Shown here: positions 1-64,000 of the stretch, piece after piece
Layout of the letters: every line of letters begins with the position of its first letter
Position numbering within the stretch: the stretch's first letter is position 1
DNA from: Thermoanaerobaculia bacterium
GTDB taxonomy: Bacteria; Acidobacteriota; Thermoanaerobaculia; Gp7-AA8
DNA length: 64,000 bases
Direction of reading: 5' to 3'
Assembly: GCA_041748075.1 (NCBI GenBank)
Contig: JBGTDX010000036.1
Location: 58,505 to 122,504 of the forward strand
Position numbers and translations under genes: made by a program
The notes under the pieces: model-generated
What the model was told of the DNA's origin: nothing
Seen by the model: only the letters and a program-made list of their open reading frames with translations
Databases searched by the model: none

Positions 1-1993
1 CCGGTTCGATCAGCTCTCGCACCTGCAACATGTATGGGGTGGCGTGATCCCGTTGCTCATTGCAGCCACTCTCTGGTACTCGAGGCGACCCGGATGGACT
101 GCCGCCGTCTGGGTCGGAGCTGCATTCCTCTTCAACGGACTGATCAACATTCACTGGCTTCTGTTCGGATCGTTCGCAGCGGTAGCGTCGCTGCTGCTTC
201 TTGCCGCGATCCGGGGAACCCTGCTGAAGGTTCGCTTCTGGATACCCGTCGCAACAGCTCTGTTTGTCTCGAGTCTCCTTTTGCTTCCGGTGCTGATTCC
301 GTATGAGAAGATGTCGGAGCATTACGGAGTGCAACGTGGCAAGGGAGAAGCTGGCGTTTATTCGGCGACCTGGACTGACTGGCTTGCGCCAAGCAGCAGG
401 AACAAGCTTTATGGCTCGTTCGAAATCGTGTCAGCCACTCCCGCAGAGCGATTCCTCTTTCCCGGACTTCTGGCTTTCCTGCTCCTTGGTTCGTGCCTCG
501 CCGCAGTAAGGCGAAACGATCTGCCAGCCGGAGGCTATCCTGCATCCAGCCGAGAGCTGAGCCTGCCGAAGGCGCCGCCTGCCTACCTCCGAATTTCTGA
601 GAAACGCATTCTGCGAATCCTCGACGTGCTAACCGTCATTGGCGTGATTCTCACATACGTCGCGATCACGGATTCGATTCGATGGGTCGTGGATGGACAG
701 GAGAGGTTCAGCATGGACTCCCCCGGTACGCCGGGGATGGCGACCGTTCTGTTTCTACTCCTGCGCTGGTGGATCCGCTATCCGTCGTCGTGGAAGGGAG
801 GCTCGATCCGGGAGACGATCGCCCATTCACGATTTCCCGTCGGTGTGTGGGTTGCGTTGCTTCTCGTGGTCATAGGGGTACTGGGATCTCTCGGGATGAA
901 CAGCTTTTTTCATCAGTTCCTTTTCGAGAAAGTCGGTCCCTTTCGAGGACTCAGGGTCCCCGCCCGGTGGGCGATGATCGCCTATACCGGTCTGGCCGTG
1001 CTGGTTGCCACTGGGCTGCTGCCATTTCTCAGGAGGCCGCGGCGGGCCCGCGTCCTGGTGGGAGTTTTCGCGATCACCCTGATGCTCTACGAGCTTCGCG
1101 CTGCACCGATTCTCTGGTACCTCACTCCTTCACAACCCGAAGTGTATGGCTGGCTCGCTGATGTGCCTGTGAGCGGGGCAGTGCTCGAGTTGCCGATCGG
1201 CAGCGAAGCGGTCGATTCACAGCCCTACGTCTGGACGGAAGTCGGCTACGTTCTGGGCAATGCCTATCACCACAAGCCCCTCGTCAACGGCTTTTCCGGC
1301 TTCGAGCCGCCACTGCACCAGAGGATCGCTACGCTGGCCAACGCGGAGCACATCAGTGACGAGCTTTTCGGTCTCCTCGAACAGATCGGAACTTCTTTGA
1401 TCGTCGTCCATGCCGATCGCCTCGGACCCGCCCACGATGCGACGCGTGACTGGCTGGAACGTGGACTCGATTCCGGCCGCCTGGTCTTCCTGCGGCGTTT
1501 TCAGCATGACATGAGCGGCGACTACCTGTTCGCTATCGTTGCCAATGAAAGGAATATCGGACTCCTCCGCGGTGACTGGGAAAGCGACATCGCCGGCCGC
1601 ACGCAGCTCGACAACATGAGGATTTTCCTGGCCGGGGAGGGAAGGACGTACAACGCCGGAGCCTTCGGAACGTTCGATGTACTTCGCAATCACGACGAAT
1701 TGAAAGGTCCTGCTAAAATTCACGGCTGGGTGCTGAGCGCCGACGGCGTCTCGGCAGTCAATCTTCGATTCCAGAACGGCGCTGTCGTGATTCCCACCGA
1801 ACTCGTGCATCGTCAGGATGTGAAGGACGTCTATCCCTGGTATCCGCTCGTTGAGAAGCCGGGATTCCATGTCGAGTTGCCAGGCCGTCCGCCAGGGGTG
1901 AAACGCCAGACAGACCTGCAACTCGAGATCATCGACGATCAGGGAAGGAGCATCAGGTTGGCACCGCTGGCGCTTACCTGGAAGGTTCGTTGA
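1..1993 (+). CDS. Polytopic membrane protein with large C-terminal extracytoplasmic domain (possible GT-C-type glycosyltransferase); 5' end truncated by window edge
   Basis: Reading frame is open from position 2 with no stop, so the gene starts upstream of the window. Multiple hydrophobic TM segments are followed by a ~300 aa soluble C-terminal domain. No family motif recognised with confidence. Confidence 0.5.
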   Translation, partial: RFDQLSHLQHVWGGVIPLLIAATLWYSRRPGWTAAVWVGAAFLFNGLINIHWLLFGSFAAVASLLLLAAIRGTLLKVRFWIPVATALFVSSLLLLPVLIPYEKMSEHYGVQRGKGEAGVYSATWTDWLAPSSRNKLYGSFEIVSATPAERFLFPGLLAFLLLGSCLAAVRRNDLPAGGYPASSRELSLPKAPPAYLRISEKRILRILDVLTVIGVILTYVAITDSIRWVVDGQERFSMDSPGTPGMATVLFLLLRWWIRYPSSWKGGSIRETIAHSRFPVGVWVALLLVVIGVLGSLGMNSFFHQFLFEKVGPFRGLRVPARWAMIAYTGLAVLVATGLLPFLRRPRRARVLVGVFAITLMLYELRAAPILWYLTPSQPEVYGWLADVPVSGAVLELPIGSEAVDSQPYVWTEVGYVLGNAYHHKPLVNGFSGFEPPLHQRIATLANAEHISDELFGLLEQIGTSLIVVHADRLGPAHDATRDWLERGLDSGRLVFLRRFQHDMSGDYLFAIVANERNIGLLRGDWESDIAGRTQLDNMRIFLAGEGRTYNAGAFGTFDVLRNHDELKGPAKIHGWVLSADGVSAVNLRFQNGAVVIPTELVHRQDVKDVYPWYPLVEKPGFHVELPGRPPGVKRQTDLQLEIIDDQGRSIRLAPLALTWKVR

Positions 1994-2006
1994 GCCGCGA
2001 ACGCGC

Positions 2007-3878
2007 CTACTTCGGCATTTTGAACGACACGGCCACGGGCATCCACGTGCGGACGCGCTGGCCGTCCTTCATCGCGGGAGTGAACTGCCATGCACGCACT
2101 GCGGTGATAGCGGATTCATTGAGTCCGATATTGCGTGAATCACCACGCATGATGCGGGCTTCCAGAACCCTGCCCGTTTCTGAAACCAGAGCGCTCACGA
2201 TGACGCTTCCCTCGATCCTCCTGCTTCTCGCCAGCGGCGGATAGACCGGCTCGACGGAACGTACGACCGCCGGAGCCCGGTCGACTTTCACGAGCTCGAT
2301 GAGCTCGCCCTCGCGCGCGAGCGTGACGGGTGGGGGAGTTGCAGCGGGCAGAGGAGTCGCGACGGGGGTGCTGCTCGGGATTGCCTCGCGCCCGACTTCT
2401 TCCCTCAGGCGTTCCTGTTCTTCGGGAGCCGCGGCCACGGAAGTCTGTATGGAGGCAACCGGGGTGGCCGTCGTTCGGCGTTCCGGCGGCTTCACCTCTG
2501 CTTGTCGCTGGCGTCGTAATTCTTCGTCATGCTTCGCCTGCAGTTTGAGCATTTCCTCCTGCAGCCGCGCGTTCACCGCAGCCTCGAAAGCCGCCTCACG
2601 TGCCGCGGTGTCGTCGAGCGGAGGAGGTTCCCCTGTCGTCATGGCCGGCTCGGCGATCACATCCGCGACAGGTAAGGGGACCACGGGAGGTGTCTGCGTC
2701 GTCTCGATCGCTCCGGCCTTTTCCTTCGCGACTGGCGGATCCGCTGGAGCGAACCTGAGGTAGGCCGCGGCGAGTCCAGATGACACGATCAGGAATGCTG
2801 CCGCTGCATACAGAACTCTGTTACGTTTCGAGCTCGATGGGGCGATGGCGCCAGGAGCGGCGGTCGCCGATGGGCGCAAGCTCCCCGCGGCATTGATTCT
2901 CGCCTCCTGTTTCTGCTCCAGCTGTTCCTGTTCGAAGTCCTTTCTCAGCAGGGTATGCAGATAGAATGCGAGATTGAACGTTGTCGGTTCGGAGCTGCCA
3001 TCGTGGAGCAGGTTTGCGATCGCCTCCCGGAGCTCCCCCGCGGAACCGCAACGTGCGGCGGGGTCGGGCCCGAGGCACCGGATCAGAATCGTCTGCAACC
3101 CCGGGTCGAGCGGGTCGCCGGAGAGGCAGCTGCGTCCCTGTTGGATCCGGTCGATGTTCTGTTCAGAAGTGCGGCATTCCGGCAGGACGTCACCGGTCAG
3201 GAGAAGATAGAGTAAAGAGCCCGCCGAGTAGATGTCAGACAGCGGAGTGGGTGCGTCGCCGCGGACCACTTCGGGCGCGAGAAAGGGGCGAACGAGAGAC
3301 GCTGTGCCGTCGACTTCCAGAGCGGCCTGCGTAACGCGCCCCAACTCCTGACCGGTGACGCGAACATCGCCGTCTCCCGTGATCCAAACGAAGTGCGGAA
3401 GCAGGCCGCCGTGAACGAGCTGATTTCCGTCGTACGTCAGATCGTGAGTTGCCTCGAGTGCCAGGGCGATCTTTTCTGTTATGGCCAGCGCCAGGTCTAA
3501 CGGCATCGGAAGCCGACCACCGGCACTATTCTTTGCCCGGTCGGAGATCAGCGCGAGAGACCGGCCACCTTCATGCTCGTGGAGGAGCAGGTTCGTTCCG
3601 TCGGCGGGTACGATGCGCTGGCGCCGTGCGATCGCAGGGCCTCGTAATCCGGGAAGTACGGCCTCTGCTCGCGCCGCAGCTTCGCGCATCGCGGCCGCTG
3701 GGATGTGGGGAAACCGGCGCAGAGCGAAGGGCGCCGCTCCCGGCTCTGACGTCACGTCCAGGGCGCGCCATGTCTCGCAGACCGCGTCCGACTCGAGCTT
3801 CCCGAGGAGCAGGTAGCTGCCGGATTGCTCAATAGTCTTGGCACGCAGGCGCATCAAATGGTCCGGGACGGCTTGCAA
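2007..3878 (-). CDS. Ser/Thr protein kinase-like (degenerate, pseudokinase) domain - TM helix - Pro-rich linker - TonB C-terminal domain fusion protein
   Basis: N-terminal kinase fold recognisable (APE motif LAPEVV, subdomain IX DIYSAGSLLYLLLTG). Catalytic motifs are degenerate: ALR instead of VAIK, HGGLLPHF instead of HRDLKPEN, TGQ instead of DFG. Single TM (VLYAAAAFLIVSSGLAAAYL). C-terminus matches the TonB_C consensus (YPPLARSRRIEGSVIVSALVSETGRV...AVRAWQFTPAMKDGQRVRTW). Confidence 0.7.
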   Translation of the reverse strand: MQAVPDHLMRLRAKTIEQSGSYLLLGKLESDAVCETWRALDVTSEPGAAPFALRRFPHIPAAAMREAAARAEAVLPGLRGPAIARRQRIVPADGTNLLLHEHEGGRSLALISDRAKNSAGGRLPMPLDLALAITEKIALALEATHDLTYDGNQLVHGGLLPHFVWITGDGDVRVTGQELGRVTQAALEVDGTASLVRPFLAPEVVRGDAPTPLSDIYSAGSLLYLLLTGDVLPECRTSEQNIDRIQQGRSCLSGDPLDPGLQTILIRCLGPDPAARCGSAGELREAIANLLHDGSSEPTTFNLAFYLHTLLRKDFEQEQLEQKQEARINAAGSLRPSATAAPGAIAPSSSKRNRVLYAAAAFLIVSSGLAAAYLRFAPADPPVAKEKAGAIETTQTPPVVPLPVADVIAEPAMTTGEPPPLDDTAAREAAFEAAVNARLQEEMLKLQAKHDEELRRQRQAEVKPPERRTTATPVASIQTSVAAAPEEQERLREEVGREAIPSSTPVATPLPAATPPPVTLAREGELIELVKVDRAPAVVRSVEPVYPPLARSRRIEGSVIVSALVSETGRVLEARIMRGDSRNIGLNESAITAVRAWQFTPAMKDGQRVRTWMPVAVSFKMPK

Positions 3879-3922
3879 ATCAAACTAACACCGGGTCGCG
3901 TGAGCGTCAATCATGCGACAGG

Positions 3923-4954
3923 TCACGGTGTCTGTGCAGCCTTCTTTTCCCGTTCGCGCCGTTCGCGCCAATAATCGCGCTGGTAGGTCTGGACCGCACG
4001 ATTGTGCTCGGCAAGCGTCCGTGAGAATACGTGCGAGCCGTCGTTGCGGGAGACGAAGTAGAGGAAGTCCGTATTTGCGGGTGCGGATGCGGCGCGAAGG
4101 GATGCCAGTCCGGGGTTGGCAATGGGTCCGGGCGGAAAGCCCCGCTTCACATAGGTGTTGTAAGGGGAGTCGAGCTTGAGGTCATCCTTTCGGATATTGC
4201 CTTTCCACGTACCGTTGAGCTTCATGGCGTAGATGACCGTCGGATCTGCCTGGAGCGGCATCCTGATCCGAGTGCGGTTGAGATAAACCGAGGCGACGAT
4301 GGGGCGCTCATGCTCGAGGCGTGCTTCTGTCTCGACGATCGAGGCGAGCGTGACGGTCTCGTGCAGGTCGAGACCGGTTTCTATGAATGCGAGCTCGCCA
4401 CCGAACTGTTTGCGGAAATTCTGCACCATGGTCCGGACGATCGCGGCAGGCCTTGTGCCCGGGGCAAGCGTATAGGTATCGGGGAAAAGATATCCCTCGA
4501 GACTCGTAGCCTCCGGATCGAGGTCCCGGACCAGCTCAGCGTCATCGGTCAGATCACGCCATTCGTCCTCGCTCCCGAAGCCCTCTGCGGCCATGATTGC
4601 AGCGATCTGGAAACGGTCGAGTCCCTCGCGAATCGTCACCGAGTGAAGTACGACATCACCCTCGATCAGCTTCTCCAGTACGGCCACCGGAGATGCAGCT
4701 CCCGAGAATTCGTAAACGCCGGCCTTGAGCGAATCGCCACGGCGGATCGTCTTGAGGTAAATCAGAGGGACGAAGTCGTCACGAAGGACCCCTGCGGTCC
4801 GTAGGTGCTCGAGGATTGCACCGCTGTGCAGCCCCTTCCTGACTTCAACCCGCACTTGCGGCTCATCGAAGTTCTTGTAGGGCGTCGTCATCGCGCGCCA
4901 GAGAAAGAAGCCCAGCGCTACGGTGAACAGGACCCCGAAGACTGCGAGGATCAT
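3923..4954 (-). CDS. mltG: Endolytic murein transglycosylase MltG (YceG family)
   Basis: N-terminal TM anchor then YceG-like domain. Lies immediately downstream of ruvX, the conserved yqgF-yceG arrangement. Confidence 0.8.
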   Translation of the reverse strand: MILAVFGVLFTVALGFFLWRAMTTPYKNFDEPQVRVEVRKGLHSGAILEHLRTAGVLRDDFVPLIYLKTIRRGDSLKAGVYEFSGAASPVAVLEKLIEGDVVLHSVTIREGLDRFQIAAIMAAEGFGSEDEWRDLTDDAELVRDLDPEATSLEGYLFPDTYTLAPGTRPAAIVRTMVQNFRKQFGGELAFIETGLDLHETVTLASIVETEARLEHERPIVASVYLNRTRIRMPLQADPTVIYAMKLNGTWKGNIRKDDLKLDSPYNTYVKRGFPPGPIANPGLASLRAASAPANTDFLYFVSRNDGSHVFSRTLAEHNRAVQTYQRDYWRERREREKKAAQTP

Positions 4955-5016
4955 CAGCGAAGTCGCAAGGCCTCCGCACCCGCGGCGTTTCTCACCTTTG
5001 TAGCGACGCGGGCGGG

Positions 5017-5439
5017 CTATGACGGCCTCCGGTGCCTGGCATCCAGGTAAGACTGAAGAATGACGCTGGCCGCTTCCATATCGATCCGTGAGTCGAGTTT
5101 TCGTCCTTTTTTGCCTGCACTTCGAAGGCGGGAGGTCGCTTCGACCGTTGTGAGCGCCTCATCCCAGAGGACGACTTCTTTGCAGGTTCTCTGCCTGAGG
5201 GCTTCTGCAAGCGATTCAAACCGCGCCTCAGTCGCTGACGCATCCATTCGTTTCGACCTGGGAATCCCGAGCACGATGGTCCCGACCTCGAGCTCGTCGG
5301 CGAGTTCGGCGATCGCATCGAGGACGCCCTGAAGATCCCCTCGATTGGCGATCACCGAGTGTGGCGTGGCCAGGACTCCCGATACGCTCACAGCAATTCC
5401 GACGCGCCTGCTTCCCATGTCGACTGCTAGAAATGACAT
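5017..5439 (-). CDS. ruvX: Putative pre-16S rRNA nuclease / Holliday junction resolvase-like RuvX (YqgF)
   Basis: MSFLAVDMGSRRVGIAVS... matches the YqgF N-terminus (LGLDxGxKRIGVAxS). The ORF-track ORF (5017..5772) has a ~110 aa non-homologous N-terminal extension. Start chosen at the internal ATG (5439); 5451 is an alternative. Confidence 0.75.
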   Translation of the reverse strand: MSFLAVDMGSRRVGIAVSVSGVLATPHSVIANRGDLQGVLDAIAELADELEVGTIVLGIPRSKRMDASATEARFESLAEALRQRTCKEVVLWDEALTTVEATSRLRSAGKKGRKLDSRIDMEAASVILQSYLDARHRRPS

Positions 5440-5589
5440 TCCGGCAGCCATTGTAACGGCTGTACAGATCGCGACCGCGGGGACGCTGGCCCTGGCCCTG
5501 GCCGTGGAACCTGCGGTTCGCTTTGACGTTGCGCTGACGCTGCATGGCGATACTCCTCCCATCAATTGCGGCGCGGGCCGCCCGATCCC

Positions 5590-6741
5590 ATGAAAAACTT
5601 CAATCTGGACGCGATTCTCGAAACGATGCTCCGCTCTTCCGACCGGGTGTCGGATCTGAATTTCTCCGTCGGCCGGCCGCCGCAGGTGGAGGTCGATGGA
5701 CAACTCGTTCCGATCACCTTTCCCGGCCTGCCTCAACTGACTCCGTTCCAGACCGAGATCATTGCGCTGCATATGCTGCGGGGTGATCGTGATCTGACCC
5801 GGACTCTCCTCGCTACTGGCTCGGTGGATCTCTCATACGCAATTCCCGGGAAGACGCGCTTCCGTGTGAACATTTTTTCTCAGCGCGGCACATACGCGAT
5901 CGTTCTTCGTGTCATTCCTGTGGGAGTTCCGACGCTCGACGAGCTCGGGGTGGCGCAGGAGCTGAAAAAAGTCTCCAGACTGAAGAACGGTATCGTCCTG
6001 GTCACTGGTCCGACAGGCTCAGGCAAGTCCACGACGCTGGCTGCCATCATCAATCAGATCAACCATGAGTCCGCGTACCACATCGTAACGATCGAGGACC
6101 CCGTCGAGTACCTTCACAGACATGTCAAGTCGACCATCAACCAGCGGGAGGTCGGCGCGGACACCAGGTCCTTTGCTCTGGCTCTTCGTGCGGCTCTCCG
6201 CCAGGCACCCAAGGTAATCCTCATCGGAGAAATGCGTGACGTGGAAACGATCGAGATTGCCATGGAGGCTGCGGAGACGGGGCATCTGGTGCTCTCGACC
6301 CTCCACACGATCGATGCGGCAAAGACAGTCGACCGTATCATCGGAGTCTTTCCCAAGGAGCAGGAGCAGCAGATCCGGACACGTTTCGCGCAATCGTTCC
6401 GGTATGTCATTTCTCAGAAACTCCTTCCAAAGGCCGGTGGAGGGCGGCAGGTGCTCATGGAAGTGCTCAAGTCGAGCATGCGGACACGTGAATACATCAT
6501 GAAGGGTGAGACCGACGGCAGGTCGCTCACCGACGCCATGCACGACGGATCCACCGATGGAATGCAGACGTTCGATGATGAGCTCGAGAGAATGTGGGAG
6601 CAGAAGATCATCAGCCGAGAGACGGCGCTCGCCTATGCGTCGAACCCGACGAACCTGGCGCTCCGCCTCACCTCCGAGTCGGAGGAAGAATCCGGCACCG
6701 AGGAACCTCAATCAGATTCGATGTTATCGATGCTGGAGTAA
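5590..6741 (+). CDS. pilT: Type IV pilus retraction ATPase PilT (PilT/PilU family)
   Basis: Walker A GPTGSGKSTT plus Asp box, Walker B and His box typical of PilT. Start set at the internal ATG (MKNFNLDAILETML...), which aligns with PilT N-termini. Acidic C-terminal tail. Confidence 0.85.
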   Translation: MKNFNLDAILETMLRSSDRVSDLNFSVGRPPQVEVDGQLVPITFPGLPQLTPFQTEIIALHMLRGDRDLTRTLLATGSVDLSYAIPGKTRFRVNIFSQRGTYAIVLRVIPVGVPTLDELGVAQELKKVSRLKNGIVLVTGPTGSGKSTTLAAIINQINHESAYHIVTIEDPVEYLHRHVKSTINQREVGADTRSFALALRAALRQAPKVILIGEMRDVETIEIAMEAAETGHLVLSTLHTIDAAKTVDRIIGVFPKEQEQQIRTRFAQSFRYVISQKLLPKAGGGRQVLMEVLKSSMRTREYIMKGETDGRSLTDAMHDGSTDGMQTFDDELERMWEQKIISRETALAYASNPTNLALRLTSESEEESGTEEPQSDSMLSMLE

Positions 6742-6743
6742 CC

Positions 6744-7310
6744 ATGATCGCGATCACCTGCAATTCCTGCCGCAAGCCGCTTTCCATCGACGAAACGAAG
6801 CTTCCGATGAAGGAAGTGTCCTTCCCATGCCCGATCTGCGCCGAGCGGGTAACGGTCGATCGCCGGACGTTGCAGCCTGCGCGACCGGTTGCCATACCCG
6901 AAGGCGAGCTCGAGATAGTGAGGCCATGTCTGGTCGTGGGCGCTGACGATCCCGCCGTTGCCGAGGCGTGTCATGCCCTCGGATTCCAGCCGCGGCATTT
7001 CGCTTCGGCAGATGCCGCGCGCGAGTATTTCATTCAGGAGTTCCCCGCCCTCGTGGTGCTTCGACCGACCGAAATGACGGCTCCACCGCTTGCTGGCATG
7101 CTGCCCGTGACATCCATGGGCCCGTCCGATCGTCGGCGGGCTTTCATTATCCTGGTGGCGGACAATCTGCGCACATTTGACGGTAACGCCGCATTTCTCT
7201 ATGGAGTGAATCTAGTCGTCGCCACGAAGGATCTGGGCGCAATCAAGCAGATCTTCAGGGAGGCGGATCTGCATCATCGCAGGCTGTACCAGGGAATGAC
7301 GGCAGCGTAG
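6744..7310 (+). CDS. MJ0042-type zinc-ribbon protein with C-terminal CheY-like (pseudo-receiver) fold
   Basis: Starts 2 nt after the pilT stop (taaccATG). CxxC...CPxC zinc ribbon (ITCNSCRK...FPCPICAE) followed by alternating beta-alpha hydrophobic strands (CLVVGADD, ALVVL, FIILVAD, VNLVVATKD) with no obvious phospho-acceptor Asp context. Confidence 0.5.
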   Translation: MIAITCNSCRKPLSIDETKLPMKEVSFPCPICAERVTVDRRTLQPARPVAIPEGELEIVRPCLVVGADDPAVAEACHALGFQPRHFASADAAREYFIQEFPALVVLRPTEMTAPPLAGMLPVTSMGPSDRRRAFIILVADNLRTFDGNAAFLYGVNLVVATKDLGAIKQIFREADLHHRRLYQGMTAA

Positions 7311-7428
7311 AAAGCGGATCGAATTCTTTCACGGGCGGCGGACTTCGCGGAGATTTCAACCGCGCTTTTGTCCGGGCGCCCTGACTCACGGGCTCTGGGG
7401 TTTCGAGCAGTACCGGATGAGCGAAACC

Positions 7429-8025
7429 CTACCGTGGAATCGTCAACTGGATTGGCGGCTCTTGTTCCAACTCCGCGCGATAGGCTTCGAAGCAAGCGCG
7501 GCAGCGAGCTTCGTAGGATGCGTCTCCCACTTCGACCTGCGCATCTCCGCCCGAGAGCCGCTGCGAGTAGTGCGCTGAGCCTCGGCATCGGACGCACACC
7601 GCGTGCATCTTCGAGACTTCCTCTGCGACAGCCAGGAGCGCCGGCATCGGGCCGAAGGGACGGCGCATGTAGTCCTGATCGAGACCCGCTGCAATGACGC
7701 GAATCCCTGCATCCGCGAGCTGCATGCAGACCTCGACGATCCCGTCGTCGAAGAATTGAACCTCGTCGATCCCAACGATCTGAACTCCGACCTCCACGCG
7801 TGTGCGCAGAACTTCGGACGTCGGAACGGAAATCGCCTTGAGGCGCCGATCGTCGCGCGAGACGACCTCTTCCAAGCTGAAGCGGTCATCAACCAGCGGT
7901 TTGAAGACCTGAACTCTCTGGCGGGCGATGACTGACCTGCGGAGTCTCCGAATGAGCTCTTCCGACTTTCCGGAGAACATACCTCCGGCGATGATCTCGA
8001 TCCATCCTCCTCGATAGGTGTCCAA
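7429..8025 (-). CDS. tdk: Thymidine kinase
   Basis: P-loop GxMFSGKSEEL plus C-terminal zinc-binding CxxC pairs characteristic of type II thymidine kinase. Confidence 0.85.
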   Translation of the reverse strand: MDTYRGGWIEIIAGGMFSGKSEELIRRLRRSVIARQRVQVFKPLVDDRFSLEEVVSRDDRRLKAISVPTSEVLRTRVEVGVQIVGIDEVQFFDDGIVEVCMQLADAGIRVIAAGLDQDYMRRPFGPMPALLAVAEEVSKMHAVCVRCRGSAHYSQRLSGGDAQVEVGDASYEARCRACFEAYRAELEQEPPIQLTIPR

Positions 8026-8048
8026 AAAAGGGCCTCCGTGCCCGCTCC

Positions 8049-8105
8049 CTCACATCCGGTTGTGGGATGTGAGTGGGTTCTGAGTTCTGGGTTCTGGGTT
8101 GACCC
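8049..8105 (+). repeat. Heptamer-repeat element: short hairpin (ctcacatcc...ggatgtgag) followed by GGTTCTG tandem units
   Basis: The CCGGTTGTGGG core plus GTTCTGA/GTTCTGG tandem heptamers also occur at 18.15, 25.2, 28.0, 31.65 and 55.8 kb. Confidence 0.6.
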
Positions 8106-8194
8106 TCTCCGGGAGTCTTGCAGTCCGCTGTGAAAGGATATCAAAACCCGCCTCGCTCTCGCGTCGTGTGTGGTGCGGGCTTTCCTTCCTGGAT

Positions 8195-8224
8195 AAAAAA
8201 AGGTGCCCCCTTCGCGGGGGCACC
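8195..8224 (-). terminator. Rho-independent terminator downstream of the OmpA-like gene
   Basis: GC-rich stem ggtgccccc/gggggcacc with ttcg loop, followed on the minus strand by a 7-nt U tract. Confidence 0.7.
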
Positions 8225-8254
8225 TGAACTGCCGCTGAGTTCCTGGGCGTGCTG

Positions 8255-9667
8255 CTATGGGATCAGGAGGCGGACTACAACTCGACGGTTGGCCTGGCGT
8301 CCTGCCGCCGTGGTGTTGTCACCGATTGCTTCCGTCGTTCCACGTCCTTCCACGGTGATCCGGGAAGCGTCGATACCGTGACGGCTGACGAGATAATCCC
8401 GGGTTGCTTCGGCGCGCCGGCGATCAAGATCGCGGTTTGAGCCGGTGTTCTCACGGTCGTCGGTATATCCGATGACGATCGCGGTGGCTGCAGGTTCCTG
8501 CTTCATCCGCAGGGCCACGTCGTCGAGGATCGCCTTTGCGATGTTGGTCAGGCGTGCTGACCCCGCATCAAAGCGGAGCTCGTCGGTGCGCAGGTCACGC
8601 GGTGCAGCCGGCGGAACTACTGGCGGCGGCGGCGGCGTGACTGGTGGTGGCGGTGGTGGTGGCGGAAGCGGTGGCGGCGGCGGTGGCGCCACTGCGGCCA
8701 GATGAACCGGAGCATAGTGGAGTCCGACCAGTCCACCGTGCGGGCAGTGGTCGTTGTCGCTGCTCCACATCGTGAGGTTGGAACGAACGGCGGCGCTCAT
8801 GGCCCAGCCGCTCGTACCGAACCAGTGACGGATGCCCGTTACTGCGTAGACGATGTCGTCAGGAGAACGGTCGCCTCCCGTGTGGAAGATTGTGTTGATC
8901 TCGCTGACCCAGTTGGTTGACGGCGCGAAAGCCAGAGGGATGTTCAGGCCGGCGTCTAACCGGAATTCGTCCGATACACTGAAGTCCCCGCCGTGGAAGA
9001 AGTCCAGGCGGTTTGCAGCGGTAGCGTCCCGATCGCCGCGAATCTTGTACGTCCCGGCGAAACTGAACTGGCGGTAGTTCCAGTGCAGCCCCGCTCCGAA
9101 ATCGGTGCTGCCGGTCGAGATTCCGCCGTCATCGTCACCCGTGCCGATGTCCGCGAAGAGCGAGAGTGCCAGTCGCGAGGCGTACGTGTTCGGGTCGAGA
9201 AGTCCGAACTTGGTACCGATGTGGAGGTTGCCGATGCCCGAGTCGTCATACTGACCCTGGAACGGATGACCGTTCACGAAGCCGGCAAAATCGCCTGCGT
9301 TCTGATCGAGCCAGACGTACGGGATCGATGCGACGATCTCCCAGCGGTCGGTGATGCCGTAGCCGATCGAAGCACTCAGACGTGAGTCTTCGATGTCGGC
9401 GTCGACATACGGACGGGCGCTCGGAATCCGCATCGCAAGCGGCGCGGGCGAGGCCAGGTAATCGTAGTTATTGAAGTAGATGCTGAACGACCAGTCGCCC
9501 TGGCGAAGCGTATCACCAGTGATGATGTTGAAGAGTCCGGTCTCACCGCTGGCAGTCGGGGCCACCAGGTTGAGCCGATCCTCATAAGTCAGTGTCTGGG
9601 CCGTGGCACCCGGCACCAGCAAGGCAAAACACAGCATAAACAGCAGAGTTCGTGTCACCTGACGCAA
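8255..9667 (-). CDS. OmpA-family outer membrane protein (N-terminal beta-barrel domain, poly-Pro linker, C-terminal OmpA peptidoglycan-binding domain)
   Basis: TTG start with AGGAGG RBS 5 nt upstream. Signal peptide. ~30-residue poly-proline linker. C-terminal OmpA_C motifs (TDDRENTGSNRDLDRRRAEATRDYL...NRRVVV). Confidence 0.85.
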   Translation of the reverse strand: MRQVTRTLLFMLCFALLVPGATAQTLTYEDRLNLVAPTASGETGLFNIITGDTLRQGDWSFSIYFNNYDYLASPAPLAMRIPSARPYVDADIEDSRLSASIGYGITDRWEIVASIPYVWLDQNAGDFAGFVNGHPFQGQYDDSGIGNLHIGTKFGLLDPNTYASRLALSLFADIGTGDDDGGISTGSTDFGAGLHWNYRQFSFAGTYKIRGDRDATAANRLDFFHGGDFSVSDEFRLDAGLNIPLAFAPSTNWVSEINTIFHTGGDRSPDDIVYAVTGIRHWFGTSGWAMSAAVRSNLTMWSSDNDHCPHGGLVGLHYAPVHLAAVAPPPPPPLPPPPPPPPVTPPPPPVVPPAAPRDLRTDELRFDAGSARLTNIAKAILDDVALRMKQEPAATAIVIGYTDDRENTGSNRDLDRRRAEATRDYLVSRHGIDASRITVEGRGTTEAIGDNTTAAGRQANRRVVVRLLIP

Positions 9668-9853
9668 ATCACACCTCCTAAAATTCTTCGCACAGTCTCA
9701 GCGGCGTATTACAATTGGTGCGGCGATACAAAACGTGTGCCATGACCACCCCTTGGGACGTCCGCTAAAACTTTTAATGCGTGAGTTTAGCATAGCGGGC
9801 TCAAGAGGGTGGCCCGCGATCTGCTTGAGGCTAATAAATGATGCGACGAGCCG

Positions 9854-11281
9854 GTGAACGAATCTAGCTCTCTCCCCCGCGTCTGCCTGATACTCGCCAC
9901 GTTCCTCGTGCTCGCGCTGCCGCTCTCCGCGCAGAGCGTTCCGGAGCCGGAGGCTCCCGCCGGTTCCAGCGAAGCACCGCCGCCGGGGCGGGCGATCCAA
10001 TCTTCACCGGAGGTACCCGAGCCGGATCCCGAGTCCGTTCCCCCGGCCACGCCAGATGAGGATCCGATCGAGACCCCTCTTCCCAGTCCGGAGGACCCGC
10101 CGGAGGTTACCTCGGTGTCCCCTCCGGATCCCGCCCCCACCCCGTCCCCGACCAGGAGCGAGCGGCGCGATTCCTTCCCGAATCTGAATATCTACCTTCC
10201 GGAAGGAGAATTCGACATACGACTCAGGCGACTCATCAAGAATGTGTTGTTCGAGGGGCAGGTGAGCTACAACTTCGTGGATGGGGACGTTTCTACGTTT
10301 CTCCGCTACAAGTATTACGCTCGGAACCTAACGTACAAGATCGGCCTGTTCGACTCACTGGAGTTCGAATCGATCGATGATACGAGTGGAGACTTCGATC
10401 GGGTCCGAGGCGCGCTGGTTCAGTTTGAACGGCCCGTCGATTACAACAACCGCTACCTTCTCCTGCTCCAGAATGACCGGCTGCAGTTTGGTGACGTGAA
10501 CGATCCCGACAACAACAAAAGCAACAGCTACGCGAAGATTGCCTACCAGTTCGGGAGCCCGTTCGATGAGCGTCTCAATGCGCTCGCCGGAGAATCCCGA
10601 GGGAGGACCACCCCCGTACTTACGGCGTACCGCGAGCTCGGCCCGCAGAACACAGCTCTCGCGATCGCGCTCACGCAATCCTTTGAAGCCGGCGGCGACT
10701 ACAGCTACACAAAGGTGGAAGCGGAGGGGCTCAAGCGCTGGGAAGTGGGAAGCACGACGTTTCTCGTCTCGCGCGTGCATGTCGGTTCGGTGATCAGCCG
10801 CCAGGACTCCGGACTTGTGCCGGATATCCCCGAGGATCCGGACCAGCAGGAGCTCTTCCGTCGGGCATCGGGCCTGTTCCTCATCCCTCGCTATGACCTG
10901 ATCCGCATCGGCGACCGGGGCGCGATGAAGGCAATCGAGGGGGATGCCCGCGGCACCGACTCCGCGCACATGACGAGCGAGCTTTTTACGCCGATCTTCA
11001 GAAATCGTGACCATCGGACGGGCATCTTCACCTGGACTAACCTCTATGGGATCCTTTATGCCGGTGTCGGCACGGTCGGCTATCGCGACCGAGTTGCCGA
11101 GGCGCTCGTGGGTTATGAATTCGGCGATCTGCTGGTCGACGCAGGGCTGGGATTCGAAGTCAGCCTGTTTGTGCGGGATTACGAAGTCTTCATCAACTGT
11201 GTCTACGCCAGAACGGTTTCCACCCCACAAAGTCTGGAAGGCGATGACATCCGTTTCTCCGTGCGTACGGCGCGATTCTGA
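9854..11281 (+). CDS. Secreted outer-membrane beta-barrel-like protein with acidic Pro/Glu-rich N-terminal extension
   Basis: GTG start. Signal peptide (LALPLSAQS). ~100 aa low-complexity PE-rich region, then a beta-rich domain ending in a terminal Phe (RTARF), the usual OMP C-terminal signature. Confidence 0.6.
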   Translation: MNESSSLPRVCLILATFLVLALPLSAQSVPEPEAPAGSSEAPPPGRAIQSSPEVPEPDPESVPPATPDEDPIETPLPSPEDPPEVTSVSPPDPAPTPSPTRSERRDSFPNLNIYLPEGEFDIRLRRLIKNVLFEGQVSYNFVDGDVSTFLRYKYYARNLTYKIGLFDSLEFESIDDTSGDFDRVRGALVQFERPVDYNNRYLLLLQNDRLQFGDVNDPDNNKSNSYAKIAYQFGSPFDERLNALAGESRGRTTPVLTAYRELGPQNTALAIALTQSFEAGGDYSYTKVEAEGLKRWEVGSTTFLVSRVHVGSVISRQDSGLVPDIPEDPDQQELFRRASGLFLIPRYDLIRIGDRGAMKAIEGDARGTDSAHMTSELFTPIFRNRDHRTGIFTWTNLYGILYAGVGTVGYRDRVAEALVGYEFGDLLVDAGLGFEVSLFVRDYEVFINCVYARTVSTPQSLEGDDIRFSVRTARF

Positions 11282-11288
11282 GATTTGG

Positions 11289-11774
11289 CTACACTCTGTC
11301 GAGCGCCGCGTTGACGCTCCGCACGCCGGAGATTCTGCGGATCACCTGCGTCGCGAGATCCTTCTGCAGTTCTGATTGCACGGTTCCGCGCACTGTGACC
11401 ACTCCGTCGCGCGATGCAACGATCAGGCGGCAACCCTCGAGCGAGCGGGTGAGTGCCAGCTCGCGCTCGGCGTTGAGTACGATTGCCTCATCGTCGGGCA
11501 GCGGAACTACGCTCACCAAATTGGCCACGCGAGGGTACCCGAGGTCTGCAACGATCTGCCCGATTCGGGACGCCTGGTCGGCTCTCGATACCTGCCCTCG
11601 CACGATCGTGATGCCTTCCGACTCGACGATCTGCAGTCGGCTGACGCGAATGCCCTCCTCGGTCAAAGCGGACTCGACAGCAGTGGGAGCGGCCGAGGCG
11701 TCGGTCGGTACGAAGAGAAGGACGAGAGCGGCAGCCAATGCCAACGCTCCATATCGGCTCATGAAGGGGGTCAT
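11289..11774 (-). CDS. BON-domain periplasmic protein (OsmY-like, two BON repeats)
   Basis: Signal peptide then two repeats of the BON pattern (IRVSRLQIVESEGITIVRGQV ... and VTVRGTVQSELQKDLATQVIRRISGVRSVNAAL). Start set at the ATG preceded by AGGAG (the ORF-track start is 63 nt further upstream). Confidence 0.7.
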   Translation of the reverse strand: MTPFMSRYGALALAAALVLLFVPTDASAAPTAVESALTEEGIRVSRLQIVESEGITIVRGQVSRADQASRIGQIVADLGYPRVANLVSVVPLPDDEAIVLNAERELALTRSLEGCRLIVASRDGVVTVRGTVQSELQKDLATQVIRRISGVRSVNAALDRV

Positions 11775-11900
11775 GGGGGCTCCTGAGAAGAGAGGTGAAA
11801 TCTGGAAGCTCATGCCTTCCCATAATCCACGTTTCATGCCAAAGAAAAACCCGCATAAATATGCGGGTTTTCAATAGTTTACGATGTTGCGGGTACGAAC

Positions 11901-13013
11901 TCAGAACCGCAGAAGCGCCCCGACTCCTTCGTAGTTCAAAAGGGGCGAGGGGCCGGGAACGAGCTCCACCTGGGCGCCTTCCGTTTCGGCCGCCGCAATG
12001 AGTTCTTCGCCGAGGTCGACGCTCCGGACGCTCCTGCCACAGGCAGGGCAGCTGAGCGGAACCTGGTGGCCGATCGTGCTGCAGCTCGTGCACTGCCAGC
12101 CCGCCAGGACCGCGTCGGTATGAAGGAACAGGTGAAGGATGCTACGCATGTTTGCAGCGGCCGTGACCGATTCCGGTCCGAGGGCGCCGCGCTCTTTCTT
12201 TCGGCCGGCCTCTTCCAGGGAGACGAGCCGTTCTCCGCGCGTTCGAACCTGATGCTGTCGGATCAGGGTCAGACAAGCCTCGGTGATTTCACCCTGCTCA
12301 CTCCGTATATCGAGGTGGAGAGTGCCGATGACCCTGTCATCAACGCGCTTTGGAAGAAAGCTGCGGAAGTTGGCCAGGTTGCGCTCCTGCCCGCTGATGA
12401 TCACACACGGAAACCGTTCGCTGTCGATCATCCGTGCGAGAACCTCCGCGACCTCCTTATGATGGCGGTCGATGTGGTCCCTGACGTGTCGCTGCATATT
12501 CGCCTGGGACCAGCCGCCCTGATCGTGCGACCGGGGCGTCTCAGGATGTTCCAGGTCGATTTCGTAAAGAATGCGCCCGAATGCCAGCTCGAATATGCGC
12601 GCGTACTTGGCGTCGACCATCACCAGGGCTGCGGGCGGATACTCCTGCCGCAGCTGGGCGAGCGGTTTGAGATGGGGCCGGTTCCCGATGCTGACATGTG
12701 GCGTCAGCGGAACCGGGAGCTCGATCGGAACGAAGAACTCCTGGGCCGGACAGCAGAACATGGCCAGGCCGCGCGTCGCGGGATCGAGCGACTTCGCGAC
12801 GTACTCTTCGATCTGTAGAGTCGCCCGTTCCACCTCGCGCTTGTGACCGTTGACGCTGAGCTCGTCTCTGACGCGCTTGAGCTCGTCTTTGAGATAGAGC
12901 CGGAGGCGGTCTTCCTGGGCTTCGTCTCCCCTCGTGGTGTCGAGGTAGAAACTGACGAAGGCATCGTCGCTGCCTCCCAGGGCTGCAAGCTGCCGGATCT
13001 GTTCGGTAATCAT
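11901..13013 (-). CDS. eRF1/Pelota-like (baeRF / VLRF1 superfamily) three-domain protein with C-terminal zinc-ribbon insert
   Basis: Length and domain spacing resemble the eRF1/Dom34 N, central and C domains. The central region carries a Gly-Gly-x-x-Gln loop (HDQGGWSQ) where release factors carry GGQ. CTSCSTIGHQVPLSCPACG zinc ribbon. Assignment is from memory of the baeRF families, not from a search. Confidence 0.5.
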   Translation of the reverse strand: MITEQIRQLAALGGSDDAFVSFYLDTTRGDEAQEDRLRLYLKDELKRVRDELSVNGHKREVERATLQIEEYVAKSLDPATRGLAMFCCPAQEFFVPIELPVPLTPHVSIGNRPHLKPLAQLRQEYPPAALVMVDAKYARIFELAFGRILYEIDLEHPETPRSHDQGGWSQANMQRHVRDHIDRHHKEVAEVLARMIDSERFPCVIISGQERNLANFRSFLPKRVDDRVIGTLHLDIRSEQGEITEACLTLIRQHQVRTRGERLVSLEEAGRKKERGALGPESVTAAANMRSILHLFLHTDAVLAGWQCTSCSTIGHQVPLSCPACGRSVRSVDLGEELIAAAETEGAQVELVPGPSPLLNYEGVGALLRF

Positions 13014-13237
13014 TCGGGACTCCTCTCGGGTGATGTTGGAGAATGGGGAAGCGACACGGACTCCAGCTCGTCGCCTAAATGCGGAACGAGAGTACGTGCA
13101 CGATGAAGGTGCACGGTCCAGATCAGCAGAAGTAACAGGACGACCAGCAGGCCGATGCCGATCAAAGCTGATAGTCTTCGAATCATCGCACCGTGTAGCT
13201 CATGAGATTTTTAGCAACGGATGTGCCACGGAGGGGA

Positions 13238-13267
13238 AGTACACAGTACACACTACACAGTAGACAG
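13238..13267 (+). repeat. Tandem heptamer repeat (GTACACA x4, degenerate) in the divergent promoter region
   Basis: gtacaca gtacaca ctacaca gtagaca read directly from the sequence, between the baeRF gene and the ADH gene. Confidence 0.5.
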
Positions 13268-13361
13268 AAGGCTGTGAAGACTGAAGACGACAAACTCCGG
13301 TCGCTCCTGTCGACGCCCTTCGGTCTCCTGTCTCCTGCCTGGCTGATCAGATGAGGTTCCA

Positions 13362-14387
13362 TTGAAAGCTGTCGTCATTCGCGAACATGGTGGACTCGAG
13401 CGGCTCGAGCTGGTCGAACATCCCGATCCTGATGACCGGAATCGGGCCATCATATCCGTTCGGGCGGTAGCGCTGAACCATCTCGACATCTGGCTCCGGC
13501 GAGGTGTCCCGGGACACAGGTTCCCGCTGCCGATGATTCCAGGCTCCGAAGTGAGCGGGGTGATCGAGTCGCTCCCGTATGAAGCGGGTCCATTCGTTCC
13601 GGGAGACGAAGTGATCGTGGCGCCCGGAGTCTCATGCGGACTCTGCATTGCCTGTACGAGCGGCAACGATCCTCTCTGCAGGGGCTTCGGCATTCTGGGA
13701 GAGACCGAGAACGGCGGGTGTGCCGCACGGATCGCCGTGCCGGTGAGGAATCTCGTCCCGAAGCCGCCGTCTCTCTCATTCATCGAAGCCGCCGCTCTGC
13801 CGCTGGATTTCCTCACCTCGTGGCACATGCTCGTGGCGAGAGCCGCAGTCAGGCCGGGAGAGACCGTGCTGGTGCATGCCGGCGGGTCCGGCGTGGGTAG
13901 CGCGGCACTTCAGATCGCAAAGCTCTGGGGTGCGGTTGTCATCGCCACCGCCGGAACGAAAGAAAAAATCAACCAGGCGCTCGAGCTCGGAGCAGATCAC
14001 GCCATCCCTTACCGCGAGGTCGACTTCGTTGCCGAAGTGAGAAAGCTCACCGGCAAGCGAGGCGTGGACATCGTAGTCGAGCACGTGGGCGCCGAGACGT
14101 TCGACGGTTCGATGAGGTCGCTCGCGAAGGGTGGACGTCTCGTTACCTGCGGAGCGACGACCGGCGCAGAGGTGACGATCAATCTTCGCCTCGTTTTCTT
14201 CAAGCTGCTCTCGATTCTCGGCTCTACGATGGGTAGTATCGGCGAGCTGCATGAGATCATGAAACATGTGAACGCCGGCAGACTGCGTCCCGTGGTCGGA
14301 AAGGTGCTTCCGCTCGATGCCGTCGCCGAGGGACACCGCCTTCTGGAGAACCGCGAGGTGTTCGGCAAGGTCGTGCTTGAAACCTGA
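13362..14387 (+). CDS. Zn-dependent alcohol dehydrogenase / quinone oxidoreductase (medium-chain dehydrogenase/reductase family)
   Basis: GroES-like N-domain carrying the structural-zinc Cys cluster (CGLCIACTSGNDPLC). Rossmann motif GGSGVGSAALQIAK. Confidence 0.85.
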   Translation: MKAVVIREHGGLERLELVEHPDPDDRNRAIISVRAVALNHLDIWLRRGVPGHRFPLPMIPGSEVSGVIESLPYEAGPFVPGDEVIVAPGVSCGLCIACTSGNDPLCRGFGILGETENGGCAARIAVPVRNLVPKPPSLSFIEAAALPLDFLTSWHMLVARAAVRPGETVLVHAGGSGVGSAALQIAKLWGAVVIATAGTKEKINQALELGADHAIPYREVDFVAEVRKLTGKRGVDIVVEHVGAETFDGSMRSLAKGGRLVTCGATTGAEVTINLRLVFFKLLSILGSTMGSIGELHEIMKHVNAGRLRPVVGKVLPLDAVAEGHRLLENREVFGKVVLET

Positions 14388-14445
14388 ATCTGTCTCTGAG
14401 TTGTGACGGGCTCCGAGCTACAACTACCCACAACCAACATCGTCC

Positions 14446-16233
14446 ATGTCTCCCATCCACGTGCTTCCTGATGCATTGATCAACCAGATCGCCGCCGGCG
14501 AGGTGGTCGAGCGTCCCTCCTCAGTCGTCAAGGAACTGGTGGAGAATTCCATCGATGCGGGTGCGCGGCGCATCGAGATCGTCCTCGAGCAGGGCGGCCG
14601 GAAGCGGATCGAGATCCGTGACGACGGTTGCGGTATGAGCGAGAGCGATGCACTCCTTGCAATCGAGCGCCATGCAACCTCGAAGATCGCACACTTCGAT
14701 GACCTTCTCGCCGTCTCCACGCTCGGGTTCCGCGGGGAAGCCCTCCCGTCCATCGCCAGCGTTTCGCGCTTCACGATGCAGACCTTCGACGGCCTGAGTG
14801 AATCCGGAATCGAGATCTCCTCGGATCCGGCGAGGGGACGGTCGGTCCGTCCGATTGCGCGGGATCGGGGAACGACCATCTCGGTCCTCGAGCTGTTCGA
14901 AAATGTTCCAGCCCGGAGGAAGTTTCTCAAAAGCGCCGATGCCGAGTTTCGCGCGATTGTGTCAGTCGTTTCATCGTATGCGCTTCCGGAACCCTCGCGC
15001 GCCTTCCGGCTCGAGCACAACGGCAGGGTCGTGCTCGACCTGGTTCCCGTCGCCACCCGAAGGCATCGAGTGCTTCAGATCCTCGGCAACGAGGCCGATG
15101 GGCAGCTCGAAGAAATCGATATGACGATTGAAGACTGTACGGCGAGCGGATTCGTGACCCGCGGTCTCCGCTACGGTAGCCGGCGGAACCAGTATTTCTT
15201 CGTGAACGGCCGTCTCGTGAAGGACCGCGTGCTGACGCATGCGGCGAACCGTGCTGCCGATGCGTTCGATTTCGACGGCCATCCGGCAGTCTTCCTCTTT
15301 CTCGACATCGCGCCCGAAACCATCGATGTCAATGTGCATCCGGCGAAGACAGAAGTGCGGTTCCGCGATTCAGGCAAAGTGCATGTAGTCGTCGAGCAGG
15401 GCGTCCGACGGGCCCTCGGAGGAGCCGAGGAAGGAAGAGGGCTGCTCCGGCCGGCTGAAGGGCCCGCCCGCGCGGACTTTCCCGATTCGGAAGTGCGAAA
15501 CGGATCCTCGGCCGCCTCACCAGCCGGAAGTTCTCTTTTTTCTTCCGTAAGTACGAACCAGGGAGTGCGGGAATATGTCGTTCATGAGGTGACACCGCTT
15601 TTCCAGCAGCGTGCCGTCGTACAGCCGCCCGTTGCGTCCTCACCGGACCGCCTTGGTTCGCTTCGCGGCCGGGTGATCGGCCAGTACCGGCTCAGCTACA
15701 TCCTGCTGGATACGCCGGACGGCCTCCGCCTGGTCGATCAGCATGTGGCGCATGAGCGGATCCTGTACGATCGCTTTGCCCGGATGCTGGAAGCGCGCGC
15801 TCCCGAGACGCAGCGCCTGCTCACCCCGTTTTTGTACGACGCAGGAGCCGCCGAGTGCGCCATCCTCGAGTCTCACCTCGACGAGTTGCGCGGGGTCGGT
15901 TTCGAAATCGAACGATTTTCAGGTAACACGTTCGCCGTGAGTGCGATCCCGCTCGCGATGCAGCGAGAGCGCCTCGAGACGTTCTTCGGCAAAGTGATCG
16001 ACGCCTCACTGGACGAGAAGGGCTCACATACGACCCGGCTTCGGGAACGGGTCATTGCTTCCCTCGCATGCCAGGCGGCGATCAAAGTGCACAGGCCGTT
16101 GTCGGGTGAAGAGATGTCACGCCTGGTGGAAGAACTGCTCGAATCATCGAACCCCTACGCATGTCCGCACGGAAGGCCGATCATCGTCGACATCCGCCAC
16201 ATCGACATCGAGAAACACTTTCACCGCAAGTGA
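14446..16233 (+). CDS. mutL: DNA mismatch repair protein MutL
   Basis: GHKL ATPase motifs (ELVENSIDAGA, DDGCGM) in the N-terminal domain, plus the C-terminal dimerisation domain. Confidence 0.9.
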   Translation: MSPIHVLPDALINQIAAGEVVERPSSVVKELVENSIDAGARRIEIVLEQGGRKRIEIRDDGCGMSESDALLAIERHATSKIAHFDDLLAVSTLGFRGEALPSIASVSRFTMQTFDGLSESGIEISSDPARGRSVRPIARDRGTTISVLELFENVPARRKFLKSADAEFRAIVSVVSSYALPEPSRAFRLEHNGRVVLDLVPVATRRHRVLQILGNEADGQLEEIDMTIEDCTASGFVTRGLRYGSRRNQYFFVNGRLVKDRVLTHAANRAADAFDFDGHPAVFLFLDIAPETIDVNVHPAKTEVRFRDSGKVHVVVEQGVRRALGGAEEGRGLLRPAEGPARADFPDSEVRNGSSAASPAGSSLFSSVSTNQGVREYVVHEVTPLFQQRAVVQPPVASSPDRLGSLRGRVIGQYRLSYILLDTPDGLRLVDQHVAHERILYDRFARMLEARAPETQRLLTPFLYDAGAAECAILESHLDELRGVGFEIERFSGNTFAVSAIPLAMQRERLETFFGKVIDASLDEKGSHTTRLRERVIASLACQAAIKVHRPLSGEEMSRLVEELLESSNPYACPHGRPIIVDIRHIDIEKHFHRK

Positions 16234-16252
16234 GCATCAGTTGAGATTCTTC

Positions 16253-16669
16253 AGCGTGCTTCGTTCAGCAGCCAGCATCGCTCCGCGCGATCTCGGACGT
16301 GCGGGTGAGTCGAGAGGTGTCTGGTTCTACCGTTGGCGGGGTTACCGGATCGTGGCGAGAAATCTTCGCTCGAGTGACGGTGAGATCGATCTGGTCGTCA
16401 CGCGGGGGAAGACGATCGCATTCGTCGAGATCAAGTCGCGGCAGACGAAGGACAGAGGGTCGCCGCACGAAGCAGTGAACCGGGCCAAGCAGCTGCAGGT
16501 TGCAAGGCTGGCCGCACGGTTTCTCGCGTCGAGCGGGGAACGGGAGGCCCGCGTCGTCCGATTCGATGTTCTGTCGCTCTACTGGAACGGAAGAAAGTTC
16601 GAGATTGAGTGGTTCCCTGCCGCCTTTGAACTGCAGGCAGACCCCTCCCGCCCATGGAAGCCTAGGTGA
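16253..16669 (+). CDS. yraN: YraN-family (UPF0102) endonuclease-like protein
   Basis: GYRIVARNLRSSDGEIDLVVTRGKTIAFVEIKSRQT matches the YraN core (GYRILARNWRxxxGEIDLIA...VFVEVKxR). Start chosen at the in-frame GTG 17 nt after the mutL stop; the ORF-track ORF begins inside mutL. Confidence 0.55.
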   Translation, partial: SVLRSAASIAPRDLGRAGESRGVWFYRWRGYRIVARNLRSSDGEIDLVVTRGKTIAFVEIKSRQTKDRGSPHEAVNRAKQLQVARLAARFLASSGEREARVVRFDVLSLYWNGRKFEIEWFPAAFELQADPSRPWKPR

Positions 16670-17159
16670 ACATCTCCTCGCGCTCGGGGCTTTCAACGGA
16701 TCCTCGTTTGCTCTGCGTTGCCGCCAGAATCTGTGCGACGAGCAGGAGCATCGCCACGTCGCGCAGGAGCACAGTCTTCATCTCTCCGATCAGAACTTCT
16801 CGCGGCTTGTCTGCCGAGGCGAGGTCGAAGCATCCGCAATTGACCGGATTGTTGCGCGCGAGGTTGATGCCGATCCCGATGATGAAAACGAGAAGCATCG
16901 CTCCGATGAAGACCGCCGCGGTTCGCCGCCAGATTCCGAGAATCAACGCGATGCCCGTGAGCAACTCGATCCAGGGGAGAATCAGTGCGACCAGGTTTAC
17001 CAGTGGGCCTGGAAGCAGGCGGTAGTTGTAGATCATCTGCGCGAAGCTGGGCGGGTCGACGAGTTTCGGAAGCGATGCCACAACAAAAATCACCCCGAGC
17101 GCGATCTGCACGCGGACCGTGAGCCAGGGATGAAGGAGCCAGCGTGAGACGGAGCTCAC
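16662..17159 (-). CDS. MauE/DoxX-family membrane protein
   Basis: Four TM helices and the conserved NCGCF motif. GTG start overlaps the TGA stop of the upstream rhodanese gene (GTGA). Confidence 0.6.
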   Translation of the reverse strand: MSSVSRWLLHPWLTVRVQIALGVIFVVASLPKLVDPPSFAQMIYNYRLLPGPLVNLVALILPWIELLTGIALILGIWRRTAAVFIGAMLLVFIIGIGINLARNNPVNCGCFDLASADKPREVLIGEMKTVLLRDVAMLLLVAQILAATQSKRGSVESPEREEMFT

Positions 17160-17878
17160 TGCTCCGGCCCGCGGGCAACGGCCCGGCCACGCCTCTGCCA
17201 GTCCGGGAACCCTTCCCTGTAAACGAGCACGTTGTCGAAGCCGACTCCCCATAGCTTCTGTCCGAGCATGTGCGAGTCTTCGCACTCTCCGCCGCTGCAG
17301 TAGATGACGACCGGCGCATTCTGGTCTCGACCTTCGTCATAGAGTGCGGCCACACGCGCGTCCGCGTCAGCCTCCCAGACCGGTATGCTTCGCGCGCCGG
17401 CGATGTGACCCTGGTTGAAAGCGTCCGTGCGGCGCGCGTCGATGAAAAGGGACTTGCGTCTGTGGAGCTCGATCACATCTTCAGGGCTGATTTCGACCCA
17501 CGGTCTTTCAGGATCAGGCGGGAATGCCTTCGGCGTCGAGGCCGCGACGGCGGAAGCGGCCGTCGCGGTTGGAGAGGGGAGCGAGGCCGGTTGGGGCTCG
17601 AGGCGTAAAGGCAGGCCCGGATCGGATTGCGGCACCGCTGCCGGCGGGATGGCATCGAGAGCTGGCCGCAGAATCTGTGCTTCCGGCGGAGCGGCGGTGC
17701 TCGTGGCCACGCTCGCTGGAGCCGGAGCCGCGGCGACGGGGACGACGAGAGCGTTTGGATAATCGGCTCGCCACGCTACCTTGCGATTCCGCGCGGCGAC
17801 GGCGTTGGCAACCGTCGCGCAGAGCACGGCGATCACGATGATTGCGACGGCTTCAGCTGCAAATCTCTTCTTGTCCAT
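17156..17878 (-). CDS. Membrane-anchored rhodanese (sulfurtransferase) domain protein
   Basis: N-terminal TM, Ala/Pro-rich linker, rhodanese fold with active-site loop VVIYCSGGEC. Confidence 0.75.
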   Translation of the reverse strand: MDKKRFAAEAVAIIVIAVLCATVANAVAARNRKVAWRADYPNALVVPVAAAPAPASVATSTAAPPEAQILRPALDAIPPAAVPQSDPGLPLRLEPQPASLPSPTATAASAVAASTPKAFPPDPERPWVEISPEDVIELHRRKSLFIDARRTDAFNQGHIAGARSIPVWEADADARVAALYDEGRDQNAPVVIYCSGGECEDSHMLGQKLWGVGFDNVLVYREGFPDWQRRGRAVARGPEQ

Positions 17879-17942
17879 CGTCGGTTACGGTGGCGGACCA
17901 CGTTGAGATCAACGCACAGAGTGCCGGACTCATTCGCGGAAG

Positions 17943-17976
17943 CAAAAATGAGAGGGGCCGCTCTTGCGGCCCCTCT
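17943..17976 (-). terminator. Rho-independent terminator following tRNA-Gly
   Basis: Stem gaggggccgc/gcggcccctc with tctt loop, followed on the minus strand by UUUUU. Confidence 0.65.
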
Positions 17977-17989
17977 GGCTGGATACGAT

Positions 17990-18064
<75 letters not shown>

Positions 18065-18152
18065 TAACGGCTTGTGTACTCTAGGCATTGGCCCGAGAGC
18101 TTGTCAAGCGCCGTCCATAACGGCCGGTCGGCTCTGCGGTATTCCCCCCCGT

Positions 18153-18322
18153 GGGAGTTCTGAGTTCTGAGTTCTGAGTTCTGAGTGGTAGTTCCGGCGT
18201 TCTGGGTTCTCGGAGCCCGGGATCCTTCCAGGATCTGCACCCTCGAGGAAAGAAATCGTCCGCTGCGCTCAAGCATGACACCACGCTCGTACCACTCAGA
18301 ACTCAGAACTCAGAACTCAATT
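18153..18322 (+). repeat. MITE-like palindromic element with ~35-nt terminal inverted repeats made of GAGTTCT heptamers
   Basis: Left arm gagttctgagttctgagttctgagtggta is the reverse complement of right arm taccactcagaactcagaactcagaactc. ~100-nt core. Sits between tRNA-Gly and the 3' end of the sigma54 regulator gene. Confidence 0.65.
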
Positions 18323-19672
18323 GGGTCGCTCCACCTGAATTCCATATGCATGGAGTTTGCGGTAGAGATTCGAGCGTTCCACCCCGAGTGCGTCGGCGGT
18401 GCGGCTGACGTTGCCGGAGTGCTCGCGAAGGCGGGTGAGGATGAACTCTTTTTCGAACTCTTCCCGCGCTTCGCGCAGGGTCATGTCGGATCGGACAAGG
18501 ACGCGGCTCCCTGGGCGGTCTCCGCCGAGCTCGATTGCGTCCCGCTCGATCGTTTCGCCGGGAACGAGAATCGTGAGACGCTCGATCAGGTTGCGCAGCT
18601 CGCGCACGTTTCCAGGCCACGCATAACCGCGAAGGAGTGCTGCTGCGGACGGAGAGAGTTTCTTCGGTTTTCGCCCGGTCTCTGCAGCGAAGCGGCGAAG
18701 AAAGTGTCCGGCCAGAATGATGACGTCATCGCCGCGGGCGCGCAACGGCGGAACATGAATCGGGATCACATTGAGGCGGAAGTAAAGGTCCTCGCGAAAC
18801 GAGCCGTTCGCGATCTCGACGTCGAGATTCTTGTTCGTGGCGGCGATGACGCGGACATCGGCCGAGATGGTCTGCTGGCCGCCGACTTTCTGAAACTTCT
18901 GTTCCTGGAGCACGCGAAGTACTTTTGCCTGCGTACGGAGGCTCATGTCGCCGATCTCGTCCAGGAAGAGCGTTCCACGGTCCGCGAGCTCGAACTTTCC
19001 CTTCCGATCATCGATTGCGCCGGTGAATGCTCCCTTGCGATGTCCGAAGAGCTCCGACTCGATGAGCTCCTCGGGGATAGCCGCGCAGTTCACATCGACA
19101 AACGGGGCATCGGCTCTTCGGGACTGGCGGTGCAGTGCCCTCGCGACGACTTCCTTTCCGCTGCCATTCTCTCCTGTGATCAGCACGCGGCTGCTGGATG
19201 GAGCCGCGCTCTCGATCTGCTGCTCGAGACGTTTCATTGCTTCGCTCTCTCCGATGAGTATTTCCTCGAGCGACAGATGCTCCCGCAGGTTGCGGACTTC
19301 CTCGCGGAGCTTTCGGTCGGCGAGCGCGTGATCGACTGTCAGCAGGACACGCTCGAGTGAGAGAGGCTTTTCGAGGAAATCGTAGGCGCCGAGACGCGTA
19401 GCCTTCACCGCAGTCTCGACGGTGCCGTGACCGGAGATGAGCACGACCGGAGGAGTTCCTCCGACGCTTTTAAGCCGCTCGAGAACGTCGAGGCCGTCGA
19501 CACCCGGAAGCCAGACATCCAGCAGTACGAGATCGAAGTCCTCCCGCGCGTAGGTGGCAAGTCCTTCTTCCCCCGAATCACACAGCACGGTCTCGTGGTC
19601 TTCGTCGCCGAGAATGCGCGCGAGTGTCGTCCGGATCGCCGGCTCGTCGTCGATGATCAGTATTTTAGCCAT
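18317..19672 (-). CDS. Sigma-54-dependent response regulator (NtrC/NtrX family: REC + AAA+ sigma54-activation + Fis-type HTH)
   Basis: MAKILIIDDEP receiver. GESEAMKRLEQQI...ITGENGSGKEVVARALH Walker A. GAFTGA motif. C-terminal HTH. Start set at the ATG matching the receiver N-terminus; the ORF-track start lies 237 nt upstream. Confidence 0.9.
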   Translation of the reverse strand: MAKILIIDDEPAIRTTLARILGDEDHETVLCDSGEEGLATYAREDFDLVLLDVWLPGVDGLDVLERLKSVGGTPPVVLISGHGTVETAVKATRLGAYDFLEKPLSLERVLLTVDHALADRKLREEVRNLREHLSLEEILIGESEAMKRLEQQIESAAPSSSRVLITGENGSGKEVVARALHRQSRRADAPFVDVNCAAIPEELIESELFGHRKGAFTGAIDDRKGKFELADRGTLFLDEIGDMSLRTQAKVLRVLQEQKFQKVGGQQTISADVRVIAATNKNLDVEIANGSFREDLYFRLNVIPIHVPPLRARGDDVIILAGHFLRRFAAETGRKPKKLSPSAAALLRGYAWPGNVRELRNLIERLTILVPGETIERDAIELGGDRPGSRVLVRSDMTLREAREEFEKEFILTRLREHSGNVSRTADALGVERSNLYRKLHAYGIQVERPN

Positions 19673-19715
19673 GACATGTGTATGCGATTTCTGAGTTGCG
19701 GTTCCTCGAGCCGCC

Positions 19716-21860
19716 TCAAGCAGGAATCTCGATCTCGAAGCGCGTTCCGCGGGGAGCCTTGTCGTGAACCGAGATGCGTCCGTCGTGGTCGTGAACGATT
19801 CGATGAACGATCGCGAGGCCGAGTCCCGTGCCTTCGCGCTTGGTCGAAAAGTAGGGGAGGAAGAGCTTTTCCTTGTCGGCATCGGGGATGCCTCGTCCCG
19901 GGTCTTCAACGGTGATGACCAGAGAGTGTTCCTGGGTAGTCGCGCTCAGGAGAATCTCGCCCTGATCTGTGGCTTCGATCGCATTGTCGATCAGATTGAT
20001 GAGCGCCCGGCGGATCTGCTGCGGGTCGAGGATGACGCGGATCGCCGGATCGCAGCGGACGATCAGCGACACTCCCGGTTTGACGTCGCGATAGAGCCGC
20101 GCGACTTCCTCGAAGATTTCTGTTATTGCCGTCTGTTTGAGGTCGATTGCCGGCATTCGGGCGAAGCGCGAAAACTCGTCGACGAGCCGCTTGAGCTGCG
20201 CGACTTCGGACACGATGGTCTCGCAGCCTTCGGTGACAGCGGCTGCCGTGTCGGGATCGCCATTGCGGAACTTCTTCGCGATGCGTTCGGCCGAGAGCTG
20301 GATCGGCGTGAGAGGGTTTTTGATCTCATGGGCGATTCGCCGGGCCGCTTCGCTCCACGCGGCAAGCTTCTGCGCCTGCACCAGTTCGGTCAGATCTTCG
20401 ATCGCCATCACCCAGCCGCCGCGACCTCCGCTGCCCTGAAGCGGCGCCACGGAGATCTCGAGGTAGCGAAGCTCCCCGCCACGGATCAGCGTCAGTTCGC
20501 GGGTTCTTCCTTCCGTGGGTCGTTCCGTGAGATGTTCGCTGAGAATCGACAGATCTCCAGGAAACGCGACATCGAGAGTGGCGAGCGGCGGTGGTTCGGC
20601 GATCTGAAGCATGTGGAGCGCGGCCTGATTGATGCTGAGCAGCCTGAGGTCTTCGCTGAATGCGAGAATTCCGGTCGACACGCTTTCCAGGACCGTCGAG
20701 AGATAGGCACGCTCCTCGTTTATTTTCCGATTCGCCTGCTGGAGCTCCACGTTCGAATCGGTCAGAGCATCACGCTGCGCTTCGAGCTGTGAAGCCATTC
20801 CGTTGAATGACTCGATCAGCACGCCGAATTCATCCGTAGCCTTCACGCCAATTCGATGGCCGTACTCACCCCGCGCCAGCGTCTGTGTCCCTTCTGCCAG
20901 TGCCTGTACCGGAACCGTGATCCTTCGCGATACGAAGATTGCCGTCCAGAGGACTCCGAACAGGATCGAGAGGGTCACGGTGAGGAACAGCGAGGTCTGT
21001 GATGCTTTCAATGCGGCCCGCTGTGAATTGAGTTGCTGAAAGTTTGCGTATGCGACGATGTTCTCATCGAGCATCCGGCTCAGGCTGTTCGGCAGGAAAA
21101 TGCCCGCGATGGCGACCTGCTCGCCTTCCGTGCCGACTCTAACCGCATACCGGATCCATTTACCGCTGTCGACGACGTCGATCTTGCGCGCATGACCGTT
21201 CGCAAGCACCTCTTCGAAGAATCGGGACGGCGGCTCGGAGATCTCGTGAACGGGAATCTTGGGATCCGCCTGCAACCTCATGATCACGCCGGAATCGTAC
21301 GCGCCGACCAGATCTACGTCGTGGTGTGTCCGGACATGAGCCAGAGCCTGATCGAGAGCGGCGGCTCCGTCCCGCGCGACGATGCTGGCCACTTCGCCGG
21401 CGGCCTTCCCCGCCTGAGCTCCGGCGCGCTCCTGAAGTTCCTGTGCGATCGCTTCGCTGTTCTCGAGAAGCGAGCTTACGGGTGTGTTGAACCAGCGGTC
21501 GATCGAGACCCGTAGCAGATCCGTCGCGACGAAAAACAGGACGCCGATCGGCAACAGTGACGTGACCAGATAGGTGGCCACCAGCTTGGAGCGGAATCGC
21601 GCCCCCAGGATGCCCCGCTGGCGCTCGAGGAGCACCTTGAGAATCGCGCGCAGAAGAACGAAAACGATTCCCAGTATGAGAATCAGATTGATGTTCCAGA
21701 GAACGAACAGAAGCAGACGGCTGCTCAGAGCTTCCGTCGTGAGCTCACGGCCACGCTGTATAACGTAGTAGATCAGGCTCGTGACTGTGATGATCAGAAG
21801 CGGCGCGCCGAATACGACGCGCGGATCCTTGCGATAATCCAGTAGCGATCGGTTCTTCAT
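19716..21860 (-). CDS. Sensor histidine kinase (NtrY-like: TM-HAMP-PAS-HisKA-HATPase)
   Basis: H-box AHEIKNPLTPIQLSAERI. N, G1 and G2 boxes (NLIDNAIEA, DPGRGI, GTGLGLAIV). Lies upstream of, and in the same operon as, the sigma54 regulator. Confidence 0.9.
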   Translation of the reverse strand: MKNRSLLDYRKDPRVVFGAPLLIITVTSLIYYVIQRGRELTTEALSSRLLLFVLWNINLILILGIVFVLLRAILKVLLERQRGILGARFRSKLVATYLVTSLLPIGVLFFVATDLLRVSIDRWFNTPVSSLLENSEAIAQELQERAGAQAGKAAGEVASIVARDGAAALDQALAHVRTHHDVDLVGAYDSGVIMRLQADPKIPVHEISEPPSRFFEEVLANGHARKIDVVDSGKWIRYAVRVGTEGEQVAIAGIFLPNSLSRMLDENIVAYANFQQLNSQRAALKASQTSLFLTVTLSILFGVLWTAIFVSRRITVPVQALAEGTQTLARGEYGHRIGVKATDEFGVLIESFNGMASQLEAQRDALTDSNVELQQANRKINEERAYLSTVLESVSTGILAFSEDLRLLSINQAALHMLQIAEPPPLATLDVAFPGDLSILSEHLTERPTEGRTRELTLIRGGELRYLEISVAPLQGSGGRGGWVMAIEDLTELVQAQKLAAWSEAARRIAHEIKNPLTPIQLSAERIAKKFRNGDPDTAAAVTEGCETIVSEVAQLKRLVDEFSRFARMPAIDLKQTAITEIFEEVARLYRDVKPGVSLIVRCDPAIRVILDPQQIRRALINLIDNAIEATDQGEILLSATTQEHSLVITVEDPGRGIPDADKEKLFLPYFSTKREGTGLGLAIVHRIVHDHDGRISVHDKAPRGTRFEIEIPA

Positions 21861-22399
21861 CGCGCGGTCCCGACGCGGGCCTGCTCCCAGCCGGTCGAGA
21901 TGTTCCAGGGAACGATGTGCAGCAGGTAGCCCTGCATCAGGTCCGCCCGTACACGAACCCGTACCTTTTCAGGTCTACGACCTTCGAGCGGCAGCAGTTG
22001 CGTTTCCGAGATGACCGTCATCTCCCGCTCGAGCGCATCGAATCGTGTGAACACCTCGGTGCGGATCAGCCGTCGGTTCCGGCGGTAGTTCAGCAGGTAC
22101 TCCTGCGTGATCGAGTTGTACGTCGCGATGACCTCGACCGTCGCAGTCGAGATCCGCTGATCGAACCAGTTCGGACGCTTTCTGATGAGCTCGAAGTGGT
22201 AGGTGAATCCCGTGGATACACCACTGCGCAGGGCGTCCAGGATCTCCGGCCGCGAGAAGCCGTTTTCCAGCTGGAAGGTGACGTTCACGTGACTCCCGCC
22301 GGCGGACCCTTTGAGTTGGACGATCCGCGCCTCGCTGTCAGCGCGCAGAGTTCCTGAAAAGAGGCCGGCCGCGAGAAACAGAATCAGAAGACGCCTCAT
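21857..22399 (-). CDS. DUF4390-like periplasmic protein, first gene of the HK/RR operon
   Basis: Signal peptide. 4-nt overlap with the kinase start. DUF4390 proteins typically precede NtrY-type kinases (recalled association). Confidence 0.55.
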   Translation of the reverse strand: MRRLLILFLAAGLFSGTLRADSEARIVQLKGSAGGSHVNVTFQLENGFSRPEILDALRSGVSTGFTYHFELIRKRPNWFDQRISTATVEVIATYNSITQEYLLNYRRNRRLIRTEVFTRFDALEREMTVISETQLLPLEGRRPEKVRVRVRADLMQGYLLHIVPWNISTGWEQARVGTAR

Positions 22400-22472
22400 G
22401 TGGCTTTTTTACCACAGCAAGGCGTAACAGCGAATAAAATCTGCGATCCCCGTCAGGAAGCCGACAGGGTGA

Positions 22473-23378
22473 TCAGCTCAGCAACCAGGTGTTCTCGACG
22501 CTGGACAGGGGAACCGGTACTTCGTCGGCTGCATCATCGGTGGTCCAGCAGTGCGGATGATCCAGGATTGCACCGACCAGCTTCGAGTGCATCGCGTGGC
22601 CCGCACGGGTCGCGATGACCTCCCCCAGCAGAGGGCGCCCCAGGAGCGCCAGGTCGCCCAGAAGGTCGAGGATTTTGTGGCGCACGAACTCGTCGCGGAA
22701 TCGCAAAGTTCCGTTCACGACGCCCTGATCGTCGAGCACGATGCAGTTTTCGACCGAGCCGCCTCGCGCCAACCCTGCGGCCCGAAGCTGCTCGACCTCC
22801 CGAAGGAACCCGAAGGTTCTGGCCGGAGCGATCTTGCGCGCGAACTGATCCCCGTCGAGCTGGAAGTGCATGGATTCCCGCCCGATCAGCGGATGATTGA
22901 AGTCGATTTTGTAGCGGACTGCCAGTCTCGAGGCCGGCACGATCCGGATGGATTTCACGCCGTCGACCACCTGGATCGGCTGGGTGATGCGAAGTGCGCT
23001 CACCGTGGAACCGAGGTTCCTCACGCCTGCTGCATCGAGCAGGTGGGCGAAGGGCAGCGCGCTGCCGTCGACGATCGGAACCTCCGGACCATCGATATGA
23101 ATGTCGAGATCGGTGATTCCATATGCGAAAACGGCAGACAGGAGGTGTTCGACCGTTCCGATCGAGACATCGTCTTTACCCACCGTAGTGGCATAATCAA
23201 GTGATGTGGTGCACGCCTGCAGCGCTGGAATCCGCAGGTCATTCAAATCCGTGCGGACGAACGTGAGCCCGCTGCCTGCTTGCGCGGGGTGCAGTTCGAC
23301 TTTGGTGTAGATTCCGGAATGGAGGCCGATTCCCTCGATTCCCACGACAGCGGAAATGGATTTTCGTTCGATTAGCAT
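22473..23378 (-). CDS. lpxC: UDP-3-O-acyl-N-acetylglucosamine deacetylase LpxC
   Basis: MLIERKSISAVVGIEGIGLHSGIYTKVELHPA... matches the LpxC N-terminus (zinc-binding HxxxG and later HKxLD motifs present). ORF-track N-terminal extension discarded. Confidence 0.85.
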   Translation of the reverse strand: MLIERKSISAVVGIEGIGLHSGIYTKVELHPAQAGSGLTFVRTDLNDLRIPALQACTTSLDYATTVGKDDVSIGTVEHLLSAVFAYGITDLDIHIDGPEVPIVDGSALPFAHLLDAAGVRNLGSTVSALRITQPIQVVDGVKSIRIVPASRLAVRYKIDFNHPLIGRESMHFQLDGDQFARKIAPARTFGFLREVEQLRAAGLARGGSVENCIVLDDQGVVNGTLRFRDEFVRHKILDLLGDLALLGRPLLGEVIATRAGHAMHSKLVGAILDHPHCWTTDDAADEVPVPLSSVENTWLLS

Positions 23379-23599
23379 GGACCCTTCGATCAACGGTGGA
23401 CTCTGCAGAGTCACAGAGCAGGGGCGGTGCCACAGGACAGTAATCCGGTGAATCGTAGTAACATCTTTGAAATCATGAGTTTGGTGGATCAGGCCCCGAG
23501 GGTGTCGTGGCGATCTCTGTAGCAGAGTTAGGCCAGTGATGTAGCGGAAAAGGCACACTAACGGTTTCGCGACCGTACGTGTGCGGAGCTGAAGCGAAA

Positions 23600-25183
23600 A
23601 TGACCTCAGAATTCGCCACGATCGAGCCGAAGCTCAAGGAGATTCTCTACCGTTGCCTGGAGGATATTCGCGCTACGAAGGCGGCCCTGTACCTGAGTAA
23701 CTCCGAGACGACCTATGCGATGGTCACGCAATACGGCTTCCGCGATCTCGACCGGAAACAGATCGAAGCAAGGGACGACCTGATCGACCGCCTCATCGTG
23801 AAACGCACGCCGTTTTATGTGAATAGTCTCACCGAGGAGCCGCGGTACTCGCAGACGCTGTTCTCGTCGGGCACCACGCGGATGCTTCTCGCGCCGATTC
23901 ATTCGCGGGGTCGCCTCATCGGGTTTCTCGACCTTCGGGACAAGGCCGCACAGCAGCCGTTCAATACGACCGACATTTCGGACGTGCAGACGATCATCGA
24001 TCAGTTTCTCGATTTCTTTGCGGAACGCGGCCTCTATGGCCTGAAGACATCCTCGAGCGATGTTTCCCGGGTCTCGCTTGCCCCGGTAGCACAGCCGAAC
24101 ACCGCGATGAACAGCATCGATGATGCACGCCGGGCCGTGGCGCGCGGCATCCTAAGGGCGCGGCCCATTGCCAGCGTCCTGACCGAAGCGCAGCTCGACG
24201 CCGGAGCTGCGATCCTTCCGGCAGTGCTCTCACTTCCGGGCGCCGAGGTCGCCGCTCTCTCTTCGTTCGGCCAGAACACGGGCGGACGGAGAATTGCCGC
24301 CAGAGCCGAACTGTCGGTCGACGCGAGTGAGAAACTCGAGGAGAAGCTCGTTGCATGGCTCCGCAAACGGGGCGAGCCCGAGACCGTCACGTCGTCGAGT
24401 ACCTCCTTTCCACTCGGGAAAGCGCCAGCGATTGATGCAAACAGGCTCGGCGCAATTCTCAGCGCCTCGATCAAGCTCGGTAACTTGCGCGGTGTGGTTC
24501 TGACCGCCGGTTTCGACGGCCAGCCAACCGTTCATACCCGCGGTCTTCTGGCCGGGATGCTCAAGCAGTGCACCGAGATTCTCGGTTACGCCGTCGAGCA
24601 CGAGGCAAGCCGGGCGAGCAGGACCAGGATCGCAGAAAAGCTGCTCGAGCCGGATTTCCAGCGGTTCCCCCTGCTGGCCGCTCACTGCAAACGCGTGTCG
24701 GAACTTGCCGAGCGCCTCGCCATCTTTGCAGGTCTTACAGCGGAAAACGCCGAGCACGCCCGCCTGGCGGGTATGGTTCACGACGTCGGCATGCGGTTGC
24801 TGGACTATCACCATCTCTATCGGAAGGCGACGGTGACGGCCGAGGACCTGAAGATTCTCAGGGAGCATGCCGTGGTGGGGGCTGCGCTGGTAGCCGACTC
24901 GGCTCTCGGGCCCGAGATCGCGAACATCGTCCTGTGCCATCACGAGCGCCCGGACGGCGGAGGCTATCCCAACGGGCTGTCGGGCGACAGCATCCCGGTT
25001 GTCTCGCGGGTAATCCATGTCTGCGAGGCGTTCGATGCAATGACGGCCGCCGATTCGTACCAGACGGCCGTTCCCGTGCCCGCTGCCCTCTCGCGGATCC
25101 GCCGCGTGGCCGGCGCACAACTCGACGAAGATCTCGCAAACAAATTCATCGAGATGCAGACCACCCAGCCGCGGCTGCCCTAG
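23600..25183 (+). CDS. GAF-domain protein with C-terminal HD-GYP phosphodiesterase domain
   Basis: HD...HHERxDGxGYP signature (MVHDVGM ... CHHERPDGGGYPNGL). The N-terminal ~330 aa is consistent with tandem GAF-like domains. Confidence 0.8.
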   Translation: MTSEFATIEPKLKEILYRCLEDIRATKAALYLSNSETTYAMVTQYGFRDLDRKQIEARDDLIDRLIVKRTPFYVNSLTEEPRYSQTLFSSGTTRMLLAPIHSRGRLIGFLDLRDKAAQQPFNTTDISDVQTIIDQFLDFFAERGLYGLKTSSSDVSRVSLAPVAQPNTAMNSIDDARRAVARGILRARPIASVLTEAQLDAGAAILPAVLSLPGAEVAALSSFGQNTGGRRIAARAELSVDASEKLEEKLVAWLRKRGEPETVTSSSTSFPLGKAPAIDANRLGAILSASIKLGNLRGVVLTAGFDGQPTVHTRGLLAGMLKQCTEILGYAVEHEASRASRTRIAEKLLEPDFQRFPLLAAHCKRVSELAERLAIFAGLTAENAEHARLAGMVHDVGMRLLDYHHLYRKATVTAEDLKILREHAVVGAALVADSALGPEIANIVLCHHERPDGGGYPNGLSGDSIPVVSRVIHVCEAFDAMTAADSYQTAVPVPAALSRIRRVAGAQLDEDLANKFIEMQTTQPRLP

Positions 25184-25186
25184 CTT

Positions 25187-25412
25187 GCCCGCCCTCCCTC
25201 CCGGTTGTGGGTTCTGCACGCCCAAGCGCCCATAAGCCCGCACGGGTCTGGGTTCTGCACACCCACCAGGCCGCCGGTTCTGGGTTCTGAGTTCCCACCC
25301 TTCCCCTGCGTTGGGAGGGCGGGAACCCAGAACCCACAACCGTGTGGTGGGTGGGTGTGCACAACTCACAACCGGTTGGGCGGTCGGGCGGTCGGGGGGG
25401 GAGGCGGTGTAG
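25187..25412 (+). repeat. Large imperfect palindromic repeat element containing CCGGTTGTGGGTTCTG units
   Basis: gccctccctcccggttgtgggttctg (25190-25213) and its reverse complement cagaacccacaaccg...gggagggcggg (25312-25343) flank GGGTTCTG tandem units. The same core occurs at 8.06 kb. Confidence 0.6.
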
Positions 25413-25425
25413 AATCCCCTCCCCG

Positions 25426-25896
25426 ATGGCTGCAACCAAGGATTCGGGCGAAAAGCTCATCGCCAGCAACAAGAAAGCCTTCCATGAGTACTTCGTTTTG
25501 GACAGGTTCGAAGCGGGGCTCGTACTGACGGGTACGGAGGTCAAGTCTCTGCGGGACGGACATGCGAACTTCAAGGACAGCTATATCCTTCTCAAAGGTG
25601 GGGAGGCGTTTCTGTTCGGCGCGCACATTTCTCCCTATTCGCACGGAAATCTCGAGAACCATGATCCGGAGCGCACCCGGAAGCTGCTGCTTCACCGGCG
25701 CGAGATCGAAAAACTCACGACCCAGGTCGTGGAAAAAGGCCTCACTGTCGTTCCGCTGCGCCTTTACTTCAAAGGTGGCCGCGTGAAGGTGGAGATCGCA
25801 GTGGTGCGCGGAAAGAAGCTCTATGACAAGCGGGAGACTGAAAAGCGGCGCGAGATGGACCGCGAGACCGCCGCGGCAATCAAGTCAGGTCGATGA
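25426..25896 (+). CDS. smpB: SsrA-binding protein SmpB
   Basis: KLIASNKKAFHEYFVLDRFEAGLVLTGTEVKSLR...GKKLYDKR is a canonical SmpB sequence. Confidence 0.9.
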   Translation: MAATKDSGEKLIASNKKAFHEYFVLDRFEAGLVLTGTEVKSLRDGHANFKDSYILLKGGEAFLFGAHISPYSHGNLENHDPERTRKLLLHRREIEKLTTQVVEKGLTVVPLRLYFKGGRVKVEIAVVRGKKLYDKRETEKRREMDRETAAAIKSGR

Positions 25897-26001
25897 GCAC
25901 GAACGGTTCAGATCTGAAGAATGAAGCTTCGAGCAGTGGGCTTCAGTCTTCAACTTTGAGCCTTTGACTTCACACTCAACTTTCGGGAGACCATTCAGTT
26001 C

Positions 26002-27060
26002 ATGAAGAAGAAAAACATCGTCCACGTTGTCGGTACCGGCACGATCGGAGAGCCGCTCATCGGACTTTTCACCGATTTCCAGGAGCAGTGGGGAATCGAT
26101 GAGGTCACATTTCACAAACGCACACCCAAAGCCGACGATCGTGCAATGGTCGAGCAGGTCCTTCGCAAGGGTGCCAAGCTCGTGGTCGACGAGAACGCAC
26201 GGCCCGAGTTCGAGTCGCTGGGTCATCGCGTCTCGTTCGATGCGGAAGAAGCGATCGATCGCGCCACCGTCGTGGTCGACTGTACGCCCGCGGGAAATGA
26301 CAACAGGGCGCGCTACTACGACCGGATGAAAGGACCTCTCGGCTTTATCGCCCAGGGTTCCGAGTTCGGATTCGGAAAGCCCTACGCGCGCGGAATCAAT
26401 GATGCCGTGGTCTCAGCCGACGAGCGGTTCCTGCAGGTCGTGTCATGCAACACCCACAATATTGCGGTGCTGATCAAGACGATCGCTGAGACTGACGGAA
26501 CGATAGCCCTCGAAGGTGGCAGGTTCGTCTGCATGCGCCGCGCAAACGACGTCTCCGATTCGAAGTCCTTTCTCGCGGCTCCCGAGGCTGGCAAGCACGA
26601 TGATCCCGAGTTCGGCACGCACCACGCCCGCGACGCCTACCACCTCTTCACTACGATCGGTGAGAAGCTGAATCTCTTCTCGTCCGCCATCAAGATCAAT
26701 ACGCAGTATATGCACACGCTCTGGTTCGACCTCGATCTTCGAAGGGATACTACGCTCGAGGAAGTCCGGGCGGCTTTCCGGAACAATCCCCGTGTTGCGA
26801 TTACGAACAAGCGCTCGTCGAATCAGATCTTCTCGTTCGGGCGCGACCACGGATACTTCGGGCGCATCCTCTCGCAGACGGTCGTCCCGATCCCAACGAT
26901 CGCCGTTCCGAACTCGCGCAAAGTCGTCGGCTTCTGTTACACGCCGCAGGACGGCAACTCGCTCTTGTCCTCGGTTGCTGCAACGCTTCAGTACCTTCAT
27001 CCGGAGGGTTTCGAAGAGCGCCTCGAGGTCCTCAGGCCGTACATGTTCCGGGAGATCTGA
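26002..27060 (+). CDS. Archaeal-type (type II) glyceraldehyde-3-phosphate dehydrogenase-like NAD(P)-dependent dehydrogenase
   Basis: N-terminal Rossmann GTGTIG and active-site motif VVSCNTHN, compared with type II GAPDH SCNTT. Length ~350 aa. Assigned from recalled motifs only. Confidence 0.5.
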   Translation: MKKKNIVHVVGTGTIGEPLIGLFTDFQEQWGIDEVTFHKRTPKADDRAMVEQVLRKGAKLVVDENARPEFESLGHRVSFDAEEAIDRATVVVDCTPAGNDNRARYYDRMKGPLGFIAQGSEFGFGKPYARGINDAVVSADERFLQVVSCNTHNIAVLIKTIAETDGTIALEGGRFVCMRRANDVSDSKSFLAAPEAGKHDDPEFGTHHARDAYHLFTTIGEKLNLFSSAIKINTQYMHTLWFDLDLRRDTTLEEVRAAFRNNPRVAITNKRSSNQIFSFGRDHGYFGRILSQTVVPIPTIAVPNSRKVVGFCYTPQDGNSLLSSVAATLQYLHPEGFEERLEVLRPYMFREI

Positions 27061-27172
27061 GCTCTCTCGCCGCTCGCGGCGTTCCAGCTGGTGCGACCGG
27101 CACGGCGGACGGGTTGTGCCTGCCTTTCGCGCGTGGAACGGCCTGCCTGCGACGTGTTAAAGTCCCCTCTCC

Positions 27173-28015
27173 ATGGCCTGGTTCAAGAAGGAAAAGAAGC
27201 CGAAAGAGCCCGTCGAGCAACGGGCCACGATCCCGGAAGGTCTCTGGGTCAAGTGTGACGACTGCAAGGAGATCGTCTACAAGAAGGAAATCGAGGTCAA
27301 CCAGAACGTCTGTCCGAAGTGCGGCCATCACATACGCCTCTCGGCGCGCGAACGCTTCGCGCAGCTTTTCGACGACGGGGCATACAAGGAGTTTGCCGCG
27401 AACGTCAAGTCAGGAGACCCCCTGGAGTTTCGCGATACGAAGCGTTATCGGGACCGGCTCAAGGTTTACGAATCGCGGGTCGGCCGGGGGGATGCTGTAC
27501 TCTGCGCCGAGGGGAAACTCGAGACGATGCCGGTCGTGATCTGCGCCATGGAGTACGCATTCATGGGGGGGTCGATGGGCTCGGTGGTCGGCGAGAAGAT
27601 CACCCAGGCCGCCGAACGCTCGCTCGACAAGAAGATTCCTCTTCTGATTGTCTCCTGCTCCGGGGGAGCGCGAATGCAGGAGGGAATTCTCTCACTGATG
27701 CAGATGGCGAAAATTTCCGCTGCGCTCAGCCGGCTCAGCGACGCCCGGATCCCTTACATCTCGATCCTTACAGACCCGACCACTGGTGGCGTTACCGCTT
27801 CGTACGCCATGCTGGGCGATCTGAACGTCGCAGAACCGAAGGCCCTCATCGGCTTTGCCGGCCCGCGCGTGATCGAGCAGACGATACGGCAGACGCTTCC
27901 CGAAGGATTCCAGCGGTCCGAATTTCTCCTCGAGCACGGAATGGTCGACGTCATCACGCCACGCTCAGAGATGAAGCAGGTAATCGCGAAGTTTCTCCGG
28001 CACATGAGGAACTGA
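27173..28015 (+). CDS. accD: Acetyl-CoA carboxylase carboxyltransferase subunit beta
   Basis: N-terminal zinc ribbon CDDC...CPKCGHH. Carboxyltransferase domain (GGSMGSVVGEKI, GGARMQEG). Confidence 0.9.
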   Translation: MAWFKKEKKPKEPVEQRATIPEGLWVKCDDCKEIVYKKEIEVNQNVCPKCGHHIRLSARERFAQLFDDGAYKEFAANVKSGDPLEFRDTKRYRDRLKVYESRVGRGDAVLCAEGKLETMPVVICAMEYAFMGGSMGSVVGEKITQAAERSLDKKIPLLIVSCSGGARMQEGILSLMQMAKISAALSRLSDARIPYISILTDPTTGGVTASYAMLGDLNVAEPKALIGFAGPRVIEQTIRQTLPEGFQRSEFLLEHGMVDVITPRSEMKQVIAKFLRHMRN

Positions 28016-28100
28016 AGAATTCAGAATTGAGAATTCAGAATTCAGAAAAGCGCGGAACACCAGTTGGAGATCTTTTCTGAATTCTGAGTTCTCAATTCTT
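28016..28100 (+). repeat. Heptamer-repeat hairpin element (GAATTCA/GAGTTCT units) between accD and folC
   Basis: gaattcagaattgagaattcagaattcagaaaag is the reverse complement of cttttctgaattctgagttctcaattcttgattc, giving ~32-nt arms and a 21-nt loop. Confidence 0.65.
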
Positions 28101-29451
28101 GATTCTTCCAGCCATGTTCGGACTCGACGAGCAGCTTCGGTATCTCGATTCACTCCAGGCGAGCGGAATCCGGCCCGGACTCGATCGAGTGCGCGCGCTG
28201 CTCGAGCTCGCGGGCTCGCCAGAGCGTCGGTATCGCTCTGTGATCGTAGCCGGAACGAACGGCAAGGGCTCCACCGCTGCGATGCTCTCCGCCATTCTCA
28301 CGGCATCGGGTTACCGCACCGGCCTCTACACATCACCGCATCTTGTCGACATCCGGGAGCGCTGGATGATCGGGGGCGAACCGGTCAGCTCCGGTATCCT
28401 GCTCACCGCGATTGCGCGGCTCCGGGAAGCCGATGAGCGATGCGACTTTACTCCGACATACTTCGAGGCGCTGACCCTCGTTGCCTTCATCGCATTCGAG
28501 CTCGCCGGTTGTGACGTCGCGGTGCTCGAAGTCGGAATGGGCGGACGGCTGGATGCTACCAATGTCGTGGAGCCCCTCGCATCGGTGATCACGCCACTCG
28601 GCATGGATCACACGGAATATCTGGGAGCAACGATCGAGGAGATTGCGTCGGAGAAAGCCGGCATCATCCACAGGGGCTCGATTGCGATCACGTCCAATCG
28701 CGATCCCCGAGTCCTGTCCATCCTCAGTGATCGGGCCCGCGACGTCGGCGCACTGTTGCACCGCACGGCGGAAGAGGCAGTCATCACCAACGTGAGCTCG
28801 CGGATTGACGGGGTGCGGTTCGACCTCCGGACTCCTGTCGCCGGATACTCTCTCGAGAGTCCTCTGCCAGGTGATCATCAGGTGAACAACGTTGCACTGG
28901 CAGTGCGGGCGGCCGAGCTTCTTGCTCCATCACTGACGTCGATCGGCGTCTCATCGATCGAGCAGGGTGTGGCATCCGTTCAGTGGAGAGGCCGGCTCGA
29001 ACTGTTTCACCACGGCGATAAACTCGTCGTCGTCGACGGGGGACACAACTCGCATGCAGCGACTGCCATCGCCACGTTCATCAGTGCGCACCTGCCGCCG
29101 CCGCGCACCCTGGTGTTTGGCATCATGAGCGACAAGGATGTCGAGCCGACCGCGGCGGTCCTCTTCCCAATGTTCCAACGCATCGTGGTCACCAGACCCG
29201 ATCCCGATCGGGCGGTGTCGCTCGTCGCACTTTCAGAAGTCGCCCGACGCATCGGCCTCGACGTGGAAGGAATCGAGGCGCCCGAGGATGCCATCGCTCA
29301 CGCGCTGTCGCTCGAGCCGACGGCTGTGGTGATCTGCGGTTCGCTGTATCTTGCCGGGGCGGCAGTGGCCTTTTTTGACCGTAGAGCGACGACGAGGGAT
29401 GCGAGGACGAGTGCCATCGACAGAAACCATGACAGCGCGACGAGCGTGTGA
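28099..29451 (+). CDS. folC: Bifunctional folylpolyglutamate synthase / dihydrofolate synthase
   Basis: Mur-ligase P-loop VAGTNGKGST plus later folC motifs. Conserved accD-folC neighbourhood. The 3' ~150 nt overlaps the convergent gene. Confidence 0.85.
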   Translation: MILPAMFGLDEQLRYLDSLQASGIRPGLDRVRALLELAGSPERRYRSVIVAGTNGKGSTAAMLSAILTASGYRTGLYTSPHLVDIRERWMIGGEPVSSGILLTAIARLREADERCDFTPTYFEALTLVAFIAFELAGCDVAVLEVGMGGRLDATNVVEPLASVITPLGMDHTEYLGATIEEIASEKAGIIHRGSIAITSNRDPRVLSILSDRARDVGALLHRTAEEAVITNVSSRIDGVRFDLRTPVAGYSLESPLPGDHQVNNVALAVRAAELLAPSLTSIGVSSIEQGVASVQWRGRLELFHHGDKLVVVDGGHNSHAATAIATFISAHLPPPRTLVFGIMSDKDVEPTAAVLFPMFQRIVVTRPDPDRAVSLVALSEVARRIGLDVEGIEAPEDAIAHALSLEPTAVVICGSLYLAGAAVAFFDRRATTRDARTSAIDRNHDSATSV

Positions 29452-31586
29452 CGCCTTCCGAACTGCAGGACGATGTCCGTGCTTCCCGCCGGGACGATGA
29501 CACCGAGGCGATCGAGGTTCAGAGGAACCGTTTCAAGTCGTTGCCCGCCATTGCTTGCGGACCAGGCCGAGAAGTAGCTCTGGTTAATGAGAAGGAGGCC
29601 CGCTTCCGGTGCGTCCACTTCGATGAGGACCTTCTGCCCTGCAAGTGCAACCTTGTTCACCGTGACCGCTCCCGTCGGGATTTTCCGGCCGAGCGGACCG
29701 ACGGTCTGCTTCCGCTCGTCGAAGCCCGGATGTTCGATGGTCCGGACGGCCTGTTGGATCGAGCCAACGGGCGCCAGCCCGCGGACGGGGAAAACCATGG
29801 GCAGAGGATCGGCTACCCGATACGCGTGCAGCTCGTTTCCGTTCACCTGAATGCTGCCGAGCCTCGCCATTCCGGGGCTCGCCGCGGGACTACGGGTGAG
29901 CACTGTTCGCGTGCCGGTGAGCCTGAGATAACGGGATTGGAGCCATGCGGGCGCCGCGCTCATCCGCTCGTTTACGATGCGCGAGAGGCCGGAATACATG
30001 CCGTCCGGTGAGCGGTCGAATGTGTAAGCGACGCCGAACGAGGTGCCGAAGAGAGGATCGAGCATCGCCGCAGCGATCCGGTATCGGGCCCGCGCATGGG
30101 GCTCTGCCAGCTCGAGCGGTTCGGTACCGACCGTGCGCCAGACGGGTGAGGCGACGGCGGCGAGCAGTGCCGGCTCTTCGCGATAGTGACGGGCAAAGTC
30201 GACCGGTGCGGCACGCGCTGCCCAGTAGGCGAGCAGGGGAAACGTCAGCAGCAGCACGGCAAGATTGCGTCGCGTCGGTGAACGAAGCTGCGCGGCGAAG
30301 AGCGTTGCCGCAGCGATCGCTGTTCCAGCGATGGTGCGGAGCTGTAAAGGCGGCGGAACAACCTGGCCAATCAGGGCAGCAACCAGAACGACGAGCAGCA
30401 ACGCGCCGGCCGTCCGCAACAGAACGATTTCTCTTTTTCTCAGATCCGTCGTGGCCAGCCATATCGAGATCAGCAGCACGATCAATATCGTGATGTGCAG
30501 CGAGAGCTTTTCGGGATAGCGCAGCGCCCGGAACAGCTCGAAACGCTCCACCAGCCAGTTCATGATCGGATTGAATCTGCCCAGGGCGATGAAGAGCAGA
30601 GCTCCGGCGGCAGCTTTGAGCCGCATGCGGGGTGCGCCGCCGGCGATGAGCGACGCCGCGGCGATGCCGCCGATCAGGAGTGACGGAAAAAACGGCGGCC
30701 AGCCGCCTGCGCGCCCTCCTGTCCTGTAGCCGGTCTCACCGTAGTCGAGCGCGAGTCCCAGGTATGGACCGATGAGCATCTCCAGCAGCCTCTCTGGCCG
30801 CAGAGAAGCTGCGAGTACGGTGCGTGCGGAATACGTATGCATTCCACGTTCGACCTCGCCTGCGATTTCGCCATAGGAGATGAAGAGAGGCGAGGCGATG
30901 GCGCAGGCGACCAGGGCCGCGAGGGCCACCTGCCGCAGGCCAGCCCACGTGAGCCGGCCCGCGCCCAGTATCAGAACGATGATTGCAGTTCCGAATATCG
31001 TCACGGGCTCGGTGCCCAGCGCGAGTAATCCGCACGAAGCTCCCAGAAGAAGCCCGCTTCGCAGGGTCGGTGCGGCAAGCAGCTGTTCCGCCGTGAGCAG
31101 GACCAGAGGAACCAGAGCCAGCGCGGTCACGAAGTTGTAGAACGCGAGGCAGGACATCGCGACGCCGCTGAGCAGATAGATCCCTGATGCGATGCCTGCG
31201 TTCGTCTGCGTGGCACCGAACAGGCGGGCGAGTGCGCGCATCGTGAAGAACGCTGCCACCAGATGCAGGAGAAAGTGAAGATTGAATGCGACCATGGGCG
31301 AGAAAATCAGATAGAGCAGGTTGTCCGGGTAGAACGTGAGCGTGTTCGGATTGCCGGCGAGCGGCTGGCCTCCCCCCGCGGCGAAGTTCCAGAACGGAAT
31401 GTCTCCGCCGCGCATCACAGCCGCCGAATAAACCTTCACTGGGTAATGCGTCGAAAAGTTGTCCCGGAAGTAAAAGAAGAGGGTAGAACTGCAGAGTCCG
31501 ATCGCGATCGCGACGATGGTGAATCGCAGAGCTGGCACCGGAAGGCGCGTCGACACACCGGCATTATCACCTGTGGCCGCGCGCAT
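29298..31586 (-). CDS. YfhO-like polytopic membrane protein (GT-C-type glycosyltransferase, paralog 1)
   Basis: ~13 predicted TM helices N-terminally then a large extracytoplasmic C-terminal domain. Shares the motif FYPDNLLYLIF with paralogs at 38.2 kb (FYPPQWLVLL) and 45.9 kb (FYPPALVFLL). Confidence 0.65.
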   Translation of the reverse strand: MRAATGDNAGVSTRLPVPALRFTIVAIAIGLCSSTLFFYFRDNFSTHYPVKVYSAAVMRGGDIPFWNFAAGGGQPLAGNPNTLTFYPDNLLYLIFSPMVAFNLHFLLHLVAAFFTMRALARLFGATQTNAGIASGIYLLSGVAMSCLAFYNFVTALALVPLVLLTAEQLLAAPTLRSGLLLGASCGLLALGTEPVTIFGTAIIVLILGAGRLTWAGLRQVALAALVACAIASPLFISYGEIAGEVERGMHTYSARTVLAASLRPERLLEMLIGPYLGLALDYGETGYRTGGRAGGWPPFFPSLLIGGIAAASLIAGGAPRMRLKAAAGALLFIALGRFNPIMNWLVERFELFRALRYPEKLSLHITILIVLLISIWLATTDLRKREIVLLRTAGALLLVVLVAALIGQVVPPPLQLRTIAGTAIAAATLFAAQLRSPTRRNLAVLLLTFPLLAYWAARAAPVDFARHYREEPALLAAVASPVWRTVGTEPLELAEPHARARYRIAAAMLDPLFGTSFGVAYTFDRSPDGMYSGLSRIVNERMSAAPAWLQSRYLRLTGTRTVLTRSPAASPGMARLGSIQVNGNELHAYRVADPLPMVFPVRGLAPVGSIQQAVRTIEHPGFDERKQTVGPLGRKIPTGAVTVNKVALAGQKVLIEVDAPEAGLLLINQSYFSAWSASNGGQRLETVPLNLDRLGVIVPAGSTDIVLQFGRRHTLVALSWFLSMALVLASLVVALRSKKATAAPARYSEPQITTAVGSSDSA

Positions 31587-31649
31587 GGGCTCGTTTTAGG
31601 TCCGCGGCCGGTCCGAATGAAGGAATCTGGCGCCGGCGGTTCGCACCTC

Positions 31650-31684
31650 GTTCTGCATTCTGTATTCTCAATTCTGAATTCTCC
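31650..31684 (+). repeat. Degenerate heptamer tandem repeat (GTTCTGC/ATTCTGT/ATTCTCA/ATTCTGA) upstream of glyA
   Basis: Read directly; same periodicity and core (TTCTG) as the other elements. Confidence 0.45.
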
Positions 31685-31724
31685 ACCCATGTCGTAAGAT
31701 CACTCTGGCGCTCCGGGCGGGCGC

Positions 31725-33017
31725 ATGGAGAACAGGAACATGTCGAAGGTTGAATCTTCCTCGGCTACCGGGCACGACTTTCTGGAACGTGAGCTGCTCG
31801 CCGCCGATCCCGAGATCGCGAACGCGATCGCCCTGGAAACGAAACGCCAGAATGAAACGCTCGAGCTGATCGCCTCGGAGAACCACGTTTCGAAGCCCGT
31901 CCTGACCGCTGCGGGCTCGGTCTTCACGAACAAGTACGCGGAAGGGTATCCGGGAAAACGCTACTACGGCGGGTGCGGTCCCACGGACATCGTCGAGACC
32001 ATCGCCATCGAAAGAGCCAGGGAGCTCTTCGGCGCCGAGCACGCGAATGTGCAGCCCCACTCCGGCTCCCAGGCGAACATGTCGGTCTACTTCGCGATGC
32101 TCAAGCCGGGCGACGTAATCATGGGGATGGACCTGTCCCACGGCGGGCATCTCACGCATGGGCATCCTCTTTCGTACAGTGGCCGGGACTTCAAGGTCGT
32201 AGCGTATGGCGTGAAGAAGGACACCGAGACGATCGACTACGATCAGATGCAAAGACTCGCGGAAGAAAACCGGCCGCGGATGATCATCTGCGGAGCTTCC
32301 GCCTACTCCCGTGTCATCGACTTCGGCCGGATCCGGCAGATTGCGGACAGCGTAGGCGCTCTGATGATGGCCGACATCGCGCACATCGCGGGCCTGGTCG
32401 TCGCGGGCGAGCACCCTTCGCCCGTTCCCCATGCCGACTTCGTCACGACGACGACGCACAAGACGCTCCGGGGTCCACGTTCAGGCCTGGTTCTCTGCAA
32501 GGAGAAGTTTGCAAAGGAGCTCGACCGCGCCGTCTTTCCCGGAGTGCAGGGAGGCCCGCTTGTTCACATCATAGCGGCGAAGGCGGTCGCGTTTCGCGAA
32601 GCGCTCACCGACGAGTTCCGTGAGTATCAGCGTCAGATCGTTCGCAACGCCAAAGTGCTGGCGCAGACGGTCGCGGATGCAGACTTCCGTATCGTGTCCG
32701 GCGGGACGGACAACCATCTTTTCCTCACCGATGTCTTCTCGAAGCAGATCACCGGGAAGGAAGGGGAGAAGATGATGGAGGATGCCGGTATCACAGTGAA
32801 CAAGAACACGATCCCGTTCGATCAGAACAAGCCGATGATCGCTTCGGGACTCCGGATAGGGACCCCGGCCGTTACGACTCGAGGGATGCGGGAAGAGGAA
32901 ATGAAGGAGATCGGCGGTCTGATCGCGCGTGTGCTCGATTCGAAAGGGGCGCCGGATGTCCTGGAGAGCGTGCACGATGAAGTGCTCGCACTCTGCAGGC
33001 GGTTCCCGATCTATTAG
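31725..33017 (+). CDS. glyA: Serine hydroxymethyltransferase
   Basis: [14 protein letters not shown]-lysine region [14 protein letters not shown]. Full-length match to GlyA. Start could be the second ATG at 31740. Confidence 0.95.
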
Positions 33018-33230
33018 CGTTCCCTGCGAAGTAGGCTCGTAGCCGAAGCCGTCGTAGGTTGCGGTCGTACGTCGCCGGTTGGGGAACGTAGCCCGCTCGA
33101 TGCGCGAGATCACCGCGGAGGCTACGTTCCGATTGGGAAACGGAAACGGAACCGGCCACAGTGACGGCTGCGGCGCGCCCTCCGCCCCCCTCACCGCTCT
33201 CATCCTCACCCATGTGCGAAAATGGCCGTA

Positions 33231-33917
33231 ATGCCGAAAAAGAAGGCGCCGTACTATCCGATCTATCTCGACATCGAAGATCGTGATGTGCTGATCGTCG
33301 GAGGCGGCGGGGTCTGCGCGCGGAAGGCGGCCGTTCTGCTTCGGTACGGAGCCCGGGTCACTGTCGTCAGCCCCGTAGTCGCCGAGGAGGTTCGGCGGAT
33401 GGCAGACGCAGGGCAGATCGTGCTGCTGGAAAAAAGCTACGAGCCGGACGACCTCGCCGGCAGCACGCTCGTGATCGCCTCGACCGATGATGCCTGTGTC
33501 AATGCCCGCGTGGCGCGCGATTCCAGGCGGATGCGCATTCCGGTGAATGTCGTTGACGTGACCCATCTCTGCGATTTCATCGTGCCCTCGGTCGTCGAGC
33601 AGGGATCGGTCCAGATTGCAGTTTCCACCAGCGGAAAATCGCCCGCGCTCGCAAGGGAGCTGCGGGCAGCGATCGAAGCGTCGATTGGCCCCGAGTGGAG
33701 TGAGGTCAACGACCTCCTGGGCCGCCTCCGTCCGATCGCGAAGAAGGCGCTCGCCTCGGACCGCGATCGGAAGGAACTGTTCGACTCGATCCTGAACTCC
33801 GGCGTGGTCAATCTGATCCGCGATGGCAGGCGCGACCAGGCCATCGAGCGGATCGCCGCCCTCTGCCGCGAGCGGGGAGTGCCTACCGCGGAGCTCCTGC
33901 CGCCCATCCCGGACTGA
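33231..33917 (+). CDS. Siroheme synthase N-terminal-domain protein (precorrin-2 dehydrogenase / sirohydrochlorin ferrochelatase, SirC/Met8-like)
   Basis: NAD-binding VLIVGGGGVCARKAAVLLRYGARVTVVSP and overall CysG N-domain layout. No uroporphyrinogen methyltransferase domain. Confidence 0.7.
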   Translation: MPKKKAPYYPIYLDIEDRDVLIVGGGGVCARKAAVLLRYGARVTVVSPVVAEEVRRMADAGQIVLLEKSYEPDDLAGSTLVIASTDDACVNARVARDSRRMRIPVNVVDVTHLCDFIVPSVVEQGSVQIAVSTSGKSPALARELRAAIEASIGPEWSEVNDLLGRLRPIAKKALASDRDRKELFDSILNSGVVNLIRDGRRDQAIERIAALCRERGVPTAELLPPIPD

Positions 33918-33920
33918 GGT

Positions 33921-35618
33921 ATGCGAAGCGATCGCAAGGCACTTCTCCTGGTGGTCGCGGTATGGGCCATCAGCACGGGACTCTGGCTCAACCCCGGAAT
34001 AACGAAGCCGGATGGAGTCGGCTATTACGTGTATCTCCCATCGCTCCGGATCGACGGCGACCTGCTGTTCTTCAATGAATGGGATCGCTTCGGGATGATC
34101 GACCGGGGAGTGATTCTCCACAAAGAGGTCACCGCGACGGATCATCTCGGCAACCACTGGACGATCGGGAGTGCGCTCTACTGGTTGCCCTCGTTCCTGT
34201 TCGCTGATCTTCTGCGGACGATTCCGGCGCTTGCGCTGTTTCCGCCCGACGGGGTCTCTCTTCCGTACAACGTGGCAGTTGGCTTCGCAAGCGCGGTTGC
34301 CGGACTGCTGACACTCCTGATGGGATTCCGCGTTGCACGGGAGTTCGTGCCGGTATTTCCCGCTGCTCTCGCAACGATGGGGCTCTGGTTCGGATCGCCG
34401 CTGCTTTTTTATTCAGTGAGGAATCCGATTCTCGGGCATGCGACGTCCGCATTTGCGTGCGGGCTTGTGTTGCTGCTCAGCCTCCGGCTGCGAGTCGAAC
34501 GGGCAGCGTTCTGCTGGTTTGCTACGGGGCTTGCGGCCGGTTTCGCATTCGCGGTGCGCCCGCAGAACGGAACGTTTCTTCTGATGCCATTCGTGATCGC
34601 GGCGGGCTCCGAACGCCCGCCTCTTCAGCGGATCGGTCTGGTTCTCAGCGGCTTCGCCGTGGCCGCATTGCCGCAGGTGATCGTCAGTTTCGTGCTCTAC
34701 GGTACTCCGTACGGATTTCTCACGGGTGGCGGCGCGGCAAAGCCCTTCGCCGCGTTCGAACGGATATGGATCTGGGAGCCGATCCTCTCCTGGTACCACG
34801 GTCTGATTCCATGGAGCCCCATCATTGCGCTGGGGCTCGCGGGGCTCATCCTGCTCTGGCGACGCGACCGGCTGCTGGCAGCCGCGGGGCTTTACGCGTT
34901 CGCTTCGCAGTGGTTCGTCAACGCGACCCTCGAGCGATCGTTCTGGGGTGCGCATGCGTTCGGTCAGCGACGGTTCGACAACTGCACGATCTTCTTTCTG
35001 CTCGGCGCCGCAGTGCTTCTCTCCCGATGGCCGCGCGCAGTGCAGGTGAGCATCGTGGCAGCGACCTCTGTCTGGACGATGTCGATATTCTTCGCGGCGA
35101 TGGGGCCTCTCGATCTCGGTGCGTACTACACGCCGGCTGAGCTGGCTGCCCTGCAGTGGGCGTCCCTTTCGAGTGTAGCCGGCTACCTGAAGCCGTTCGC
35201 CTCGGTTCCTCAGGCGATGAAGGGGATTGTCGCGCTTGTCTGCCTCTGCCTCTGTGCTGCATGGGTCGCAGCGGGCGTTCTGCTGTGGCGCTTCCGAAAA
35301 AACGGCGTTGCGCCGATTGCCGTCTTCGCCGCGGTTTACTTCCTCGTCATGAGCGGTGTCCTCGCATTCGCGGGAAGCACGGGACGAAGCCGGCTGATTC
35401 ACATGCAGTCGCTGATCGGCTTCAACCGGACGGTCAGCGCAGCGCTTGGCGGAGCCGACGCACGGACCGGTCTTCTGGCGGACGAAGCGAGGTACCTCAG
35501 AAAGGCGGGTCGCATCGAGGAAGCTGAGGCAACTGAAATGGAGTTGGCCGCGCTCGAACGCGCGCGGCGCGCCGGCATCGAGCGGCTGCGCGCGATGGCA
35601 GAGGAGGAGCGAAGGTGA
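33921..35618 (+). CDS. Polytopic membrane protein, putative GT-C-type glycosyltransferase with C-terminal coiled-coil/TPR-like tail
   Basis: More than 10 TM helices with a first extracytoplasmic loop rich in Asp/Tyr (PDGVGYYVYLPSLRIDGD). 4-nt overlap with the next gene. Confidence 0.5.
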   Translation: MRSDRKALLLVVAVWAISTGLWLNPGITKPDGVGYYVYLPSLRIDGDLLFFNEWDRFGMIDRGVILHKEVTATDHLGNHWTIGSALYWLPSFLFADLLRTIPALALFPPDGVSLPYNVAVGFASAVAGLLTLLMGFRVAREFVPVFPAALATMGLWFGSPLLFYSVRNPILGHATSAFACGLVLLLSLRLRVERAAFCWFATGLAAGFAFAVRPQNGTFLLMPFVIAAGSERPPLQRIGLVLSGFAVAALPQVIVSFVLYGTPYGFLTGGGAAKPFAAFERIWIWEPILSWYHGLIPWSPIIALGLAGLILLWRRDRLLAAAGLYAFASQWFVNATLERSFWGAHAFGQRRFDNCTIFFLLGAAVLLSRWPRAVQVSIVAATSVWTMSIFFAAMGPLDLGAYYTPAELAALQWASLSSVAGYLKPFASVPQAMKGIVALVCLCLCAAWVAAGVLLWRFRKNGVAPIAVFAAVYFLVMSGVLAFAGSTGRSRLIHMQSLIGFNRTVSAALGGADARTGLLADEARYLRKAGRIEEAEATEMELAALERARRAGIERLRAMAEEERR

Positions 35619-37180
35619 CGCGGTCCCGACTCGTGCTCGCCGCATGGCTGATGCTGGCACTTCTGCTCGTGCCGGTCTTCCCGCACTTCATTTCTCCGAA
35701 CGAATTCAGCCGCTGGGCGGTTGCCGCCGCCGTCGTGGAGCAGCGAACCATCGAAGTCTCGACGCTCTTGCCCATCCTCGGCTCACGACTCGAAGATCTC
35801 TCGGAGGTCGATGGACGGATTTACTCCAACAAAGCGCCCGGAGGGGTTCTCGTCGCCCTGCCGGGGTACCTCGCCGCCCGCGTGATCGCCGGGCCGCCAT
35901 CCGCGAGCTCGCTGCGGCCCGTTGTCTACGCGATGCGATGGGCGGGGTCGACCCTGCCTCTGCTGGTGCTGGCCGTAGTCATGGTGAGGCTCGCCCGCCG
36001 CTCCGGTGCGAGCGAAGACGCCGGCGCCTTTCTTCTGCTCTCCATGTTGTTCGGCACCATTTGTTTCACGTATGGCCTCCTTCTCTTTTCGCACGCGCTC
36101 ATCGCCGCGGCCCTGTTTCTCGCGTGGGTGCTGTTGTACACACGAAAGGCTGGCGGCGTCGGAGGCGATTATGCAGCCGGTGCCCTCGTGGGGCTCGCCG
36201 TACTCTCGGAGTATCCGGCCGCAGTTCCTGCCGCGGTTCTGGTGCTCGGTTCGTTTCGCCGTCACGATCCCTCCAGGCTCGTTCGAATCCTGCTCGGCGG
36301 CGCGCCATTCGCAATCATGCTGGCTGCGTACAACACAGCAGCCTTCGGTGGGCCGTTCCATCTCTCGTCGGGATATGAGCGTGCAGGTGAGTTCCGGGAG
36401 CTCGCGGGCTCCGGCCTCTTTGGAATCGGGCTGCCTTCTCCCGCGATCCTGCTGCGGCTGCTCTTTGACCCATCGAAGGGACTGCTGCTGTTTTCACCTC
36501 TGCTTCTTCTCGCGCCGATGGGATGGAAGCCTCTGCGCGCCGCCCTGGGCCGGCGCGCTTTGTTCACCCTGGTTGCTGCGCCGCTGTCGATCCTGCTTCT
36601 TTATTCGGGATATCCGAACTGGCACGGAGGCTGGACCGTCGGTCCGCGCTATCTTGTAGCGGCGTTACCATTTCTCTGTTTTCCGCTTGCATTCGTCTGG
36701 CGGGGGCGACTCGCCGCCTGCCTTGCTGGATACTCCGTGACGGCAGTTGTGGTCACGTCTCTGGTGTTTCCCTTCGTGCCGCCGGCGTTTCCTTTCCCCT
36801 GGGGATCGTTCGCGTTTCCTCTCATGCGTGACGGTCTGATCACGCCGAATGCTCTGCATTTCGTTTCTAGCGGGCTCGCGGTGATCGTTCCGGTGCTCGT
36901 GGTGATGATCGCACTGGTCGCGGTTTTCAGGAGCCGGGAGCTGCTGTTTGTAGCGGCGGGGATTCTTTTCGCGATGGCCATCGGCCATGTCGCCGAGCGT
37001 CATGTCGATCGATCGATCGGTGTGAGGATTCAGAGAGGTTACGTAGCGGAAGTCTACTTCCTGGATCGGGGTGCGCTGCCGGAGAGCGCCGGGCCGGGTG
37101 TGCCCCTTCCCGCCAGGCTCATCGAACGGTTGCGTTATGAAATGACGTTGCCGCCGACATCGTGGCCTTTCGAGGACTGA
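35615..37180 (+). CDS. Polytopic membrane protein, putative GT-C (ArnT/PMT-like) glycosyltransferase
   Basis: 12+ TM helices and N-terminal layout reminiscent of the PMT_2 family. Translationally coupled to the upstream GT-C-like gene. Confidence 0.55.
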   Translation: MTRSRLVLAAWLMLALLLVPVFPHFISPNEFSRWAVAAAVVEQRTIEVSTLLPILGSRLEDLSEVDGRIYSNKAPGGVLVALPGYLAARVIAGPPSASSLRPVVYAMRWAGSTLPLLVLAVVMVRLARRSGASEDAGAFLLLSMLFGTICFTYGLLLFSHALIAAALFLAWVLLYTRKAGGVGGDYAAGALVGLAVLSEYPAAVPAAVLVLGSFRRHDPSRLVRILLGGAPFAIMLAAYNTAAFGGPFHLSSGYERAGEFRELAGSGLFGIGLPSPAILLRLLFDPSKGLLLFSPLLLLAPMGWKPLRAALGRRALFTLVAAPLSILLLYSGYPNWHGGWTVGPRYLVAALPFLCFPLAFVWRGRLAACLAGYSVTAVVVTSLVFPFVPPAFPFPWGSFAFPLMRDGLITPNALHFVSSGLAVIVPVLVVMIALVAVFRSRELLFVAAGILFAMAIGHVAERHVDRSIGVRIQRGYVAEVYFLDRGALPESAGPGVPLPARLIERLRYEMTLPPTSWPFED

Positions 37181-37221
37181 GCCGAGGGCTTCCGGCAGAA
37201 TCGCCGCGCACGTTCGTTCCG

Positions 37222-38067
37222 TCAGGAGCGGTTGGAAACCTGTTCGGGGACCTCGGCTGGAACCGGAGGCGTGTCCTGCACTTTTTTCGTCCGGAAAATC
37301 GGATGCGAGTAAAGCTGCTTCTTGTGCAGCTTGTAGAAAAACATCGTCTTGAGAATTCCCAGTCCGTAGCGGGAGGCGCGCCAGAACCCGATCTGGGAAG
37401 CCTCCGGGAAATACCGCGTCTGGATGGGGACCTCGCGGATCACCATCTTGCTCGCCACTCCCTGAGCGATGATCTCAGTGTCGAAGATGAAGTCGTCCGA
37501 GTTCGCCTCGAGGTTGACCGTCTCGAGATAGTGGCGCGAATAGGCGCGGAAACCGGAGTGATATTCGGAGAGGAAGACGTAAAACGTCGCGTTCTCGATC
37601 ATGGTCAGAAAGAGGTTGGCGAAGTACTTCCACTTCGGCATGCCACCCTCGATGGGGCGGCCGCCCAGCATGCGCGAGCCGAACACCGCGTCGCATTCAT
37701 CGTTGAGCAGGGGCTTCACGAGCTCCGGGACGATCGTGGGGTCGTACTGGTGATCCGGATGCACCATGACCATGATCTCGCCGCCCAGCTCATCCATCGC
37801 GGTCCGGTAGCATGTTTTCTGGTTGCCGCCGTACCCCCGGTTCCGGGTGTGAACGACGGTGCGGATGCCGAGCTCCCTGGCCACCTCGACGGTCCGGTCG
37901 CGAGAGAGGTCATCGACCAGAAGGATCTCGTCGACCCACTCCTGGGGAATGTCGTTGTAGGTCGCGACCAGGGTTTTTTCCGCGTTGTAGGCAGGAAGGA
38001 CGACCACGACCTTCTTCGAGCGGCGGGGAGGAATCTCGTCCATATGAGGAGGGCTGGAGAATATCAC
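37222..38067 (-). CDS. GT2-family polyprenol-phosphate glycosyltransferase (Dpm1/CsbB/GtrB-like)
   Basis: VVVVLPAYNAEKTL...VDDLSRDRT and DxD region typical of GT-A GT2 enzymes. No TM core. Size of undecaprenyl-phosphate sugar synthases. Confidence 0.8.
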   Translation of the reverse strand: MIFSSPPHMDEIPPRRSKKVVVVLPAYNAEKTLVATYNDIPQEWVDEILLVDDLSRDRTVEVARELGIRTVVHTRNRGYGGNQKTCYRTAMDELGGEIMVMVHPDHQYDPTIVPELVKPLLNDECDAVFGSRMLGGRPIEGGMPKWKYFANLFLTMIENATFYVFLSEYHSGFRAYSRHYLETVNLEANSDDFIFDTEIIAQGVASKMVIREVPIQTRYFPEASQIGFWRASRYGLGILKTMFFYKLHKKQLYSHPIFRTKKVQDTPPVPAEVPEQVSNRS

Positions 38068-38178
38068 ACGGAATGCAGGAGGACGGAATGCTGAATCCTG
38101 CGTAAAGAACCGAGTCGCGCGGCTTTACTACTGCAGCGCCATCGGTTATACGAGAGCCCGTGAAGCCCGGAGGGAGTC

Positions 38179-38216
38179 CCATTCAACATTCTGCATTCCA
38201 CATCCAACATTCCGTC
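38179..38216 (+). repeat. Degenerate heptamer tandem repeat (CATTCAA/CATTCTG/CATTCCA/CATCCAA/CATTCCG) upstream of the YfhO-like gene
   Basis: Five consecutive 7-nt units read directly from the sequence. Confidence 0.4.
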
Positions 38217-38236
38217 CGCCGTTTTCAAACTCACCA

Positions 38237-40627
38237 ATGAACATGATTCCGGGTCAGAGGCGTGACTGGCTCGCGGTCCTGCTATTGCTCGGACTGGCCA
38301 CGCTTTTTTTTGCCGATGTCCTGTTCCTCGGCCGCAGCCTCTACCTGCGGGACCTGACCCGCTACTACTATCCGACCAAGAAGATCGTTCGCGAGGTGAT
38401 TTTCAGCGGCGAGATGCCGTACTGGAACCGCTTTTATTCGGCCGGCCAGCCGATGGCTGCGAATCCGGAGTACGAGATCTTTTACCCGCCGCAGTGGCTC
38501 GTCCTTCTGCCGTCGTACGACTTCGGCTACAGACTGCACATCGTCTTTCACGTTTATCTTGCCATCGCCGGGATGTACCTGCTGCTGCGTTCGATGAATC
38601 TTCAGATCCGCACGGCCTTCTTCGGAGCGGTGGTGTTCGCGCTGGGGGGCGTCTACCTGTCGCTGGTGAACCTGCTCCCGATCATGTTTGCGGTCGCCTG
38701 GATGCCGCTGATCTTTCTGTTCACACGGCGGTGCTTGTTGATGCCGAACCTGAGAGATTTTTCGCTGGCGGCGCTTCTCATGGGTCTGCAGATGCTCGTG
38801 GGAGAACCGACGACACTCGTTCAGACCTGGTTCCTGATGGGCTGTTACGGACTTTACCGGGCGTGGCATAACCCCGGCCGGCTCAGCGTCGTTGCGAGAA
38901 ACACGCTTCTCATCGGACTGCTTGGCGTAGCCGGACTGCTCGTCGGCGCCGTGCAGATGTTTCCGGCGATCGATCACGTGGGCGACTCGATCCGCTCGCG
39001 CCCGTTCGACTTCAGCCTCGTCACGGCATGGAGCATGCCGTACGCGAAGCCATTCGAGCTCATCTTTCCAAACGTCTTCGGACACATGGCAAAAGACAAT
39101 GTCGTCTGGTACTGGGCGAGCGGCCTGTACAAAGGTACCGGCTCGGCGTTCCTCTACAGCATCTATCCAGGGCTCGGAACCGCAGCACTTTTCCTTGCTG
39201 CCATAGCGGTGCGGCCGCGGGGCGGAGGTCTGGTGCTGGCCATCGTGGCAGCCTCGACCGTGCTGGCCCTCGGCGGCAACACGCCGCTGTTCCGGTTGCT
39301 CTATGACCTGAAGCTGGGCACGTCCGTCCGGTATCCGGAAAAATTCGCAATGATGGGACTCTTCGCGCTGCTGATGCTCGGTTGTTTCATGTTCGAGCGC
39401 GTGCTTCGCCGCGACCGCGCCGTGATTCAGGCGGCAATGGGTATCGCGCTCGGAACGGCGATCGTCGCCGGAGCGATTCTGATCTTCTCCTTCACCCCCT
39501 GGTACCAGGAGGCGTTCTCGAAACTGTGGGGAACCCGCGCTACCGGTCCGGCGAAGATCATGGCGGATATCTATCGGATCGACTGGGCCGTAGCGCTTGC
39601 GAGAGGGTTGATCCTGGTGGGACTGCTGTGGTGGGCAAAGGAAAAGGGGACTCCGACCCGGTGGTTTGCAGCCTTCATGCTTTTCGTCCTGCTTGATCTC
39701 GGAATGATCGGAAAGGAGCTGACGCCGACCCATGGCCGCGATTTCTTCACGCCCCCTCCGGTGGCCGCAACGTTCGATCAGGACAGGGAAAATTACAGGA
39801 TCTTTCACGAGGCCGACTGGTACGGCTCGACCGACACGGCCCGGAAGTATTTCTCGACGGGGAGCTCTGTCTACTGGGTCGTGCGCAATGGCCTCTACCC
39901 GATGACGCCCGCGACGTGGGGATTCTCCATGGTACTCGAGCGCGACTATGACAAGACGGCGCTGCTTCCCACCGTCGATCTGGTCGACGCGATGTGGAAG
40001 GTCAAGCAGGAACGGCCGGATGACTGGAGCGAGATCTTCATGGCTATGTCGAACGCCCGGTATCGCTCCGCCTTCGTGCCCTTTGAAGAGGAAGCGAAAC
40101 GGGTCAAGGGCAATCACAGGATCTCACGCCCCATGGAATTCGAGCGCGTGGAGGCGTGGCCCCGATATTACTTTGCCGAACAGATGGTGCGCGTCGAGGA
40201 TGCCGCCGAGTTCACGAAGATGCTGAGCGAGGCCTCATGGAGCCGAAGTGTCGCTTTCGTCCACATCCCGGCCTTCGAGCCCGCGGAGGGAGTCGTGAAA
40301 TCGGTCGAGGAGACGAACAACACGGCTCGAATCGAAGTCGAGAGCGAAGGCCGATCGTTTCTGGTCATGAGCGTGACGCCGCATAAGTACTGGAGTGCGA
40401 CCCTCGACGGCACGCCCGTCGAGCTGCATGTCACGAACATCGGGTACCAGGGAGTTGTCATTCCCCCGGGCCGGCATGTCGTGGAGATGCGCTACCGGAA
40501 TGATGTCGTCGTTGCGTCCGGCGGCATTTCAGTCCTCGCGACGTTGTGTCTGATCCCCATGGCCATCTTCCGGTGCAGGGCAACGGGCGCGGCCGAGCCG
40601 CGCGCGCATTCGCAGGGTGTCGAATAG
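38237..40627 (+). CDS. YfhO-like polytopic membrane protein (GT-C-type glycosyltransferase, paralog 2)
   Basis: 796 aa with N-terminal multi-TM core and C-terminal beta-rich periplasmic domain plus a final TM. Shares motifs with paralogs 1 and 3. Confidence 0.7.
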   Translation: MNMIPGQRRDWLAVLLLLGLATLFFADVLFLGRSLYLRDLTRYYYPTKKIVREVIFSGEMPYWNRFYSAGQPMAANPEYEIFYPPQWLVLLPSYDFGYRLHIVFHVYLAIAGMYLLLRSMNLQIRTAFFGAVVFALGGVYLSLVNLLPIMFAVAWMPLIFLFTRRCLLMPNLRDFSLAALLMGLQMLVGEPTTLVQTWFLMGCYGLYRAWHNPGRLSVVARNTLLIGLLGVAGLLVGAVQMFPAIDHVGDSIRSRPFDFSLVTAWSMPYAKPFELIFPNVFGHMAKDNVVWYWASGLYKGTGSAFLYSIYPGLGTAALFLAAIAVRPRGGGLVLAIVAASTVLALGGNTPLFRLLYDLKLGTSVRYPEKFAMMGLFALLMLGCFMFERVLRRDRAVIQAAMGIALGTAIVAGAILIFSFTPWYQEAFSKLWGTRATGPAKIMADIYRIDWAVALARGLILVGLLWWAKEKGTPTRWFAAFMLFVLLDLGMIGKELTPTHGRDFFTPPPVAATFDQDRENYRIFHEADWYGSTDTARKYFSTGSSVYWVVRNGLYPMTPATWGFSMVLERDYDKTALLPTVDLVDAMWKVKQERPDDWSEIFMAMSNARYRSAFVPFEEEAKRVKGNHRISRPMEFERVEAWPRYYFAEQMVRVEDAAEFTKMLSEASWSRSVAFVHIPAFEPAEGVVKSVEETNNTARIEVESEGRSFLVMSVTPHKYWSATLDGTPVELHVTNIGYQGVVIPPGRHVVEMRYRNDVVVASGGISVLATLCLIPMAIFRCRATGAAEPRAHSQGVE

Positions 40628-41305
40628 CATTCGGAGAGAATCGCGAACGATCCTCACGCGCGAATCGCTCGAGTTGATCCAGACCACGGGTACCTCCCGG
40701 ATTCTGTAGCCCATCTGGCACGCGATCATCAGCATTTCCACGTCCCATGCGAAGCGATCGACGGTGGCCCGCTCGAATACGCGCTTTGCTGTTTCCCGAC
40801 GGAGCAGTTTGAAACCGCACTGCGTATCGGCGAACGGCAGTCCGGTGATGGTGCCCATCAATGCGTTGAAAACCTTTCCCATGCGCTGACGGTACCAGGC
40901 CTGACGCACCCTTACCTCGGATTGTTCGAGAGCTCTCGATCCGATGACCAGATCAGACGACTCGAATGCGTTGAGTAGTTTCGAGAGCTCTTCGATCGGT
41001 GTTGACAGGTCGGCGTCACTGATCAGTACGGCTTCGCCGGTAGCCTCCATGATGCCTCTGCGGATCGCGTATCCTTTCCCGGCATTGGACCGGTATCCGA
41101 CCAGACGGAAAGGAACGACATCCGACGATGTGGCGTTGACGACTGCGGCCGTTTCGTCGCGGCTGCCGTCATCGACGATAATCACTTCATGGATGTTTCC
41201 CTCGCGCGCTGCAAACCCGGCGATGCGTTCGATCGTATCCGGAAGGCGGCGCGCCTCGTTGTACGCTGGGATGACGACCGAGATCGATCGTGGTGAGGAA
41301 TTCAT
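40529..41305 (-). CDS. GT2-family polyprenol-phosphate glycosyltransferase (dolichyl-phosphate hexosyltransferase-like)
   Basis: SVVIPAYNEARRL...IIVDDGSRDET...ISDADLSTP and QCGFKL motifs typical of DPM1/GtrB-like GT2. Divergent from the M20 gene (21-nt spacer). The 3' end overlaps the YfhO-like gene by 99 nt. Confidence 0.8.
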   Translation of the reverse strand: MNSSPRSISVVIPAYNEARRLPDTIERIAGFAAREGNIHEVIIVDDGSRDETAAVVNATSSDVVPFRLVGYRSNAGKGYAIRRGIMEATGEAVLISDADLSTPIEELSKLLNAFESSDLVIGSRALEQSEVRVRQAWYRQRMGKVFNALMGTITGLPFADTQCGFKLLRRETAKRVFERATVDRFAWDVEMLMIACQMGYRIREVPVVWINSSDSRVRIVRDSLRMLFDTLRMRARLGRARCPAPEDGHGDQTQRRED

Positions 41306-41326
41306 GCCGGGAAGGGTAAACCAGAT

Positions 41327-42721
41327 TTGAAGCGTGTGCGTCTGTCCCGTGGTTTCTACGTTGCCGTATTGCTTGCGGTCTCAGTGACCCTCCTGATCGC
41401 CGGCTGGTCGCTGTATGTGAAAAAGACGACTCCGGAAGAGCTGCTCTACGTACCGAAGCGGGCAGTCATGACGCCGGAGCTCGAGCTGCTGCGCCGGTAC
41501 GTGCAGATCGATACGACCAATCCTCCGGGCAACGAAACGGAGGGCGCCACGTTTCTGGTCGATGTACTGAAGCGCCACGGTATCGAGTCGGAGCTCATCG
41601 AATCGGCTCCCGGCCGCGGAAACGTCTACGCCCGCATCGAGGGACGCCGTCCCGGAGAGGGACTGTTGCTGCTCAATCACATCGACGTGGTGGCTGCTGA
41701 TCCGGAGCGATGGAGCAAGCCTCCATTCGAGGGAGACGTGGAGCACAACATGATGTACGGGCGGGGAACGCTCGACATGAAAGGCGTTGGCATTACCCAG
41801 CTCCTTGCATTCATCGAGCTTGCGCGTTCCGGCCGCGTTCCGGAGCGCGACGTTGTTTTCCTTGCGACCGCCGATGAGGAGCAGGGAAGCCGGCTTGGTA
41901 TCGAATGGCTGCTCGAGCATCGGCCGGATGTCATCGAGGGTGTGCGCTACGCGGTCAATGAAGGGGGAATCACCGAGACCATCAAAGAGGAAGTCGTCTA
42001 TTTCGCCGTGGAGATTGGTTCGCGGCAGATGGTCTCGCTCAGGCTCAGCGCCTCCGATCGCGATACGATCCGGCGGATCCGGCTGGAGCTCGAGCCGGAG
42101 TTCACCTCCAGGGATCCCGAGCGTGTTCTTCCCGAGGTGCGCGAGTATTTCCGGTCGATTGCGCCGAAGAGGCTGGCCTTCGCCCCGTATCTTCAGGACA
42201 TCGACGGTACCATCGGGCAGGGCGAGTTCTGGAGGCTGCCCGAGCCCTATCGAGCCCTGACGCGGAACGACATTCTCATGGACGGCCCGTCGGAGCGAGG
42301 CGAGGGGTTCGAAGCCGATCTCTATCTCATCAATCTGCCGGACGAAGATCCCGATCAGGTAATCGCCCGGTTCCGCGAGCGGCTCTCGGGTCACGATGTC
42401 GACATCGAAGTCGTGCGCAAGATGGGCCCTGCGCCAATTTCCTCGACCGATACACCGATGTTCCGTCTCATCGTCGAAACAGTGCAGCGGGAGTACGGCA
42501 GCAACGTGACGGTGGGGCCATTCATCCTTCACGCCGGGACGACGGATTCACGCTACCTGCGCGGAAAAGGCATCGATGTATACGGCGTCTGGCCCTTTCC
42601 GGTCGACTATCACCAGTCGCAGGGTATTCATGGAGCAGACGAGAGAGTGCGTCTCGACTGGTTCATGAGCGGAGTGAGCATGATGAAAAATCTGGTTCGC
42701 GAATACGCCACCGTCGAGTGA
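41327..42721 (+). CDS. Secreted/membrane-anchored M20-family metallopeptidase (paralog A)
   Basis: TTG start. N-terminal signal-anchor. M20 metal-binding motifs (NHIDVV, TADEE, NEGG) and dimerisation domain. Confidence 0.8.
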   Translation: MKRVRLSRGFYVAVLLAVSVTLLIAGWSLYVKKTTPEELLYVPKRAVMTPELELLRRYVQIDTTNPPGNETEGATFLVDVLKRHGIESELIESAPGRGNVYARIEGRRPGEGLLLLNHIDVVAADPERWSKPPFEGDVEHNMMYGRGTLDMKGVGITQLLAFIELARSGRVPERDVVFLATADEEQGSRLGIEWLLEHRPDVIEGVRYAVNEGGITETIKEEVVYFAVEIGSRQMVSLRLSASDRDTIRRIRLELEPEFTSRDPERVLPEVREYFRSIAPKRLAFAPYLQDIDGTIGQGEFWRLPEPYRALTRNDILMDGPSERGEGFEADLYLINLPDEDPDQVIARFRERLSGHDVDIEVVRKMGPAPISSTDTPMFRLIVETVQREYGSNVTVGPFILHAGTTDSRYLRGKGIDVYGVWPFPVDYHQSQGIHGADERVRLDWFMSGVSMMKNLVREYATVE

Positions 42722-43064
42722 AGGACCGTGTGACCGTCTCACACTTCATCGTTCGACCTGCATCCTGAGTCGAACGCGCAGCCGCCCGAGAACGTGTTCA
42801 ACGTCCGATCGTCGAAAGGTCTGAGGACTCGCGAGGCAGGGAATCGACTTACAGTATTCCGCTGAGCCCGATTGCCACTCGTTGGCAGAAACGGGTGACG
42901 AAAAATGTCATACGCCGCGTCCCATGTGTCTTTCTGGTTTTGTAAGTGTTTGTAAACAAAGAAAGATTTTGGCTGGCCAAGGTTGGTACAACCCTTGACT
43001 ATAGGGAACCCAGAATCGGTCTCAAACAGGCGACAATTCAACCCTATCAACAGGAGGCTTTCAC

Positions 43065-43565
43065 ATGATGTCCCGGAAACAGAAAGGTTTTACCCTCATC
43101 GAGCTGCTCATCGTGGTCGCGATCATCGGCATTCTCGCCGCCATCGCCATCCCGAACCTGCTCACCGCCATGCAGCGCTCCAAGCAGAAACGCACCATGG
43201 CTGACATGCGCGGCATCGCCACCGCATGGGAAGCCCGCGCGGTCGACGAGAACCGTTACAACGCCGCGGGTGTCACGTTCCCCACAGTCACGCCGACGCA
43301 GGCTCAGATGGCTGGCATGCTCTCCCCCACCTACATCAAGACCCTCCCGCCCAATGACGGCTGGAACAACGCGTGGGACTACTACATCGATGCGGCTGTC
43401 GGTTCCACCAGCGCCTCGGCCCAGAACTACTTCATTCGATCCAGGGGCCGGGACAACCTGGCGATTACCGCTCCTGTCGATGGTGCGACGACCAACTTCG
43501 ATTGTGACATCGTCTACACCAACGGCAGCTTCGTGGTCTATCCGGATGGAGTTCAGCAGAACTGA
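43065..43565 (+). CDS. Type IV pilin / pseudopilin-like protein (paralog 1)
   Basis: AGGAGG RBS. Class III signal peptide KG|FTLIELLIVVAIIGILAAIAIP with Glu at position +5. ~165 aa. Confidence 0.8.
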   Translation: MMSRKQKGFTLIELLIVVAIIGILAAIAIPNLLTAMQRSKQKRTMADMRGIATAWEARAVDENRYNAAGVTFPTVTPTQAQMAGMLSPTYIKTLPPNDGWNNAWDYYIDAAVGSTSASAQNYFIRSRGRDNLAITAPVDGATTNFDCDIVYTNGSFVVYPDGVQQN

Positions 43566-43599
43566 ACGGGTGATCTTCAGGTATCGTGAGGTCGGTGAG

Positions 43600-43629
43600 A
43601 GGGCGTCCTGTGGACGCCCTTTCTTTTTG
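43600..43629 (+). terminator. Rho-independent terminator after pilin paralog 1
   Basis: Perfect 9-bp stem agggcgtcc/ggacgccct with tgtg loop, followed by TTCTTTTTG. Confidence 0.8.
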
Positions 43630-43687
43630 TGAGATCGAGCCGGACCCGGCAGGGACGTCCGCGCGTGCCCGTTCAGGAGGAGATTCA

Positions 43688-44194
43688 ATGCGACGTTCCA
43701 CTGAGAACAGCAGCGGGTTCACCCTAGTCGAGATGATGATCGTACTAGGCGTCGTGGGGGTCCTCGCTGCAATAGCGGTTGCCGCTTTCGGCAACGCGAT
43801 GAATCGGACCCGCCAGAAAAAATCGATGGCCGATATGCGGGCCGTCGCGATTGCGTGGGAGTCGCGCGCATCCGACCACGGAAGGTACAACGCCGCCGGG
43901 TTCACCTACCCGTCGGACGATTACAACCCCGGTGACATGGTGGGCCATCTGACACCAACCTACATCCGCCATCTGCCTCGTGCTGACGGATGGGCGAACG
44001 CTTTTGATTTCGCGGCCGACGAGTCGCTCGGAGCCGTGTCCGAGGTGCAGACCTACGCGATCCGTTCCCGGGGACGGGACGGTATTGCCGAGGGTCCGGT
44101 CTATGCGTCGACTCAGACGACCCGGTTCGACTGCGACATCATCTTCTCGAACGGCAATTTCGCCGTTTATCCGCAGGGCGTGACGCTGGAGTGA
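43688..44194 (+). CDS. Type IV pilin / pseudopilin-like protein (paralog 2)
   Basis: RBS caggagga. SG|FTLVEMMIVLGVVGVLAAIAVA prepilin N-terminus. Body is collinear with paralog 1 (shared KKSMADMRAVAIAWE, TYIRHLP, YAIRSRGRD and RFDCDIIFSNGNFAVYPQGV blocks). Confidence 0.75.
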   Translation: MRRSTENSSGFTLVEMMIVLGVVGVLAAIAVAAFGNAMNRTRQKKSMADMRAVAIAWESRASDHGRYNAAGFTYPSDDYNPGDMVGHLTPTYIRHLPRADGWANAFDFAADESLGAVSEVQTYAIRSRGRDGIAEGPVYASTQTTRFDCDIIFSNGNFAVYPQGVTLE

Positions 44195-44391
44195 TTCGCC
44201 TGCTCGTGGCGAACCTGCAGCGGAGGACGGTCATTGTGGCGAGCGAATGAACCACTCATCGGTACGTTTCCGCGGAGCAGGCTTCATTAGCAGCGATAAT
44301 GGCTGACGCCAACGTGGCGAAAATGGACCGGCACGCGGCGTTATCCGTGCACTCCCGCACGTCCCCGTGTAAGCTGTAGGTTGTCCGCCTC

Positions 44392-45798
44392 ATGACATTG
44401 CCTCGACGCTTACTCGGATGCCTCGCGCTGCTGCTGATCGTCCTCTCGGGCGGCTCCTGCAGGAAGTCGGAAGCCGTGGCGGAAGATCCCGCCGATCTCG
44501 AGGCGGAGCAGTACTTCATCAGCTATCTCCGGATCGATACGTCGAACCCGCCGGGCAACGAGACCGCCGCCGCCAACTTCTTTCATCAGATTTTTCAGAA
44601 GGAAGGAATCGAATCCCGACTGGTTGGCCCGAACCCCGCCCGGATGTCGGTATACGCGCGGCTGCGCTCGGGCGGTTCTGCGCCTGCGCTGGTGCTCATG
44701 CACCATCTCGATGTCGTGCCTGCCGATGACGCGCACTGGACGGTTCCTCCGTTCGAGGGAGTCTCGAAGGGCGGTTACATCTGGGGCCGGGGTGCGCTCG
44801 ACATCAAGTCCATGGGCGTTGCAAACCTCATGGCGATGCTCGACCTGAAACGATCCGGAGCCACCCTGAATCGCGATGTGATTTTTCTCGGAGTCGCTGA
44901 CGAGGAAGTGGGTGGAGCCATGGGAGCTCAGTTCCTGCTCGAGAAACACCCCGAGCTCTTCGAGGGGATCGGGTACGTGCTCAACGAAGGAGGATCGAAC
45001 GAGACGATCGTCGATTACGTTTCGTACTGGGGAATTGAGATCGCGCAGAAAGTTCCTCTCTGGGTGCGCATCTCCACGAAGGGAAGGGCGGAGCATGCGG
45101 CGGTTCCCCCCGACTCGGGCGGCAGCGCGGCGCAGCTGCTCGATATTCTCCGTGACCTCCAGGCCATGCCGCGGCCGTATCACCTCACCCCCGCCGTGCG
45201 TGACTACTTTCTCTCATTGGCGAAAGCGAAGAAGGGAGAGAAGCAGGAGATGCTGCTGAATCCCGAACGTTACGAGAACAACCCGCAGCTCGCCGCGAGG
45301 CTCCCTGCCGGCAGCCGGTCCCTTTTGACCCATACGATGGCGATCACGCGACTTCAGGCGGGCAGTGTGATCAACGCCATGCCCACGGAGGCTTCCGCAT
45401 GGCTGGACTTCCGTCTTCTGCCCGGTTCGTCACCCCAGGCGATGGTCAGAGAGCTCGATAGAGTGATTGGAGATCGGGGAGAGCTCGAGGTCGTGCTCGC
45501 GGGGATCACGACGCCGCCTGCGCCGTCGAATACCGATCTTTATCAGGCACTCGAACGTGTGATGCGGCGCGCCGAGCCGCGCTCGGTAGTCGGGCCGCTC
45601 GTTTCCGCGGGCACCTCTGACAGCCGCTTTTTCCGTGCGCGCGGAGTTCCTACCTACGGGATCTCTCCGTTCAAAGTGAATTACTACGATGGAGACACTG
45701 TCCACGGACCGGATGAGCGGATCCGGAGGACGTTCTTTCTCCAGGGTGTCGGGGTGATGAAGCAGATCGTTCGCGAATTCTGTGTCGAACGGGGATGA
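44392..45798 (+). CDS. M20-family metallopeptidase lipoprotein (paralog B)
   Basis: Lipoprotein-type signal (LIVLSGGSC). Same M20 motifs as paralog A (HHLDVV, VADEE, NEGG). The two N-terminal regions are close paralogs. Confidence 0.8.
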   Translation: MTLPRRLLGCLALLLIVLSGGSCRKSEAVAEDPADLEAEQYFISYLRIDTSNPPGNETAAANFFHQIFQKEGIESRLVGPNPARMSVYARLRSGGSAPALVLMHHLDVVPADDAHWTVPPFEGVSKGGYIWGRGALDIKSMGVANLMAMLDLKRSGATLNRDVIFLGVADEEVGGAMGAQFLLEKHPELFEGIGYVLNEGGSNETIVDYVSYWGIEIAQKVPLWVRISTKGRAEHAAVPPDSGGSAAQLLDILRDLQAMPRPYHLTPAVRDYFLSLAKAKKGEKQEMLLNPERYENNPQLAARLPAGSRSLLTHTMAITRLQAGSVINAMPTEASAWLDFRLLPGSSPQAMVRELDRVIGDRGELEVVLAGITTPPAPSNTDLYQALERVMRRAEPRSVVGPLVSAGTSDSRFFRARGVPTYGISPFKVNYYDGDTVHGPDERIRRTFFLQGVGVMKQIVREFCVERG

Positions 45799-45862
45799 AG
45801 GTTCCCGGAATCCTGAGCCCGCCGGGCCGGACAGGAGATGTTCGACCACTCGAGGTCGCACC

Positions 45863-47989
45863 GTGAGGGCCAGATTTCTCTACGCTGCACTTGTTGCCCT
45901 CGCGCTCGTCCCGTTTCTTCCGGCATTGATTCGTGGCGAGGTCTTCACCCTCCGCGATCACAGCGACTACTTCATTCCCCTGCATCAGTACACGACGGAC
46001 CAGATCCTGGCCGGAGAGCTTCCGCTCTGGAATCCCCTGAACGGGAACGGTGAGCAGTGGCTGGCCAATCCGCAGACGGCGGTTTTTTATCCGCCCGCGC
46101 TCGTGTTCCTTCTTCTGCCGTTCGCAACGGCATACGTGCTCTTTCTGGCGCTGCACGTCGCAGTCCTTGCCGCGGGATCTTTCCTGCTCTTCAGGCGATG
46201 GGTGGATCGAGGTCCCGCGTTCTTCGGTGCGGTGTGTCTTTCGCTTTCCGGACCGACGCTCTCTCTGCTGGATGTATCGAACAACCTGCGAACGTTCGCA
46301 TGGATCCCGCTGGTTCTCTGGGCCGCACTCGAGAGAACAGGAACTGAGTCCCGGCTGCCGGTGACAGTTCCCTCGACGCTTCTCGCCCTGCTCTTTCTGG
46401 GAGGCGAGCCGTTTCTGGCCCTCGTCGGGGCGTTGCTGTTCAGCATCATCGCCGTAAGCAGAAAGCGTTCGGGAGCGCTGCGGGAAATCGGTCAGGCCGG
46501 CATCCTGGCGGCGCTTCTCTCGATGGTACAGATCATTCCATTTCTGGGGATGCTGGCCGGAAGCGATCGCGCGAGCGGCTTCGAGCGCGAGCTTGCCTTC
46601 CGCGAGTCGCTGCATCCCGCCGACTGGTCGCTCCTGACACTTTCTCCAGCGCTGTCGGGAGGCGAGGGTCTGATTGAGTCTTCGCAGAGTTACATCCCGA
46701 TCCTTTACGCCGGTACGGCGGTAGTCTTCCTTGCACTCCTGGGCGTGGCAGGCGCGCTGCGACGCGACGCTGCGCATCGGAGCGTCGTGTTCGCATTCAC
46801 CGGTCTCTTCGCCGGCGTTGCCGTAGTTGCGGCGGGCAGCCACCTCGGTTCTGCAGCCGAGGTACTCGTCGCATTGAAGGTGACGGTGAACCGGTACCCG
46901 GCACGCCTCATCCCCTTTGGAGCTCTGGCTGTTTGTGCGCTCGCGGCCATTGGGGCTCACTCGCTGCGAATGTCAGGGCGGGGAACGCGCGCTGCCGCGC
47001 TCGCAGCGCTTGTCGCGCTCGTGGCGTATTCGGTCAGTAATCATGACCCGGTAGATCCGGCGGCGGTTCCGCTGGCGGCCGGGCTTCTGGCCCTGCAGGG
47101 TCTGCTTCTCCTTCTCATGATTTTGAAGCCGGACCGGTTGCGTCTGATCGTGCCGCTGGGGCTCCTGGTTGCCGCAGACCTCCTCGTTGCTGCACGGCCT
47201 CTGCTCATGACGGGCCCACATCCGGCAGAACTTCCGGCGTTCGTCGGCGGGATCGAGCCGTCGATGAAAATTGCGCGCCTTCCGGACCTGGACCGCCGCA
47301 GCGACTCCTCGCGCCTGGATTCATTGCCCGGCTACACGAATCTTGCGGCGGAAGTCCACAACATCTCGACGGCGGCTCCAGTGAGCGATCGCCGCGCGAT
47401 GCAGCTTCACGACCAGGCGCTATTCACGCCGGACGCCGCGTTGTTGCGATTCATGTCGGTTGGCTATCTCATTACCAATCGGCCGTTGAGTGCGCCTGGT
47501 ATCGCGCCGGTTGCAACGTCGGGTGCTGTACGGCTCCATACCCTTGCGGGTGCGTGGCCGATGGCGACACTCTGGAAGGACTCGCGCCCGCTGGAAGCTG
47601 TGCTGAACAGCTTCGAGTCACCAGGTGCGGCAATCCATCTGAAGCCGGATGGCGAGGCCCACATTCAACGGATGGGCAGCAGCGAGGCGGTCGTGCGAAT
47701 ATCGACGGATGCACCCGCAATGCTCGTACTGAATCAACTCGATGCAGCAGGATGGACAGTTTCCGTGGATGGAGAACCCGCAGAAGGATTACGGGTGGGC
47801 GGACTCTTCCGCGCCGTGCGCGTTCCGGAGGGAGATCACCTCGTGCACTGGCGATACGCGCCTCCGTTTTTCACGATCGGTCTCATGATTTCGCTGTTGA
47901 CTGCGCTGTTTCTGGTCATGATGACAATTCATTTGTCACGCAGCGCGCGAGGTGTTGTAGGATGGCGAAACAGACGCGCCAGACGTTGA
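45863..47989 (+). CDS. YfhO-like polytopic membrane protein (GT-C-type glycosyltransferase, paralog 3)
   Basis: Start set at the in-frame GTG giving MRARFLYAALVALALVPF. The ORF-track start at 45782 would overlap the M20 gene and encodes a non-hydrophobic leader. Shares motif block with paralogs 1 and 2. Confidence 0.6.
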   Translation: MRARFLYAALVALALVPFLPALIRGEVFTLRDHSDYFIPLHQYTTDQILAGELPLWNPLNGNGEQWLANPQTAVFYPPALVFLLLPFATAYVLFLALHVAVLAAGSFLLFRRWVDRGPAFFGAVCLSLSGPTLSLLDVSNNLRTFAWIPLVLWAALERTGTESRLPVTVPSTLLALLFLGGEPFLALVGALLFSIIAVSRKRSGALREIGQAGILAALLSMVQIIPFLGMLAGSDRASGFERELAFRESLHPADWSLLTLSPALSGGEGLIESSQSYIPILYAGTAVVFLALLGVAGALRRDAAHRSVVFAFTGLFAGVAVVAAGSHLGSAAEVLVALKVTVNRYPARLIPFGALAVCALAAIGAHSLRMSGRGTRAAALAALVALVAYSVSNHDPVDPAAVPLAAGLLALQGLLLLLMILKPDRLRLIVPLGLLVAADLLVAARPLLMTGPHPAELPAFVGGIEPSMKIARLPDLDRRSDSSRLDSLPGYTNLAAEVHNISTAAPVSDRRAMQLHDQALFTPDAALLRFMSVGYLITNRPLSAPGIAPVATSGAVRLHTLAGAWPMATLWKDSRPLEAVLNSFESPGAAIHLKPDGEAHIQRMGSSEAVVRISTDAPAMLVLNQLDAAGWTVSVDGEPAEGLRVGGLFRAVRVPEGDHLVHWRYAPPFFTIGLMISLLTALFLVMMTIHLSRSARGVVGWRNRRARR

Positions 47990-48083
47990 AACGCTGTGAA
48001 TCATGATTCATAAAGTTCTCGCAATGATCCCGGCGAGCCCGTAGTAGAATGTCGCACTTCCGATCCCACATCCGAGGAAGTTC

Positions 48084-48398
48084 ATGCAGAGCATCGATGA
48101 TCGTCTGAATCAGATAATCCGCGAGTTGATTGGTAACGGAATTACTCTGGTGCAGGCAGTGGAAGCCTTCGAAGGCAAATACATCGTGGCCGCGATGGAA
48201 GCGAATCGCGGAAACATCACCAAAGCCTCGCGGCTTCTCGGCGTGCACCGCAACACGCTTCACAATAAATTGCGTTCGCAGACGATGCTCAACGGTTTCG
48301 CGGCATCCGCTCGGCCGGTGCGGCGCAGAGTTCAGGCGAGAAGTGCCAGGACGGCATCGGTTCGCGAGACGCCGCGTAAACCCAGAAAATCCAGATAG
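48084..48398 (+). CDS. Small Fis-family HTH DNA-binding protein
   Basis: EANRGNITKASRLLGVHRNTLHNKLRS is a strong match to the Fis/NtrC-type HTH_8. 104 aa with basic C-terminal tail. Confidence 0.7.
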   Translation: MQSIDDRLNQIIRELIGNGITLVQAVEAFEGKYIVAAMEANRGNITKASRLLGVHRNTLHNKLRSQTMLNGFAASARPVRRRVQARSARTASVRETPRKPRKSR

Positions 48399-48428
48399 CT
48401 TTTTCCTTCCCGAGGTTCTCTGTCTTCC

Positions 48429-50636
48429 GTGTCTGATCTCGAACTGAAAGAACAGATCACCGCATTGCTGCGAGCGAAGGGCAACCGGGTGCTTGCCATC
48501 CGGGACATTCATGAGCGGCTCGGCGCGTCCACCGGAGTCGAGCACGACCGCGAAGAGATCGAGCGGGCGGTCGAAGAGATGGAGCGCTCCGGACAGCTCA
48601 TCGCCGTTCGAGGCAAACGCTATTCCCTGCTTGAGTTTACGCCCTATGCGGCGGGGCGGATCCGGGTGTTCTCAGACGGCGATGCCTCGGTCGGCCCCTC
48701 CGATCCCGAGTCCCTGGGATACCACATCTCGCGACGAGCCCTGAAGGGCGCGATGAACGGCGATCTCGTAATGCTGCTGGTCGACCGAAAAAAGAAAGCA
48801 AAGGAATTTCGCGGGCGACAGCTGCTCGAAGCCGAAGTCTCGAAGGTTCTTCAGCGCGCGCATCGCACTGTGGTCGGAAGATTCCATCTCGACGATCGCC
48901 CATGGGTGACGCCCTTCGATAAGAAGCTCGATTCGGACATTCGGATTCCGCCCGATGCGACCATGGACGCGCGTGACGGCGAGATGGTGAACGTCGAGAT
49001 CGAACGGTATGCATCCCAGAACGCCGACGCAAGCGGCCGCGTGGTCGAGGTCCTGGGTATGATCGGAGATCCGGGCGTCGACATCGAAATCGTCATCCGC
49101 AAACACGGCATCCCGCATCAGTTTCCCGACGATGTTCTCCGGACAGCGGATTCGATTCCCTCGGAGATCTCTGTGGACGAGATCGCCGGTCGTGTCGATC
49201 TTCGCGAGCGCGTCATCATTACGATCGATGGTGAGACCGCGAAGGACTTCGATGATGCGGTCGATGTCGAGCGGCTCGACAACGGCAACTATCAACTCGG
49301 CGTACACATCGCCGACGTCTCGCACTACGTCACAGAAGGTTCTCTGCTCGATCGTGAGGGTTTCGAGCGTGGAACGTCGGTTTATTTTCCGGGCCGCGCC
49401 GTGCCGATGCTGCCGGAGCGGTTGTCGAACGGAATCTGTTCGCTCAACCCACGCGTCGACCGCCTCACATTCTCCGCAGTCCTGGAGATCGACCCGAAAG
49501 GCCGTGTGCTCGATCGCAGGATGTTCCGTTCCGTGATCCGCACGAGCGAGCGCATGACGTACACCGATGTGAATGCGCTCCTGACAGATCCGGATCCGGA
49601 GCTCGAGGAGCGGTATCGCAACATCCTGGACCATCTCCGGCGGATGCACGAGCTCTACGAGATTCTGAGGAAGCGGAGAACGGCCCGCGGATCGATCGAC
49701 TTCGACCTGCCGTCGGCGGACGTACTTCTCGGCGAGCAGGGAGAGATCGAATCGATCATCGCAACTCAGAGAAACGTCGCGCACCGGCTTGTTGAAGAAT
49801 TCATGCTCGCCGCGAACGAGGCTGTTGCCCGCCAGCTGGTCCTCGCTTCCCAGCCCGGACTCTTTCGCGTGCACCAGCAACCGGATCCTCGAAAGCTGGA
49901 AGACCTCAAGAGCGTCCTCGAAGAGTTCAAAGTGCCGCTGCGCGGAGACATCGAAGAGATCCGCCCCGGTGAGCTCCAGCGTGTACTGAACAAAGTGGCG
50001 GGAACCCCCGAGAGCCTGTTCCTCACCGAGCTGGTGCTGCGTTCCATGAAGCGCGCGTTCTACGCTAATGAATCACTCGGGCACTTCGCCCTGGCCCTTC
50101 AGCACTACTGCCACTTCACCTCTCCCATCCGACGCTACCCCGACCTGATCGTTCATCGACGACTGGGAGAGCTCGTGGCGGAAGGCCCACTCCATGGCGA
50201 CCAACTGGCCAGGGTGGAGTCGAAGCATCCCGCCATCGCGCTGCAATCGAGCGAACGCGAGCGAAGGGCTGAAGAGGCGGAACGGGAAGTGCTCGAATGG
50301 AAGAAGGTCGTCTTCATGCGCGACAAGGTCGGTCTCGAGTTCGACGGCCGGATCACCGGGGTGATGCCCTTTGGTCTGTTCGTGGAGCTGGAGGAAGTCT
50401 TCGTGCAGGGGATGGTCCCGGTTGCGACCATCGGAGGCGACTTCTGGGTCTTTGCCGAGCGGGAGCACCGGCTGCGAGGGGAGCAGAGCGCCCGCGAATT
50501 CCGGCTCGGGGATCCTGTTCGTGTCCGAGTCGAGAGCATCGACGAGGACCGCCGTCAGATCGAGTTCCGTCTGGTCGCTTCGGGTGGCGTTCCGATTGCA
50601 CAGCGGGAACGTGAATCGGGGCGCCGGAGACGGTGA
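48429..50636 (+). CDS. rnr: Ribonuclease R (RNB family 3'-5' exoribonuclease with C-terminal S1 domain)
   Basis: RNB catalytic motifs (DFDDAV, HIADVSHYV). Cold-shock-like N-terminus. S1 domain near the C-terminus. Confidence 0.9.
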   Translation: MSDLELKEQITALLRAKGNRVLAIRDIHERLGASTGVEHDREEIERAVEEMERSGQLIAVRGKRYSLLEFTPYAAGRIRVFSDGDASVGPSDPESLGYHISRRALKGAMNGDLVMLLVDRKKKAKEFRGRQLLEAEVSKVLQRAHRTVVGRFHLDDRPWVTPFDKKLDSDIRIPPDATMDARDGEMVNVEIERYASQNADASGRVVEVLGMIGDPGVDIEIVIRKHGIPHQFPDDVLRTADSIPSEISVDEIAGRVDLRERVIITIDGETAKDFDDAVDVERLDNGNYQLGVHIADVSHYVTEGSLLDREGFERGTSVYFPGRAVPMLPERLSNGICSLNPRVDRLTFSAVLEIDPKGRVLDRRMFRSVIRTSERMTYTDVNALLTDPDPELEERYRNILDHLRRMHELYEILRKRRTARGSIDFDLPSADVLLGEQGEIESIIATQRNVAHRLVEEFMLAANEAVARQLVLASQPGLFRVHQQPDPRKLEDLKSVLEEFKVPLRGDIEEIRPGELQRVLNKVAGTPESLFLTELVLRSMKRAFYANESLGHFALALQHYCHFTSPIRRYPDLIVHRRLGELVAEGPLHGDQLARVESKHPAIALQSSERERRAEEAEREVLEWKKVVFMRDKVGLEFDGRITGVMPFGLFVELEEVFVQGMVPVATIGGDFWVFAEREHRLRGEQSAREFRLGDPVRVRVESIDEDRRQIEFRLVASGGVPIAQRERESGRRRR

Positions 50637-50726
50637 GCCTGACAAATGACGACTGCGGCGTCATTCGTCATTCCTTCTTGCCCCTTTCTGCGCAATTGGT
50701 TATCTTCATGATGAGAGTGACGGAAG

Positions 50727-51812
50727 ATGGCGGATCAGAGAGACATTGAAGCGGAATTTCAACGGCTCGTCGCGCGGCGGCTCAACCTCGAATCGCGGCT
50801 TCAGAAGGTTCAGGGTGACTTGTCTGCCGAGGCTCTCGACGAGCACGATCATGCATACGCGGGAATCCAGCTCGGCCTTCTCAAGCTGTTCAAGGCCTCG
50901 AGCGGTGATCCGGAGCGGATCAAGATCATGCTGGAAGTCATCCGGATCATGGAGAACAAGCTCGTCTACCTGCAGAACTTCGTGATCGAGCCGACCCCCG
51001 AAAACAGAAAGCTCGCATCCCTCGTCGGGGACTTCGTTCTCGACATGGGATCGACCGCCGACGGGCTCACGCAGCTCGAAGTCACCTACTACACGGGAGT
51101 GACGTCACTGTACGCGGGGGAGATCGATCACGCGCGGGAGGCATTCCGCCAGGCGTGCGAATCGGAGGAGTCCGACGAGGCCAACGACATCAAGTTCAAA
51201 TCGTATGTCATCCTCGGGAATCTGACTCACGAGCGGCACGAGTACGAAGCGGCGCGCGCGCTCCACGATGAGTCGCTCCGTTACTCACAAAACAACAACG
51301 TCACAGCGCAGGCCCTCGCGCTCAAGGCTCTCAACTCGTACGCTTTGAAAGAGTACGACGACGCGCTCGCGATGTTCGAAGAGTCGCTTCAGCTCTTCGA
51401 CCGGGAGGAGGCATTCTTCAACTCCTACTTCCATCGGAACGCCCTGCTGTTTTCGGCTTCGATCTATTCGCAGCGGAAGGAATACGCCCGGGCGGAGTCG
51501 TATTACCGGCAGGTTCTCGATGAGGCGCAGCCGGATTCCTACGACCACTTCGACGCGCTCTCACAACTGGGCCGAATTTACTACTCGACGAACCGTTACG
51601 ACGAAGCGGCTCGAACGTTCTCCGAGGCGATAGCGACTCACAACGCGACGGAGAACGAGTACCTGGTGGATACCTACTTCTGGCTCGCGCGCACTCACAT
51701 AAAGCAGGACGATGCCGTTGCCGCCAGGACATATCTGGAGAAGATTGCCGCGTCGGACGTCAAGTACGAGAGGCGCGGACAGGCCGAGGAGATGCTCGCC
51801 AGGGTTTCGTAG
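50727..51812 (+). CDS. TPR-repeat protein
   Basis: Repeated 34-residue helical units with the W/LG/Y/A/F/A/P spacing. No enzymatic motif. Confidence 0.55.
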   Translation: MADQRDIEAEFQRLVARRLNLESRLQKVQGDLSAEALDEHDHAYAGIQLGLLKLFKASSGDPERIKIMLEVIRIMENKLVYLQNFVIEPTPENRKLASLVGDFVLDMGSTADGLTQLEVTYYTGVTSLYAGEIDHAREAFRQACESEESDEANDIKFKSYVILGNLTHERHEYEAARALHDESLRYSQNNNVTAQALALKALNSYALKEYDDALAMFEESLQLFDREEAFFNSYFHRNALLFSASIYSQRKEYARAESYYRQVLDEAQPDSYDHFDALSQLGRIYYSTNRYDEAARTFSEAIATHNATENEYLVDTYFWLARTHIKQDDAVAARTYLEKIAASDVKYERRGQAEEMLARVS

Positions 51813-51905
51813 CGTGAGCTCGCGTCATAAGGTCGCTCAAAGGTACGTCGTACCTCGCCGCCGGACACATGCGGCGGCAACTGAGCGCGGGCAGCCGTTT
51901 CTCAC

Positions 51906-53099
51906 TCAGACGAATCGCACGAGGATGAATGCGATGTCGTCGCGAAATTCGTCGGTGGCCGAAAAGCTCGTCACGTCGTCGTACACAGCGTCGTAGACTC
52001 TTGACAGGTCCTTCACGTCTTCCCGTTCCAGGATGGCCGCAATGCGATCGATCCCATAGAACTCTCCGTCGACCGTACGCCGATCGGTGAGGCCGTCTGT
52101 GTAGAGGAACATCAGATCTCCGGGCGCCACCTCCACCTGATGCTCCTCGAATCCAAGCCCTGGTCTGGCTCCGACCAAATGGCCGGGTCGTTCAGTGGCA
52201 ATCGCTTTTCCTTTGCTGGCCTCGTAGTGAAGGAAGGGTGGATGGGCTCCGTTGGAAAAGGTGATGTTTTTGCCCGAGGGATCGAGCCTGAGAATCTGGG
52301 CAGTTGCGTACTGGGCCGGAAGACTGGCGCTCACCAGATAGTCATTCAATCGGGCCATGAATGCGGCCAGGGAGGGAGAATCGACGGCCTCGGAGTGAAG
52401 AAACGTCTTGAGAAGCGACACCAGGATCGCCGCGGGCAAACCGTGTCCGGAGACGTCGGCTACGAACATGTAGAGCGAGTCGCGCTGGGTGAAGTAGTCG
52501 TAAAAGTCGCCCGAGAGCGTCTCGGTCGGGATGTACGATGATCGAATTTCCGCGTGGGGCGTGGAGAAGTTTCTTTCAGGCAGCAGAGCTTCCTGAACGC
52601 GGCGGGCGATCTGGAGATCGCTGTTGAGGCGCTGATTGAGCTCCATGATCTTGTCGGACTTGTAACTGAGCTCCTCATAGAGTTGCCGGAGCTGTGCGGC
52701 CTGTTCGACGATGCGGTCCTGGTAAGCCTTCACCCGCAGGAGTGCGCGCACGCGGGCCAGAATGACCTCGATATCGGATGACTTGGTGACGAAATCGTCC
52801 GCTCCGGCGTCGAGGCCTTCGATCAGATTTCGAGACGAATCCGCTCCCGTGAGCATCAGCACGGGGATGGTCTGGAGTGCGGGATCGTTCTTGATCCGGC
52901 GGCATACCTCATAGCCGTCGAGTCCCGGCATCCGGTAGTCCACCAGAACGCAATTCGGTGAGACGTCCGGAATGATCCGCAGGCCTTCCTCTCCGGAGGA
53001 TGCGCAGTCGACCTTGTAGCCGGCGTTCTCGAGAACGCGACGGATCAGCTGCGCGTCGTTCGGATTGTCGTCGATGACGACGATGCGGTCACTCTTCAT
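51906..53099 (-). CDS. Response-regulator receiver fused to PP2C/SpoIIE-type phosphatase (RsbU-like)
   Basis: MKSDRIVVIDDNPNDAQLI... REC with phospho-acceptor context VLVDYRMPGLDG. C-terminal PP2C motifs (SGDFYDY, VADVSGHG, YTDGLTD). ORF-track N-terminal extension discarded. Confidence 0.8.
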   Translation of the reverse strand: MKSDRIVVIDDNPNDAQLIRRVLENAGYKVDCASSGEEGLRIIPDVSPNCVLVDYRMPGLDGYEVCRRIKNDPALQTIPVLMLTGADSSRNLIEGLDAGADDFVTKSSDIEVILARVRALLRVKAYQDRIVEQAAQLRQLYEELSYKSDKIMELNQRLNSDLQIARRVQEALLPERNFSTPHAEIRSSYIPTETLSGDFYDYFTQRDSLYMFVADVSGHGLPAAILVSLLKTFLHSEAVDSPSLAAFMARLNDYLVSASLPAQYATAQILRLDPSGKNITFSNGAHPPFLHYEASKGKAIATERPGHLVGARPGLGFEEHQVEVAPGDLMFLYTDGLTDRRTVDGEFYGIDRIAAILEREDVKDLSRVYDAVYDDVTSFSATDEFRDDIAFILVRFV

Positions 53100-53161
53100 G
53101 AAGGACAGCCATCGTAAACGCTGGCCTTCGCGGTGTAAACTCCGCTCGGGATGGCATGGGA

Positions 53162-53758
53162 ATGAAGTTGATCGTGGGGTTGGGAAATCCCGGCGCGGAA
53201 TACGAGAGCACACGCCACAACATCGGGTTCCGCGTCGTCGAAGCATTCGCCGCCCGGTACCGGATCGCCGTGGACCGCCATGAAAAGAACGCGATGGTCG
53301 GAAAAGGGCGGGTGGCGGGCAATGCCGTAGTCATTGCAAAACCGCTCACGTTCATGAACGTTTCCGGCTCGGCCGTGTCCCTGCTCGTCAGGGCGCATCT
53401 CGAGGCTCCTTCGGACCTGCTGGTCGTCTATGACGATGTCGACCTTCCTCTCGGAAAGATCCGAATCAGAGAAGGCGGATCGCCAGGGACGCACAATGGA
53501 ATGAAATCGATCGTAGACGCACTTGGTACCGACAGGTTTCCCCGACTGCGCTTCGGGATTCGCGGCGAAGACTTCGACGGCCGCCGGGATCTCGCGGATT
53601 TCGTGCTCGACCGTTTCGAGGAGGACGAGCAGGAGCAGGTCGCCGCAGGCGTTACCCGTGCCGTCGAAGCAGTTTTTCTGTTTGCAAGAGATGACCTTCG
53701 GCGGGCGATGAATCAGTTCAACCGTGATCCCGTTCCCGTCGAACCGGAGACTACCTGA
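53162..53758 (+). CDS. pth: Peptidyl-tRNA hydrolase
   Basis: MKLIVGLGNPGAEYESTRHNIGF...GTHNGMKS is a canonical Pth sequence. Confidence 0.9.
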   Translation: MKLIVGLGNPGAEYESTRHNIGFRVVEAFAARYRIAVDRHEKNAMVGKGRVAGNAVVIAKPLTFMNVSGSAVSLLVRAHLEAPSDLLVVYDDVDLPLGKIRIREGGSPGTHNGMKSIVDALGTDRFPRLRFGIRGEDFDGRRDLADFVLDRFEEDEQEQVAAGVTRAVEAVFLFARDDLRRAMNQFNRDPVPVEPETT

Positions 53759-55357
53759 ATGCGACATCTTCCCGCCACACTCGGAGAGCTTCGTGCGTCA
53801 GGCTACCGCCTGCGCAGTATCAAAGACGAATTGCGCGAGAACCTGCTTGGACGCCTGACCGCTGGCGAGCCGCTGTTCGAAGGAATTCACGGCTACGAAC
53901 GCACTGTGATCCCGGCCATTCAGAACGCGATCCTCTCGCGCCATGACATCATCCTTCTCGGGCTCAGAGGGCAGGCGAAGACACGCATCCTCCGTTCTCT
54001 CACGGACCTGCTCGATGAGCACATTCCCGTGATCGTAGGCTGCGAGATCAACGATTCCCCCTTCGAGCCTATCTGCAAGTCCTGCCGGCACAAAGCCTCG
54101 GAAAAAGGCGAAGAACTTCATGTCGAGTGGCTCGAGCCTGCCGAGCGTTATCGCGAGAAGCTCGCGACCCCCGATGTCACCGTGGCCGACCTGATCGGCG
54201 ACATCGATCCGATCAAAGCGGCAAATCAGCGACTGACTTATGCTGACGAAGAATCCATCCATTACGGGATCATTCCTCGAACGAACCGCGGCATTTTCGC
54301 CATCAACGAGCTGCCCGATCTCGCTCCACGGATTCAGGTCGCCCTGCTCAACATTCTCGAGGAGCGCGACCTGCAGATCCGCGGATTCCCGGTTCGCATC
54401 CCTCTGGACGTGATGCTGGTCTTCAGCGCCAACCCCGAAGACTACACGAGCCGGGGAAACATCATCACACCACTCAAGGACCGGATCGACTCGCAGATCC
54501 TCACGCACTACCCCGCGAGTGTCGAGACGGCGATGCGCATCACGCGCCAGGAGGCCTGGCTCGAACGGAAGGGTCTCGAAGCGACGATCGAGATCCCTGA
54601 GCTCGTCCATCAGCTCGTCGAACATGTCGGCTTCATAGCTCGCGAGTCCGAGCTCGTCGATCAGTCGTCTGGAGTCTCGGCCCGGATGTCGATCTCGGCG
54701 ATCGAGATCCTTCACTCGAATCTCGAGCGCCGCGCGGCACTCACTGGCGACTCGCTCGTCTACCCCAGACTCGCCGATCTGTCGATGATCCTTCCAGCAA
54801 TCACCGGGAAGGTCGAGATGGTCTACGAAGGCGAACAGCAGGGCTCCGAGGTCGTTGCAAGGAAGCTGCTGGGAGAAGCGGTGCTGCGGTTGTTCAGCGA
54901 GAAGTTTCCGCCGGTGGAGCGTGCTGGCAGATCGGCTGGCCCCGAAAGGCAGCGCCGCGGCTACGGTGAGCTCAACTTCGACGACGAAGGGAACTTCGGC
55001 AATCAGGAGAGAAAGAAGCCGGCGGCCGCGAGAGCTGACGCGGACTCCGGGAGTCCCCGGGTCCGCGGTGAAGCCGATTACGACACGATCGTCGAATGGT
55101 TCATGCAGGGAAACAAGATCACGCTCTCGGACGAGCAGCCTTTCGAGGTCTTCTTTGCCGAGCTGTCGCGTGTGCCGCTCCTTGCCGAAACGGCAGGGAA
55201 GTTCATGAATCCCCGGCATGACGGAGAGCTCGCCCTTGGGATGGAAATGATTCTGGAGGCCCTGCATCAGGCGCTGCGCCTGACCCGGGAGGATCTCGAT
55301 TCCACCATCACGTTCTCGGAACTGATGAAATTCAACATCCTCCGGACGGTGACCTGA
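53759..55357 (+). CDS. Magnesium-chelatase ChlI/BchI-family AAA+ ATPase homolog (orphan, with ~200 aa C-terminal extension)
   Basis: Start codon abuts the pth stop (TGAATG). Non-canonical Walker A LLGLRGQAKT, then the Cys-containing insertion GCEINDSPFEPICKSCRH (compare BchI EGCxxNCDP...LCxxCR), Walker B IFAINELPD, and a sensor/arginine-finger region. Confidence 0.65.
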   Translation: MRHLPATLGELRASGYRLRSIKDELRENLLGRLTAGEPLFEGIHGYERTVIPAIQNAILSRHDIILLGLRGQAKTRILRSLTDLLDEHIPVIVGCEINDSPFEPICKSCRHKASEKGEELHVEWLEPAERYREKLATPDVTVADLIGDIDPIKAANQRLTYADEESIHYGIIPRTNRGIFAINELPDLAPRIQVALLNILEERDLQIRGFPVRIPLDVMLVFSANPEDYTSRGNIITPLKDRIDSQILTHYPASVETAMRITRQEAWLERKGLEATIEIPELVHQLVEHVGFIARESELVDQSSGVSARMSISAIEILHSNLERRAALTGDSLVYPRLADLSMILPAITGKVEMVYEGEQQGSEVVARKLLGEAVLRLFSEKFPPVERAGRSAGPERQRRGYGELNFDDEGNFGNQERKKPAAARADADSGSPRVRGEADYDTIVEWFMQGNKITLSDEQPFEVFFAELSRVPLLAETAGKFMNPRHDGELALGMEMILEALHQALRLTREDLDSTITFSELMKFNILRTVT

Positions 55358-55360
55358 GCC

Positions 55361-55780
55361 ATGCCGCGTGTCTCTACCCGGATCTCGGGCAGTCTCGCCA
55401 GACAGATGGATCGGCTGGTTCGGGAGGGGTGGTATCGCGATGAAGAAGCGCTCGTTGCAGCCGCTCTGGAGCACTTCGTCGAGCACCGTTCGTTCCTTGG
55501 TGACTCCCCGGAGCTACTTGCTCAGGTCGCCTCCGATGCACTCGAAAATTCAAAGCCGGAGACCGCCCTGAAGTTCGCTGTGCGCGCGCTGACCCTTCTG
55601 GGGACGGGTCCGGGCGTCGATCTCGAGCTGTACAAGACACTCGTCGAGTTGAGGGTGCAGAGTCTGCTCGTCCTCGGACGCGATGCCGAGGCGAGAAGCT
55701 GCCTCGAAGAAGCGCGGGAGAAGTTGCCCAACAGTCCGGGAATCACAGGATGGATGAGACGAATGACGAATGACGAATGA
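55361..55780 (+). CDS. Ribbon-helix-helix (CopG/Arc-like) domain protein with helical C-terminal region
   Basis: N-terminal ISGSLARQMDRLVREGWYRDEEALVAAAL fits the beta-strand/helix/helix RHH pattern. The last ~8 codons are encoded by a GACGAAT heptamer repeat, so the 3' end is uncertain. Confidence 0.4.
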   Translation: MPRVSTRISGSLARQMDRLVREGWYRDEEALVAAALEHFVEHRSFLGDSPELLAQVASDALENSKPETALKFAVRALTLLGTGPGVDLELYKTLVELRVQSLLVLGRDAEARSCLEEAREKLPNSPGITGWMRRMTNDE

Positions 55781-55812
55781 CGAGTAAACCCGCAATCCGC
55801 AACCCAGAACCC
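55756..55812 (+). repeat. Heptamer tandem repeat (GACGAAT x4) plus CGCAATC/CGCAACC/CAGAACC units
   Basis: gagacgaatgacgaatgacgaatgacgag then cgcaatccgcaacccagaaccc. Overlaps the stop of the RHH ORF and the region upstream of the VWA gene. Confidence 0.55.
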
Positions 55813-55816
55813 TGAC

Positions 55817-56911
55817 ATGCGCCATCGCTACGGTTACCTCGACCCCGAGCTTCTCCAGCGCCTCCTCAGCGAAATCGGACTGCGGCGGCTGTTCAACCAC
55901 CTGCTTCTGCAGACGGGCGGAGACGTTGACGAGGCGATGGAATGGATGCGTGCGCTGCAGGAGAGGGGGTTGCTCGATCCGTCGATCGACCTCGATGCAT
56001 TCTTCGCCAGGCTGATGGATCACAACGTCATCGGCAGGGATGGCGAGGGAAACCTGACGCTTACCGCCGAAGGTGAGCGGTCCATCCGGCGGGACGCGCT
56101 GGACGAGATCTTCGGCGGACTCAAGAAGGCCAGCGCCGGCTACCACTCGGTGGCTTCTGCGGGTCAGGGAAGCGAGCGTCTGACCGAGACACGGGCGTGG
56201 CGTTTCGGTGACGACCCCACCTCCATCGACGGCGTCCGCACGCTGCAGAATGCGCTGAGAAACGGCGACCCCTCGGAACGGATCACGATCACCGAAGACG
56301 ACTTCGAGGTGTTCGAAACGGAGCACAACAGCAGCTGCGCCACGGTTGTGATGATCGACATCTCCCACTCCATGATTCTTTATGGCGAGGACCGGATCAC
56401 ACCAGCCAAGAAGGTGGCCCTCGCCCTTACCGAGTTGATCCTGACGAAATATCCCAAGGATGCGATCAACGTGGTGCTGTTCGGCGACGAGGCGACGGAG
56501 GTGCCGATCTCCGAGATCTCCTACGTTCAGGTCGGTCCGTATCACACCAACACGCGCGCGGGCCTCCAGCTCGCGCAGAACATTCTCCGGAGGCACAAGC
56601 ATACGAACAAGCAGATCTTCATGATTACGGACGGCAAACCTTCGGCTCTCACCGAGAGCGGACGTCTCTACACCAACTCATTCGGGCTCGACATGAAAAT
56701 CGTGAATCGCACGCTCGAAGAGGCGGATCGTTGCCGCCGCGCGCAGATTCCCATCACGACCTTCATGCTGGCCACTGACCCCACGCTGGTCAATTTTGTC
56801 GAACAGCTTTCCCGGATCAACCGGGGGCGGGCGTTTTACACATCTCCCGACCGGCTCGGTGAGTACATCCTGGCGGACTACATCCGCAACCGTCGCAAGT
56901 TCGTGCATTAG
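55817..56911 (+). CDS. von Willebrand factor A (VWA) domain protein, ChlD/BchD C-terminal-like
   Basis: MIDAS motif DISHS...T...D ([10 protein letters not shown] ... MITDGKPS) in the C-terminal ~200 aa. Unique N-terminal ~150 aa. Confidence 0.75.
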
Positions 56912-57013
56912 GGAGAGTGAGCAGTCGCGCCGGGCTTTGCAAGGTCACTCCGAGCTCAGGCTCTACACGACAGACCGGAATCCGCCGGTCCCTCCGCGCT
57001 GTTCCCCATCCCG

Positions 57014-58663
57014 GTGCGTTCCTTTCTCCCGGCCTTCCTCGCGTTGCTCCTCGCGCTTCCTCTCACCGCGAACGATCTGGTCTACAGGCAACTTCAGTCG
57101 GGACGCTCGAACGGCCCGGCAACGATCCACGAGTACGGGCTTTTCGGCGAAGGTGAGATCATCGCAATTCTCGATACCGGACTCGACTACGATAGCTGCT
57201 ACTTCGCCGAGCCGGATGGATCGCCGCCTCCGGTCAATCTCTCACTTCCCGGCGGCGTTCTCCAGAGAGCGAACGTAGACCACAGGCGGCGGAAGGTCAT
57301 CGCGTACAACTTCCTTTATTCCTGTGCTGGAAATCCCGGCGCTCCCGGTTGTGAGGATCCTTCGGATCCGCGTGCGTACGATAATCAGGGACACGGTACG
57401 CATGCGGCAGCAGTTGCCGCCGGGGACCGAGGCCAGCCGCTGATTCACGATCTCGCCGATTCAATCGCGCCGGGCGCGCAACTGGTCATCCAGGATGCGG
57501 GATTCATCGGCGGCGACGATTGCACACAGCGTCCGGGGCTCGGGTGTCCACTTCGCGACCTTGGTCCGGTGCTCGAGCAGGCATATGAGCAGGGCTCACG
57601 CATCCACTCGAACTCATGGGGGGACCGGCAGGGCACCCCGCAGCCTATGACTCCGCCGACGGCGAACTATTCAAAGGCAGCCGCGGAGATCGACGCGTTC
57701 GTGCATGAACATCAGGACATGCTGGTGATCTTCAATACGGGGAACGCGGGCCAGCTCGGGTCCTCATCCGTGTCGGCGCCAGGCGTGGCGAAGAACGCAA
57801 TCCAGGTCGGAGGGGTGATCTCGTTCGAGGGGGAGCAGGCCGTCGCATCGTTCAGCGGCCGAGGTCCCACCCGGGATGGTCGAATCAAGCCCGATCTCGT
57901 CGCGCCCGCAACCATTACGGCCGGAGACAGCGACTTTGACGTCACGAGCGGAAGCTGCGATGTATCCCGTCAGACAGGGACCTCATGGTCCGCCCCCGCA
58001 GTTGCCGGCGCGGCAGCGCTCATAAGGGATTATTTCGCGAGTGGTTTCTATCCGGGTGGGTTCCGCTCGAGCGGCCCGCCGATGCGCGCAAGCGCCGCGC
58101 TGGTGAAGGCGGTGCTGATCGCCTCGGCCCGAAGCGTAGCGTGGGATGCGGCTACCGGACGTCTGATCCCGAGCGGCGCGGTTCCCTCGTTTCAGCAGGG
58201 CTTCGGCATGCCTGCACTCGACGATGCCCTCCATTTCGCAGGTCAGCCGCGAAGGCTGCTGGTTCTCGATCTGCAATCCGACCGCGGGCTTGCAGCCGGA
58301 GACGGGATGTCGATTCGATTACACGTGAGGGCGGTCACGCCTCTCAGAGTCGTCCTCGTCTGGACGGACCCTCCCGCGGAACCGCGCGGCCCGAGTGACC
58401 CGGCTCCGGTACTTGTAAATGATCTCGATCTCAGCATCCTCACGCCGGATGGCCGACGGCTGCTGGGCAACGATACGGCAGACAGTGCGGCTCGTGACCA
58501 GGTGAACAACGTCGAGGCAGTACTGATCCATGAACCTGTGCAGGGAGACTACGTGATCTCGATCTCCGGCGAACATCTGGCGCTCGGAGCACGCCAGGGC
58601 TATTCTCTTGTCGTGACCGGCGACATGGTGCTGACTGCGCGAAGCCGTCCTGCCCGCCGGTAG
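57014..58663 (+). CDS. Secreted subtilisin-like serine protease (peptidase S8)
   Basis: Signal peptide. Catalytic triad motifs [35 protein letters not shown]. Confidence 0.85.
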
Positions 58664-58712
58664 AAAGGCAAGTCGTCACCCCGCTTCCATCTTTCCGCTA
58701 TCATTCACGGCC

Positions 58713-59996
58713 ATGATTTCCCGTGAATATCTTCGTGAGAATGCAGACGCCTATCGCGATGCGCTGCGGAACCGGGGCGCGTCGGTCGACCTGGATCGCT
58801 TCCTGGAACTGGACGCCGAGCGTCGCCGCTTCATCGCGAAAGTCGAGACGCTGAAGAACCAGAGGAACGTTGCATCGCATGAGATCGCCAGGCTACGAAA
58901 GGCGAAAGAGGACGCCGCCGCCCCGATCGAAGCGATGCGTCTGGTTGGCGATGAGATCAAGGAGCTCGACCGGAGCCTCGCGGAAATCGAGCAGGCGCTC
59001 GAAGAGCTCGAGCTCGGCTTTCCCAACGTTCCACACGACTCGGTTCCCGTGGGTGCCGATGAGTCTGCGAACCGCGAAGAGCGCGTCTGGGGCGAGCGGC
59101 CATCCTTTTCATTCACGCCGAGAGAACACTGGGAGATTGGCGAGCAGCTCGGCATTCTCGATTTCGACCGCGCGGCGAAGATCGCCGGAGCCCGCTTCTC
59201 GGTGCTTTTCGGTGCGGGCGCGAAGCTCGAGCGCGCTTTGATCACGTTCATGCTCGACCTTCATTCCGGACGGCATGGCTACACGGAAGTCTGGCCGCCG
59301 GCGATCGTCAACGGCACGTCGATGCGGGGAACGGGACAGCTGCCGAAGTTCGAAGAGGATCTGTTCAAGCTTCGCGGCGATCGAGACCTCTATCTCATCT
59401 CCACGGCCGAAGTGCCCGTAACGAACCTGCACCGTGACGAGATCCTCGGAGCCGAGGAGTTGACCATCTCTTATTGCGCGTACACCCCCTGTTTCCGGAG
59501 TGAGGCCGGGTCGTACGGGAAGGACACGCGAGGGTTGATACGGCAGCACCAGTTCGACAAGGTCGAGCTCGTGAAGTTCGCGCGTCCCGAGGATTCGTGG
59601 GATGAGCACGAGAGGCTCACGGAAGACGCGTGCGAGGTGCTGCGGCAGCTCGGTCTGTATCATCGCGTCGTGACGCTCTCGACGGGAGACATGGGTTTCG
59701 CAGCCGCAAAGACATACGACATCGAGGTCTGGCTCCCGGGGCAGAATACGTTCCGCGAAATCTCGTCGTGTACGAACTTCGGCGACTTCCAGGCACGGCG
59801 GGCGAACATCCGTTACAGGCGCGACGAAAAGAAAACCGCCTTCGTTCATACGCTGAATGGCTCGGGCCTCGCAGTGGGACGCACGCTCGTGGCGATCCTG
59901 GAGAACTATCAGCAGGCGGACGGTTCGGTCGTCCTTCCGGAGCCGCTCCGGAGGTACATGGGAACGGACCGACTCACGCCCACGAGGAAAGCCTGA
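58713..59996 (+). CDS. serS: Seryl-tRNA synthetase
   Basis: N-terminal coiled-coil tRNA-binding arm. Class II motifs 2 and 3 ([43 protein letters not shown]). Confidence 0.95.
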
Positions 59997-60024
59997 GCTC
60001 GAGCCTGGAAGAGGAGACTTCCTG

Positions 60025-60780
60025 ATGACAACACCTCTGATCGGCATTGGAGCAGACGTGAGGGATTCCGGTTCACGGCACGGCGAACAGGCGTCTGGTC
60101 AGATGTCGTATATACAGTCGCTGCTGCGTGCCGGGGCGATTCCGCTGCTCGTTCCGCCGCAGCCGGAGAATATCGGGCAGCTGCTGGAATCACTTGACGG
60201 AGTGCTGCTCACCGGGGGGAGAGACTGTGATCCTTCCCTCTGGGGAGAAGAACGCCACCCTTCCTTCAATCCGATGGATGTCCGCCGTCAGGAGAACGAT
60301 CTCGCGCTCGCCCGTGGCGCGCGGCAACTGGGGGTCCCTACCCTGGGCGTCTGTCTGGGAATGCAGATCATGAGCATCGCAGCGGGGGGAACTCTCATCC
60401 AGGACATCCGTTCGGAGATCGATTCCGGAGTCGAGCATGAGAACGGGCCGGAAGGACGCAGGCGGCATGAAGTGCGCATCGAAGAAAAGACGATCCTTTC
60501 GTCAATCCTCGGCAGGCCTCGTCTGGAAGTGAATTCCTCCCATCATCAGGCCGTTCGGACCGCCGGTGAAGACCTTCGGATCACAGCGTGGGCTCCGGAT
60601 GGCATTGCCGAAGCGGTGGAGGACGGTAAACTTCCGTTTTACATTGGTCTCCAGTGGCATCCGGAGGACATGACGGGTGAGGATTCGGCAGAACGAATCT
60701 TTCACGCATTCGTCGCGGCGGCGAGAAAGCGTGCAGATTCACGCACACTTCACGTCGCTTCTGCAGAGCAACTCGTCTGA
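60025..60780 (+). CDS. Class I glutamine amidotransferase-like hydrolase (peptidase C26 / gamma-glutamyl-GABA hydrolase PuuD family)
   Basis: GAGGAG RBS 5 nt upstream of the chosen ATG. Catalytic GVCLGMQ nucleophile elbow and the downstream HH..E region. ORF-track N-terminal extension overlaps serS and is discarded. Confidence 0.8.
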   Translation: MTTPLIGIGADVRDSGSRHGEQASGQMSYIQSLLRAGAIPLLVPPQPENIGQLLESLDGVLLTGGRDCDPSLWGEERHPSFNPMDVRRQENDLALARGARQLGVPTLGVCLGMQIMSIAAGGTLIQDIRSEIDSGVEHENGPEGRRRHEVRIEEKTILSSILGRPRLEVNSSHHQAVRTAGEDLRITAWAPDGIAEAVEDGKLPFYIGLQWHPEDMTGEDSAERIFHAFVAAARKRADSRTLHVASAEQLV

Positions 60781-60846
60781 CAAATCCTCGGAATAGCTGA
60801 GTATGGAAGCAGGTTGGAGCCGTTCGGAACCTCGAAGGAAGACTGA

Positions 60847-61695
60847 TTGACGAAGAGAATCCTGATTCTGGTGCTCGCCGCATTCCTGCTCAACGTTGCC
60901 GAGCTCGACGCGAGCAGCTTCCTTACCTCGCTCGAGGCCGCGAAGGCCGCGGCGAAGAAGAAGGACCAGATCATCTTCGTCGATCTCTTCGCCGACTGGT
61001 GTGGCTGGTGTCACCGGATGAAGCGCGAGGTGTTTCCGTCGGAGACATTCCAGAACGCCACAAAGGACATGGTGCTGCTGCGGGTCGATACCGAAGATCG
61101 GGGAGAAGGCGCGCAACTGGCGCGCGCCTACAAGGTTCGCCAGCTTCCCACGTTTCTCCTGATCGACGCCGATGGGCTGCTCGCCGGGTCACTCTACGGG
61201 TACTCGCCAGCCGAGAAGTTCACCAAACGTCTCATTGCCGCCTATTCCGACTACGAGGTTTTCAAAGAGACGCTCAGCCGTGAGTCGACGCTGGGGTCCG
61301 ACTATCCGAAACGGCTTGCGATCGCTGAAGAGTTTTTAAGCCGCGGCGGGCATGAACAGGGAGAGAAGCGGCTGACCGCGCTGATCAGCGAACCCAAGGT
61401 GCCTCACGAGATCCGGGACCTGTCCTTCTACCATCTCGCCGCGAGCCAGCTCGCCCGGAAGGAGTACGCACCGGCGCGCGAGACTCTTCAGAAGTTTTTC
61501 TCGGTGCAGACTTCGGGTGACTCACTCGAGCGGGCGCGGCTGATGATGAGCCAGATCTATTTCGAAGAGGGCAACTATCCGAAGGCGCTCGCGGAGTTGA
61601 AGGGCTTCAAGCAGAAGTTTCCGGCGTCGCCTCTGATCGAGCAGGTCGAAGCGATGCTCCCGCAGCTCGAGAGCGCGGTCGCGAGGAAGAACTGA
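60847..61695 (+). CDS. Periplasmic thioredoxin-fold protein with C-terminal TPR-like domain
   Basis: TTG start. Signal peptide. Thioredoxin active site WCGWC. Helical repeat C-terminal half. Confidence 0.7.
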   Translation: MTKRILILVLAAFLLNVAELDASSFLTSLEAAKAAAKKKDQIIFVDLFADWCGWCHRMKREVFPSETFQNATKDMVLLRVDTEDRGEGAQLARAYKVRQLPTFLLIDADGLLAGSLYGYSPAEKFTKRLIAAYSDYEVFKETLSRESTLGSDYPKRLAIAEEFLSRGGHEQGEKRLTALISEPKVPHEIRDLSFYHLAASQLARKEYAPARETLQKFFSVQTSGDSLERARLMMSQIYFEEGNYPKALAELKGFKQKFPASPLIEQVEAMLPQLESAVARKN

Positions 61696-61699
61696 CGGT

Positions 61700-63550
61700 T
61701 TGGACGTCCCGCGAAAATCAGCGGTAGCAGCCCTGCTTTTCCTCGCTGCGGTGAGCGTCACCGCGCAGATATCACCGTTCGGTTCCCCCTCTGCACCCGC
61801 TCCCCGCATCTCACTCGAAGTCAGGCTCGATCCTGTCGGGAGCGGCGACCGGCTCACAGGGCGCGCGATCGCCACCATCGAGGACGGGTGGCATGTCAAT
61901 TCTCATACACCTTCAGATGAGTTCCTCATCCCCACGGTGCTCTCGATCGACTCGCCTCTGCTTCGGGACCTTCGCATCACCTACCCACCGCACGAGATGC
62001 GGACCTTTGGCTTCGCCGAGGACGAACTGGCCGTCTACGAAGGGCGCGTGAACATTCCTTTCACCGCGACGAGGACCGGCGGTGGAAGTGTGGAAGCGAA
62101 GCTTCGCTATCAGGCTTGTAACGACACGATCTGTCTGCCGCCAACGACGGCGCTTGCACGATTCAATATTCCGGCCCCTTCAGTCGCCGGACCCGACGCA
62201 GGCTTACCGGAATCCACGCCGGCGTCGGTTGAAACGCAGCCAGCTGCCGCGGAGCTGCCGGACTCGTCCCCGGTCGTTCCCGCCACCCCTCCGCTCGATC
62301 CTGAGACATTCACCCCGCTCTCGAGCGCCCCTTCGGCCCCCCCCGGTCTTTTCGGGAGCGACGTATCAGCTACCCTTGCGTCGCGTGGGCTGCTCCTCAC
62401 TCTTGTGTCGGTGTTCGTGCTCGGCCTGGCGTTGAACCTCACTCCTTGCGTCTATCCCCTTATACCGATCACGATCGCTTTCTTTTCTTCTCAGAGCGAG
62501 GGAAGCCGATCGCGCCGTGTCCTTCTCTCGGTCAGCTACGTTCTTGGTATCGCCGCGACCTACTCGGCCCTCGGAGTATTTTCTGCGCTGACCGGCAGGC
62601 TCTTCGGAGCCTGGCTTCAGCTTCCGTCCGTATTGATCTTCTTTGCTGTCCTGATGCTCGTGCTTGCTGCATCGATGTTCGGCGCGTTCGACATCCGGGT
62701 GCCGCACTTCATCTCGGACCGTGCGGGTGCCCGGAGTGGAGTCGTCGGAGCACTCGTGATGGGACTGCTCGTCGGGATCGTCGCCGCGCCGTGCGTCGGA
62801 CCATTCGTGATTTCGCTCATTGCCCTTGTGGGCCAGTCGGGCAGCGTACCTCTGGGATTTACCCTCTTTTTCGTTCTCGCTCTCGGTCTGGGCGTTCCTT
62901 ACCTTTTTCTCGGTATCTTCTCCTCAGGCCTCGACTCGATCCCCCGCTCCGGAATCTGGATGGATCACATCAAGCGGGCGATGGGATTCGTTCTCATCGG
63001 CATGGCGTTCTATTTCGTCTGGCCGCAGACCGGCGACACCGTGTTTCGTCTCGGGGTTGGTCTGAGCCTTCTGGTAGGCGCCGTTTTCCTCTTTATCAAG
63101 GGCAGGCGTGCGCAGGCGGGTAGAGCCGTCGCCATCGTTTGCGGAATAGTGCTGCTGGCAGCTTCAGCGTGGTTCCTGTATCCACGACCCGTTGCGGAAG
63201 GAGTCGAGTGGACTCCCTACGATGAAACGCTCCTGGTTCAGGCCCGGGAGAGCGGCAGTCCGGTCATCATCGATTTCTACGCGGATTGGTGTCTGCCCTG
63301 CAAGGAGCTCGACGCGAGGACGTTTACCGATCCGGCGGTCATCGCTGAGTCGGAACGGTTTGTCCGGCTGAAGGCGGATCTGACCCAGGCGGAGGATCCG
63401 CAGACCGTCCGCCTGACCTCGGAGTATCAGATCATAGGAGTCCCGACGATTGCATTCATCGACGGGAGCGGCACGGAAATCCTGCCGATCCGCCTGACGG
63501 GTTTCGAGAATTCCGAGAAGTTCCTCCGGCGAATGCAGCAGGTGCGGTGA
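61700..63550 (+). CDS. dsbD: Thiol:disulfide interchange protein DsbD (N-terminal periplasmic domain, CcdA-like TM core, C-terminal thioredoxin domain)
   Basis: Signal peptide. N-domain Cys pair (QACNDTICLPP). TM core with conserved Cys residues (TPCVYP, APCVGPF). C-terminal WCLPCK thioredoxin motif. Confidence 0.85.
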   Translation: MDVPRKSAVAALLFLAAVSVTAQISPFGSPSAPAPRISLEVRLDPVGSGDRLTGRAIATIEDGWHVNSHTPSDEFLIPTVLSIDSPLLRDLRITYPPHEMRTFGFAEDELAVYEGRVNIPFTATRTGGGSVEAKLRYQACNDTICLPPTTALARFNIPAPSVAGPDAGLPESTPASVETQPAAAELPDSSPVVPATPPLDPETFTPLSSAPSAPPGLFGSDVSATLASRGLLLTLVSVFVLGLALNLTPCVYPLIPITIAFFSSQSEGSRSRRVLLSVSYVLGIAATYSALGVFSALTGRLFGAWLQLPSVLIFFAVLMLVLAASMFGAFDIRVPHFISDRAGARSGVVGALVMGLLVGIVAAPCVGPFVISLIALVGQSGSVPLGFTLFFVLALGLGVPYLFLGIFSSGLDSIPRSGIWMDHIKRAMGFVLIGMAFYFVWPQTGDTVFRLGVGLSLLVGAVFLFIKGRRAQAGRAVAIVCGIVLLAASAWFLYPRPVAEGVEWTPYDETLLVQARESGSPVIIDFYADWCLPCKELDARTFTDPAVIAESERFVRLKADLTQAEDPQTVRLTSEYQIIGVPTIAFIDGSGTEILPIRLTGFENSEKFLRRMQQVR

Positions 63551-63561
63551 AGGTCCGCCCG

Positions 63562-64000
63562 TCAACGGCCAAACGTATACGAAGCCATCAGCATCAGCCG
63601 GTTGCTCTCGAGCTCGATGCCGGGATCGAGCAGGCTCGAGCGGTCGGTTTCGATCCGTTCGTACTCGATGGCCGGAATGATCTGCCACCCGCTCAGGCCG
63701 AGAGGAATCTGGACACCTGTTTCCACCCGAAAGCCTGTGGTATCCGTGTCCGTGCTCACGCCGAGAAGGTTGAGATCGGCCGTTCCGAGGTAACCGCGAA
63801 CGAGTCCATACCATCCGATGGGGCGGATTGTCGGTGTGTGCAGATTGATTCCGAGAACGAGCGCCTGATGATCGAATTCGAGGTCCTGGCTGAAGAAGAG
63901 GATTCCGCCGAACTCGACCGAGTCGACACGTACGCCGCCCTCGATGTCTATGAAGGGTGTGACTGCATATCCGAGTGTTCCTTCGAAGCGGCTTCTGGAG
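63562..64000 (-). CDS. Outer-membrane beta-barrel-like protein, 3' portion (gene begins beyond the window edge)
   Basis: Minus-strand frame is open from 63999 down to the stop at 63562 (the ORF track lists only the GTG-initiated tail). Alternating hydrophobic beta-strand pattern ending in ...LMLMASYTFGR. Confidence 0.45.
   Translation of the reverse strand, partial: SRSRFEGTLGYAVTPFIDIEGGVRVDSVEFGGILFFSQDLEFDHQALVLGINLHTPTIRPIGWYGLVRGYLGTADLNLLGVSTDTDTTGFRVETGVQIPLGLSGWQIIPAIEYERIETDRSSLLDPGIELESNRLMLMASYTFGR

Follow-up and report, generated by a model that had tools for sequence, protein, structure and literature searches.

A single minus-strand gene in the 64-kb window (that is, the whole stretch of DNA that was analysed) encodes a protein with a kinase-like domain at one end and a TonB C-terminal domain (TonB_C) at the other. 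The features of this gene, and of the two genes upstream of it, are as follows.

2007..3854, minus strand: pseudokinase-TM-TonB_C gene, 615 aa from the ATG at 3854, stop codon at 2007-2009
2997..3830, minus strand: Hanks-type pseudokinase domain, residues ~9-286, both lobes (AF2, Foldseek and motif tables)
2880..2984, minus strand: post-kinase juxtamembrane helices, residues 291-325, beginning with T-T-F-N-L-A-F-Y-L-H-T-L-L
2751..2822, minus strand: single transmembrane (TM) helix, residues ~345-368, N-in (hydropathy scan; AF2 helix 345-367)
2646..2690, minus strand: Pro-flanked β-prone segment PPVVPLPVADVIAEP, residues 389-403 (post-TM alignment)
2496..2609, minus strand: conserved periplasmic helix, residues 416-453, core AFEAAVNARLQEEMLKLQ (alignment and AF2)
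2019..2252, minus strand: periplasmic TonB_C domain, Pfam PF03544 match at residues 535-612, fold ~520-615
3923..4954, minus strand: mltG, YceG-like endolytic transglycosylase (Pfam YceG, 269.8 bits), directly upstream, 68 nt from the ATG
5017..5451, minus strand: ruvX (YqgF); Pfam RuvX, 107 bits at residues 112-244 of ORF 5017..5772, which is over-extended at its N-terminus

The uninterrupted ORF in the ORF list spans 2007..3878 on the minus strand, its 5′ extension reaching a TTG at 3878. The ATG at 3854 appears the likelier start, because the closest homologues begin there; the N-termini of homologue P0001, which is 97% identical, and of other relatives read MRLRAK or MRQRHRK. The product is a bitopic inner-membrane protein, with a cytoplasmic pseudokinase and a TonB_C ectodomain that is periplasmic because the organism is diderm. 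Its structure was modelled with AF2, both for residues 1-325 alone and at full length. The order along the protein is a kinase fold, the post-kinase helix TTFNLAFYLHTLL, one TM helix, a linker of ~150 aa and TonB_C. A sequence-only reading of this DNA had proposed the same anatomy (pseudokinase, one TM segment, spacer, TonB_C), and this was confirmed by profile searches, AF2 and hydropathy.

The N-terminal domain was modelled with high confidence (residues 1-325: AF2 pLDDT 93.4, pTM 0.92). The top Foldseek matches to the model were PknB, PknI, PknA and Stk1, with E values of ~1e-12 and TM-scores of at most 0.80, and the best PDB matches of the kinase fold include PknB, PknI and StkP. The assignment to the protein kinase fold thus holds despite a sub-threshold Pfam result, in which Pkinase matched the C-lobe alone with 27.5 bits, below the gathering score of 31.7. 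A partial NCBIfam match to MAD6, a defence kinase, reached 55.6 bits versus a cut-off of 460 and represents generic kinase similarity.

Catalytic positions were read from a family alignment that included real kinases, and from pairwise HMMER alignments to StkP and PknB. In the product of 2007..3854, the VAIK Lys is replaced by Arg, HRD by HGG and DFG by GQE; the Lys two positions after the HRD motif has become Leu, the catalytic Asn at +5 has become Phe, and the Gly-rich loop lacks any glycine. The protein does keep Glu in APE, Asp in subdomain IX and Arg in subdomain XI. The sequence-only reading had described a kinase-like fold with intact APE and subdomain IX motifs, in which the VAIK Lys, HRD Asp and DFG Asp are substituted. 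Both statements stand, and the two kinds of alignment agree on the substitutions. Among 141 TonB_C-bearing family members examined, the HRD Asp and the DFG Asp are each present in none and the VAIK Lys in two. The HRD-site motif of the family is an invariant H-G-x, and the β3 strand reads ALRRF or VLLRV, with Arg at the Lys position in most members. The lost catalytic residues have been exchanged for Gly or hydrophobic residues that differ among subfamilies, and no conserved acidic residue was found in the catalytic loop of the family alignment. On the structural models and these alignments, the N-terminal ~290 residues are predicted to form a complete kinase fold in which the residues required to bind ATP and transfer phosphate are gone, and which is catalytically dead across the family.

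The post-kinase helix is almost invariant and is the most conserved motif of the family; F293, L295, A296, F297 and L302 are invariant (A1 and A2), and the helices at 292-302 and 304-318 were modelled with a pLDDT of ~94. Regional conservation was determined as the mean top-residue frequency in 77 Thermoanaerobaculia genes, and amounted to 0.91 for the TTFNLAF helix, 0.65-0.70 for the pseudokinase lobes, 0.63 for TonB_C and 0.53 for the TM helix. Since the pseudokinase lobes are conserved to a similar degree as TonB_C, and the TTFNLAF helix to 0.91, these frequencies indicate that the family is under purifying selection.

A lone hydrophobic segment (~347-368 in the ATG numbering), rich in Ala, Gly and Val and preceded by KRNR, was detected in the hydropathy scan; together with the AF2 helix, it bears out the single TM segment proposed from the sequence. 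The earlier description of what follows as a Pro-rich spacer was correct in part. The linker, whose median length across the family is ~180 aa, is partly Pro-rich, but it also holds the confidently predicted helix at 416-453, with a column conservation of 0.8-0.9 and a pLDDT above 90. The segment PPVVPLPVADVIAEP lies closer to the membrane, 25-35 residues past the TM helix. It is moderately conserved in the close clade (consensus PPxISxPIVAAAP), missing from distant subfamilies and disordered in the AF2 model. Judged by its sequence it resembles the D-box, or motor box, of TonB, a likeness of uncertain significance.

The assignment of the C-terminal domain as a textbook TonB_C was upheld. It matched PF03544 with 70.4 bits (E=1.8e-19, profile positions 2-78 of 79) and TIGR01352 with 54.5 bits; its PDB sequence matches included TonB2 (2k9k, E=2.8e-7) and E. 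coli TonB, and residues 520-615 had pLDDT values of 91-98. The canonical YP motif is represented by Y538-P539, and P539, E559, G561, W604 and F611 are invariant. The domain is canonical by fold and sequence signature, from which binding by strand addition is predicted.

At least 355 species-representative genomes encode a protein of this family, and the best 80 genomes all belong to the Thermoanaerobaculia/Acidobacteriota. Complete Thermoanaerobaculia chromosomes with the gene include OY970380.1 and OY970284.1. When the architecture was surveyed, the best 150 representatives (50% clustering) all had E values below 1e-74, and ~100 of them shared the pseudokinase-TM-TonB_C arrangement. The expectation that this arrangement would be unusual was not sustained, as it is no rare oddity but the property of a large, conserved family. 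Nothing relevant was found in the literature linking a pseudokinase with TonB, or a TonB C-terminal domain with a kinase domain architecture, and the word TonB occurs zero times in two recent surveys of bacterial pseudokinases. The family is large, unstudied and acidobacterial. Databases label all of its members 'TonB family protein'.

It was of interest to consider which genes accompany the family. The pseudokinase/TonB_C gene is situated directly downstream of ruvX-mltG in 71 of 80 Thermoanaerobaculia loci, and the same order was observed at loci L001 and L006. The protein itself is only 32-40% identical there, versus ~60% for MltG. No terminator-like site was found on the minus strand in the 68 nt that separate it from mltG, which is its probable operon partner. 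The ruvX-mltG combination on its own is a widespread gene pair. It does not adjoin the pseudokinase/TonB_C gene in the distant subfamilies examined, so the linkage may reflect synteny specific to a lineage and carry no functional significance. On the other side, the convergent downstream gene at 44..1993 has no detectable homology to the recurrent downstream neighbour at other loci.

The conserved genomic link of the family is to ruvX-mltG only, and not to receptors or motors. Profile searches of 47 selected ORFs and the gap ORFs of the 64-kb window revealed no ExbB/MotA, ExbD, Plug/TonB_dep_Rec or Tol-Pal gene, in agreement with the earlier statement that the window contains no ExbB, ExbD or TonB-dependent receptor gene. 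Motor and receptor genes were likewise not found in six Pfam-annotated contexts of the family, nor at 58 loci whose downstream ORFs, 106 in all, were examined, and no ordinary short TonB gene was present in 1.1 Mb of examined loci.

Coupling of TonB and TolA to their motors has a recognizable signature. The SHLS motif (Ser-x3-His-x6-Leu-x3-Ser) of the TM helix makes the contact with ExbB/TolQ in cryo-EM structures, and its His is essential (PMC12204202, PMC10907165). The D-box is a β-strand in the disordered stretch after the TM helix that is captured by the ExbD/TolR dimer, and it has been reported for all TonBs and 93% of TolAs (PMC10907165, PMC12204202). TonB proteins are generally without a cytoplasmic domain (PMC8262864). 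The TM signature of a motor-coupled TonB/TolA is not present here, as neither a His nor SxxxH was found in the TM helix of any of the 141 family members. The short-stub layout is also absent; ~345 residues, comprising a folded kinase-like domain and helices, lie on the cytoplasmic side, which substantiates the departure from canonical TonB noted in the sequence-only reading.

A larger, likewise unstudied sister family in the Thermoanaerobaculia (P0040, P0043, P0215-P0333) consists of a receiver-like domain, a kinase, a TM helix, a coiled coil and TonB_C. Its catalytic motifs are intact, with HRD[VI]SPQN and DFG in 120 of 121 members and VAIK and SPE also kept, and its TonB_C is 40-44% identical to that of the 2007..3854 product. 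The two families have in common, in the same order and in the same class, the kinase fold, the post-kinase helix, a TM helix without His, a helical linker and TonB_C. The sister family differs in its extra N-terminal receiver-like domain, its long Pro-rich spacer and its neighbourhood, which is a conserved YebC-RuvC / AccD-FolC, unlike the ruvX-mltG of the pseudokinase family. The pseudokinase domain is not clearly nearer to the sister-family kinase than to generic kinases (median 66 versus 54 bits), and no active receiver-kinase-TM-TonB_C paralogue is encoded in the 64-kb window.

The reading favoured here, with a probability of roughly 45%, is that the protein is a receptor-type Hanks pseudokinase with a TonB_C ectodomain, which would link the two sides of the envelope as a non-enzymatic adaptor and would not be an energy transducer of the classical TonB kind. 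Such a protein would act without TonB-style transduction of the proton-motive force. Its TonB_C would dock by β-strand addition where a protein of the outer membrane or periplasm exposes a strand. Occupancy or oligomeric state would then be relayed through the TM and conserved juxtamembrane helices to the pseudokinase domain, which would offer a docking or allosteric surface to a protein on the cytoplasmic side. For that cytoplasmic protein, the receiver-kinase-TM-TonB_C paralogue, or another Hanks kinase, would be the most economical candidate. Such an arrangement would match the way in which kinases and pseudokinases usually work together, the inactive member being a substrate, a scaffold or an allosteric regulator. 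The proposal of the sequence-only reading, that engagement of outer-membrane receptors is coupled to a partner in the cytoplasm, is plausible. The gene is constantly linked to mltG and lies in a housekeeping neighbourhood, which points to a constitutive function in building or maintaining the envelope more than to the uptake of a specific nutrient.

Two alternatives concern the nature of the N-terminal domain and of the gene itself. A cryptically active kinase that employs shifted or non-canonical catalytic residues, in the manner of the displaced lysine of WNK kinases, is very improbable. The complete fold, the invariant His of the HRD site, the retained APE Glu and subdomain XI Arg, and the Arg that occupies the β3 Lys position in most members are what such a kinase might show; against it, the Gly-loop, β3 Lys, catalytic Asp and Asn and metal-binding Asp are all gone together in essentially every member, with concurrence of the independent pairwise alignments, the substitutes are Gly or hydrophobic and vary by subfamily, and the catalytic loop offers no conserved acidic residue. 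The sub-threshold, C-lobe-only Pkinase match would be in keeping with a decaying gene, or with a kinase fragment and tonB having been joined in error during assembly or annotation. The chance of this is negligible, given an unbroken ORF, identical architecture and length across hundreds of independent assemblies, strongly conserved columns and confident fold predictions; the conservation data refute such an origin for the gene.

The remaining alternatives retain the pseudokinase and differ in what the protein does. It might be a motor-coupled TonB/TolA paralogue that draws its energy from a 5:2 motor of the ExbBD, TolQR or AglRQS kind with genes elsewhere, which is credible but unlikely. In its favour, the tonB genes of bacteria are often unlinked to exbBD; against it, no motor gene lies in any neighbourhood examined. 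The pseudokinase would then be a cytoplasmic regulatory or localization module, by analogy with the ZnR/GYF of GltJ in Myxococcus gliding, which supplies a precedent (PMC11135422). A canonical TonB_C and a linker long enough to suit periplasm spanning agree with this, and motor coupling would fit the D-box-like strand that is moderately conserved in the close clade; that strand is, however, missing from distant subfamilies, the TM helix is weakly conserved (0.53) and has no His or SHLS in any member, and the AgmX/PglI C-terminal model (NF033768) reached 24.9 bits, below its cut-off of 40. A scaffold of cell-wall growth specific to MltG is somewhat less likely again. Its pseudokinase would dock cytoplasmic regulators, as by analogy does that of mycobacterial MviN/MurJ, while the helix and TonB_C would tether or position MltG or the peptidoglycan-synthesis machinery relative to the outer membrane or the peptidoglycan. 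In favour are the retention of the ruvX-mltG order in 71 of 80 loci at the low protein identity given above, and the short gap to mltG without a terminator-like site. Against this, mltG is not adjacent in distant subfamilies, the third gene may be a passenger because ruvX-mltG is widespread by itself, and no link between a TonB domain and MltG was found in the literature. Also in favour of the scaffold, the MviN pseudokinase constitutes family ActPs3 in the bacterial kinase atlas, and the TonB-like SjdR shows that peptidoglycan and septum roles exist (PMC8262864). A rather doubtful extension of the adaptor reading is that the TonB_C kinase and pseudokinase of the Thermoanaerobaculia form a pair that signals from the outer membrane to the cytoplasm independently of a motor and is tied to strand termination by MltG. 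TonB_C would sense when outer-membrane proteins, be they receptors loaded with ligand or intermediates of assembly, expose strands like the TonB box; this exposure would be converted to intracellular Ser/Thr phosphorylation, and the pseudokinase, either phosphorylated by the active paralogue or acting as its allosteric partner, would link the signal to the termination of peptidoglycan strands by MltG.

TonB_C is usually taken to denote an energy transducer for outer-membrane uptake. The two families show that an abundant soil phylum has placed it on receptor-type Hanks kinases and pseudokinases that lack the motor-binding signature. If the favoured adaptor reading is true, the annotation of TonB paralogues in the Acidobacteriota would need correction, and an eighth, diderm-specific family would stand beside the seven catalogued families of bacterial pseudokinases. 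It would also provide a tractable test of reporting from the outer membrane or cell wall to cytoplasmic Ser/Thr signalling, with neither a sigma/anti-sigma pair nor a proton-driven motor.

Among known systems, TonB and TolA (E. coli TonB, Vibrio TonB2, TolA) have in common with this protein a TonB_C with a YP motif, alignable to the solved C-terminal domains, and a single N-in TM helix followed by a long Pro-rich or helical periplasmic linker; this protein may also have a D-box-like strand. They differ in having a short stub instead of a 345-residue folded cytoplasmic domain and in possessing SHLS, which none of the 141 members has, and exbB/exbD/tolQR and TonB-dependent receptor genes were not found in the family contexts examined. 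In the Agl-Glt gliding machinery of Myxococcus, GltJ (AgmX) comprises a cytosolic effector or switch, a TM helix, a linker and TonB-C, and acts as a switch; GltJ/GltG follow the same overall logic, tying cytoplasmic regulation to an envelope-spanning complex (PMC11135422). Their phylum and genomic context differ, and the cytosolic part of GltJ is ZnR plus GYF where a pseudokinase is found here. Membership of the GltJ/AgmX type was rejected on the kinase-like cytosolic domain, the NF033768 score and the lack of glt/agl-like genes in the 64-kb window.

Scaffold or docking pseudokinases include EssB, by its role, and MviN, by its recruitment of FhaA. Together with the GLW family, EssB/YukC and MviN/MurJ (ActPs3) likewise have a non-catalytic kinase fold at the cytoplasmic face of the membrane; they come from other phyla, and none carries TonB_C. 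The GLW family of the atlas, found mainly in Proteobacteria, has GLW in place of HRD, a poly-Leu β3 (LLLL/W) and a TM helix C-terminal to the kinase. Only the last of these is common to both; the motif description in the atlas sets the present family apart, with its H-G-x, its ALRRF/VLLRV β3 and its occurrence in Acidobacteriota. The nearest structural and sequence matches of the N-terminal domain are PknB and StkP, active kinases with PASTA ectodomains, whereas here the kinase is dead and the ectodomain is TonB_C. The topology of kinase, juxtamembrane segment, TM helix and ectodomain is the same, and a kinase followed by a TM helix and an extracytoplasmic domain is, according to the atlas, the commonest layout of bacterial Ser/Thr kinases. 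Because SHLS and its His are lacking and the sister family has the same layout, receptor-type Hanks (pseudo)kinase is a better label for this protein than TonB with an extra domain.

The gene under study lies within an uninterrupted ORF (2007..3878, minus strand). Its nearest homologue, P0001, is a 97% identical protein from a Thermoanaerobaculia MAG and carries no more specific name than 'TonB family protein'. P0001, like all other relatives, starts at an ATG equivalent to 3854 (MRLRAK...), so the gene most likely occupies 2007..3854 and encodes 615 aa. TonB_C was matched at full length in Pfam (70.4 bits, E=1.8e-19) and as tonB_Cterm in NCBIfam (54.5 bits), where kinase matches were only partial and generic. 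Since the Pfam Pkinase match was confined to the C-lobe and was sub-threshold (27.5 bits vs a gathering score of 31.7), structure was needed for the kinase assignment. Residues 1–325 were modelled with AlphaFold2 on 30 family sequences (pLDDT 93.4, pTM 0.92), and the best PDB matches obtained with Foldseek were Mycobacterium tuberculosis PknB, PknI and PknA and Staphylococcus aureus Stk1 (E about 1e-12, target TM-score up to 0.80). As modelled, the N-domain has both lobes of a genuine Hanks-type kinase fold. In the full-length model, the parts are arranged as follows.

Kinase fold, pLDDT 90–98
Residues 292–302 and 304–318, post-kinase helices
Residues 345–367, TM helix
Between the TM helix and helix 416–453, disordered stretch
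Residues 416–453 (window 2496–2609, minus strand), strongly conserved periplasmic helix, KAFExAVxxKLQEEMxKLQ, predicted pLDDT >90
Residues about 520–615, TonB_C domain, pLDDT 91–98

Hydropathy gave a single TM segment preceded by KRNR, consistent with an N-in topology. The kinase-like fold, single TM segment and textbook TonB_C domain proposed in the sequence-only reading are all borne out.

Catalytic positions were read from a family alignment with bona fide kinases recovered in the same search, and were checked by separate pairwise alignments to the active kinases StkP and PknB. The Gly-rich loop of the window protein contains no glycine, the VAIK Lys is Arg, HRD is HGG, the Lys two positions further on is Leu, the catalytic Asn is Phe and DFG is GQE; the APE Glu, subdomain IX Asp and subdomain XI Arg are retained. 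The earlier claim that the VAIK Lys and the HRD and DFG Asp residues are substituted therefore holds. Among the 141 family members bearing TonB_C, neither Asp occurs (0/141 each) and the beta-3 Lys is found in two, while the HRD His never varies, nor does the Gly after it. The residue at the Asp position varies by subfamily (G/A/F/L), which argues against a shifted catalytic mechanism. Judged from these alignments, the active site is dead in the window protein and in the whole family.

The sequence-only reading had called for a survey of the architecture across genomes. A word-indexed search returned some 45 clusters that share this layout. In a profile search against 1.84 billion representatives, the best 150 matches all fell below E=1e-74, and about 100 of these (600–790 aa) combine a kinase-like domain, the TTFNLAF motif, one TM helix and TonB_C. 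In GTDB contigs (one genome per species), a relative is encoded in at least 355 genomes, the best 80 of which are all Thermoanaerobaculia/Acidobacteriota MAGs with N-domains 35–42% identical to that of the window protein. The pseudokinase–TonB_C family is well supported as a family. Across 77 Thermoanaerobaculia genes, the mean top-residue frequency is 0.91 for the post-kinase T-T-F-N-L-A-F-Y-L, 0.70 for the C-lobe, 0.65 for the N-lobe, 0.63 for TonB_C, 0.53 for the TM helix and 0.50 for the linker; the dead kinase domain is thus constrained at least as much as TonB_C.

A sister family carries an intact kinase. Its members P0040 and P0043 match Pkinase at 130–136 bits, with VAIK, HRDVSPQN, DFG and SPE all present. 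P0043 matches at least 120 clusters, every one at an E-value under 1e-212. Annotated as 'TonB family protein [Thermoanaerobaculia bacterium]', these proteins run to about 1000–1100 aa, and some of them match a receiver domain. The layout is a receiver-like N-terminus, Pro-rich spacer, kinase, TM helix, coiled coil and TonB_C. Members (proteins P0040, P0043 and P0215–P0333) include the following.

L005:2118-5354
L088:8001-11183
L089:8001-11252

HRD[VI]SPQN, in which Ser stands at the usual position of the catalytic-loop Lys, occurs together with DFG in 120 of 121 sister proteins. Sister TonB_C domains are 40–44% identical to that of the window protein, the kinase domain aligns to window-protein residues 9–306 at 26–29% identity, and in many members the helix behind the kinase reads DLAAYI[HQR], which is similar to FNLAFYLH. 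The layout of kinase fold, TM helix and TonB_C therefore exists both live and dead within one bacterial class, Thermoanaerobaculia. Generic kinases score nearly as high as the sister family against the window N-domain, so descent of the entire architecture from one ancestor is plausible rather than proven. The sister gene always lies between divergent PatA_N-RuvC-YebC and a 77-aa gene, AccD and FolC. In many Proteobacteria, yebC-ruvC-ruvAB adjoins tolQRA-tolB-pal; the sister gene's place beside yebC-ruvC, together with the helical A/E/K-rich linkers of distant pseudokinase subfamilies, is reminiscent of TolA.

The most economical reading is that both families would be receptor-type Hanks (pseudo)kinases with TonB_C as the periplasmic binding domain, the window protein being, to judge from its residues, a non-catalytic version. 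TonB_C would dock on a strand exposed by some partner in the outer membrane or periplasm, the TM helix would relay the docking state together with the invariant juxtamembrane helix, and the pseudokinase may serve as a scaffold or as an allosteric partner, perhaps for the sister kinase.

The main alternative is that the protein genuinely transduces force, powered by a motor whose genes lie elsewhere. Motor-coupled TonB/TolA proteins are defined by four features: a TM-helix SHLS motif that touches ExbB/TolQ, a 'motor box/D-box' beta-strand, which ExbD/TolR captures, right behind the TM helix, a spanning linker and the C-terminal domain (PMC12204202, PMC10907165). The pseudokinase family has the last two, and its canonical C-terminal domain keeps this alternative alive. 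So does a D-box-like strand, a Pro-flanked 'PPxISxPIVAAAP' in the close clade, which is reminiscent of Escherichia coli QPISVTMVTP, although it is only moderately conserved and is missing in distant subfamilies. Against it, the SHLS motif is absent outright, with His in 0/141 family TM helices; sister TM helices also mostly lack His (present in 3/120). Motor genes are likewise missing from the contexts examined: genes for ExbB/MotA, ExbD, Plug/TonB_dep_Rec and Tol-Pal were looked for, and none turned up, in the 64-kb window (where the absence of ExbB/ExbD and TonB-dependent receptor genes had already been noted), in six Pfam-annotated contexts of relatives, or among 106 downstream ORFs at 58 loci. 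The cytoplasmic part of the window protein comprises 345 residues, whereas TonB proteins in general have no cytoplasmic domain (PMC8262864), in agreement with the contrast to short-stub TonB drawn earlier.

A narrower alternative is a specific tie to MltG and cell-wall growth. The family gene is third in a same-strand array, ruvX-mltG-pseudokinase/TonB_C, at 71 of 80 Thermoanaerobaculia loci; eight of the nine loci without a visible array have <600 nt of upstream sequence, and L081 alone has enough room yet no mltG. In the window, mltG and the family gene are 68 nt apart, and no terminator-like site was detected between them on the minus strand. Distant subfamilies are placed elsewhere, beside an LpoB/CsgG-like lipoprotein or behind four conserved small genes (L004:4257-6542, L087:2143-4470 subfamily). 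One of the four resembles T2SSM/PilO (30 bits, which exceeds the gathering score), a hint of pilus- or secretion-like assembly. At L087, a 561-aa opposite-strand gene separates the small genes from the family gene. L004:222-2018 (minus strand) encodes 598 aa with a signal-peptide-like N-terminus and a weak TolA C-terminal match. It matches TonB_C twice, most strongly at residues 43–118, which makes the domain N-terminal, not C-terminal.

A PilT-like ATPase and a Zn-ribbon protein are encoded divergently upstream at 63–67 of the 80 loci, in the same order as in the window.

5566–6741, plus strand, PilT-like T2SSE ATPase, divergent from ruvX
6594–7310, plus strand, Zn-ribbon protein, overlapping the ATPase gene, divergent from ruvX

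Thymidine kinase and an OmpA-family protein come next at some loci, and also in the window (7429–8025, 8255–9667). The ruvX ORF (5017–5772, minus strand) is about 110 codons too long; its RuvX domain begins only at ORF residue 112, which puts the real start near 5451. Across loci, identity is about 60% for MltG and about 78% for the PilT-like protein but only 32–40% for the pseudokinase–TonB_C protein, so the latter evolves faster than its neighbours. The stop codons of convergent genes 44..1993 (plus strand) and 2007..3854 (minus strand) are just 13 nt apart, with no terminator-like structure detected between them (1993–2007); gene 44..1993 has no detectable homology to the recurrent ~620-aa convergent neighbour of other Thermoanaerobaculia loci.

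Elsewhere in the window, large polytopic membrane proteins are unusually concentrated (29298–31586, minus strand; 33921–37180, 38237–40627, 45782–47989 and 44–1993, plus strand), with no Pfam match or only a weak YfhO-like one. Interspersed among them are genes for a GT2 glycosyltransferase (37222–38067), M20 peptidases (41327–42721, 44392–45798) and two adjacent pilin-like proteins with N-methylation motifs (43065–43565, 43586–44194). A Cys-rich C-terminal segment marks an archaeo-eukaryotic release-factor-like protein of baeRF family 10 (11901–13013, minus strand, 98 bits), a family that recurs at L006, a syntenic MAG locus. An NtrC-type sigma-54 response regulator gene (18317–19909, minus strand) lies directly behind that of a HAMP-PAS histidine kinase (19716–21860, minus strand), upstream of which is a DUF4390 gene (21857–22399); the opposite-strand ORF 18185–19360 was rejected as spurious.

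The pairing of PF00069 with PF03544 is already visible in precomputed annotations, and no published description of it was found. Two recent surveys arrange bacterial Ser/Thr kinases in 42 families, seven of them pseudokinase, and neither mentions TonB; kinases are absent from a 2025 evolutionary study of TonB/TolA (PMC12204202). The GLW pseudokinase family was rejected as an identity for the window protein on account of its different signature. If the proteins are receptor-type (pseudo)kinases, TonB_C would take the binding role that PASTA ectodomains have in PknB/StkP. The membrane pseudokinases MviN (ActPs3), GLW and EssB offer functional analogies, and in architecture the nearest precedent is Myxococcus GltJ, with its cytosolic switch domain, TM helix, linker and TonB-C (PMC11135422).

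What the first reader, a model, noticed from the sequence alone, without database searches (positions are those of the whole stretch)
11901..13013. Bacterial eRF1/Pelota-like (baeRF-type) protein with a zinc-ribbon insert
The 370-aa product has a three-domain layout like archaeo-eukaryotic release-factor/Pelota proteins. It carries a central Gly-Gly-x-x-Gln loop (HDQGGWSQ) and a C-terminal CxxC...CxxC ribbon. Such proteins are rare in bacteria and are proposed to act in ribosome rescue or RNA/phage conflict. Neighbours are unrelated envelope genes (BON protein, OMP), so function cannot be inferred from context.
Basis: partly seen in the sequence, partly recalled or inferred. Interest (0 to 1): 0.55.

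Follow-up and report, generated by a model that had tools for sequence, protein, structure and literature searches.

The report
Balon-like ribosome factor with GGW loop
This gene encodes a bacterial relative of the archaeal/eukaryotic release factor eRF1 that belongs to the same family as the recently solved 'Balon' ribosome hibernation factors, but unlike them it keeps a strictly conserved Gly-Gly-Trp-Ser-Gln loop and a zinc ribbon, so whether it only plugs idle ribosomes or also releases peptides is still untested.

Summary
In detail: a 370-aa gene at 11901-13013 (-) with HDQGGWSQ (aa 163-170) and CxxC...CxxC (aa 308-325).

NIKS is absent. Aligned to aRF1/eRF1, the GG falls on the GG of GGQ, so Trp replaces the catalytic Gln. 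The later Gln matches the second Gln of archaeal GGQSQ. The zinc ribbon is the ancestral aRF1 ribbon and sits where Balons carry their EF-Tu-binding hairpin.

The GGWSQxxxQRH loop is the most conserved part of the protein and has a fixed length. Verified Balons have lost the glycine pair.

Most likely this is a codon-independent A-site/peptidyl-transferase-centre plug used under stress. A catalytic release activity cannot be excluded.

New here: a conserved 58-aa transmembrane ORF is translationally coupled upstream, and an OsmY-like BON gene lies downstream.

It is a known kind of protein, of moderate interest.

The parts
11901..13013 (-). Gene for the 370-aa baeRF-1 family 10 / Balon-like protein (stop codon at 11901-11903)
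12678..13013 (-). N-terminal domain (aa 1-112), eRF1 domain-1-like, without NIKS or YxCxxxF
   Evidence: The profile alignment to aRF1 4af1 puts NIKS on the variable loop around aa 52-60, and the F of YxCxxxF on invariant P113. Family invariants here are core residues L9, Y23, F86 and F94.
12264..12677 (-). Middle domain (aa 113-250), RNase-H-fold eRF1 domain 2, matching the baeRF_family10 model
12486..12527 (-). Loop and helix start H163-D-Q-G-G-W-S-Q-A-N-M-Q-R-H176, the homolog of the GGQ loop
   Evidence: G166/G167/W168/S169/Q170/Q174/R175/H176 are each kept in 111-114 of 115 homologs down to 29% identity. GG aligns on the GG of GGQ in aRF1/eRF1. Loop length is 27-28 aa in 102/106, and the GGWSQ-to-QR spacing is 3 in 78/78.
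11904..12263 (-). C-terminal domain (aa 251-370), eRF1 domain 3 / Pelota-type, ending in the family signature GVGALLRF
   Evidence: eRF1_3 matches weakly. The profile alignment runs to the C-terminus of aRF1, eRF1 and the Balons. G363, A366, L368, R369 and F370 are invariant or nearly so.
12027..12101 (-). Zinc ribbon insert (aa 305-329: GWQCTSCSTIGHQVPLSCPACGRSV)
   Evidence: All four Cys are present in 98/115 close homologs and about 87% of 145 cluster representatives. It aligns to the aRF1 ribbon in 4af1. It occupies the same site, at about the same length, as the Cys-free hairpin of the Msmeg1130 clade.
13010..13186 (-). Upstream 58-aa ORF for a single-pass membrane peptide (MIRRLSALIGIGLLVVLLLLLIWTVHLHR + variable tail); its TGA stop overlaps the ATG of the main gene (ATGA at 13010-13013)
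   Evidence: Homologous ORFs lie directly upstream in L001-L006. Codon-position differences are 114/46/156, as expected for coding sequence. No Pfam family matches.
13020..13027 (-). Shine-Dalgarno-like GAGAGGAG, 6 nt upstream of the ATG of the main gene and inside the 3' end of the mini-ORF
   Evidence: Sequence read. GGAGG-type sites sit at the same place in L001, L003, L005 and L006.
11289..11837 (-). Downstream same-strand gene for a secreted BON-domain (OsmY-like) protein, possibly co-transcribed
   Evidence: Pfam BON 54 bits. No terminator-like site lies between the two genes. The same arrangement occurs in L003/L004 and L005 but not in L001/L002.

Best explanation
The protein is a tRNA-shaped, eRF1-derived factor of the bacterial baeRF-1/Balon lineage. 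It most likely binds the A site of the 70S ribosome without reading a codon.

Proposed mechanism (inferred):
- The N domain has lost the NIKS and YxCxxxF stop-codon readers and sits at the decoding centre.
- The middle domain pushes the invariant GGW-SQ...QRH loop and the following Arg/His-rich helix toward the peptidyl-transferase centre.
- The C domain presents its zinc ribbon where Balons present their EF-Tu-binding hairpin.
- The most likely outcome is reversible occupation and protection of the ribosome's active centres during stress or starvation (hibernation), not stop-codon-dependent termination.

Shown here: family membership, the fold, the closest similarity to ribosome-bound Balons, the absence of NIKS, Trp at the canonical Gln position, conservation of the loop and ribbon, and the local gene arrangement. 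Inferred: ribosome binding, EF-Tu contact, the stress role, and lack of catalysis.

The gene is expressed from a small unit: a translationally coupled 58-aa membrane peptide upstream and, in this genome, an OsmY-like BON gene downstream.
For: - Sequence: profile-to-PDB E-values are 1.2e-30 (Msmeg1130), 6.9e-23 (Rv2629) and 6.3e-16 (aRF1).
- Family: Msmeg1130, solved in the A site, scores 124.6 bits on the same Pfam model baeRF_family10 that the window protein hits at 100 bits.
- Motifs: NIKS aligns to a non-conserved loop. W168, not Gln, occupies the canonical Gln position of GGQ.
- The later Gln: Q170 matches the second Gln of archaeal GGQSQ (P0353). Across 145 cluster representatives Q170 is kept in 73%, less than G167 (93%) or W168 (83%), and GGWAA/GGWSA/GGWSS variants exist.
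- Loop decay elsewhere: the verified Balon Rv2629 has a decayed version of the same loop (AGWNG...FQH). An ortholog with a destroyed loop (P0077) persists as an intact gene in the same synteny.
- C domain: the zinc ribbon sits at the site and length of the Msmeg1130-clade hairpin, which PMC10901736 describes as the EF-Tu-binding insertion.
- Context: the BON/OsmY-type neighbour is among the stress neighbours reported for Balon genes.
Against: - Both glycines of the GG pair are kept (86-99%), whereas the verified Balons have lost them (AGQ in the Msmeg1130 clade, AGW in Rv2629).
- The loop is the most conserved segment of the protein and has a fixed length. Burroughs and Aravind (PMC6514570) treat this as the signature of catalytically active families.
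- G-W-S-Q fits their GxuQ/GGxSQ pattern of the Vms1-like families, and the Pfam acVLRF1 model is passed at 37.3 bits.
- The protein is far below the NCBIfam equivalog cutoffs of all three Balon families (78.9/480, 67.8/320, 44.4/330).
- No HPF/RaiA gene was seen next to it in the window or in 84 related loci. This is a weak negative.
- Balon's HP motif could not be mapped.
- Nothing here measures ribosome binding.
Confidence: 0.5

Rival explanations
1. It is a catalytically active, codon-independent release or rescue factor. It docks in the A site like Balon, but its GG-containing loop enters the peptidyl-transferase centre and triggers hydrolysis of peptidyl-tRNA on stalled or stress-arrested 70S ribosomes. 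The backbone at W168, or the side chain of Q170, would take the role of the GGQ glutamine.
For: GGWSQxxxQRH is kept in 111-114 of 115 homologs down to 29% identity. Loop length and spacing are fixed. The GG pair is retained, unlike in verified Balons. The loop fits the GGxSQ/GxuQ motif, and family 10 is singled out as potentially active in PMC6514570. The acVLRF1 model is passed. No HPF linkage was found. From my own recall, bacterial RF Gln-to-other mutants keep substantial hydrolytic activity while Gly mutants do not.
Against: Trp replaces the canonical Gln, and Q170 is homologous to the non-catalytic second Gln of GGQSQ. Q170 is the least conserved loop position across the wider clade, and Q-less GGW variants are common. 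A loop-less ortholog is maintained. The nearest solved relatives are non-catalytic A-site plugs, one of them in the same Pfam family. No experimental report of activity was found in the library.
Confidence: 0.3
2. It is a Vms1/ANKZF1-like factor that acts on split 50S subunits still carrying peptidyl-tRNA (bacterial RQC). It would free the chain by hydrolysis or by cutting the tRNA 3' CCA end. This is what NCBI's name for the homologs implies.
For: NCBI labels close homologs 'Vms1/Ankzf1 family peptidyl-tRNA hydrolase'. The loop has GGxSQ spacing as in the aVLRF-1/acVLRF-1 families. Pfam acVLRF1 scores 37.3 bits over aa 162-218.
Confidence: 0.07
3. It is an alternative stop-codon-dependent class-1 release factor of archaeal type working in a bacterium.
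For: It has the full three-domain aeRF1 architecture with the ancestral zinc ribbon, and the profile aligns end to end with aRF1.
Against: NIKS and YxCxxxF are absent and their positions are not conserved. GGQ is replaced by GGW. PMC6514570 notes that baeRF-1 proteins have never displaced RF1/RF2. The protein is much closer to Balons than to aRF1.
Confidence: 0.03
4. It is part of an anti-phage or inter-genomic conflict system that responds to ribosome-targeting effectors.
For: PMC6514570 proposes conflict as a driver for baeRF-1 diversification and lateral spread. The family has a patchy distribution across many phyla.
Against: No PADLOC defence family matches the protein or its neighbours above noise. 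The gene sits in conserved housekeeping synteny (MutL, UPF0102, OmpA) within Thermoanaerobaculia. GC content is flat across the region. No mobile-element or toxin neighbours recur.
Confidence: 0.03

Closest known systems
Balon ribosome hibernation factors, in particular Msmeg1130 (PDB 8v9j/8v9l), Rv2629 (8v9k) and P. urativorans Balon (8rd8/8rdv/8rdw); Helena-Bueno et al., Nature 2024 (PMC10901736)
   Different: Only 19-22% identity, and far below the NCBIfam cutoffs of all three Balon equivalogs. It keeps both glycines and an invariant GGW-SQ loop of fixed length, where Balons have AGQ-plus-extension, AGWNG or a lasso loop. The C-domain insert is still a four-Cys zinc ribbon. No RaiA/HPF linkage was seen. 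A transmembrane mini-ORF is coupled upstream.
baeRF-1 family 10 as defined computationally by Burroughs and Aravind 2019 (PMC6514570) and Pfam PF18854
   Same: It passes the Pfam model. It keeps the three-domain architecture and has a well-conserved loop glutamine, which is exactly the property those authors highlighted for family 10.
   Different: The Pfam family also contains the Msmeg1130 clade, whose loop is HERAGQIGGGPxGQ.... The window protein belongs to a separate GGWSQ and zinc-ribbon clade centred on Acidobacteriota.
Archaeal/eukaryotic class-1 release factor aRF1/eRF1 (e.g. 4af1, 3agk, 1dt9)
   Different: No NIKS or YxCxxxF. Trp stands in place of the catalytic Gln. The domain arrangement is nearer to ribosome-bound Balon (TM about 0.5 to eRF1 against 0.83).
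Vms1/ANKZF1-like release factors (VLRF-1 clade; acVLRF1 PF18859)
   Same: GGxSQ/GxuQ spacing of the loop glutamine. The Pfam acVLRF1 cutoff is passed over the loop and helix. NCBI names homologs after this family.
   Different: It has the complete N and C domains of the classical architecture. There is only marginal structural similarity to Vms1. baeRF_family10 scores far higher.
Pelota/Dom34
   Different: The N domain is of the eRF1/Balon type, not the Sm-like Pelota type. The loop is highly conserved, whereas it is poorly conserved in Dom34.

Membership tests
Pfam PF18854 baeRF_family10 | Score above the curated gathering threshold of the family model | tested here: met
   100 bits against 27.1, aa 113-248 covering model positions 1-139 of 143. 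It is the best of all baeRF models.
aeRF1 superfamily | Three-domain eRF1 architecture (N domain, RNase-H-fold middle domain, Pelota-type C domain) | tested here: met
Classical aRF1/eRF1 release factor | NIKS and YxCxxxF stop-codon recognition motifs in the N domain | tested here: not met
   NIKS aligns to the variable loop around aa 52-60. The F of YxCxxxF aligns to P113. Neither motif is present in the sequence.
Classical aRF1/eRF1 release factor | GGQ tripeptide at the tip of the middle-domain loop | tested here: not met
   The sequence is GGW: GG is in register with GGQ, but W168 replaces Gln. The TIGR03676 aRF1_eRF1 equivalog scores 46.1 bits against a cutoff of 234.7.
Balon hibernation factors (features listed in Suppl. 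Fig. 5 of PMC10901736) | Overall structure matching ribosome-bound Balon | tested here: met
Balon hibernation factors | Lack of NIKS in the N domain | tested here: met
Balon hibernation factors | Extended decoding-centre loop on the opposite face of the N domain (HP motif) | tested here: inconclusive
   The papers give no residue numbers. An N-domain profile did not reach the P. urativorans chain. Candidate conserved prolines are P102 (at least 90% across both clades) and invariant P113, but neither could be mapped to the motif.
Balon hibernation factors | [quoted passage not shown] | tested here: inconclusive
   Literally met, because the loop reads GGW and not GGQ. However, the glycine pair, a nearby Gln and a fixed loop length are retained under strong selection, unlike in the solved Balons.
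Balon hibernation factors | Insertion in the EF-Tu-binding C domain | tested here: met
   A 25-residue insert lies at the same alignment position, and at about the same length, as the Msmeg1130-clade hairpin. Here it is still a four-Cys ribbon.
Balon hibernation factors | [quoted passage not shown] | not testable with these tools
   Needs biochemistry or cryo-EM.
NCBIfam equivalogs NF052288 (MSMEG_1130), NF052289 (Rv2629) and NF052287 (AOC03_06830) ribosome hibernation factors | Score above the curated equivalog cutoff | tested here: not met
   78.9 against 480; 67.8 against 320; 44.4 against 330. It is related to all three but is a member of none.
Vms1/ANKZF1-like (VLRF-1) release factors | Loop glutamine in a GxuQ/GGxSQ context | tested here: met
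   G167-W168-S169-Q170. The motif definition is in PMC6514570. Pfam acVLRF1 scores 37.3 bits against a cutoff of 27.1 over aa 162-218.
Vms1/ANKZF1-like (VLRF-1) release factors | VLRF-1-type architecture (codon-recognition domain lost or replaced, clade-specific N extension) and structural similarity to Vms1 | tested here: not met

The most novel reading that the evidence does not exclude
This GG-retaining, zinc-ribbon-bearing clade may be a 'catalytic Balon'. It would be an eRF1-derived factor that enters the A site of bacterial 70S ribosomes without reading a codon, perhaps with EF-Tu docked on the ribbon. It would use a GGW-SQ loop to release the nascent chain before or while the ribosome is parked. 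That would make it a release/rescue route distinct from RF1/RF2, ArfA/ArfB and tmRNA. Its synthesis would be tied to a co-translated membrane mini-protein.
Probability: 0.25. Interest if true: 0.7.

Novelty: new member of a known kind. Interest (0 to 1): 0.35.

Why it matters
Balon showed that bacteria reuse an archaeal release-factor fold to silence ribosomes, and that the verified examples have lost the catalytic loop.

This clade is widespread: at least 521 species, mostly Acidobacteriota but spread over many phyla. It sits between aRF1 and the verified Balons. It has already lost codon reading and the canonical Gln, yet it still holds the glycine pair, a fixed-length loop and the zinc ribbon under strong selection.

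It is therefore a natural test case for two questions. Which residues separate 'plug' from 'hydrolase' in this fold? What does the C-domain insert do with EF-Tu?

For annotation, it also shows that two labels now applied to neighbouring clades of one Pfam family are both untested for proteins like this one. The labels are 'Vms1/Ankzf1 family peptidyl-tRNA hydrolase' and 'MSMEG_1130 family ribosome hibernation factor'.

Tried and rejected
- Genome scan with the 115-sequence alignment A1 failed because no stretch was conserved enough. It worked with the 15-sequence A2.
- Mapping Balon's HP motif did not succeed. The paper, the preprint and the supplement give no residue numbers. Two paper look-ups failed on term length. 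An N-domain-only profile against PDB reached only Msmeg1130, not the P. urativorans chain.
- No conserved operon partner was found across the family. Neighbour clustering over 84 loci gave no cluster larger than 8 loci. The transmembrane mini-ORF is limited to the window and L001-L006.
- HPF/RaiA search by tblastn gave no hit in the window or the loci.
- The promoter/terminator scan of 11000-13500 found one promoter-like site, no more than chance, and no terminator.
- Rfam and ARAGORN found nothing near the gene; the only hit is tRNA-Gly at 17990-18064.
- PADLOC gave no defence family. The E 0.0064 hit of the mini-ORF to a membrane CARF model is a hydrophobic-segment match and was rejected.
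- There is no paralog of the gene in the window.
- Stop-codon-dependent release factor was considered and rejected because the motifs are missing.

Full report
OBSERVATION. GGWSQ is at aa 166-170 (HDQGGWSQ = 163-170), and the two CxxC pairs are at 308-311 and 322-325. It is a real, conserved gene. There are 503 homologs from 98% down to 29% identity. There are 2,839, 1,518 and 146 cluster representatives at E<=1e-3, 1e-10 and 1e-30. At least 521 GTDB species genomes carry a relative with GGWSQ[AMS][RN]xQR. Most are Acidobacteriota, but Actinomycetota, Gemmatimonadota, Latescibacterota, Chloroflexota, Gastranaerophilales and others are also represented. The nearest named homologs (52-54% identity) and the shared synteny point to a Thermoanaerobaculia (Acidobacteriota) genome. 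GC content is flat across the region, so nothing suggests a recent insertion.

A KEY CROSS-CHECK. I reconstructed the Msmeg1130 and Rv2629 sequences from the alignments and scanned them against Pfam. Msmeg1130, which was solved in the A site of the M. smegmatis ribosome, is itself a baeRF_family10 protein at 124.6 bits, higher than the window protein. Rv2629 is family 2. So membership of family 10 does not set this protein apart from Balon. It places it in the same Pfam family as a verified one.

MOTIF ANATOMY. The family profile aligned to aRF1/eRF1 chains puts the GG of GGWSQ on the GG of GGQ. The family reads GGWSQanlQRh, against GGQSAqrfaRl in Halobacterium aRF1 and yeast eRF1, and GGQSQrryeRi in Aeropyrum aRF1. 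W168 therefore occupies the position of the catalytic glutamine. Q170 corresponds to the second, non-catalytic Gln of the archaeal GGQSQ variant. A NIKS-less, ribbon-bearing relative with GGQSQ (P0353) and others with GGMSQ, GGLSQ or GGESQ exist, which suggests a series running from GGQSQ through GG(M/L/Y)SQ to GGWSQ. NIKS aligns to a non-conserved loop (aa about 52-60), and the YxCxxxF phenylalanine aligns to invariant P113. No codon-reading motif is present. The CxxC...CxxC ribbon aligns to the aRF1 zinc ribbon. It is therefore ancestral, as Burroughs and Aravind proposed when they described the Cys-free two-strand insert of many baeRF-1 families as a degenerate ribbon. In the joint alignment the ribbon occupies the same position, at about the same length, as the Msmeg1130-clade insert VGADGxLYGGDExxPxG. 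The Balon paper describes that insert as the EF-Tu-binding insertion.

CONSERVATION. In 115 homologs down to 29% identity, G166, G167, W168, S169, Q170, Q174, R175 and H176 are each kept in 111-114 sequences. These are the most conserved positions of the whole protein. The four cysteines are kept in 98. The distance from the preceding strand to GGW is 27-28 residues in 102 of 106 measurable sequences. The GGWSQ-to-QR spacing is exactly 3 in 78 of 78 loci. In the less redundant set of 145 cluster representatives the order of conservation is G167 93%, G166 86%, W168 83%, R175 83%, S/A169 81%, Q174 81%, H176 74% and Q170 73%. Variants such as GGWAA, GGWSA and GGWSS occur, and the cysteines are at about 87%. 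Two close relatives have lost the loop: P0077 (PRGSAQ...) and P0101. P0077 is otherwise intact and sits in the same synteny.

The Msmeg1130 clade has its own conserved loop, HERAGQIGGGPxGQFxTPxREQR. M. smegmatis itself carries a 12-residue deletion within it. The AGQ of that loop is in register with GGQ/GGW. H163, G167, Q174 and R175 are shared by both clades. From my own recall, Gly-to-Ala changes in the GGQ of eRF1 abolish release (Frolova 1999, cited in PMC10901736), so AGQ fits a non-catalytic Balon. The window clade differs precisely in keeping both glycines.

CONTEXT. Across 84 related loci no neighbour is conserved; the largest neighbour cluster covers 8 loci. No HPF/RaiA was detected (weak). 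Within Thermoanaerobaculia the synteny is stable: MutL and UPF0102 on one side, then the gene, an optional BON gene, an unannotated 420-500-aa protein, and an OmpA-family protein.

First, a 58-aa ORF at 13010..13186 (-) encodes a single transmembrane helix (MIRRLSALIGIGLLVVLLLLLIWTVHLHR plus a variable tail). Its TGA overlaps the ATG of the main gene (ATGA), and a GAGAGGAG ribosome-binding site lies inside its 3' end. Homologs sit in the same place in all six Thermoanaerobaculia-type loci and in none of the 78 more distant ones. The codon-position substitution pattern (114/46/156) is that of a coding sequence. Second, the downstream same-strand gene is a secreted BON-domain, OsmY-like protein, with no terminator-like site in between. 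OsmY is listed among typical neighbours of Balon genes. Neither the protein nor its neighbours match a defence-system model.

MECHANISM. Best explanation (confidence 0.5): a codon-independent A-site factor of the Balon type. The N domain docks at the decoding centre without touching the codon. The middle-domain loop and its basic helix reach the entrance of the peptidyl-transferase centre, where the invariant Trp is well suited to stack on an rRNA or tRNA base (inference). The C-domain ribbon faces EF-Tu. The result would be a parked, protected ribosome during stress.

The main rival (0.3) is that the retained GG pair, the fixed loop length and the extreme conservation mean the loop still enters the catalytic centre and releases the nascent chain. 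Burroughs and Aravind raised this possibility for family 10.

The evidence that tips the balance toward a plug is as follows:
- Trp sits at the Gln position.
- Q170 is homologous to a non-catalytic residue.
- Q170 is less conserved than GGW.
- Loop-less orthologs persist.
- A verified Balon belongs to the same Pfam family.
- Rv2629 carries a decayed AGW version of the same loop.

The evidence that keeps the rival alive is the glycine pair and the loop constraint, which no verified Balon shows. A Vms1-like role on 50S subunits (0.07), a stop-codon-dependent RF (0.03) and a conflict system (0.03) are poorly supported.

COMPARISON AND NOVELTY. The kind is known. The family was defined computationally in 2019 (PMC6514570; Pfam PF18854), and relatives were solved on ribosomes in 2024 (PMC10901736). 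I found no paper in the library that tests a GG-retaining member. The Balon preprint states that all collected homologs lack GGQ. That is literally true here as well, but it hides the retained glycine pair.

I rate this a new member of a known kind, of moderate interest. It is ordinary as an annotation. It is useful as a natural intermediate between aRF1 and Balon, and as a clean test of which loop features separate a plug from a hydrolase. The coupled membrane mini-ORF is new but lineage-restricted, and its role is unknown.

Noticed in passing
window 13010-13186 (-); also L001 5835-5975, L003 5832-5984, L005 4831-5007, L006 4828-5007: A conserved 46-58-aa ORF encodes one transmembrane helix (M-[ILV]-RR-[LI]-[SA]-A...W-[AT]-V-H-x-H-R) with a variable tail. 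It lies immediately upstream of the baeRF10 gene. It overlaps the main gene's start by ATGA in the window, and overlaps or lies 16-25 nt away in the other loci. It is found only in the Thermoanaerobaculia-type loci and matches no Pfam family. It could be a membrane partner or a regulatory leader peptide.
   Followed up: partly
window 9854-11281 (+); homologs in L001, L002, L003, L004, L006: A 475-aa protein with a signal-like N-terminus and a Pro/Glu/Ser-rich segment has no Pfam match. It is syntenic with the baeRF10 gene in Thermoanaerobaculia, sitting between it and the OmpA-family gene. Probably an uncharacterised envelope protein.
   Followed up: partly
L003/L004 6001-7128 (protein P0077): An ortholog at 46% identity, in the same synteny and with the zinc ribbon and mini-ORF intact, has a destroyed loop (PRGKKPRGSAQYANAAHVQEH instead of PRxHDQGGWSQANMQRH). 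This is a natural loop knock-out that is still maintained as a gene.
   Followed up: partly
Proteins P0121-P0240 (Msmeg1130 clade), alignment A4: The clade annotated as MSMEG_1130-family hibernation factors has a strongly conserved loop, HERAGQIGGGPxGQFxTPxREQR. The M. smegmatis protein used for cryo-EM carries a 12-residue deletion within it, so the solved structure shows an atypically short loop for its clade.
   Followed up: partly
Proteins P0353, P0337, P0382, P0361, P0301, P0318: Ribbon-bearing relatives have GGQSQ, GGMSQ, GGLSQ or GGESQ in place of GGWSQ. None carries a NIKS motif at the eRF1 N-domain position. P0353 keeps a canonical GGQ without any codon-reading motif. Their organisms of origin were not looked up.
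   Followed up: no
window 13362-14387 (+): A zinc-type alcohol dehydrogenase / quinone oxidoreductase gene lies between MutL and the mini-ORF/baeRF10 unit. It is absent from that position in L001-L004, so it is a local insertion in otherwise conserved synteny.
   Followed up: no
window 34000-38000 and 46000-48000: AT skew is strongly negative (-0.20 to -0.25) over the long plus-strand ORFs 33921-35618, 35615-37180 and 45782-47989. This was not examined.
   Followed up: no
window 8255-9667 (-): An OmpA-family protein has a long poly-proline linker (PPPPPPLPPPPPPPPVTPPPPPVVPP) between a Phenol_MetA_deg-like beta-barrel part and the OmpA domain. The same feature is present in the syntenic homologs.
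   Followed up: no

Follow-up and report, generated by a model that had tools for sequence, protein, structure and literature searches.

A heptanucleotide-repeat hairpin at the 3' end of a response-regulator gene in a Thermoanaerobaculia bacterium and its probable kinship with the simple-sequence repeats of Xanthomonas

What is the element that stands between a sigma-54-dependent response-regulator gene and a tRNA-Gly gene near 18.15 kb of the window, i.e., the whole 64,000-nt stretch of Thermoanaerobaculia DNA analyzed here? The element (site A) is made up of two facing heptamer runs, (GAGTTCT)4.6 and (ACTCAGA)3.7, on either side of a 99-nt spacer. TRF placed GAGTTCT x4.6 at 18155-18186 and ACTCAGA x3.7 at 18294-18319, each with 100% matches, and the two runs pair in an inverted repeat (18161-18190 / 18290-18319) with 30-nt arms and 100% complementarity, i.e., a perfect 30-bp stem. 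One foot of this stem rests on the TGA stop of the regulator gene, whilst the other ends short of the tRNA-Gly promoter. The features of the locus are as follows.

17990-18064, minus strand: tRNA-Gly(GCC) gene, with a canonical intrinsic terminator behind it at 17976-17951.
18078-18107, minus strand: promoter-like site of tRNA-Gly (TTGACA, 18-nt spacer, TAGAGT), between the site A hairpin and the tRNA gene.
18155-18190, no strand assigned: left arm of the site A hairpin, (GAGTTCT)4.6 and then the variant heptad GAGTGGT-A (from TRF, inverted repeat and sequence).
18191-18289, no strand assigned: spacer (loop) of site A, 99 nt (from sequence, lag-7 test and fold).
18290-18319, no strand assigned: right arm of the site A hairpin, TACCAC(TCAGAAC)n (from sequence, TRF and inverted repeat).
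18317-19672, minus strand: sigma-54-dependent response-regulator gene (NtrC/NtrX-like; NCBIfam matches at E = 1e-144, aligned from residue 80 of a long ORF; start refined).

On the minus strand, which is the sense strand of the regulator gene, the right arm reads TGAGTTCTGAGTTC..., with the regulator stop codon first, and is the 5', G-rich arm of the message, the left arm being the 3', C-rich one. The TGA (18317-18319) is itself the first triplet of the heptamer array. In the left part of the spacer, decayed heptads (GTTCCGG CGTTCTG GGTTCTC) carry on from the arm; the spacer folded as RNA into local secondary structure only, and contained no ORF and no known RNA family. In an Rfam search only the tRNA reached the gathering threshold, and E-value mode gave just sub-threshold matches to microRNA-hairpin models. 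An earlier note on this DNA had described the site as abutting both a tRNA gene and the 3' end of a regulator gene. The latter is correct, since the right arm overlaps the TGA; the tRNA gene, however, is separated from the array by 90 nt that include the tRNA promoter (18107-18078), and this was the sole sigma-70-like site found in 13000-32000.

A very stable hairpin directly past the regulator stop and ahead of the next promoter could be read as the canonical Rho-independent terminator of the regulator gene. We regard this as very unlikely, given that neither arm is followed by a U-tract (the minus strand reads ...CAGAACTCCCACGGGGGGG), that a 30-bp stem with a 99-nt loop is far outside terminator dimensions, and that the tRNA-Gly gene in the same genome has a textbook terminator. 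A terminator scan predicted no site at any array, and a T-rich tail (5 or more T amongst the following 10 nt) was present past only 14 of 82 hairpins, with slight T enrichment past the hairpins (0.30 vs 0.20). The proposal that the arrays serve as terminators or insulators is therefore loosely plausible at best from the position of hairpins at gene 3' ends, and fails as regards the U-tract of an intrinsic terminator.

Site A is one of seven intergenic arrays of 7-nt units that had been listed in the window. At all seven, 7-nt periodicity was far above chance (lag-7 autocorrelation 0.41-0.75, shuffle p <= 0.0004), and this included the degenerate array at 38179-38216. Exact period-7 runs numbered five in the window, against 0.1 expected from dinucleotide shuffles of the window, compared with one against 0.3 for period 8. 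Two further arrays, likewise periodic far above chance, were found beyond the seven, at 13238-13267 and 50659-50673. All array sites are intergenic; of the 37 intergenic spacers that reach 40 nt or more, about nine carry one. The sites other than site A are as follows.

8049-8105, minus strand: site E, an unpaired array, AACCCAG-type on the minus strand (TRF, TGGGTTC x3.9 at 8074-8100), plus a 9-bp hairpin with the CCGGTTGTGGG core; downstream of an OmpA-family gene and upstream of a thymidine kinase gene.
13238-13267, plus strand: extra array, (AGTACAC)4.3, upstream of an alcohol-dehydrogenase-family gene, the spacer being a divergent one.
25187-25412, plus strand: site B, a long imperfect palindrome of GGTTCTG-type heptads (TRF, GGTTCTG at 25276-25294 and GAACCCA at 25323-25341), between an HD/GAF gene's stop codon (25183) and the -10 box of the smpB promoter (TAGAAT, about 25410).
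28014-28108, plus strand: site C, the accD-folC intercistronic hairpin, (AGAATTC)4.6, a 21-nt loop and (TTCTGAA)3.6 (from inverted repeat and fold; TRF, AGAATTC x4.6 at 28016-28047 and TTCTGAA x3.6 at 28075-28099); its stem base touches the accD stop (28013-28015) and its other end is 6 nt short of the folC ATG (28114).
31650-31684, plus strand: unpaired array GTTCTGC ATTCTGT ATTCTCA ATTCTGA ATTCTCC (TRF, TTCTGAA x4.6 at 31651-31682), over the -35 region upstream of a conserved -10-like box (TAAGAT) of glyA.
38179-38216, plus strand: degenerate array, CATTCNN x5, 21 nt upstream of an ATG at 38237.
50659-50673, minus strand: extra mini-array, (GAATGAC)2.1, in the spacer before a TPR gene (TRF, CGTCATT x2.1, the unit as at 55758, reverse of GACGAAT).
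55756-55812, plus strand: (GACGAAT)3.7 over the stop of a TPR ORF (TRF array 55758-55783), then the C-rich heptads CGCAATC CGCAACC CAGAACC, reaching up to an ATG at 55817.

The three paired sites, i.e., A, B and C, head the inverted-repeat list of the window, as expected from the claim that several of the arrays form long inverted repeats that fold into hairpins. The arms measure 91 nt at site B (25214-25304 / 25313-25403, 71% complementary) and 37 nt at site C (28014-28050 / 28072-28108, 92%), and, folded as RNA, the three paired sites reached -98 (site A), -54 (site C) and -165 kcal/mol (site B), their z-scores lying between -7.6 and -8.6. Amongst window arms, lengths were 4.6, 3.7, 4.6, 3.6 and 4.6 units. 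The arrays have the make-up of heptanucleotide simple-sequence repeats, i.e., head-to-tail units within the 5-11-nt range in runs longer than chance. They are not CRISPR, being contiguous 7-mers in inverted rather than direct runs, as opposed to direct repeats of 24-40 nt with unique spacers. The CCGGTTGTGGG core, which some arrays had been said to share, has two exact copies and a further five with one mismatch, where 1.1 would be expected. Five of the seven lie in sites E and B, and the core simply consists of two variant heptads (CGGTTGT GGGTTCT).

The sites had been taken for a dispersed family of MITE-like elements, and in size and shape they resemble MITEs: small (95-226 bp, within the 50-500 bp span of that class), non-coding, bounded by inverted repeats (30-91 nt), intergenic and dispersed. 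A MITE- or REPIN-like non-autonomous element, i.e., a heptad-armed hairpin that the product of a gene elsewhere in the genome inserts into intergenic spacers, would fit a family with related units and similar arm lengths within 48 kb. Alignment identity amongst the window copies is, however, confined to the heptads, with neither flanks nor inner sequence in common. By eye, sites A, B and C have no target-site duplication, the flanks being unlike at site A (CCCCCGTGG / ATTGGGTCG), site B (CCTAGCTT / AGGCGGTG) and site C (GAGGAACT / CAGCCATG). No transposase-like gene was present amongst the approximately 20 window ORFs profiled, and a related autonomous element was not seen in the 64 kb. A parallel might also be sought in the REP/BIME/REPIN sequences of proteobacteria, which likewise form hairpins in intergenic DNA, past the 3' ends of genes or separating cistrons, with many copies per genome, and are thought to stabilize upstream mRNA and insulate transcription units. 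REPs, however, are non-periodic palindromes of 20-40 nt with a conserved GTAG or CGTC head and are spread by RAYT transposases, whereas the window arms are periodic and their sequence is unconserved between copies; no REP-type conserved head was visible in an alignment of the window copies.

Evidence from other genomes bears on mobility in both directions. For some heptamer hairpins elsewhere the multi-copy nature is clear, with flanks or subterminal motifs conserved amongst the copies: an element of approximately 135 nt, with conserved flanks and loop around CGAAAAT arms, is present in two copies in L174 and one in L170, and a Phycisphaeraceae MAG holds at least eight copies of (AGTTCCG)4.6-loop-(AACTCGG)4.6 with subterminal GGAAGGCA / TGCCTTTC. 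Presence or absence at one spacer differs amongst relatives of the window, and the accD-folC spacer also takes unrelated palindromes (L136, L124, L123), in the manner of an insertion hot spot. On the other hand, loops are unrelated even in homologous copies, unpaired arrays are about as common as pairs, and the 80 different heptamer units counted in close relatives would require as many element families. We therefore consider an origin of the window copies by MITE-like mobility unlikely, their units differing by site and no direct repeats flanking them.

The equivalent spacers of relatives were either empty or carried heptamer hairpins with quite different units. At the regulator 3' end, (GTTCTGA)n in the window corresponds to (CTACTGA)n in L001 and to no array in L002 or L004. 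Similar findings were obtained upstream of smpB (GGTTCTG in the window, GGATGAA in L001, none in L002), and the accD-folC spacers of relatives, half of which are at most 25 nt long, carry eight different units. One close relative, L121 (95% AccD identity), has kept the accD-folC element, with arms approximately 75% identical and an unrelated loop, whilst the coding DNA is 86% identical. As to copy number, comparison with relatives showed altered units and loop in L121, and longer arrays of another unit in L001. Heptamer arrays also break the short-read assembly of L001.

The rules that these arrays follow were drawn from 682 kb of relatives' DNA that had not been chosen for repeats, the set in which the 80 units were counted. 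Arrays of at least 3.5 copies numbered 65 at period 7, as against 20, 24 and 9 at periods 6, 8 and 9. Neighbouring arrays were inverted in 23 cases and direct in none (44 and 7, respectively, in loci selected for GTTCTGA). Array length peaked at four units, with 41 of 123 GTTCTGA arrays and 72 of 227 arrays of other units at that length, and arms were approximately four units long. The G-rich arm was the 5' one on both strands, in 25 pairs vs 4 (p = 1e-4) and, in the GTTCTGA family, in 27 vs 3. Period-7 arrays were intergenic in 76 of 98 cases, in DNA that is 90% coding, and hairpins began a median of 4 nt past the upstream stop codon (15 nt or less in 22 of 29); these context counts rest on gene calls from a codon model trained on gene tables, with approximately 90% agreement (folC added by hand), whose error they carry over, and the accD-folC spacer recurs in them across loci. 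The arms co-vary, in that 40% of deviations from the consensus in the 5' arm were mirrored in the 3' arm, against approximately 3% expected, and the perfect repeat of site A takes in a non-periodic junction, GAGTGGTA / TACCACTC.

Confinement of the motifs to the window, which the earlier note had named as fatal to its reading, was not observed: relatives and many other phyla carry such arrays, with GTTCTGA arrays alone at no fewer than 115 loci in more than 15 phyla. On viral contigs the GTTCTGA count (5 loci) was no higher than those of three composition-matched controls (3, 9 and 7), and TAACTGA had 107; we make no claim for GTTCTGA as a special cross-phylum unit.

Could the arrays be binding sites, with one heptad per subunit of a factor that regulates the flanking genes? 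On DNA the candidates would be repressors of the ribbon-helix-helix type or centromere proteins such as pSM19035 omega, which binds heptads head-to-tail and converging and binds diverging ones poorly; on RNA, it might be a cold-shock or S1-type OB fold, the cold-shock domain covering 6-7 nt. An [AG]TTC core is common to most window units, unpaired arrays lie over the promoter or leader regions of glyA and the genes at 38237 and 55817, and the preference for four units suits a factor with a fixed number of sites. S1, Csp or CsrA has been proposed for TAACTGA repeats (MacGregor, 2015; PMC4679880), and in Nostoc heptamer deletion altered recO promoter activity. Window units nevertheless vary (GTTCTGA, GAATTCA, GACGAAT, AGTACAC, CATTCNN), and close relatives almost never share units at one spacer. 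Moreover, neither the length mode nor the polarity rule depends on the unit, and this favours a structural or mutational cause over a sequence-specific reader. We thus find binding arrays of this kind quite improbable, and the same applies to the single heptad-recognizing protein of the earlier note, since units differ by site within one genome and number 80 amongst close relatives.

A G-quadruplex, in which four units would supply four G-tracts, has been proposed for Xanthomonas GGGAATC and Nostoc GGGGAYT repeats. Architecture and placement here are as described for those repeats (Rehm et al., 2015; PMC4692102), and the GGGTTCT units of sites B and E, alone amongst those of the window sites, contain GGG. 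The focal (GAGTTCT)n, however, has no run of two or more G and contradicts a quadruplex. GG is absent from GAGTTCT, AGAATTC and GACGAAT, which leaves them short of a G-tract of at least three per unit; GAATTCA and AGTACAC in the window, and many units in relatives (CGAAAAT, AGTAATG, AGTTATC), are G-tract-free too. Units of this type still show the four-unit mode and converging pairs. Given that most units are without G-tracts, the quadruplex explanation cannot apply here, and we hold it to be extremely unlikely for these arrays.

Heptamer repeats have been on record since 1990 in cyanobacteria and since 2007 in prokaryotes at large, with no settled reason in that literature for the 7-nt unit, the four-unit preference or the role of the arrays. 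The GGGAATC repeats of Xanthomonas and the GGGGA(C/T)T repeats of Nostoc are 7-nt tandem units, about 90% of them intergenic, with 70-75 converging (inverted) pairs per genome, the G-rich run on the coding strand and with 0-50 bp between it and the stop codon, which it sometimes overlaps; length and sequence vary between close species, and there is no transposon link (Rehm et al., 2015; PMC4692102). The four-unit preference, the converging pairs with the G-rich run first and the proximity to stop codons that mark the Xanthomonas repeats are all found here. The present repeats differ in that the units mostly have no G-tracts, the host belongs to an Acidobacteriota lineage, and the unit changes by site and genome, whereas in Xanthomonas and Nostoc one unit dominates.

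In the survey by Mrazek, Guo and Shah (2007), as summarized in later papers (PMC4679880, PMC4692102), heptanucleotides were the most abundant amongst repeats of 5-11-nt units, were mostly non-coding and had a patchy taxonomic spread, and polymerase slippage was put forward as their cause (via PMC4679880). The period-7 excess over neighbouring periods and the non-coding bias in relatives are of that type; going by those summaries, inverted pairing, arm polarity and stop-codon anchoring were not described there. The direct TAACTGA repeats known from marine Beggiatoaceae, from cyanobacteria and from Bacteroidetes are likewise short intergenic heptamer arrays (2-6 copies), often a few nucleotides from the start codon in genomes that use few Shine-Dalgarno sites, with one unit dominating the genome (MacGregor, 2015; PMC4679880). 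TAACTGA, CTACTGA (in L001) and GTTCTGA share a CTGA end. TAACTGA arrays are, however, almost all direct (one indirect repeat amongst 170) and upstream of start codons, in contrast to the paired arrays here, which lie past stop codons. The cyanobacterial STRR heptamers are grouped with TAACTGA repeats as similar short heptamer arrays. Heptamer simple-sequence repeats of Xanthomonas and cyanobacteria are thus already known, and the Acidobacteriota hairpins described here add to them.

Our best reading of the element is that it is of the same kind as the Xanthomonas GGGAATC repeats. On balance, we think it probable that it is a heptanucleotide simple-sequence-repeat hairpin, born by slippage, copied from arm to arm and tolerated at gene 3' ends as a transcript-end hairpin. 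The anatomy, the periodicity, the turnover amongst relatives, the co-varying arms and the anchoring at stop codons are observations; beyond them, we infer that replication slippage would multiply a 7-nt unit in place, beside a stop codon, up to approximately four units, and that the array would then be copied in inverted orientation, through fold-back synthesis, a template switch or conversion of one arm by the other, to yield two converging arrays. Slippage and arm-to-arm copying would keep units uniform and arms complementary whilst the unit sequence drifts fast between lineages. Because 7 is not a multiple of 3, arrays would survive in non-coding DNA only, and they may persist where the folded hairpin is least harmful, i.e., with the stem base at the upstream stop and clear of the downstream promoter or start. 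Once transcribed, from either strand, the 30-bp stem would form at the extreme 3' terminus of the regulator mRNA, where it may block 3' exonucleases in the manner of a REP and keep transcription from running on into the tRNA-Gly unit, without being an intrinsic terminator.

Slippage alone predicts a falling length distribution, yet the mode is at four units, and it leaves the G-rich-arm-5' polarity on both strands unexplained. Related units recur within the window, [GA][GA]TTCTG at five sites and GACGAAT at two, which hints at inter-locus spread or selection on sequence. As regards selection at the RNA level, G:U-type and A:C-type mismatches were not clustered by hairpin (p = 0.10). GTTCTGA arrays often start with AGTT and end with GAGT; when they were tested as a discrete 31-nt element, most such ends proved to be variable positions of decayed units. 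The idea that units are picked because TGA-bearing heptamers in tandem put a stop into all three frames was rejected as a general rule: it fits GTTCTGA, CTACTGA and GGATGAA, but many units (GTTGGCG, AAGGGCA, CAACGTC) are stopless on either strand, and some stops are on the wrong arm.

A broader proposition, which we raise as a tentative and rather doubtful one, is that heptad hairpins make up one class of intergenic element in bacteria at large, spanning phyla whatever the unit sequence, that is made or maintained by a specific mechanism or has a selected role. Such a class would keep to a 7-nt register, to arms of approximately 4.4 units (31 nt), to a 5' position of the G-rich arm on both strands and to a stem whose base sits on the stop codon. 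Its maker could then be a particular polymerase or repair pathway, one that adds 7 nt at a time to 3' ends and afterwards fuses them head to head; alternatively, selection would act at the end of translation, with untranslated RNA shielded from Rho, or with the stop and the next start brought together for re-initiation. In that case the quadruplex explanation for Xanthomonas would cover one instance of a wider phenomenon.

Rules described in Xanthomonas for one G-rich unit, i.e., four units, converging pairs and stop proximity, hold for arbitrary units in another phylum, and the quadruplex can therefore be dropped as their general explanation. The question is thereby sharpened to the mechanics of replication and repair or to events at the end of translation. 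For the organisms themselves, the arrays enlarge intergenic spacers inside operons, as between accD and folC, and arrays that evolve this fast could serve as markers to separate close strains.

The heptamer-repeat hairpin at 18153-18322 sits at the 3' end of a sigma-54 response-regulator gene, in a window that AccD homologues place in Acidobacteriota, among MAGs labelled Thermoanaerobaculia. Its sequence reads GG(GAGTTCT)4GAGTGGTA + 99 nt + TACCAC(TCAGAAC)3TCA, and both arrays (GAGTTCT x4.6 and ACTCAGA x3.7) were perfect by Tandem Repeats Finder. On the gene-sense strand, the array is opened by the regulator's own TGA (...CAAT TGA GTTC TGA GTTC TGA GTTC TGA GTGGTA). A sigma-70-like promoter (TTGACA, 18-nt spacer, TAGAGT), the sole one found in 19 kb, lies 47 nt past the distal arm and is followed by tRNA-Gly and then a textbook intrinsic terminator. 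The remaining array sites are likewise intergenic, and approximately 9 of the 37 window spacers of at least 40 nt hold an array.

Features at the heptamer arrays of the window
17990-18064, minus strand: tRNA-Gly(GCC), other flank of the focal element
18317-19672, minus strand: sigma-54 response-regulator gene, flanking the focal element
28014-28108: array, accD stop to folC start
25187-25412: array, HD/GAF gene stop to smpB -10 box
31650-31684: array, glyA promoter region
8049-8105: array, upstream of the thymidine kinase gene
13362, 38237 and 55817: genes with an array upstream
8074, 13238, 25276/25323, 28016/28075, 31651, 50659, 55758: period-7 array positions by Tandem Repeats Finder, besides the focal pair

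An earlier note had described 7-nt arrays at no fewer than seven sites, several folding into long hairpins, and both observations were confirmed. Exact period-7 runs numbered five, against 0.1 expected from dinucleotide shuffles, and lag-7 autocorrelation was 0.41-0.75 at all of these sites, including the degenerate one at 38179 (shuffle p <= 0.0004); two further sites also carry arrays. The three best inverted repeats of the 64 kb are its three paired sites, with folds of -98, -54 and -165 kcal/mol, i.e., 7.6 to 8.6 standard deviations under shuffles. The shared CCGGTTGTGGG core was indeed enriched (7 matches with at most one mismatch vs 1.1 expected), but is merely two variant heptads. At 55756-55812, a G-rich (GACGAAT) array right after a stop codon is followed, up to the ATG, by a C-rich one (CGCAATC CGCAACC CAGAACC) that is not complementary to it, giving hairpin-like polarity without pairing. 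Elsewhere in the window, the product of 11901-13013 (minus strand) matches bacterial archaeo-eukaryotic release factor family 10 (baeRF, PF18854, E = 2e-28); a GGC / TGGCGG repeat at 8621-8688 (period 3, 6 or 12, about 21 triplets) within an OmpA-family gene (8255-9658, minus strand) presumably encodes a low-complexity linker; and the 756 nt at 40628-41383 contain no gene by our home-made caller.

Scanning one genome per species, (GTTCTGA)3 was found at 115 or more loci in over 15 phyla. Within 824 kb of the matches listed, 350 arrays had period 7, compared with 58 and 66 for periods 6 and 8, respectively, and 158 different units were represented. As this sample was preselected for GTTCTGA, a second set was anchored on AccD alone (80 metagenome loci, 682 kb). 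Here, period 7 accounted for 65 arrays of at least 3.5 copies and periods 6, 8 and 9 for 20, 24 and 9, respectively; the period-7 arrays used 80 different units, GTTCTGA not among them. Viral contigs contained (GTTCTGA)3 in 5 loci and three composition-matched controls in 3, 9 and 7; a count within the control range does not show GTTCTGA to be a privileged unit. The phenomenon is the heptad and not its sequence. TAACTGA, the Beggiatoa/cyanobacterial unit, was strikingly common in phage-like contigs, (TAACTGA)3 occurring in 107 viral contigs (loci L226-L305) vs 3-9 for four other heptamers. In an Acidobacteriaceae MAG (L100:5328-5452), (AGGGGCT)n, (AACTCAG)8 and (TAGCCCC)n are nested, such that the loop of one heptamer's hairpin holds another's array.

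The arrays follow common rules. Neighbours less than 300 nt apart in the unselected set were inverted in 23 cases, direct in none and unclear in five, with 44 inverted and seven direct in the GTTCTGA-selected set. Array length had its mode at four units (~31 nt) for GTTCTGA and all other units alike, with a detection floor of two units. A G-rich 5' arm faced a C-rich 3' arm in 25 unselected pairs vs 4 (p = 1e-4) and in 27 vs 3 of the GTTCTGA family, a rule valid on both strands because the structure is palindromic. By a home-made gene caller that is approximately 90% accurate, and with the accD-folC spacer repeated among loci, 76 of 98 period-7 arrays lay between genes, with coding sequence making up 90% of the DNA, and pairs occupied 29 co-directional, one convergent and one divergent spacer; hairpins began a median of 4 nt past the upstream stop codon (<=15 nt in 22 of 29) and ended a median of 20 nt ahead of the next start. 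Departures of the 5' arm from its own consensus were mirrored in the 3' arm in 40% of cases, compared with ~3% expected. The perfect repeat of the focal element includes the non-periodic junction GAGTGGTA / TACCACTC, and both arms of the accD-folC element have the variant unit AGAATTG in second place. Mismatches of G:U type were unbiased, giving no sign of RNA-helix selection, and no known RNA family was found for the element.

The presence or absence of arrays was compared in relatives. Gene order was kept in contigs with AccD 95% (L121), 90% (L001) and 83% (L002 and L004) identical to that of the window; conservation did not, however, extend to the arrays.

Arrays at orthologous spacers of the window and its relatives
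Regulator 3' end: window, (GTTCTGA)n pair; L001, (CTACTGA)n; L002 and L004, none; L121, not covered
Regulator-kinase spacer: window, none; L001, TAGTCAG / CTACTGA pair; L002, none; L004, GTTGGCG / AACCGCC pair; L121, not covered
smpB upstream: window, GGTTCTG palindrome; L001, GGATGAA / TTCATCT; L002, none; L004, not compared; L121, not covered
accD-folC: window, GAATTCA hairpin; L001, L002 and L004, none; L121, same element, diverged

The L121 accD-folC copy has arms ~75% identical to those of the window and an unrelated loop, with adjoining coding DNA 86% identical. Promoter boxes just outside the arrays are conserved, i.e., TAGAAT (smpB) and TAAGAT (glyA). In L001, the contig end falls within an (ACTACTG)7.9 array (1-55) and an N scaffold gap within a (GGATGAA)n array (7109-7208); as short-read assemblies break or collapse at such arrays, the lengths seen in MAGs may fall below the true ones.

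The earlier note had also proposed miniature mobile elements. For the window copies this was not borne out: they have no common sequence outside the heptads and no direct repeats visible by eye in their flanks, and loops are unlike even between homologous copies. Nevertheless, a dispersed ~135-nt element around CGAAAAT / CGAGTTT arms (L174:778-911 and 4931-5057, L170:7432-7564), with conserved flanks (CGGGTGATCGGGTGAACA... / ...TTCACCCGATCACC) and loop (GACGAGCTTAGCCC), is a true multi-copy, MITE-like repeat common to two genomes. A Phycisphaeraceae MAG (CAZYPK01; L026, L085, L105) likewise has the arrangement (AGTTCCG)4.6, variable loop of 43-51 nt, (AACTCGG)4.6 in at least eight uniform copies, with subterminal GGAAGGCA / TGCCTTTC motifs and flanks often A-rich on the left and T-rich on the right, like bidirectional terminators. 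The accD-folC spacer, <=25 nt in half of the relatives, holds heptamer hairpins in some and unrelated strong palindromes in L136 (perfect 29-bp stem), L124 (96-nt, GC-rich), L123 and L174, and resembles an insertion hot spot for hairpin-forming sequences. Mobility may therefore be a second route to such hairpins. Binding by one heptad-reading protein, another of the note's suggestions, fits poorly with units as diverse as these. An intrinsic terminator, also suggested, is ruled against by the missing U-tract at the focal hairpin.

A close precedent is in Xanthomonas, where ~185 GGGAATC arrays per genome form 70-75 converging inverted pairs, are 89-93% intergenic and differ in length between sister species; a mobile-element link was absent, no function was found, and the four-unit preference was ascribed to quadruplex formation (Rehm et al., 2015, PMC4692102). 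The focal unit resembles these repeats in its rules but, unlike GGGAATC, has no GG, and a G-quadruplex was rejected for it. In Beggiatoaceae, cyanobacteria and Bacteroidetes, arrays of TAACTGA lie ahead of start codons (MacGregor, 2015, PMC4679880). The same paper summarizes Mrazek (2007): among long simple repeats, heptanucleotides are the most frequent, which may reflect a 7-nt length of interaction with the polymerase. In a Nostoc preprint, heptamer deletion altered recO promoter activity. A literature text search for the tandem GTTCTGA string gave no match.

Most likely, the element is a heptanucleotide simple-sequence-repeat hairpin. Its anatomy, turnover, co-variation and placement are observed; we propose that it would arise where it stands, through slippage of a 7-nt unit beside a stop codon, and that fold-back or template-switch copying would double it into two converging arrays, the same processes keeping its units uniform. 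Retention would be favored where folding does least damage, with the base of the stem at the stop codon and the next promoter or start left free; the accD-folC copy lengthens the DNA by 95 nt, yet once folded would leave stop and next start just a few nucleotides apart. Transcribed, the hairpin would be expected to act as a REP-like barrier, both at the message 3' end and to transcription running on into the tRNA unit. The four-unit mode and G-rich-first polarity are not accounted for in this way, and it is mainly for their sake that we still allow a more specific mechanism behind heptad hairpins, at low probability.

The feature is real and well defined, and belongs to a known but unexplained kind. 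What the analysis adds is that the Xanthomonas rules are independent of unit sequence and extend to Acidobacteriota; since they hold whatever the unit, the quadruplex explanation is undercut as a general one.
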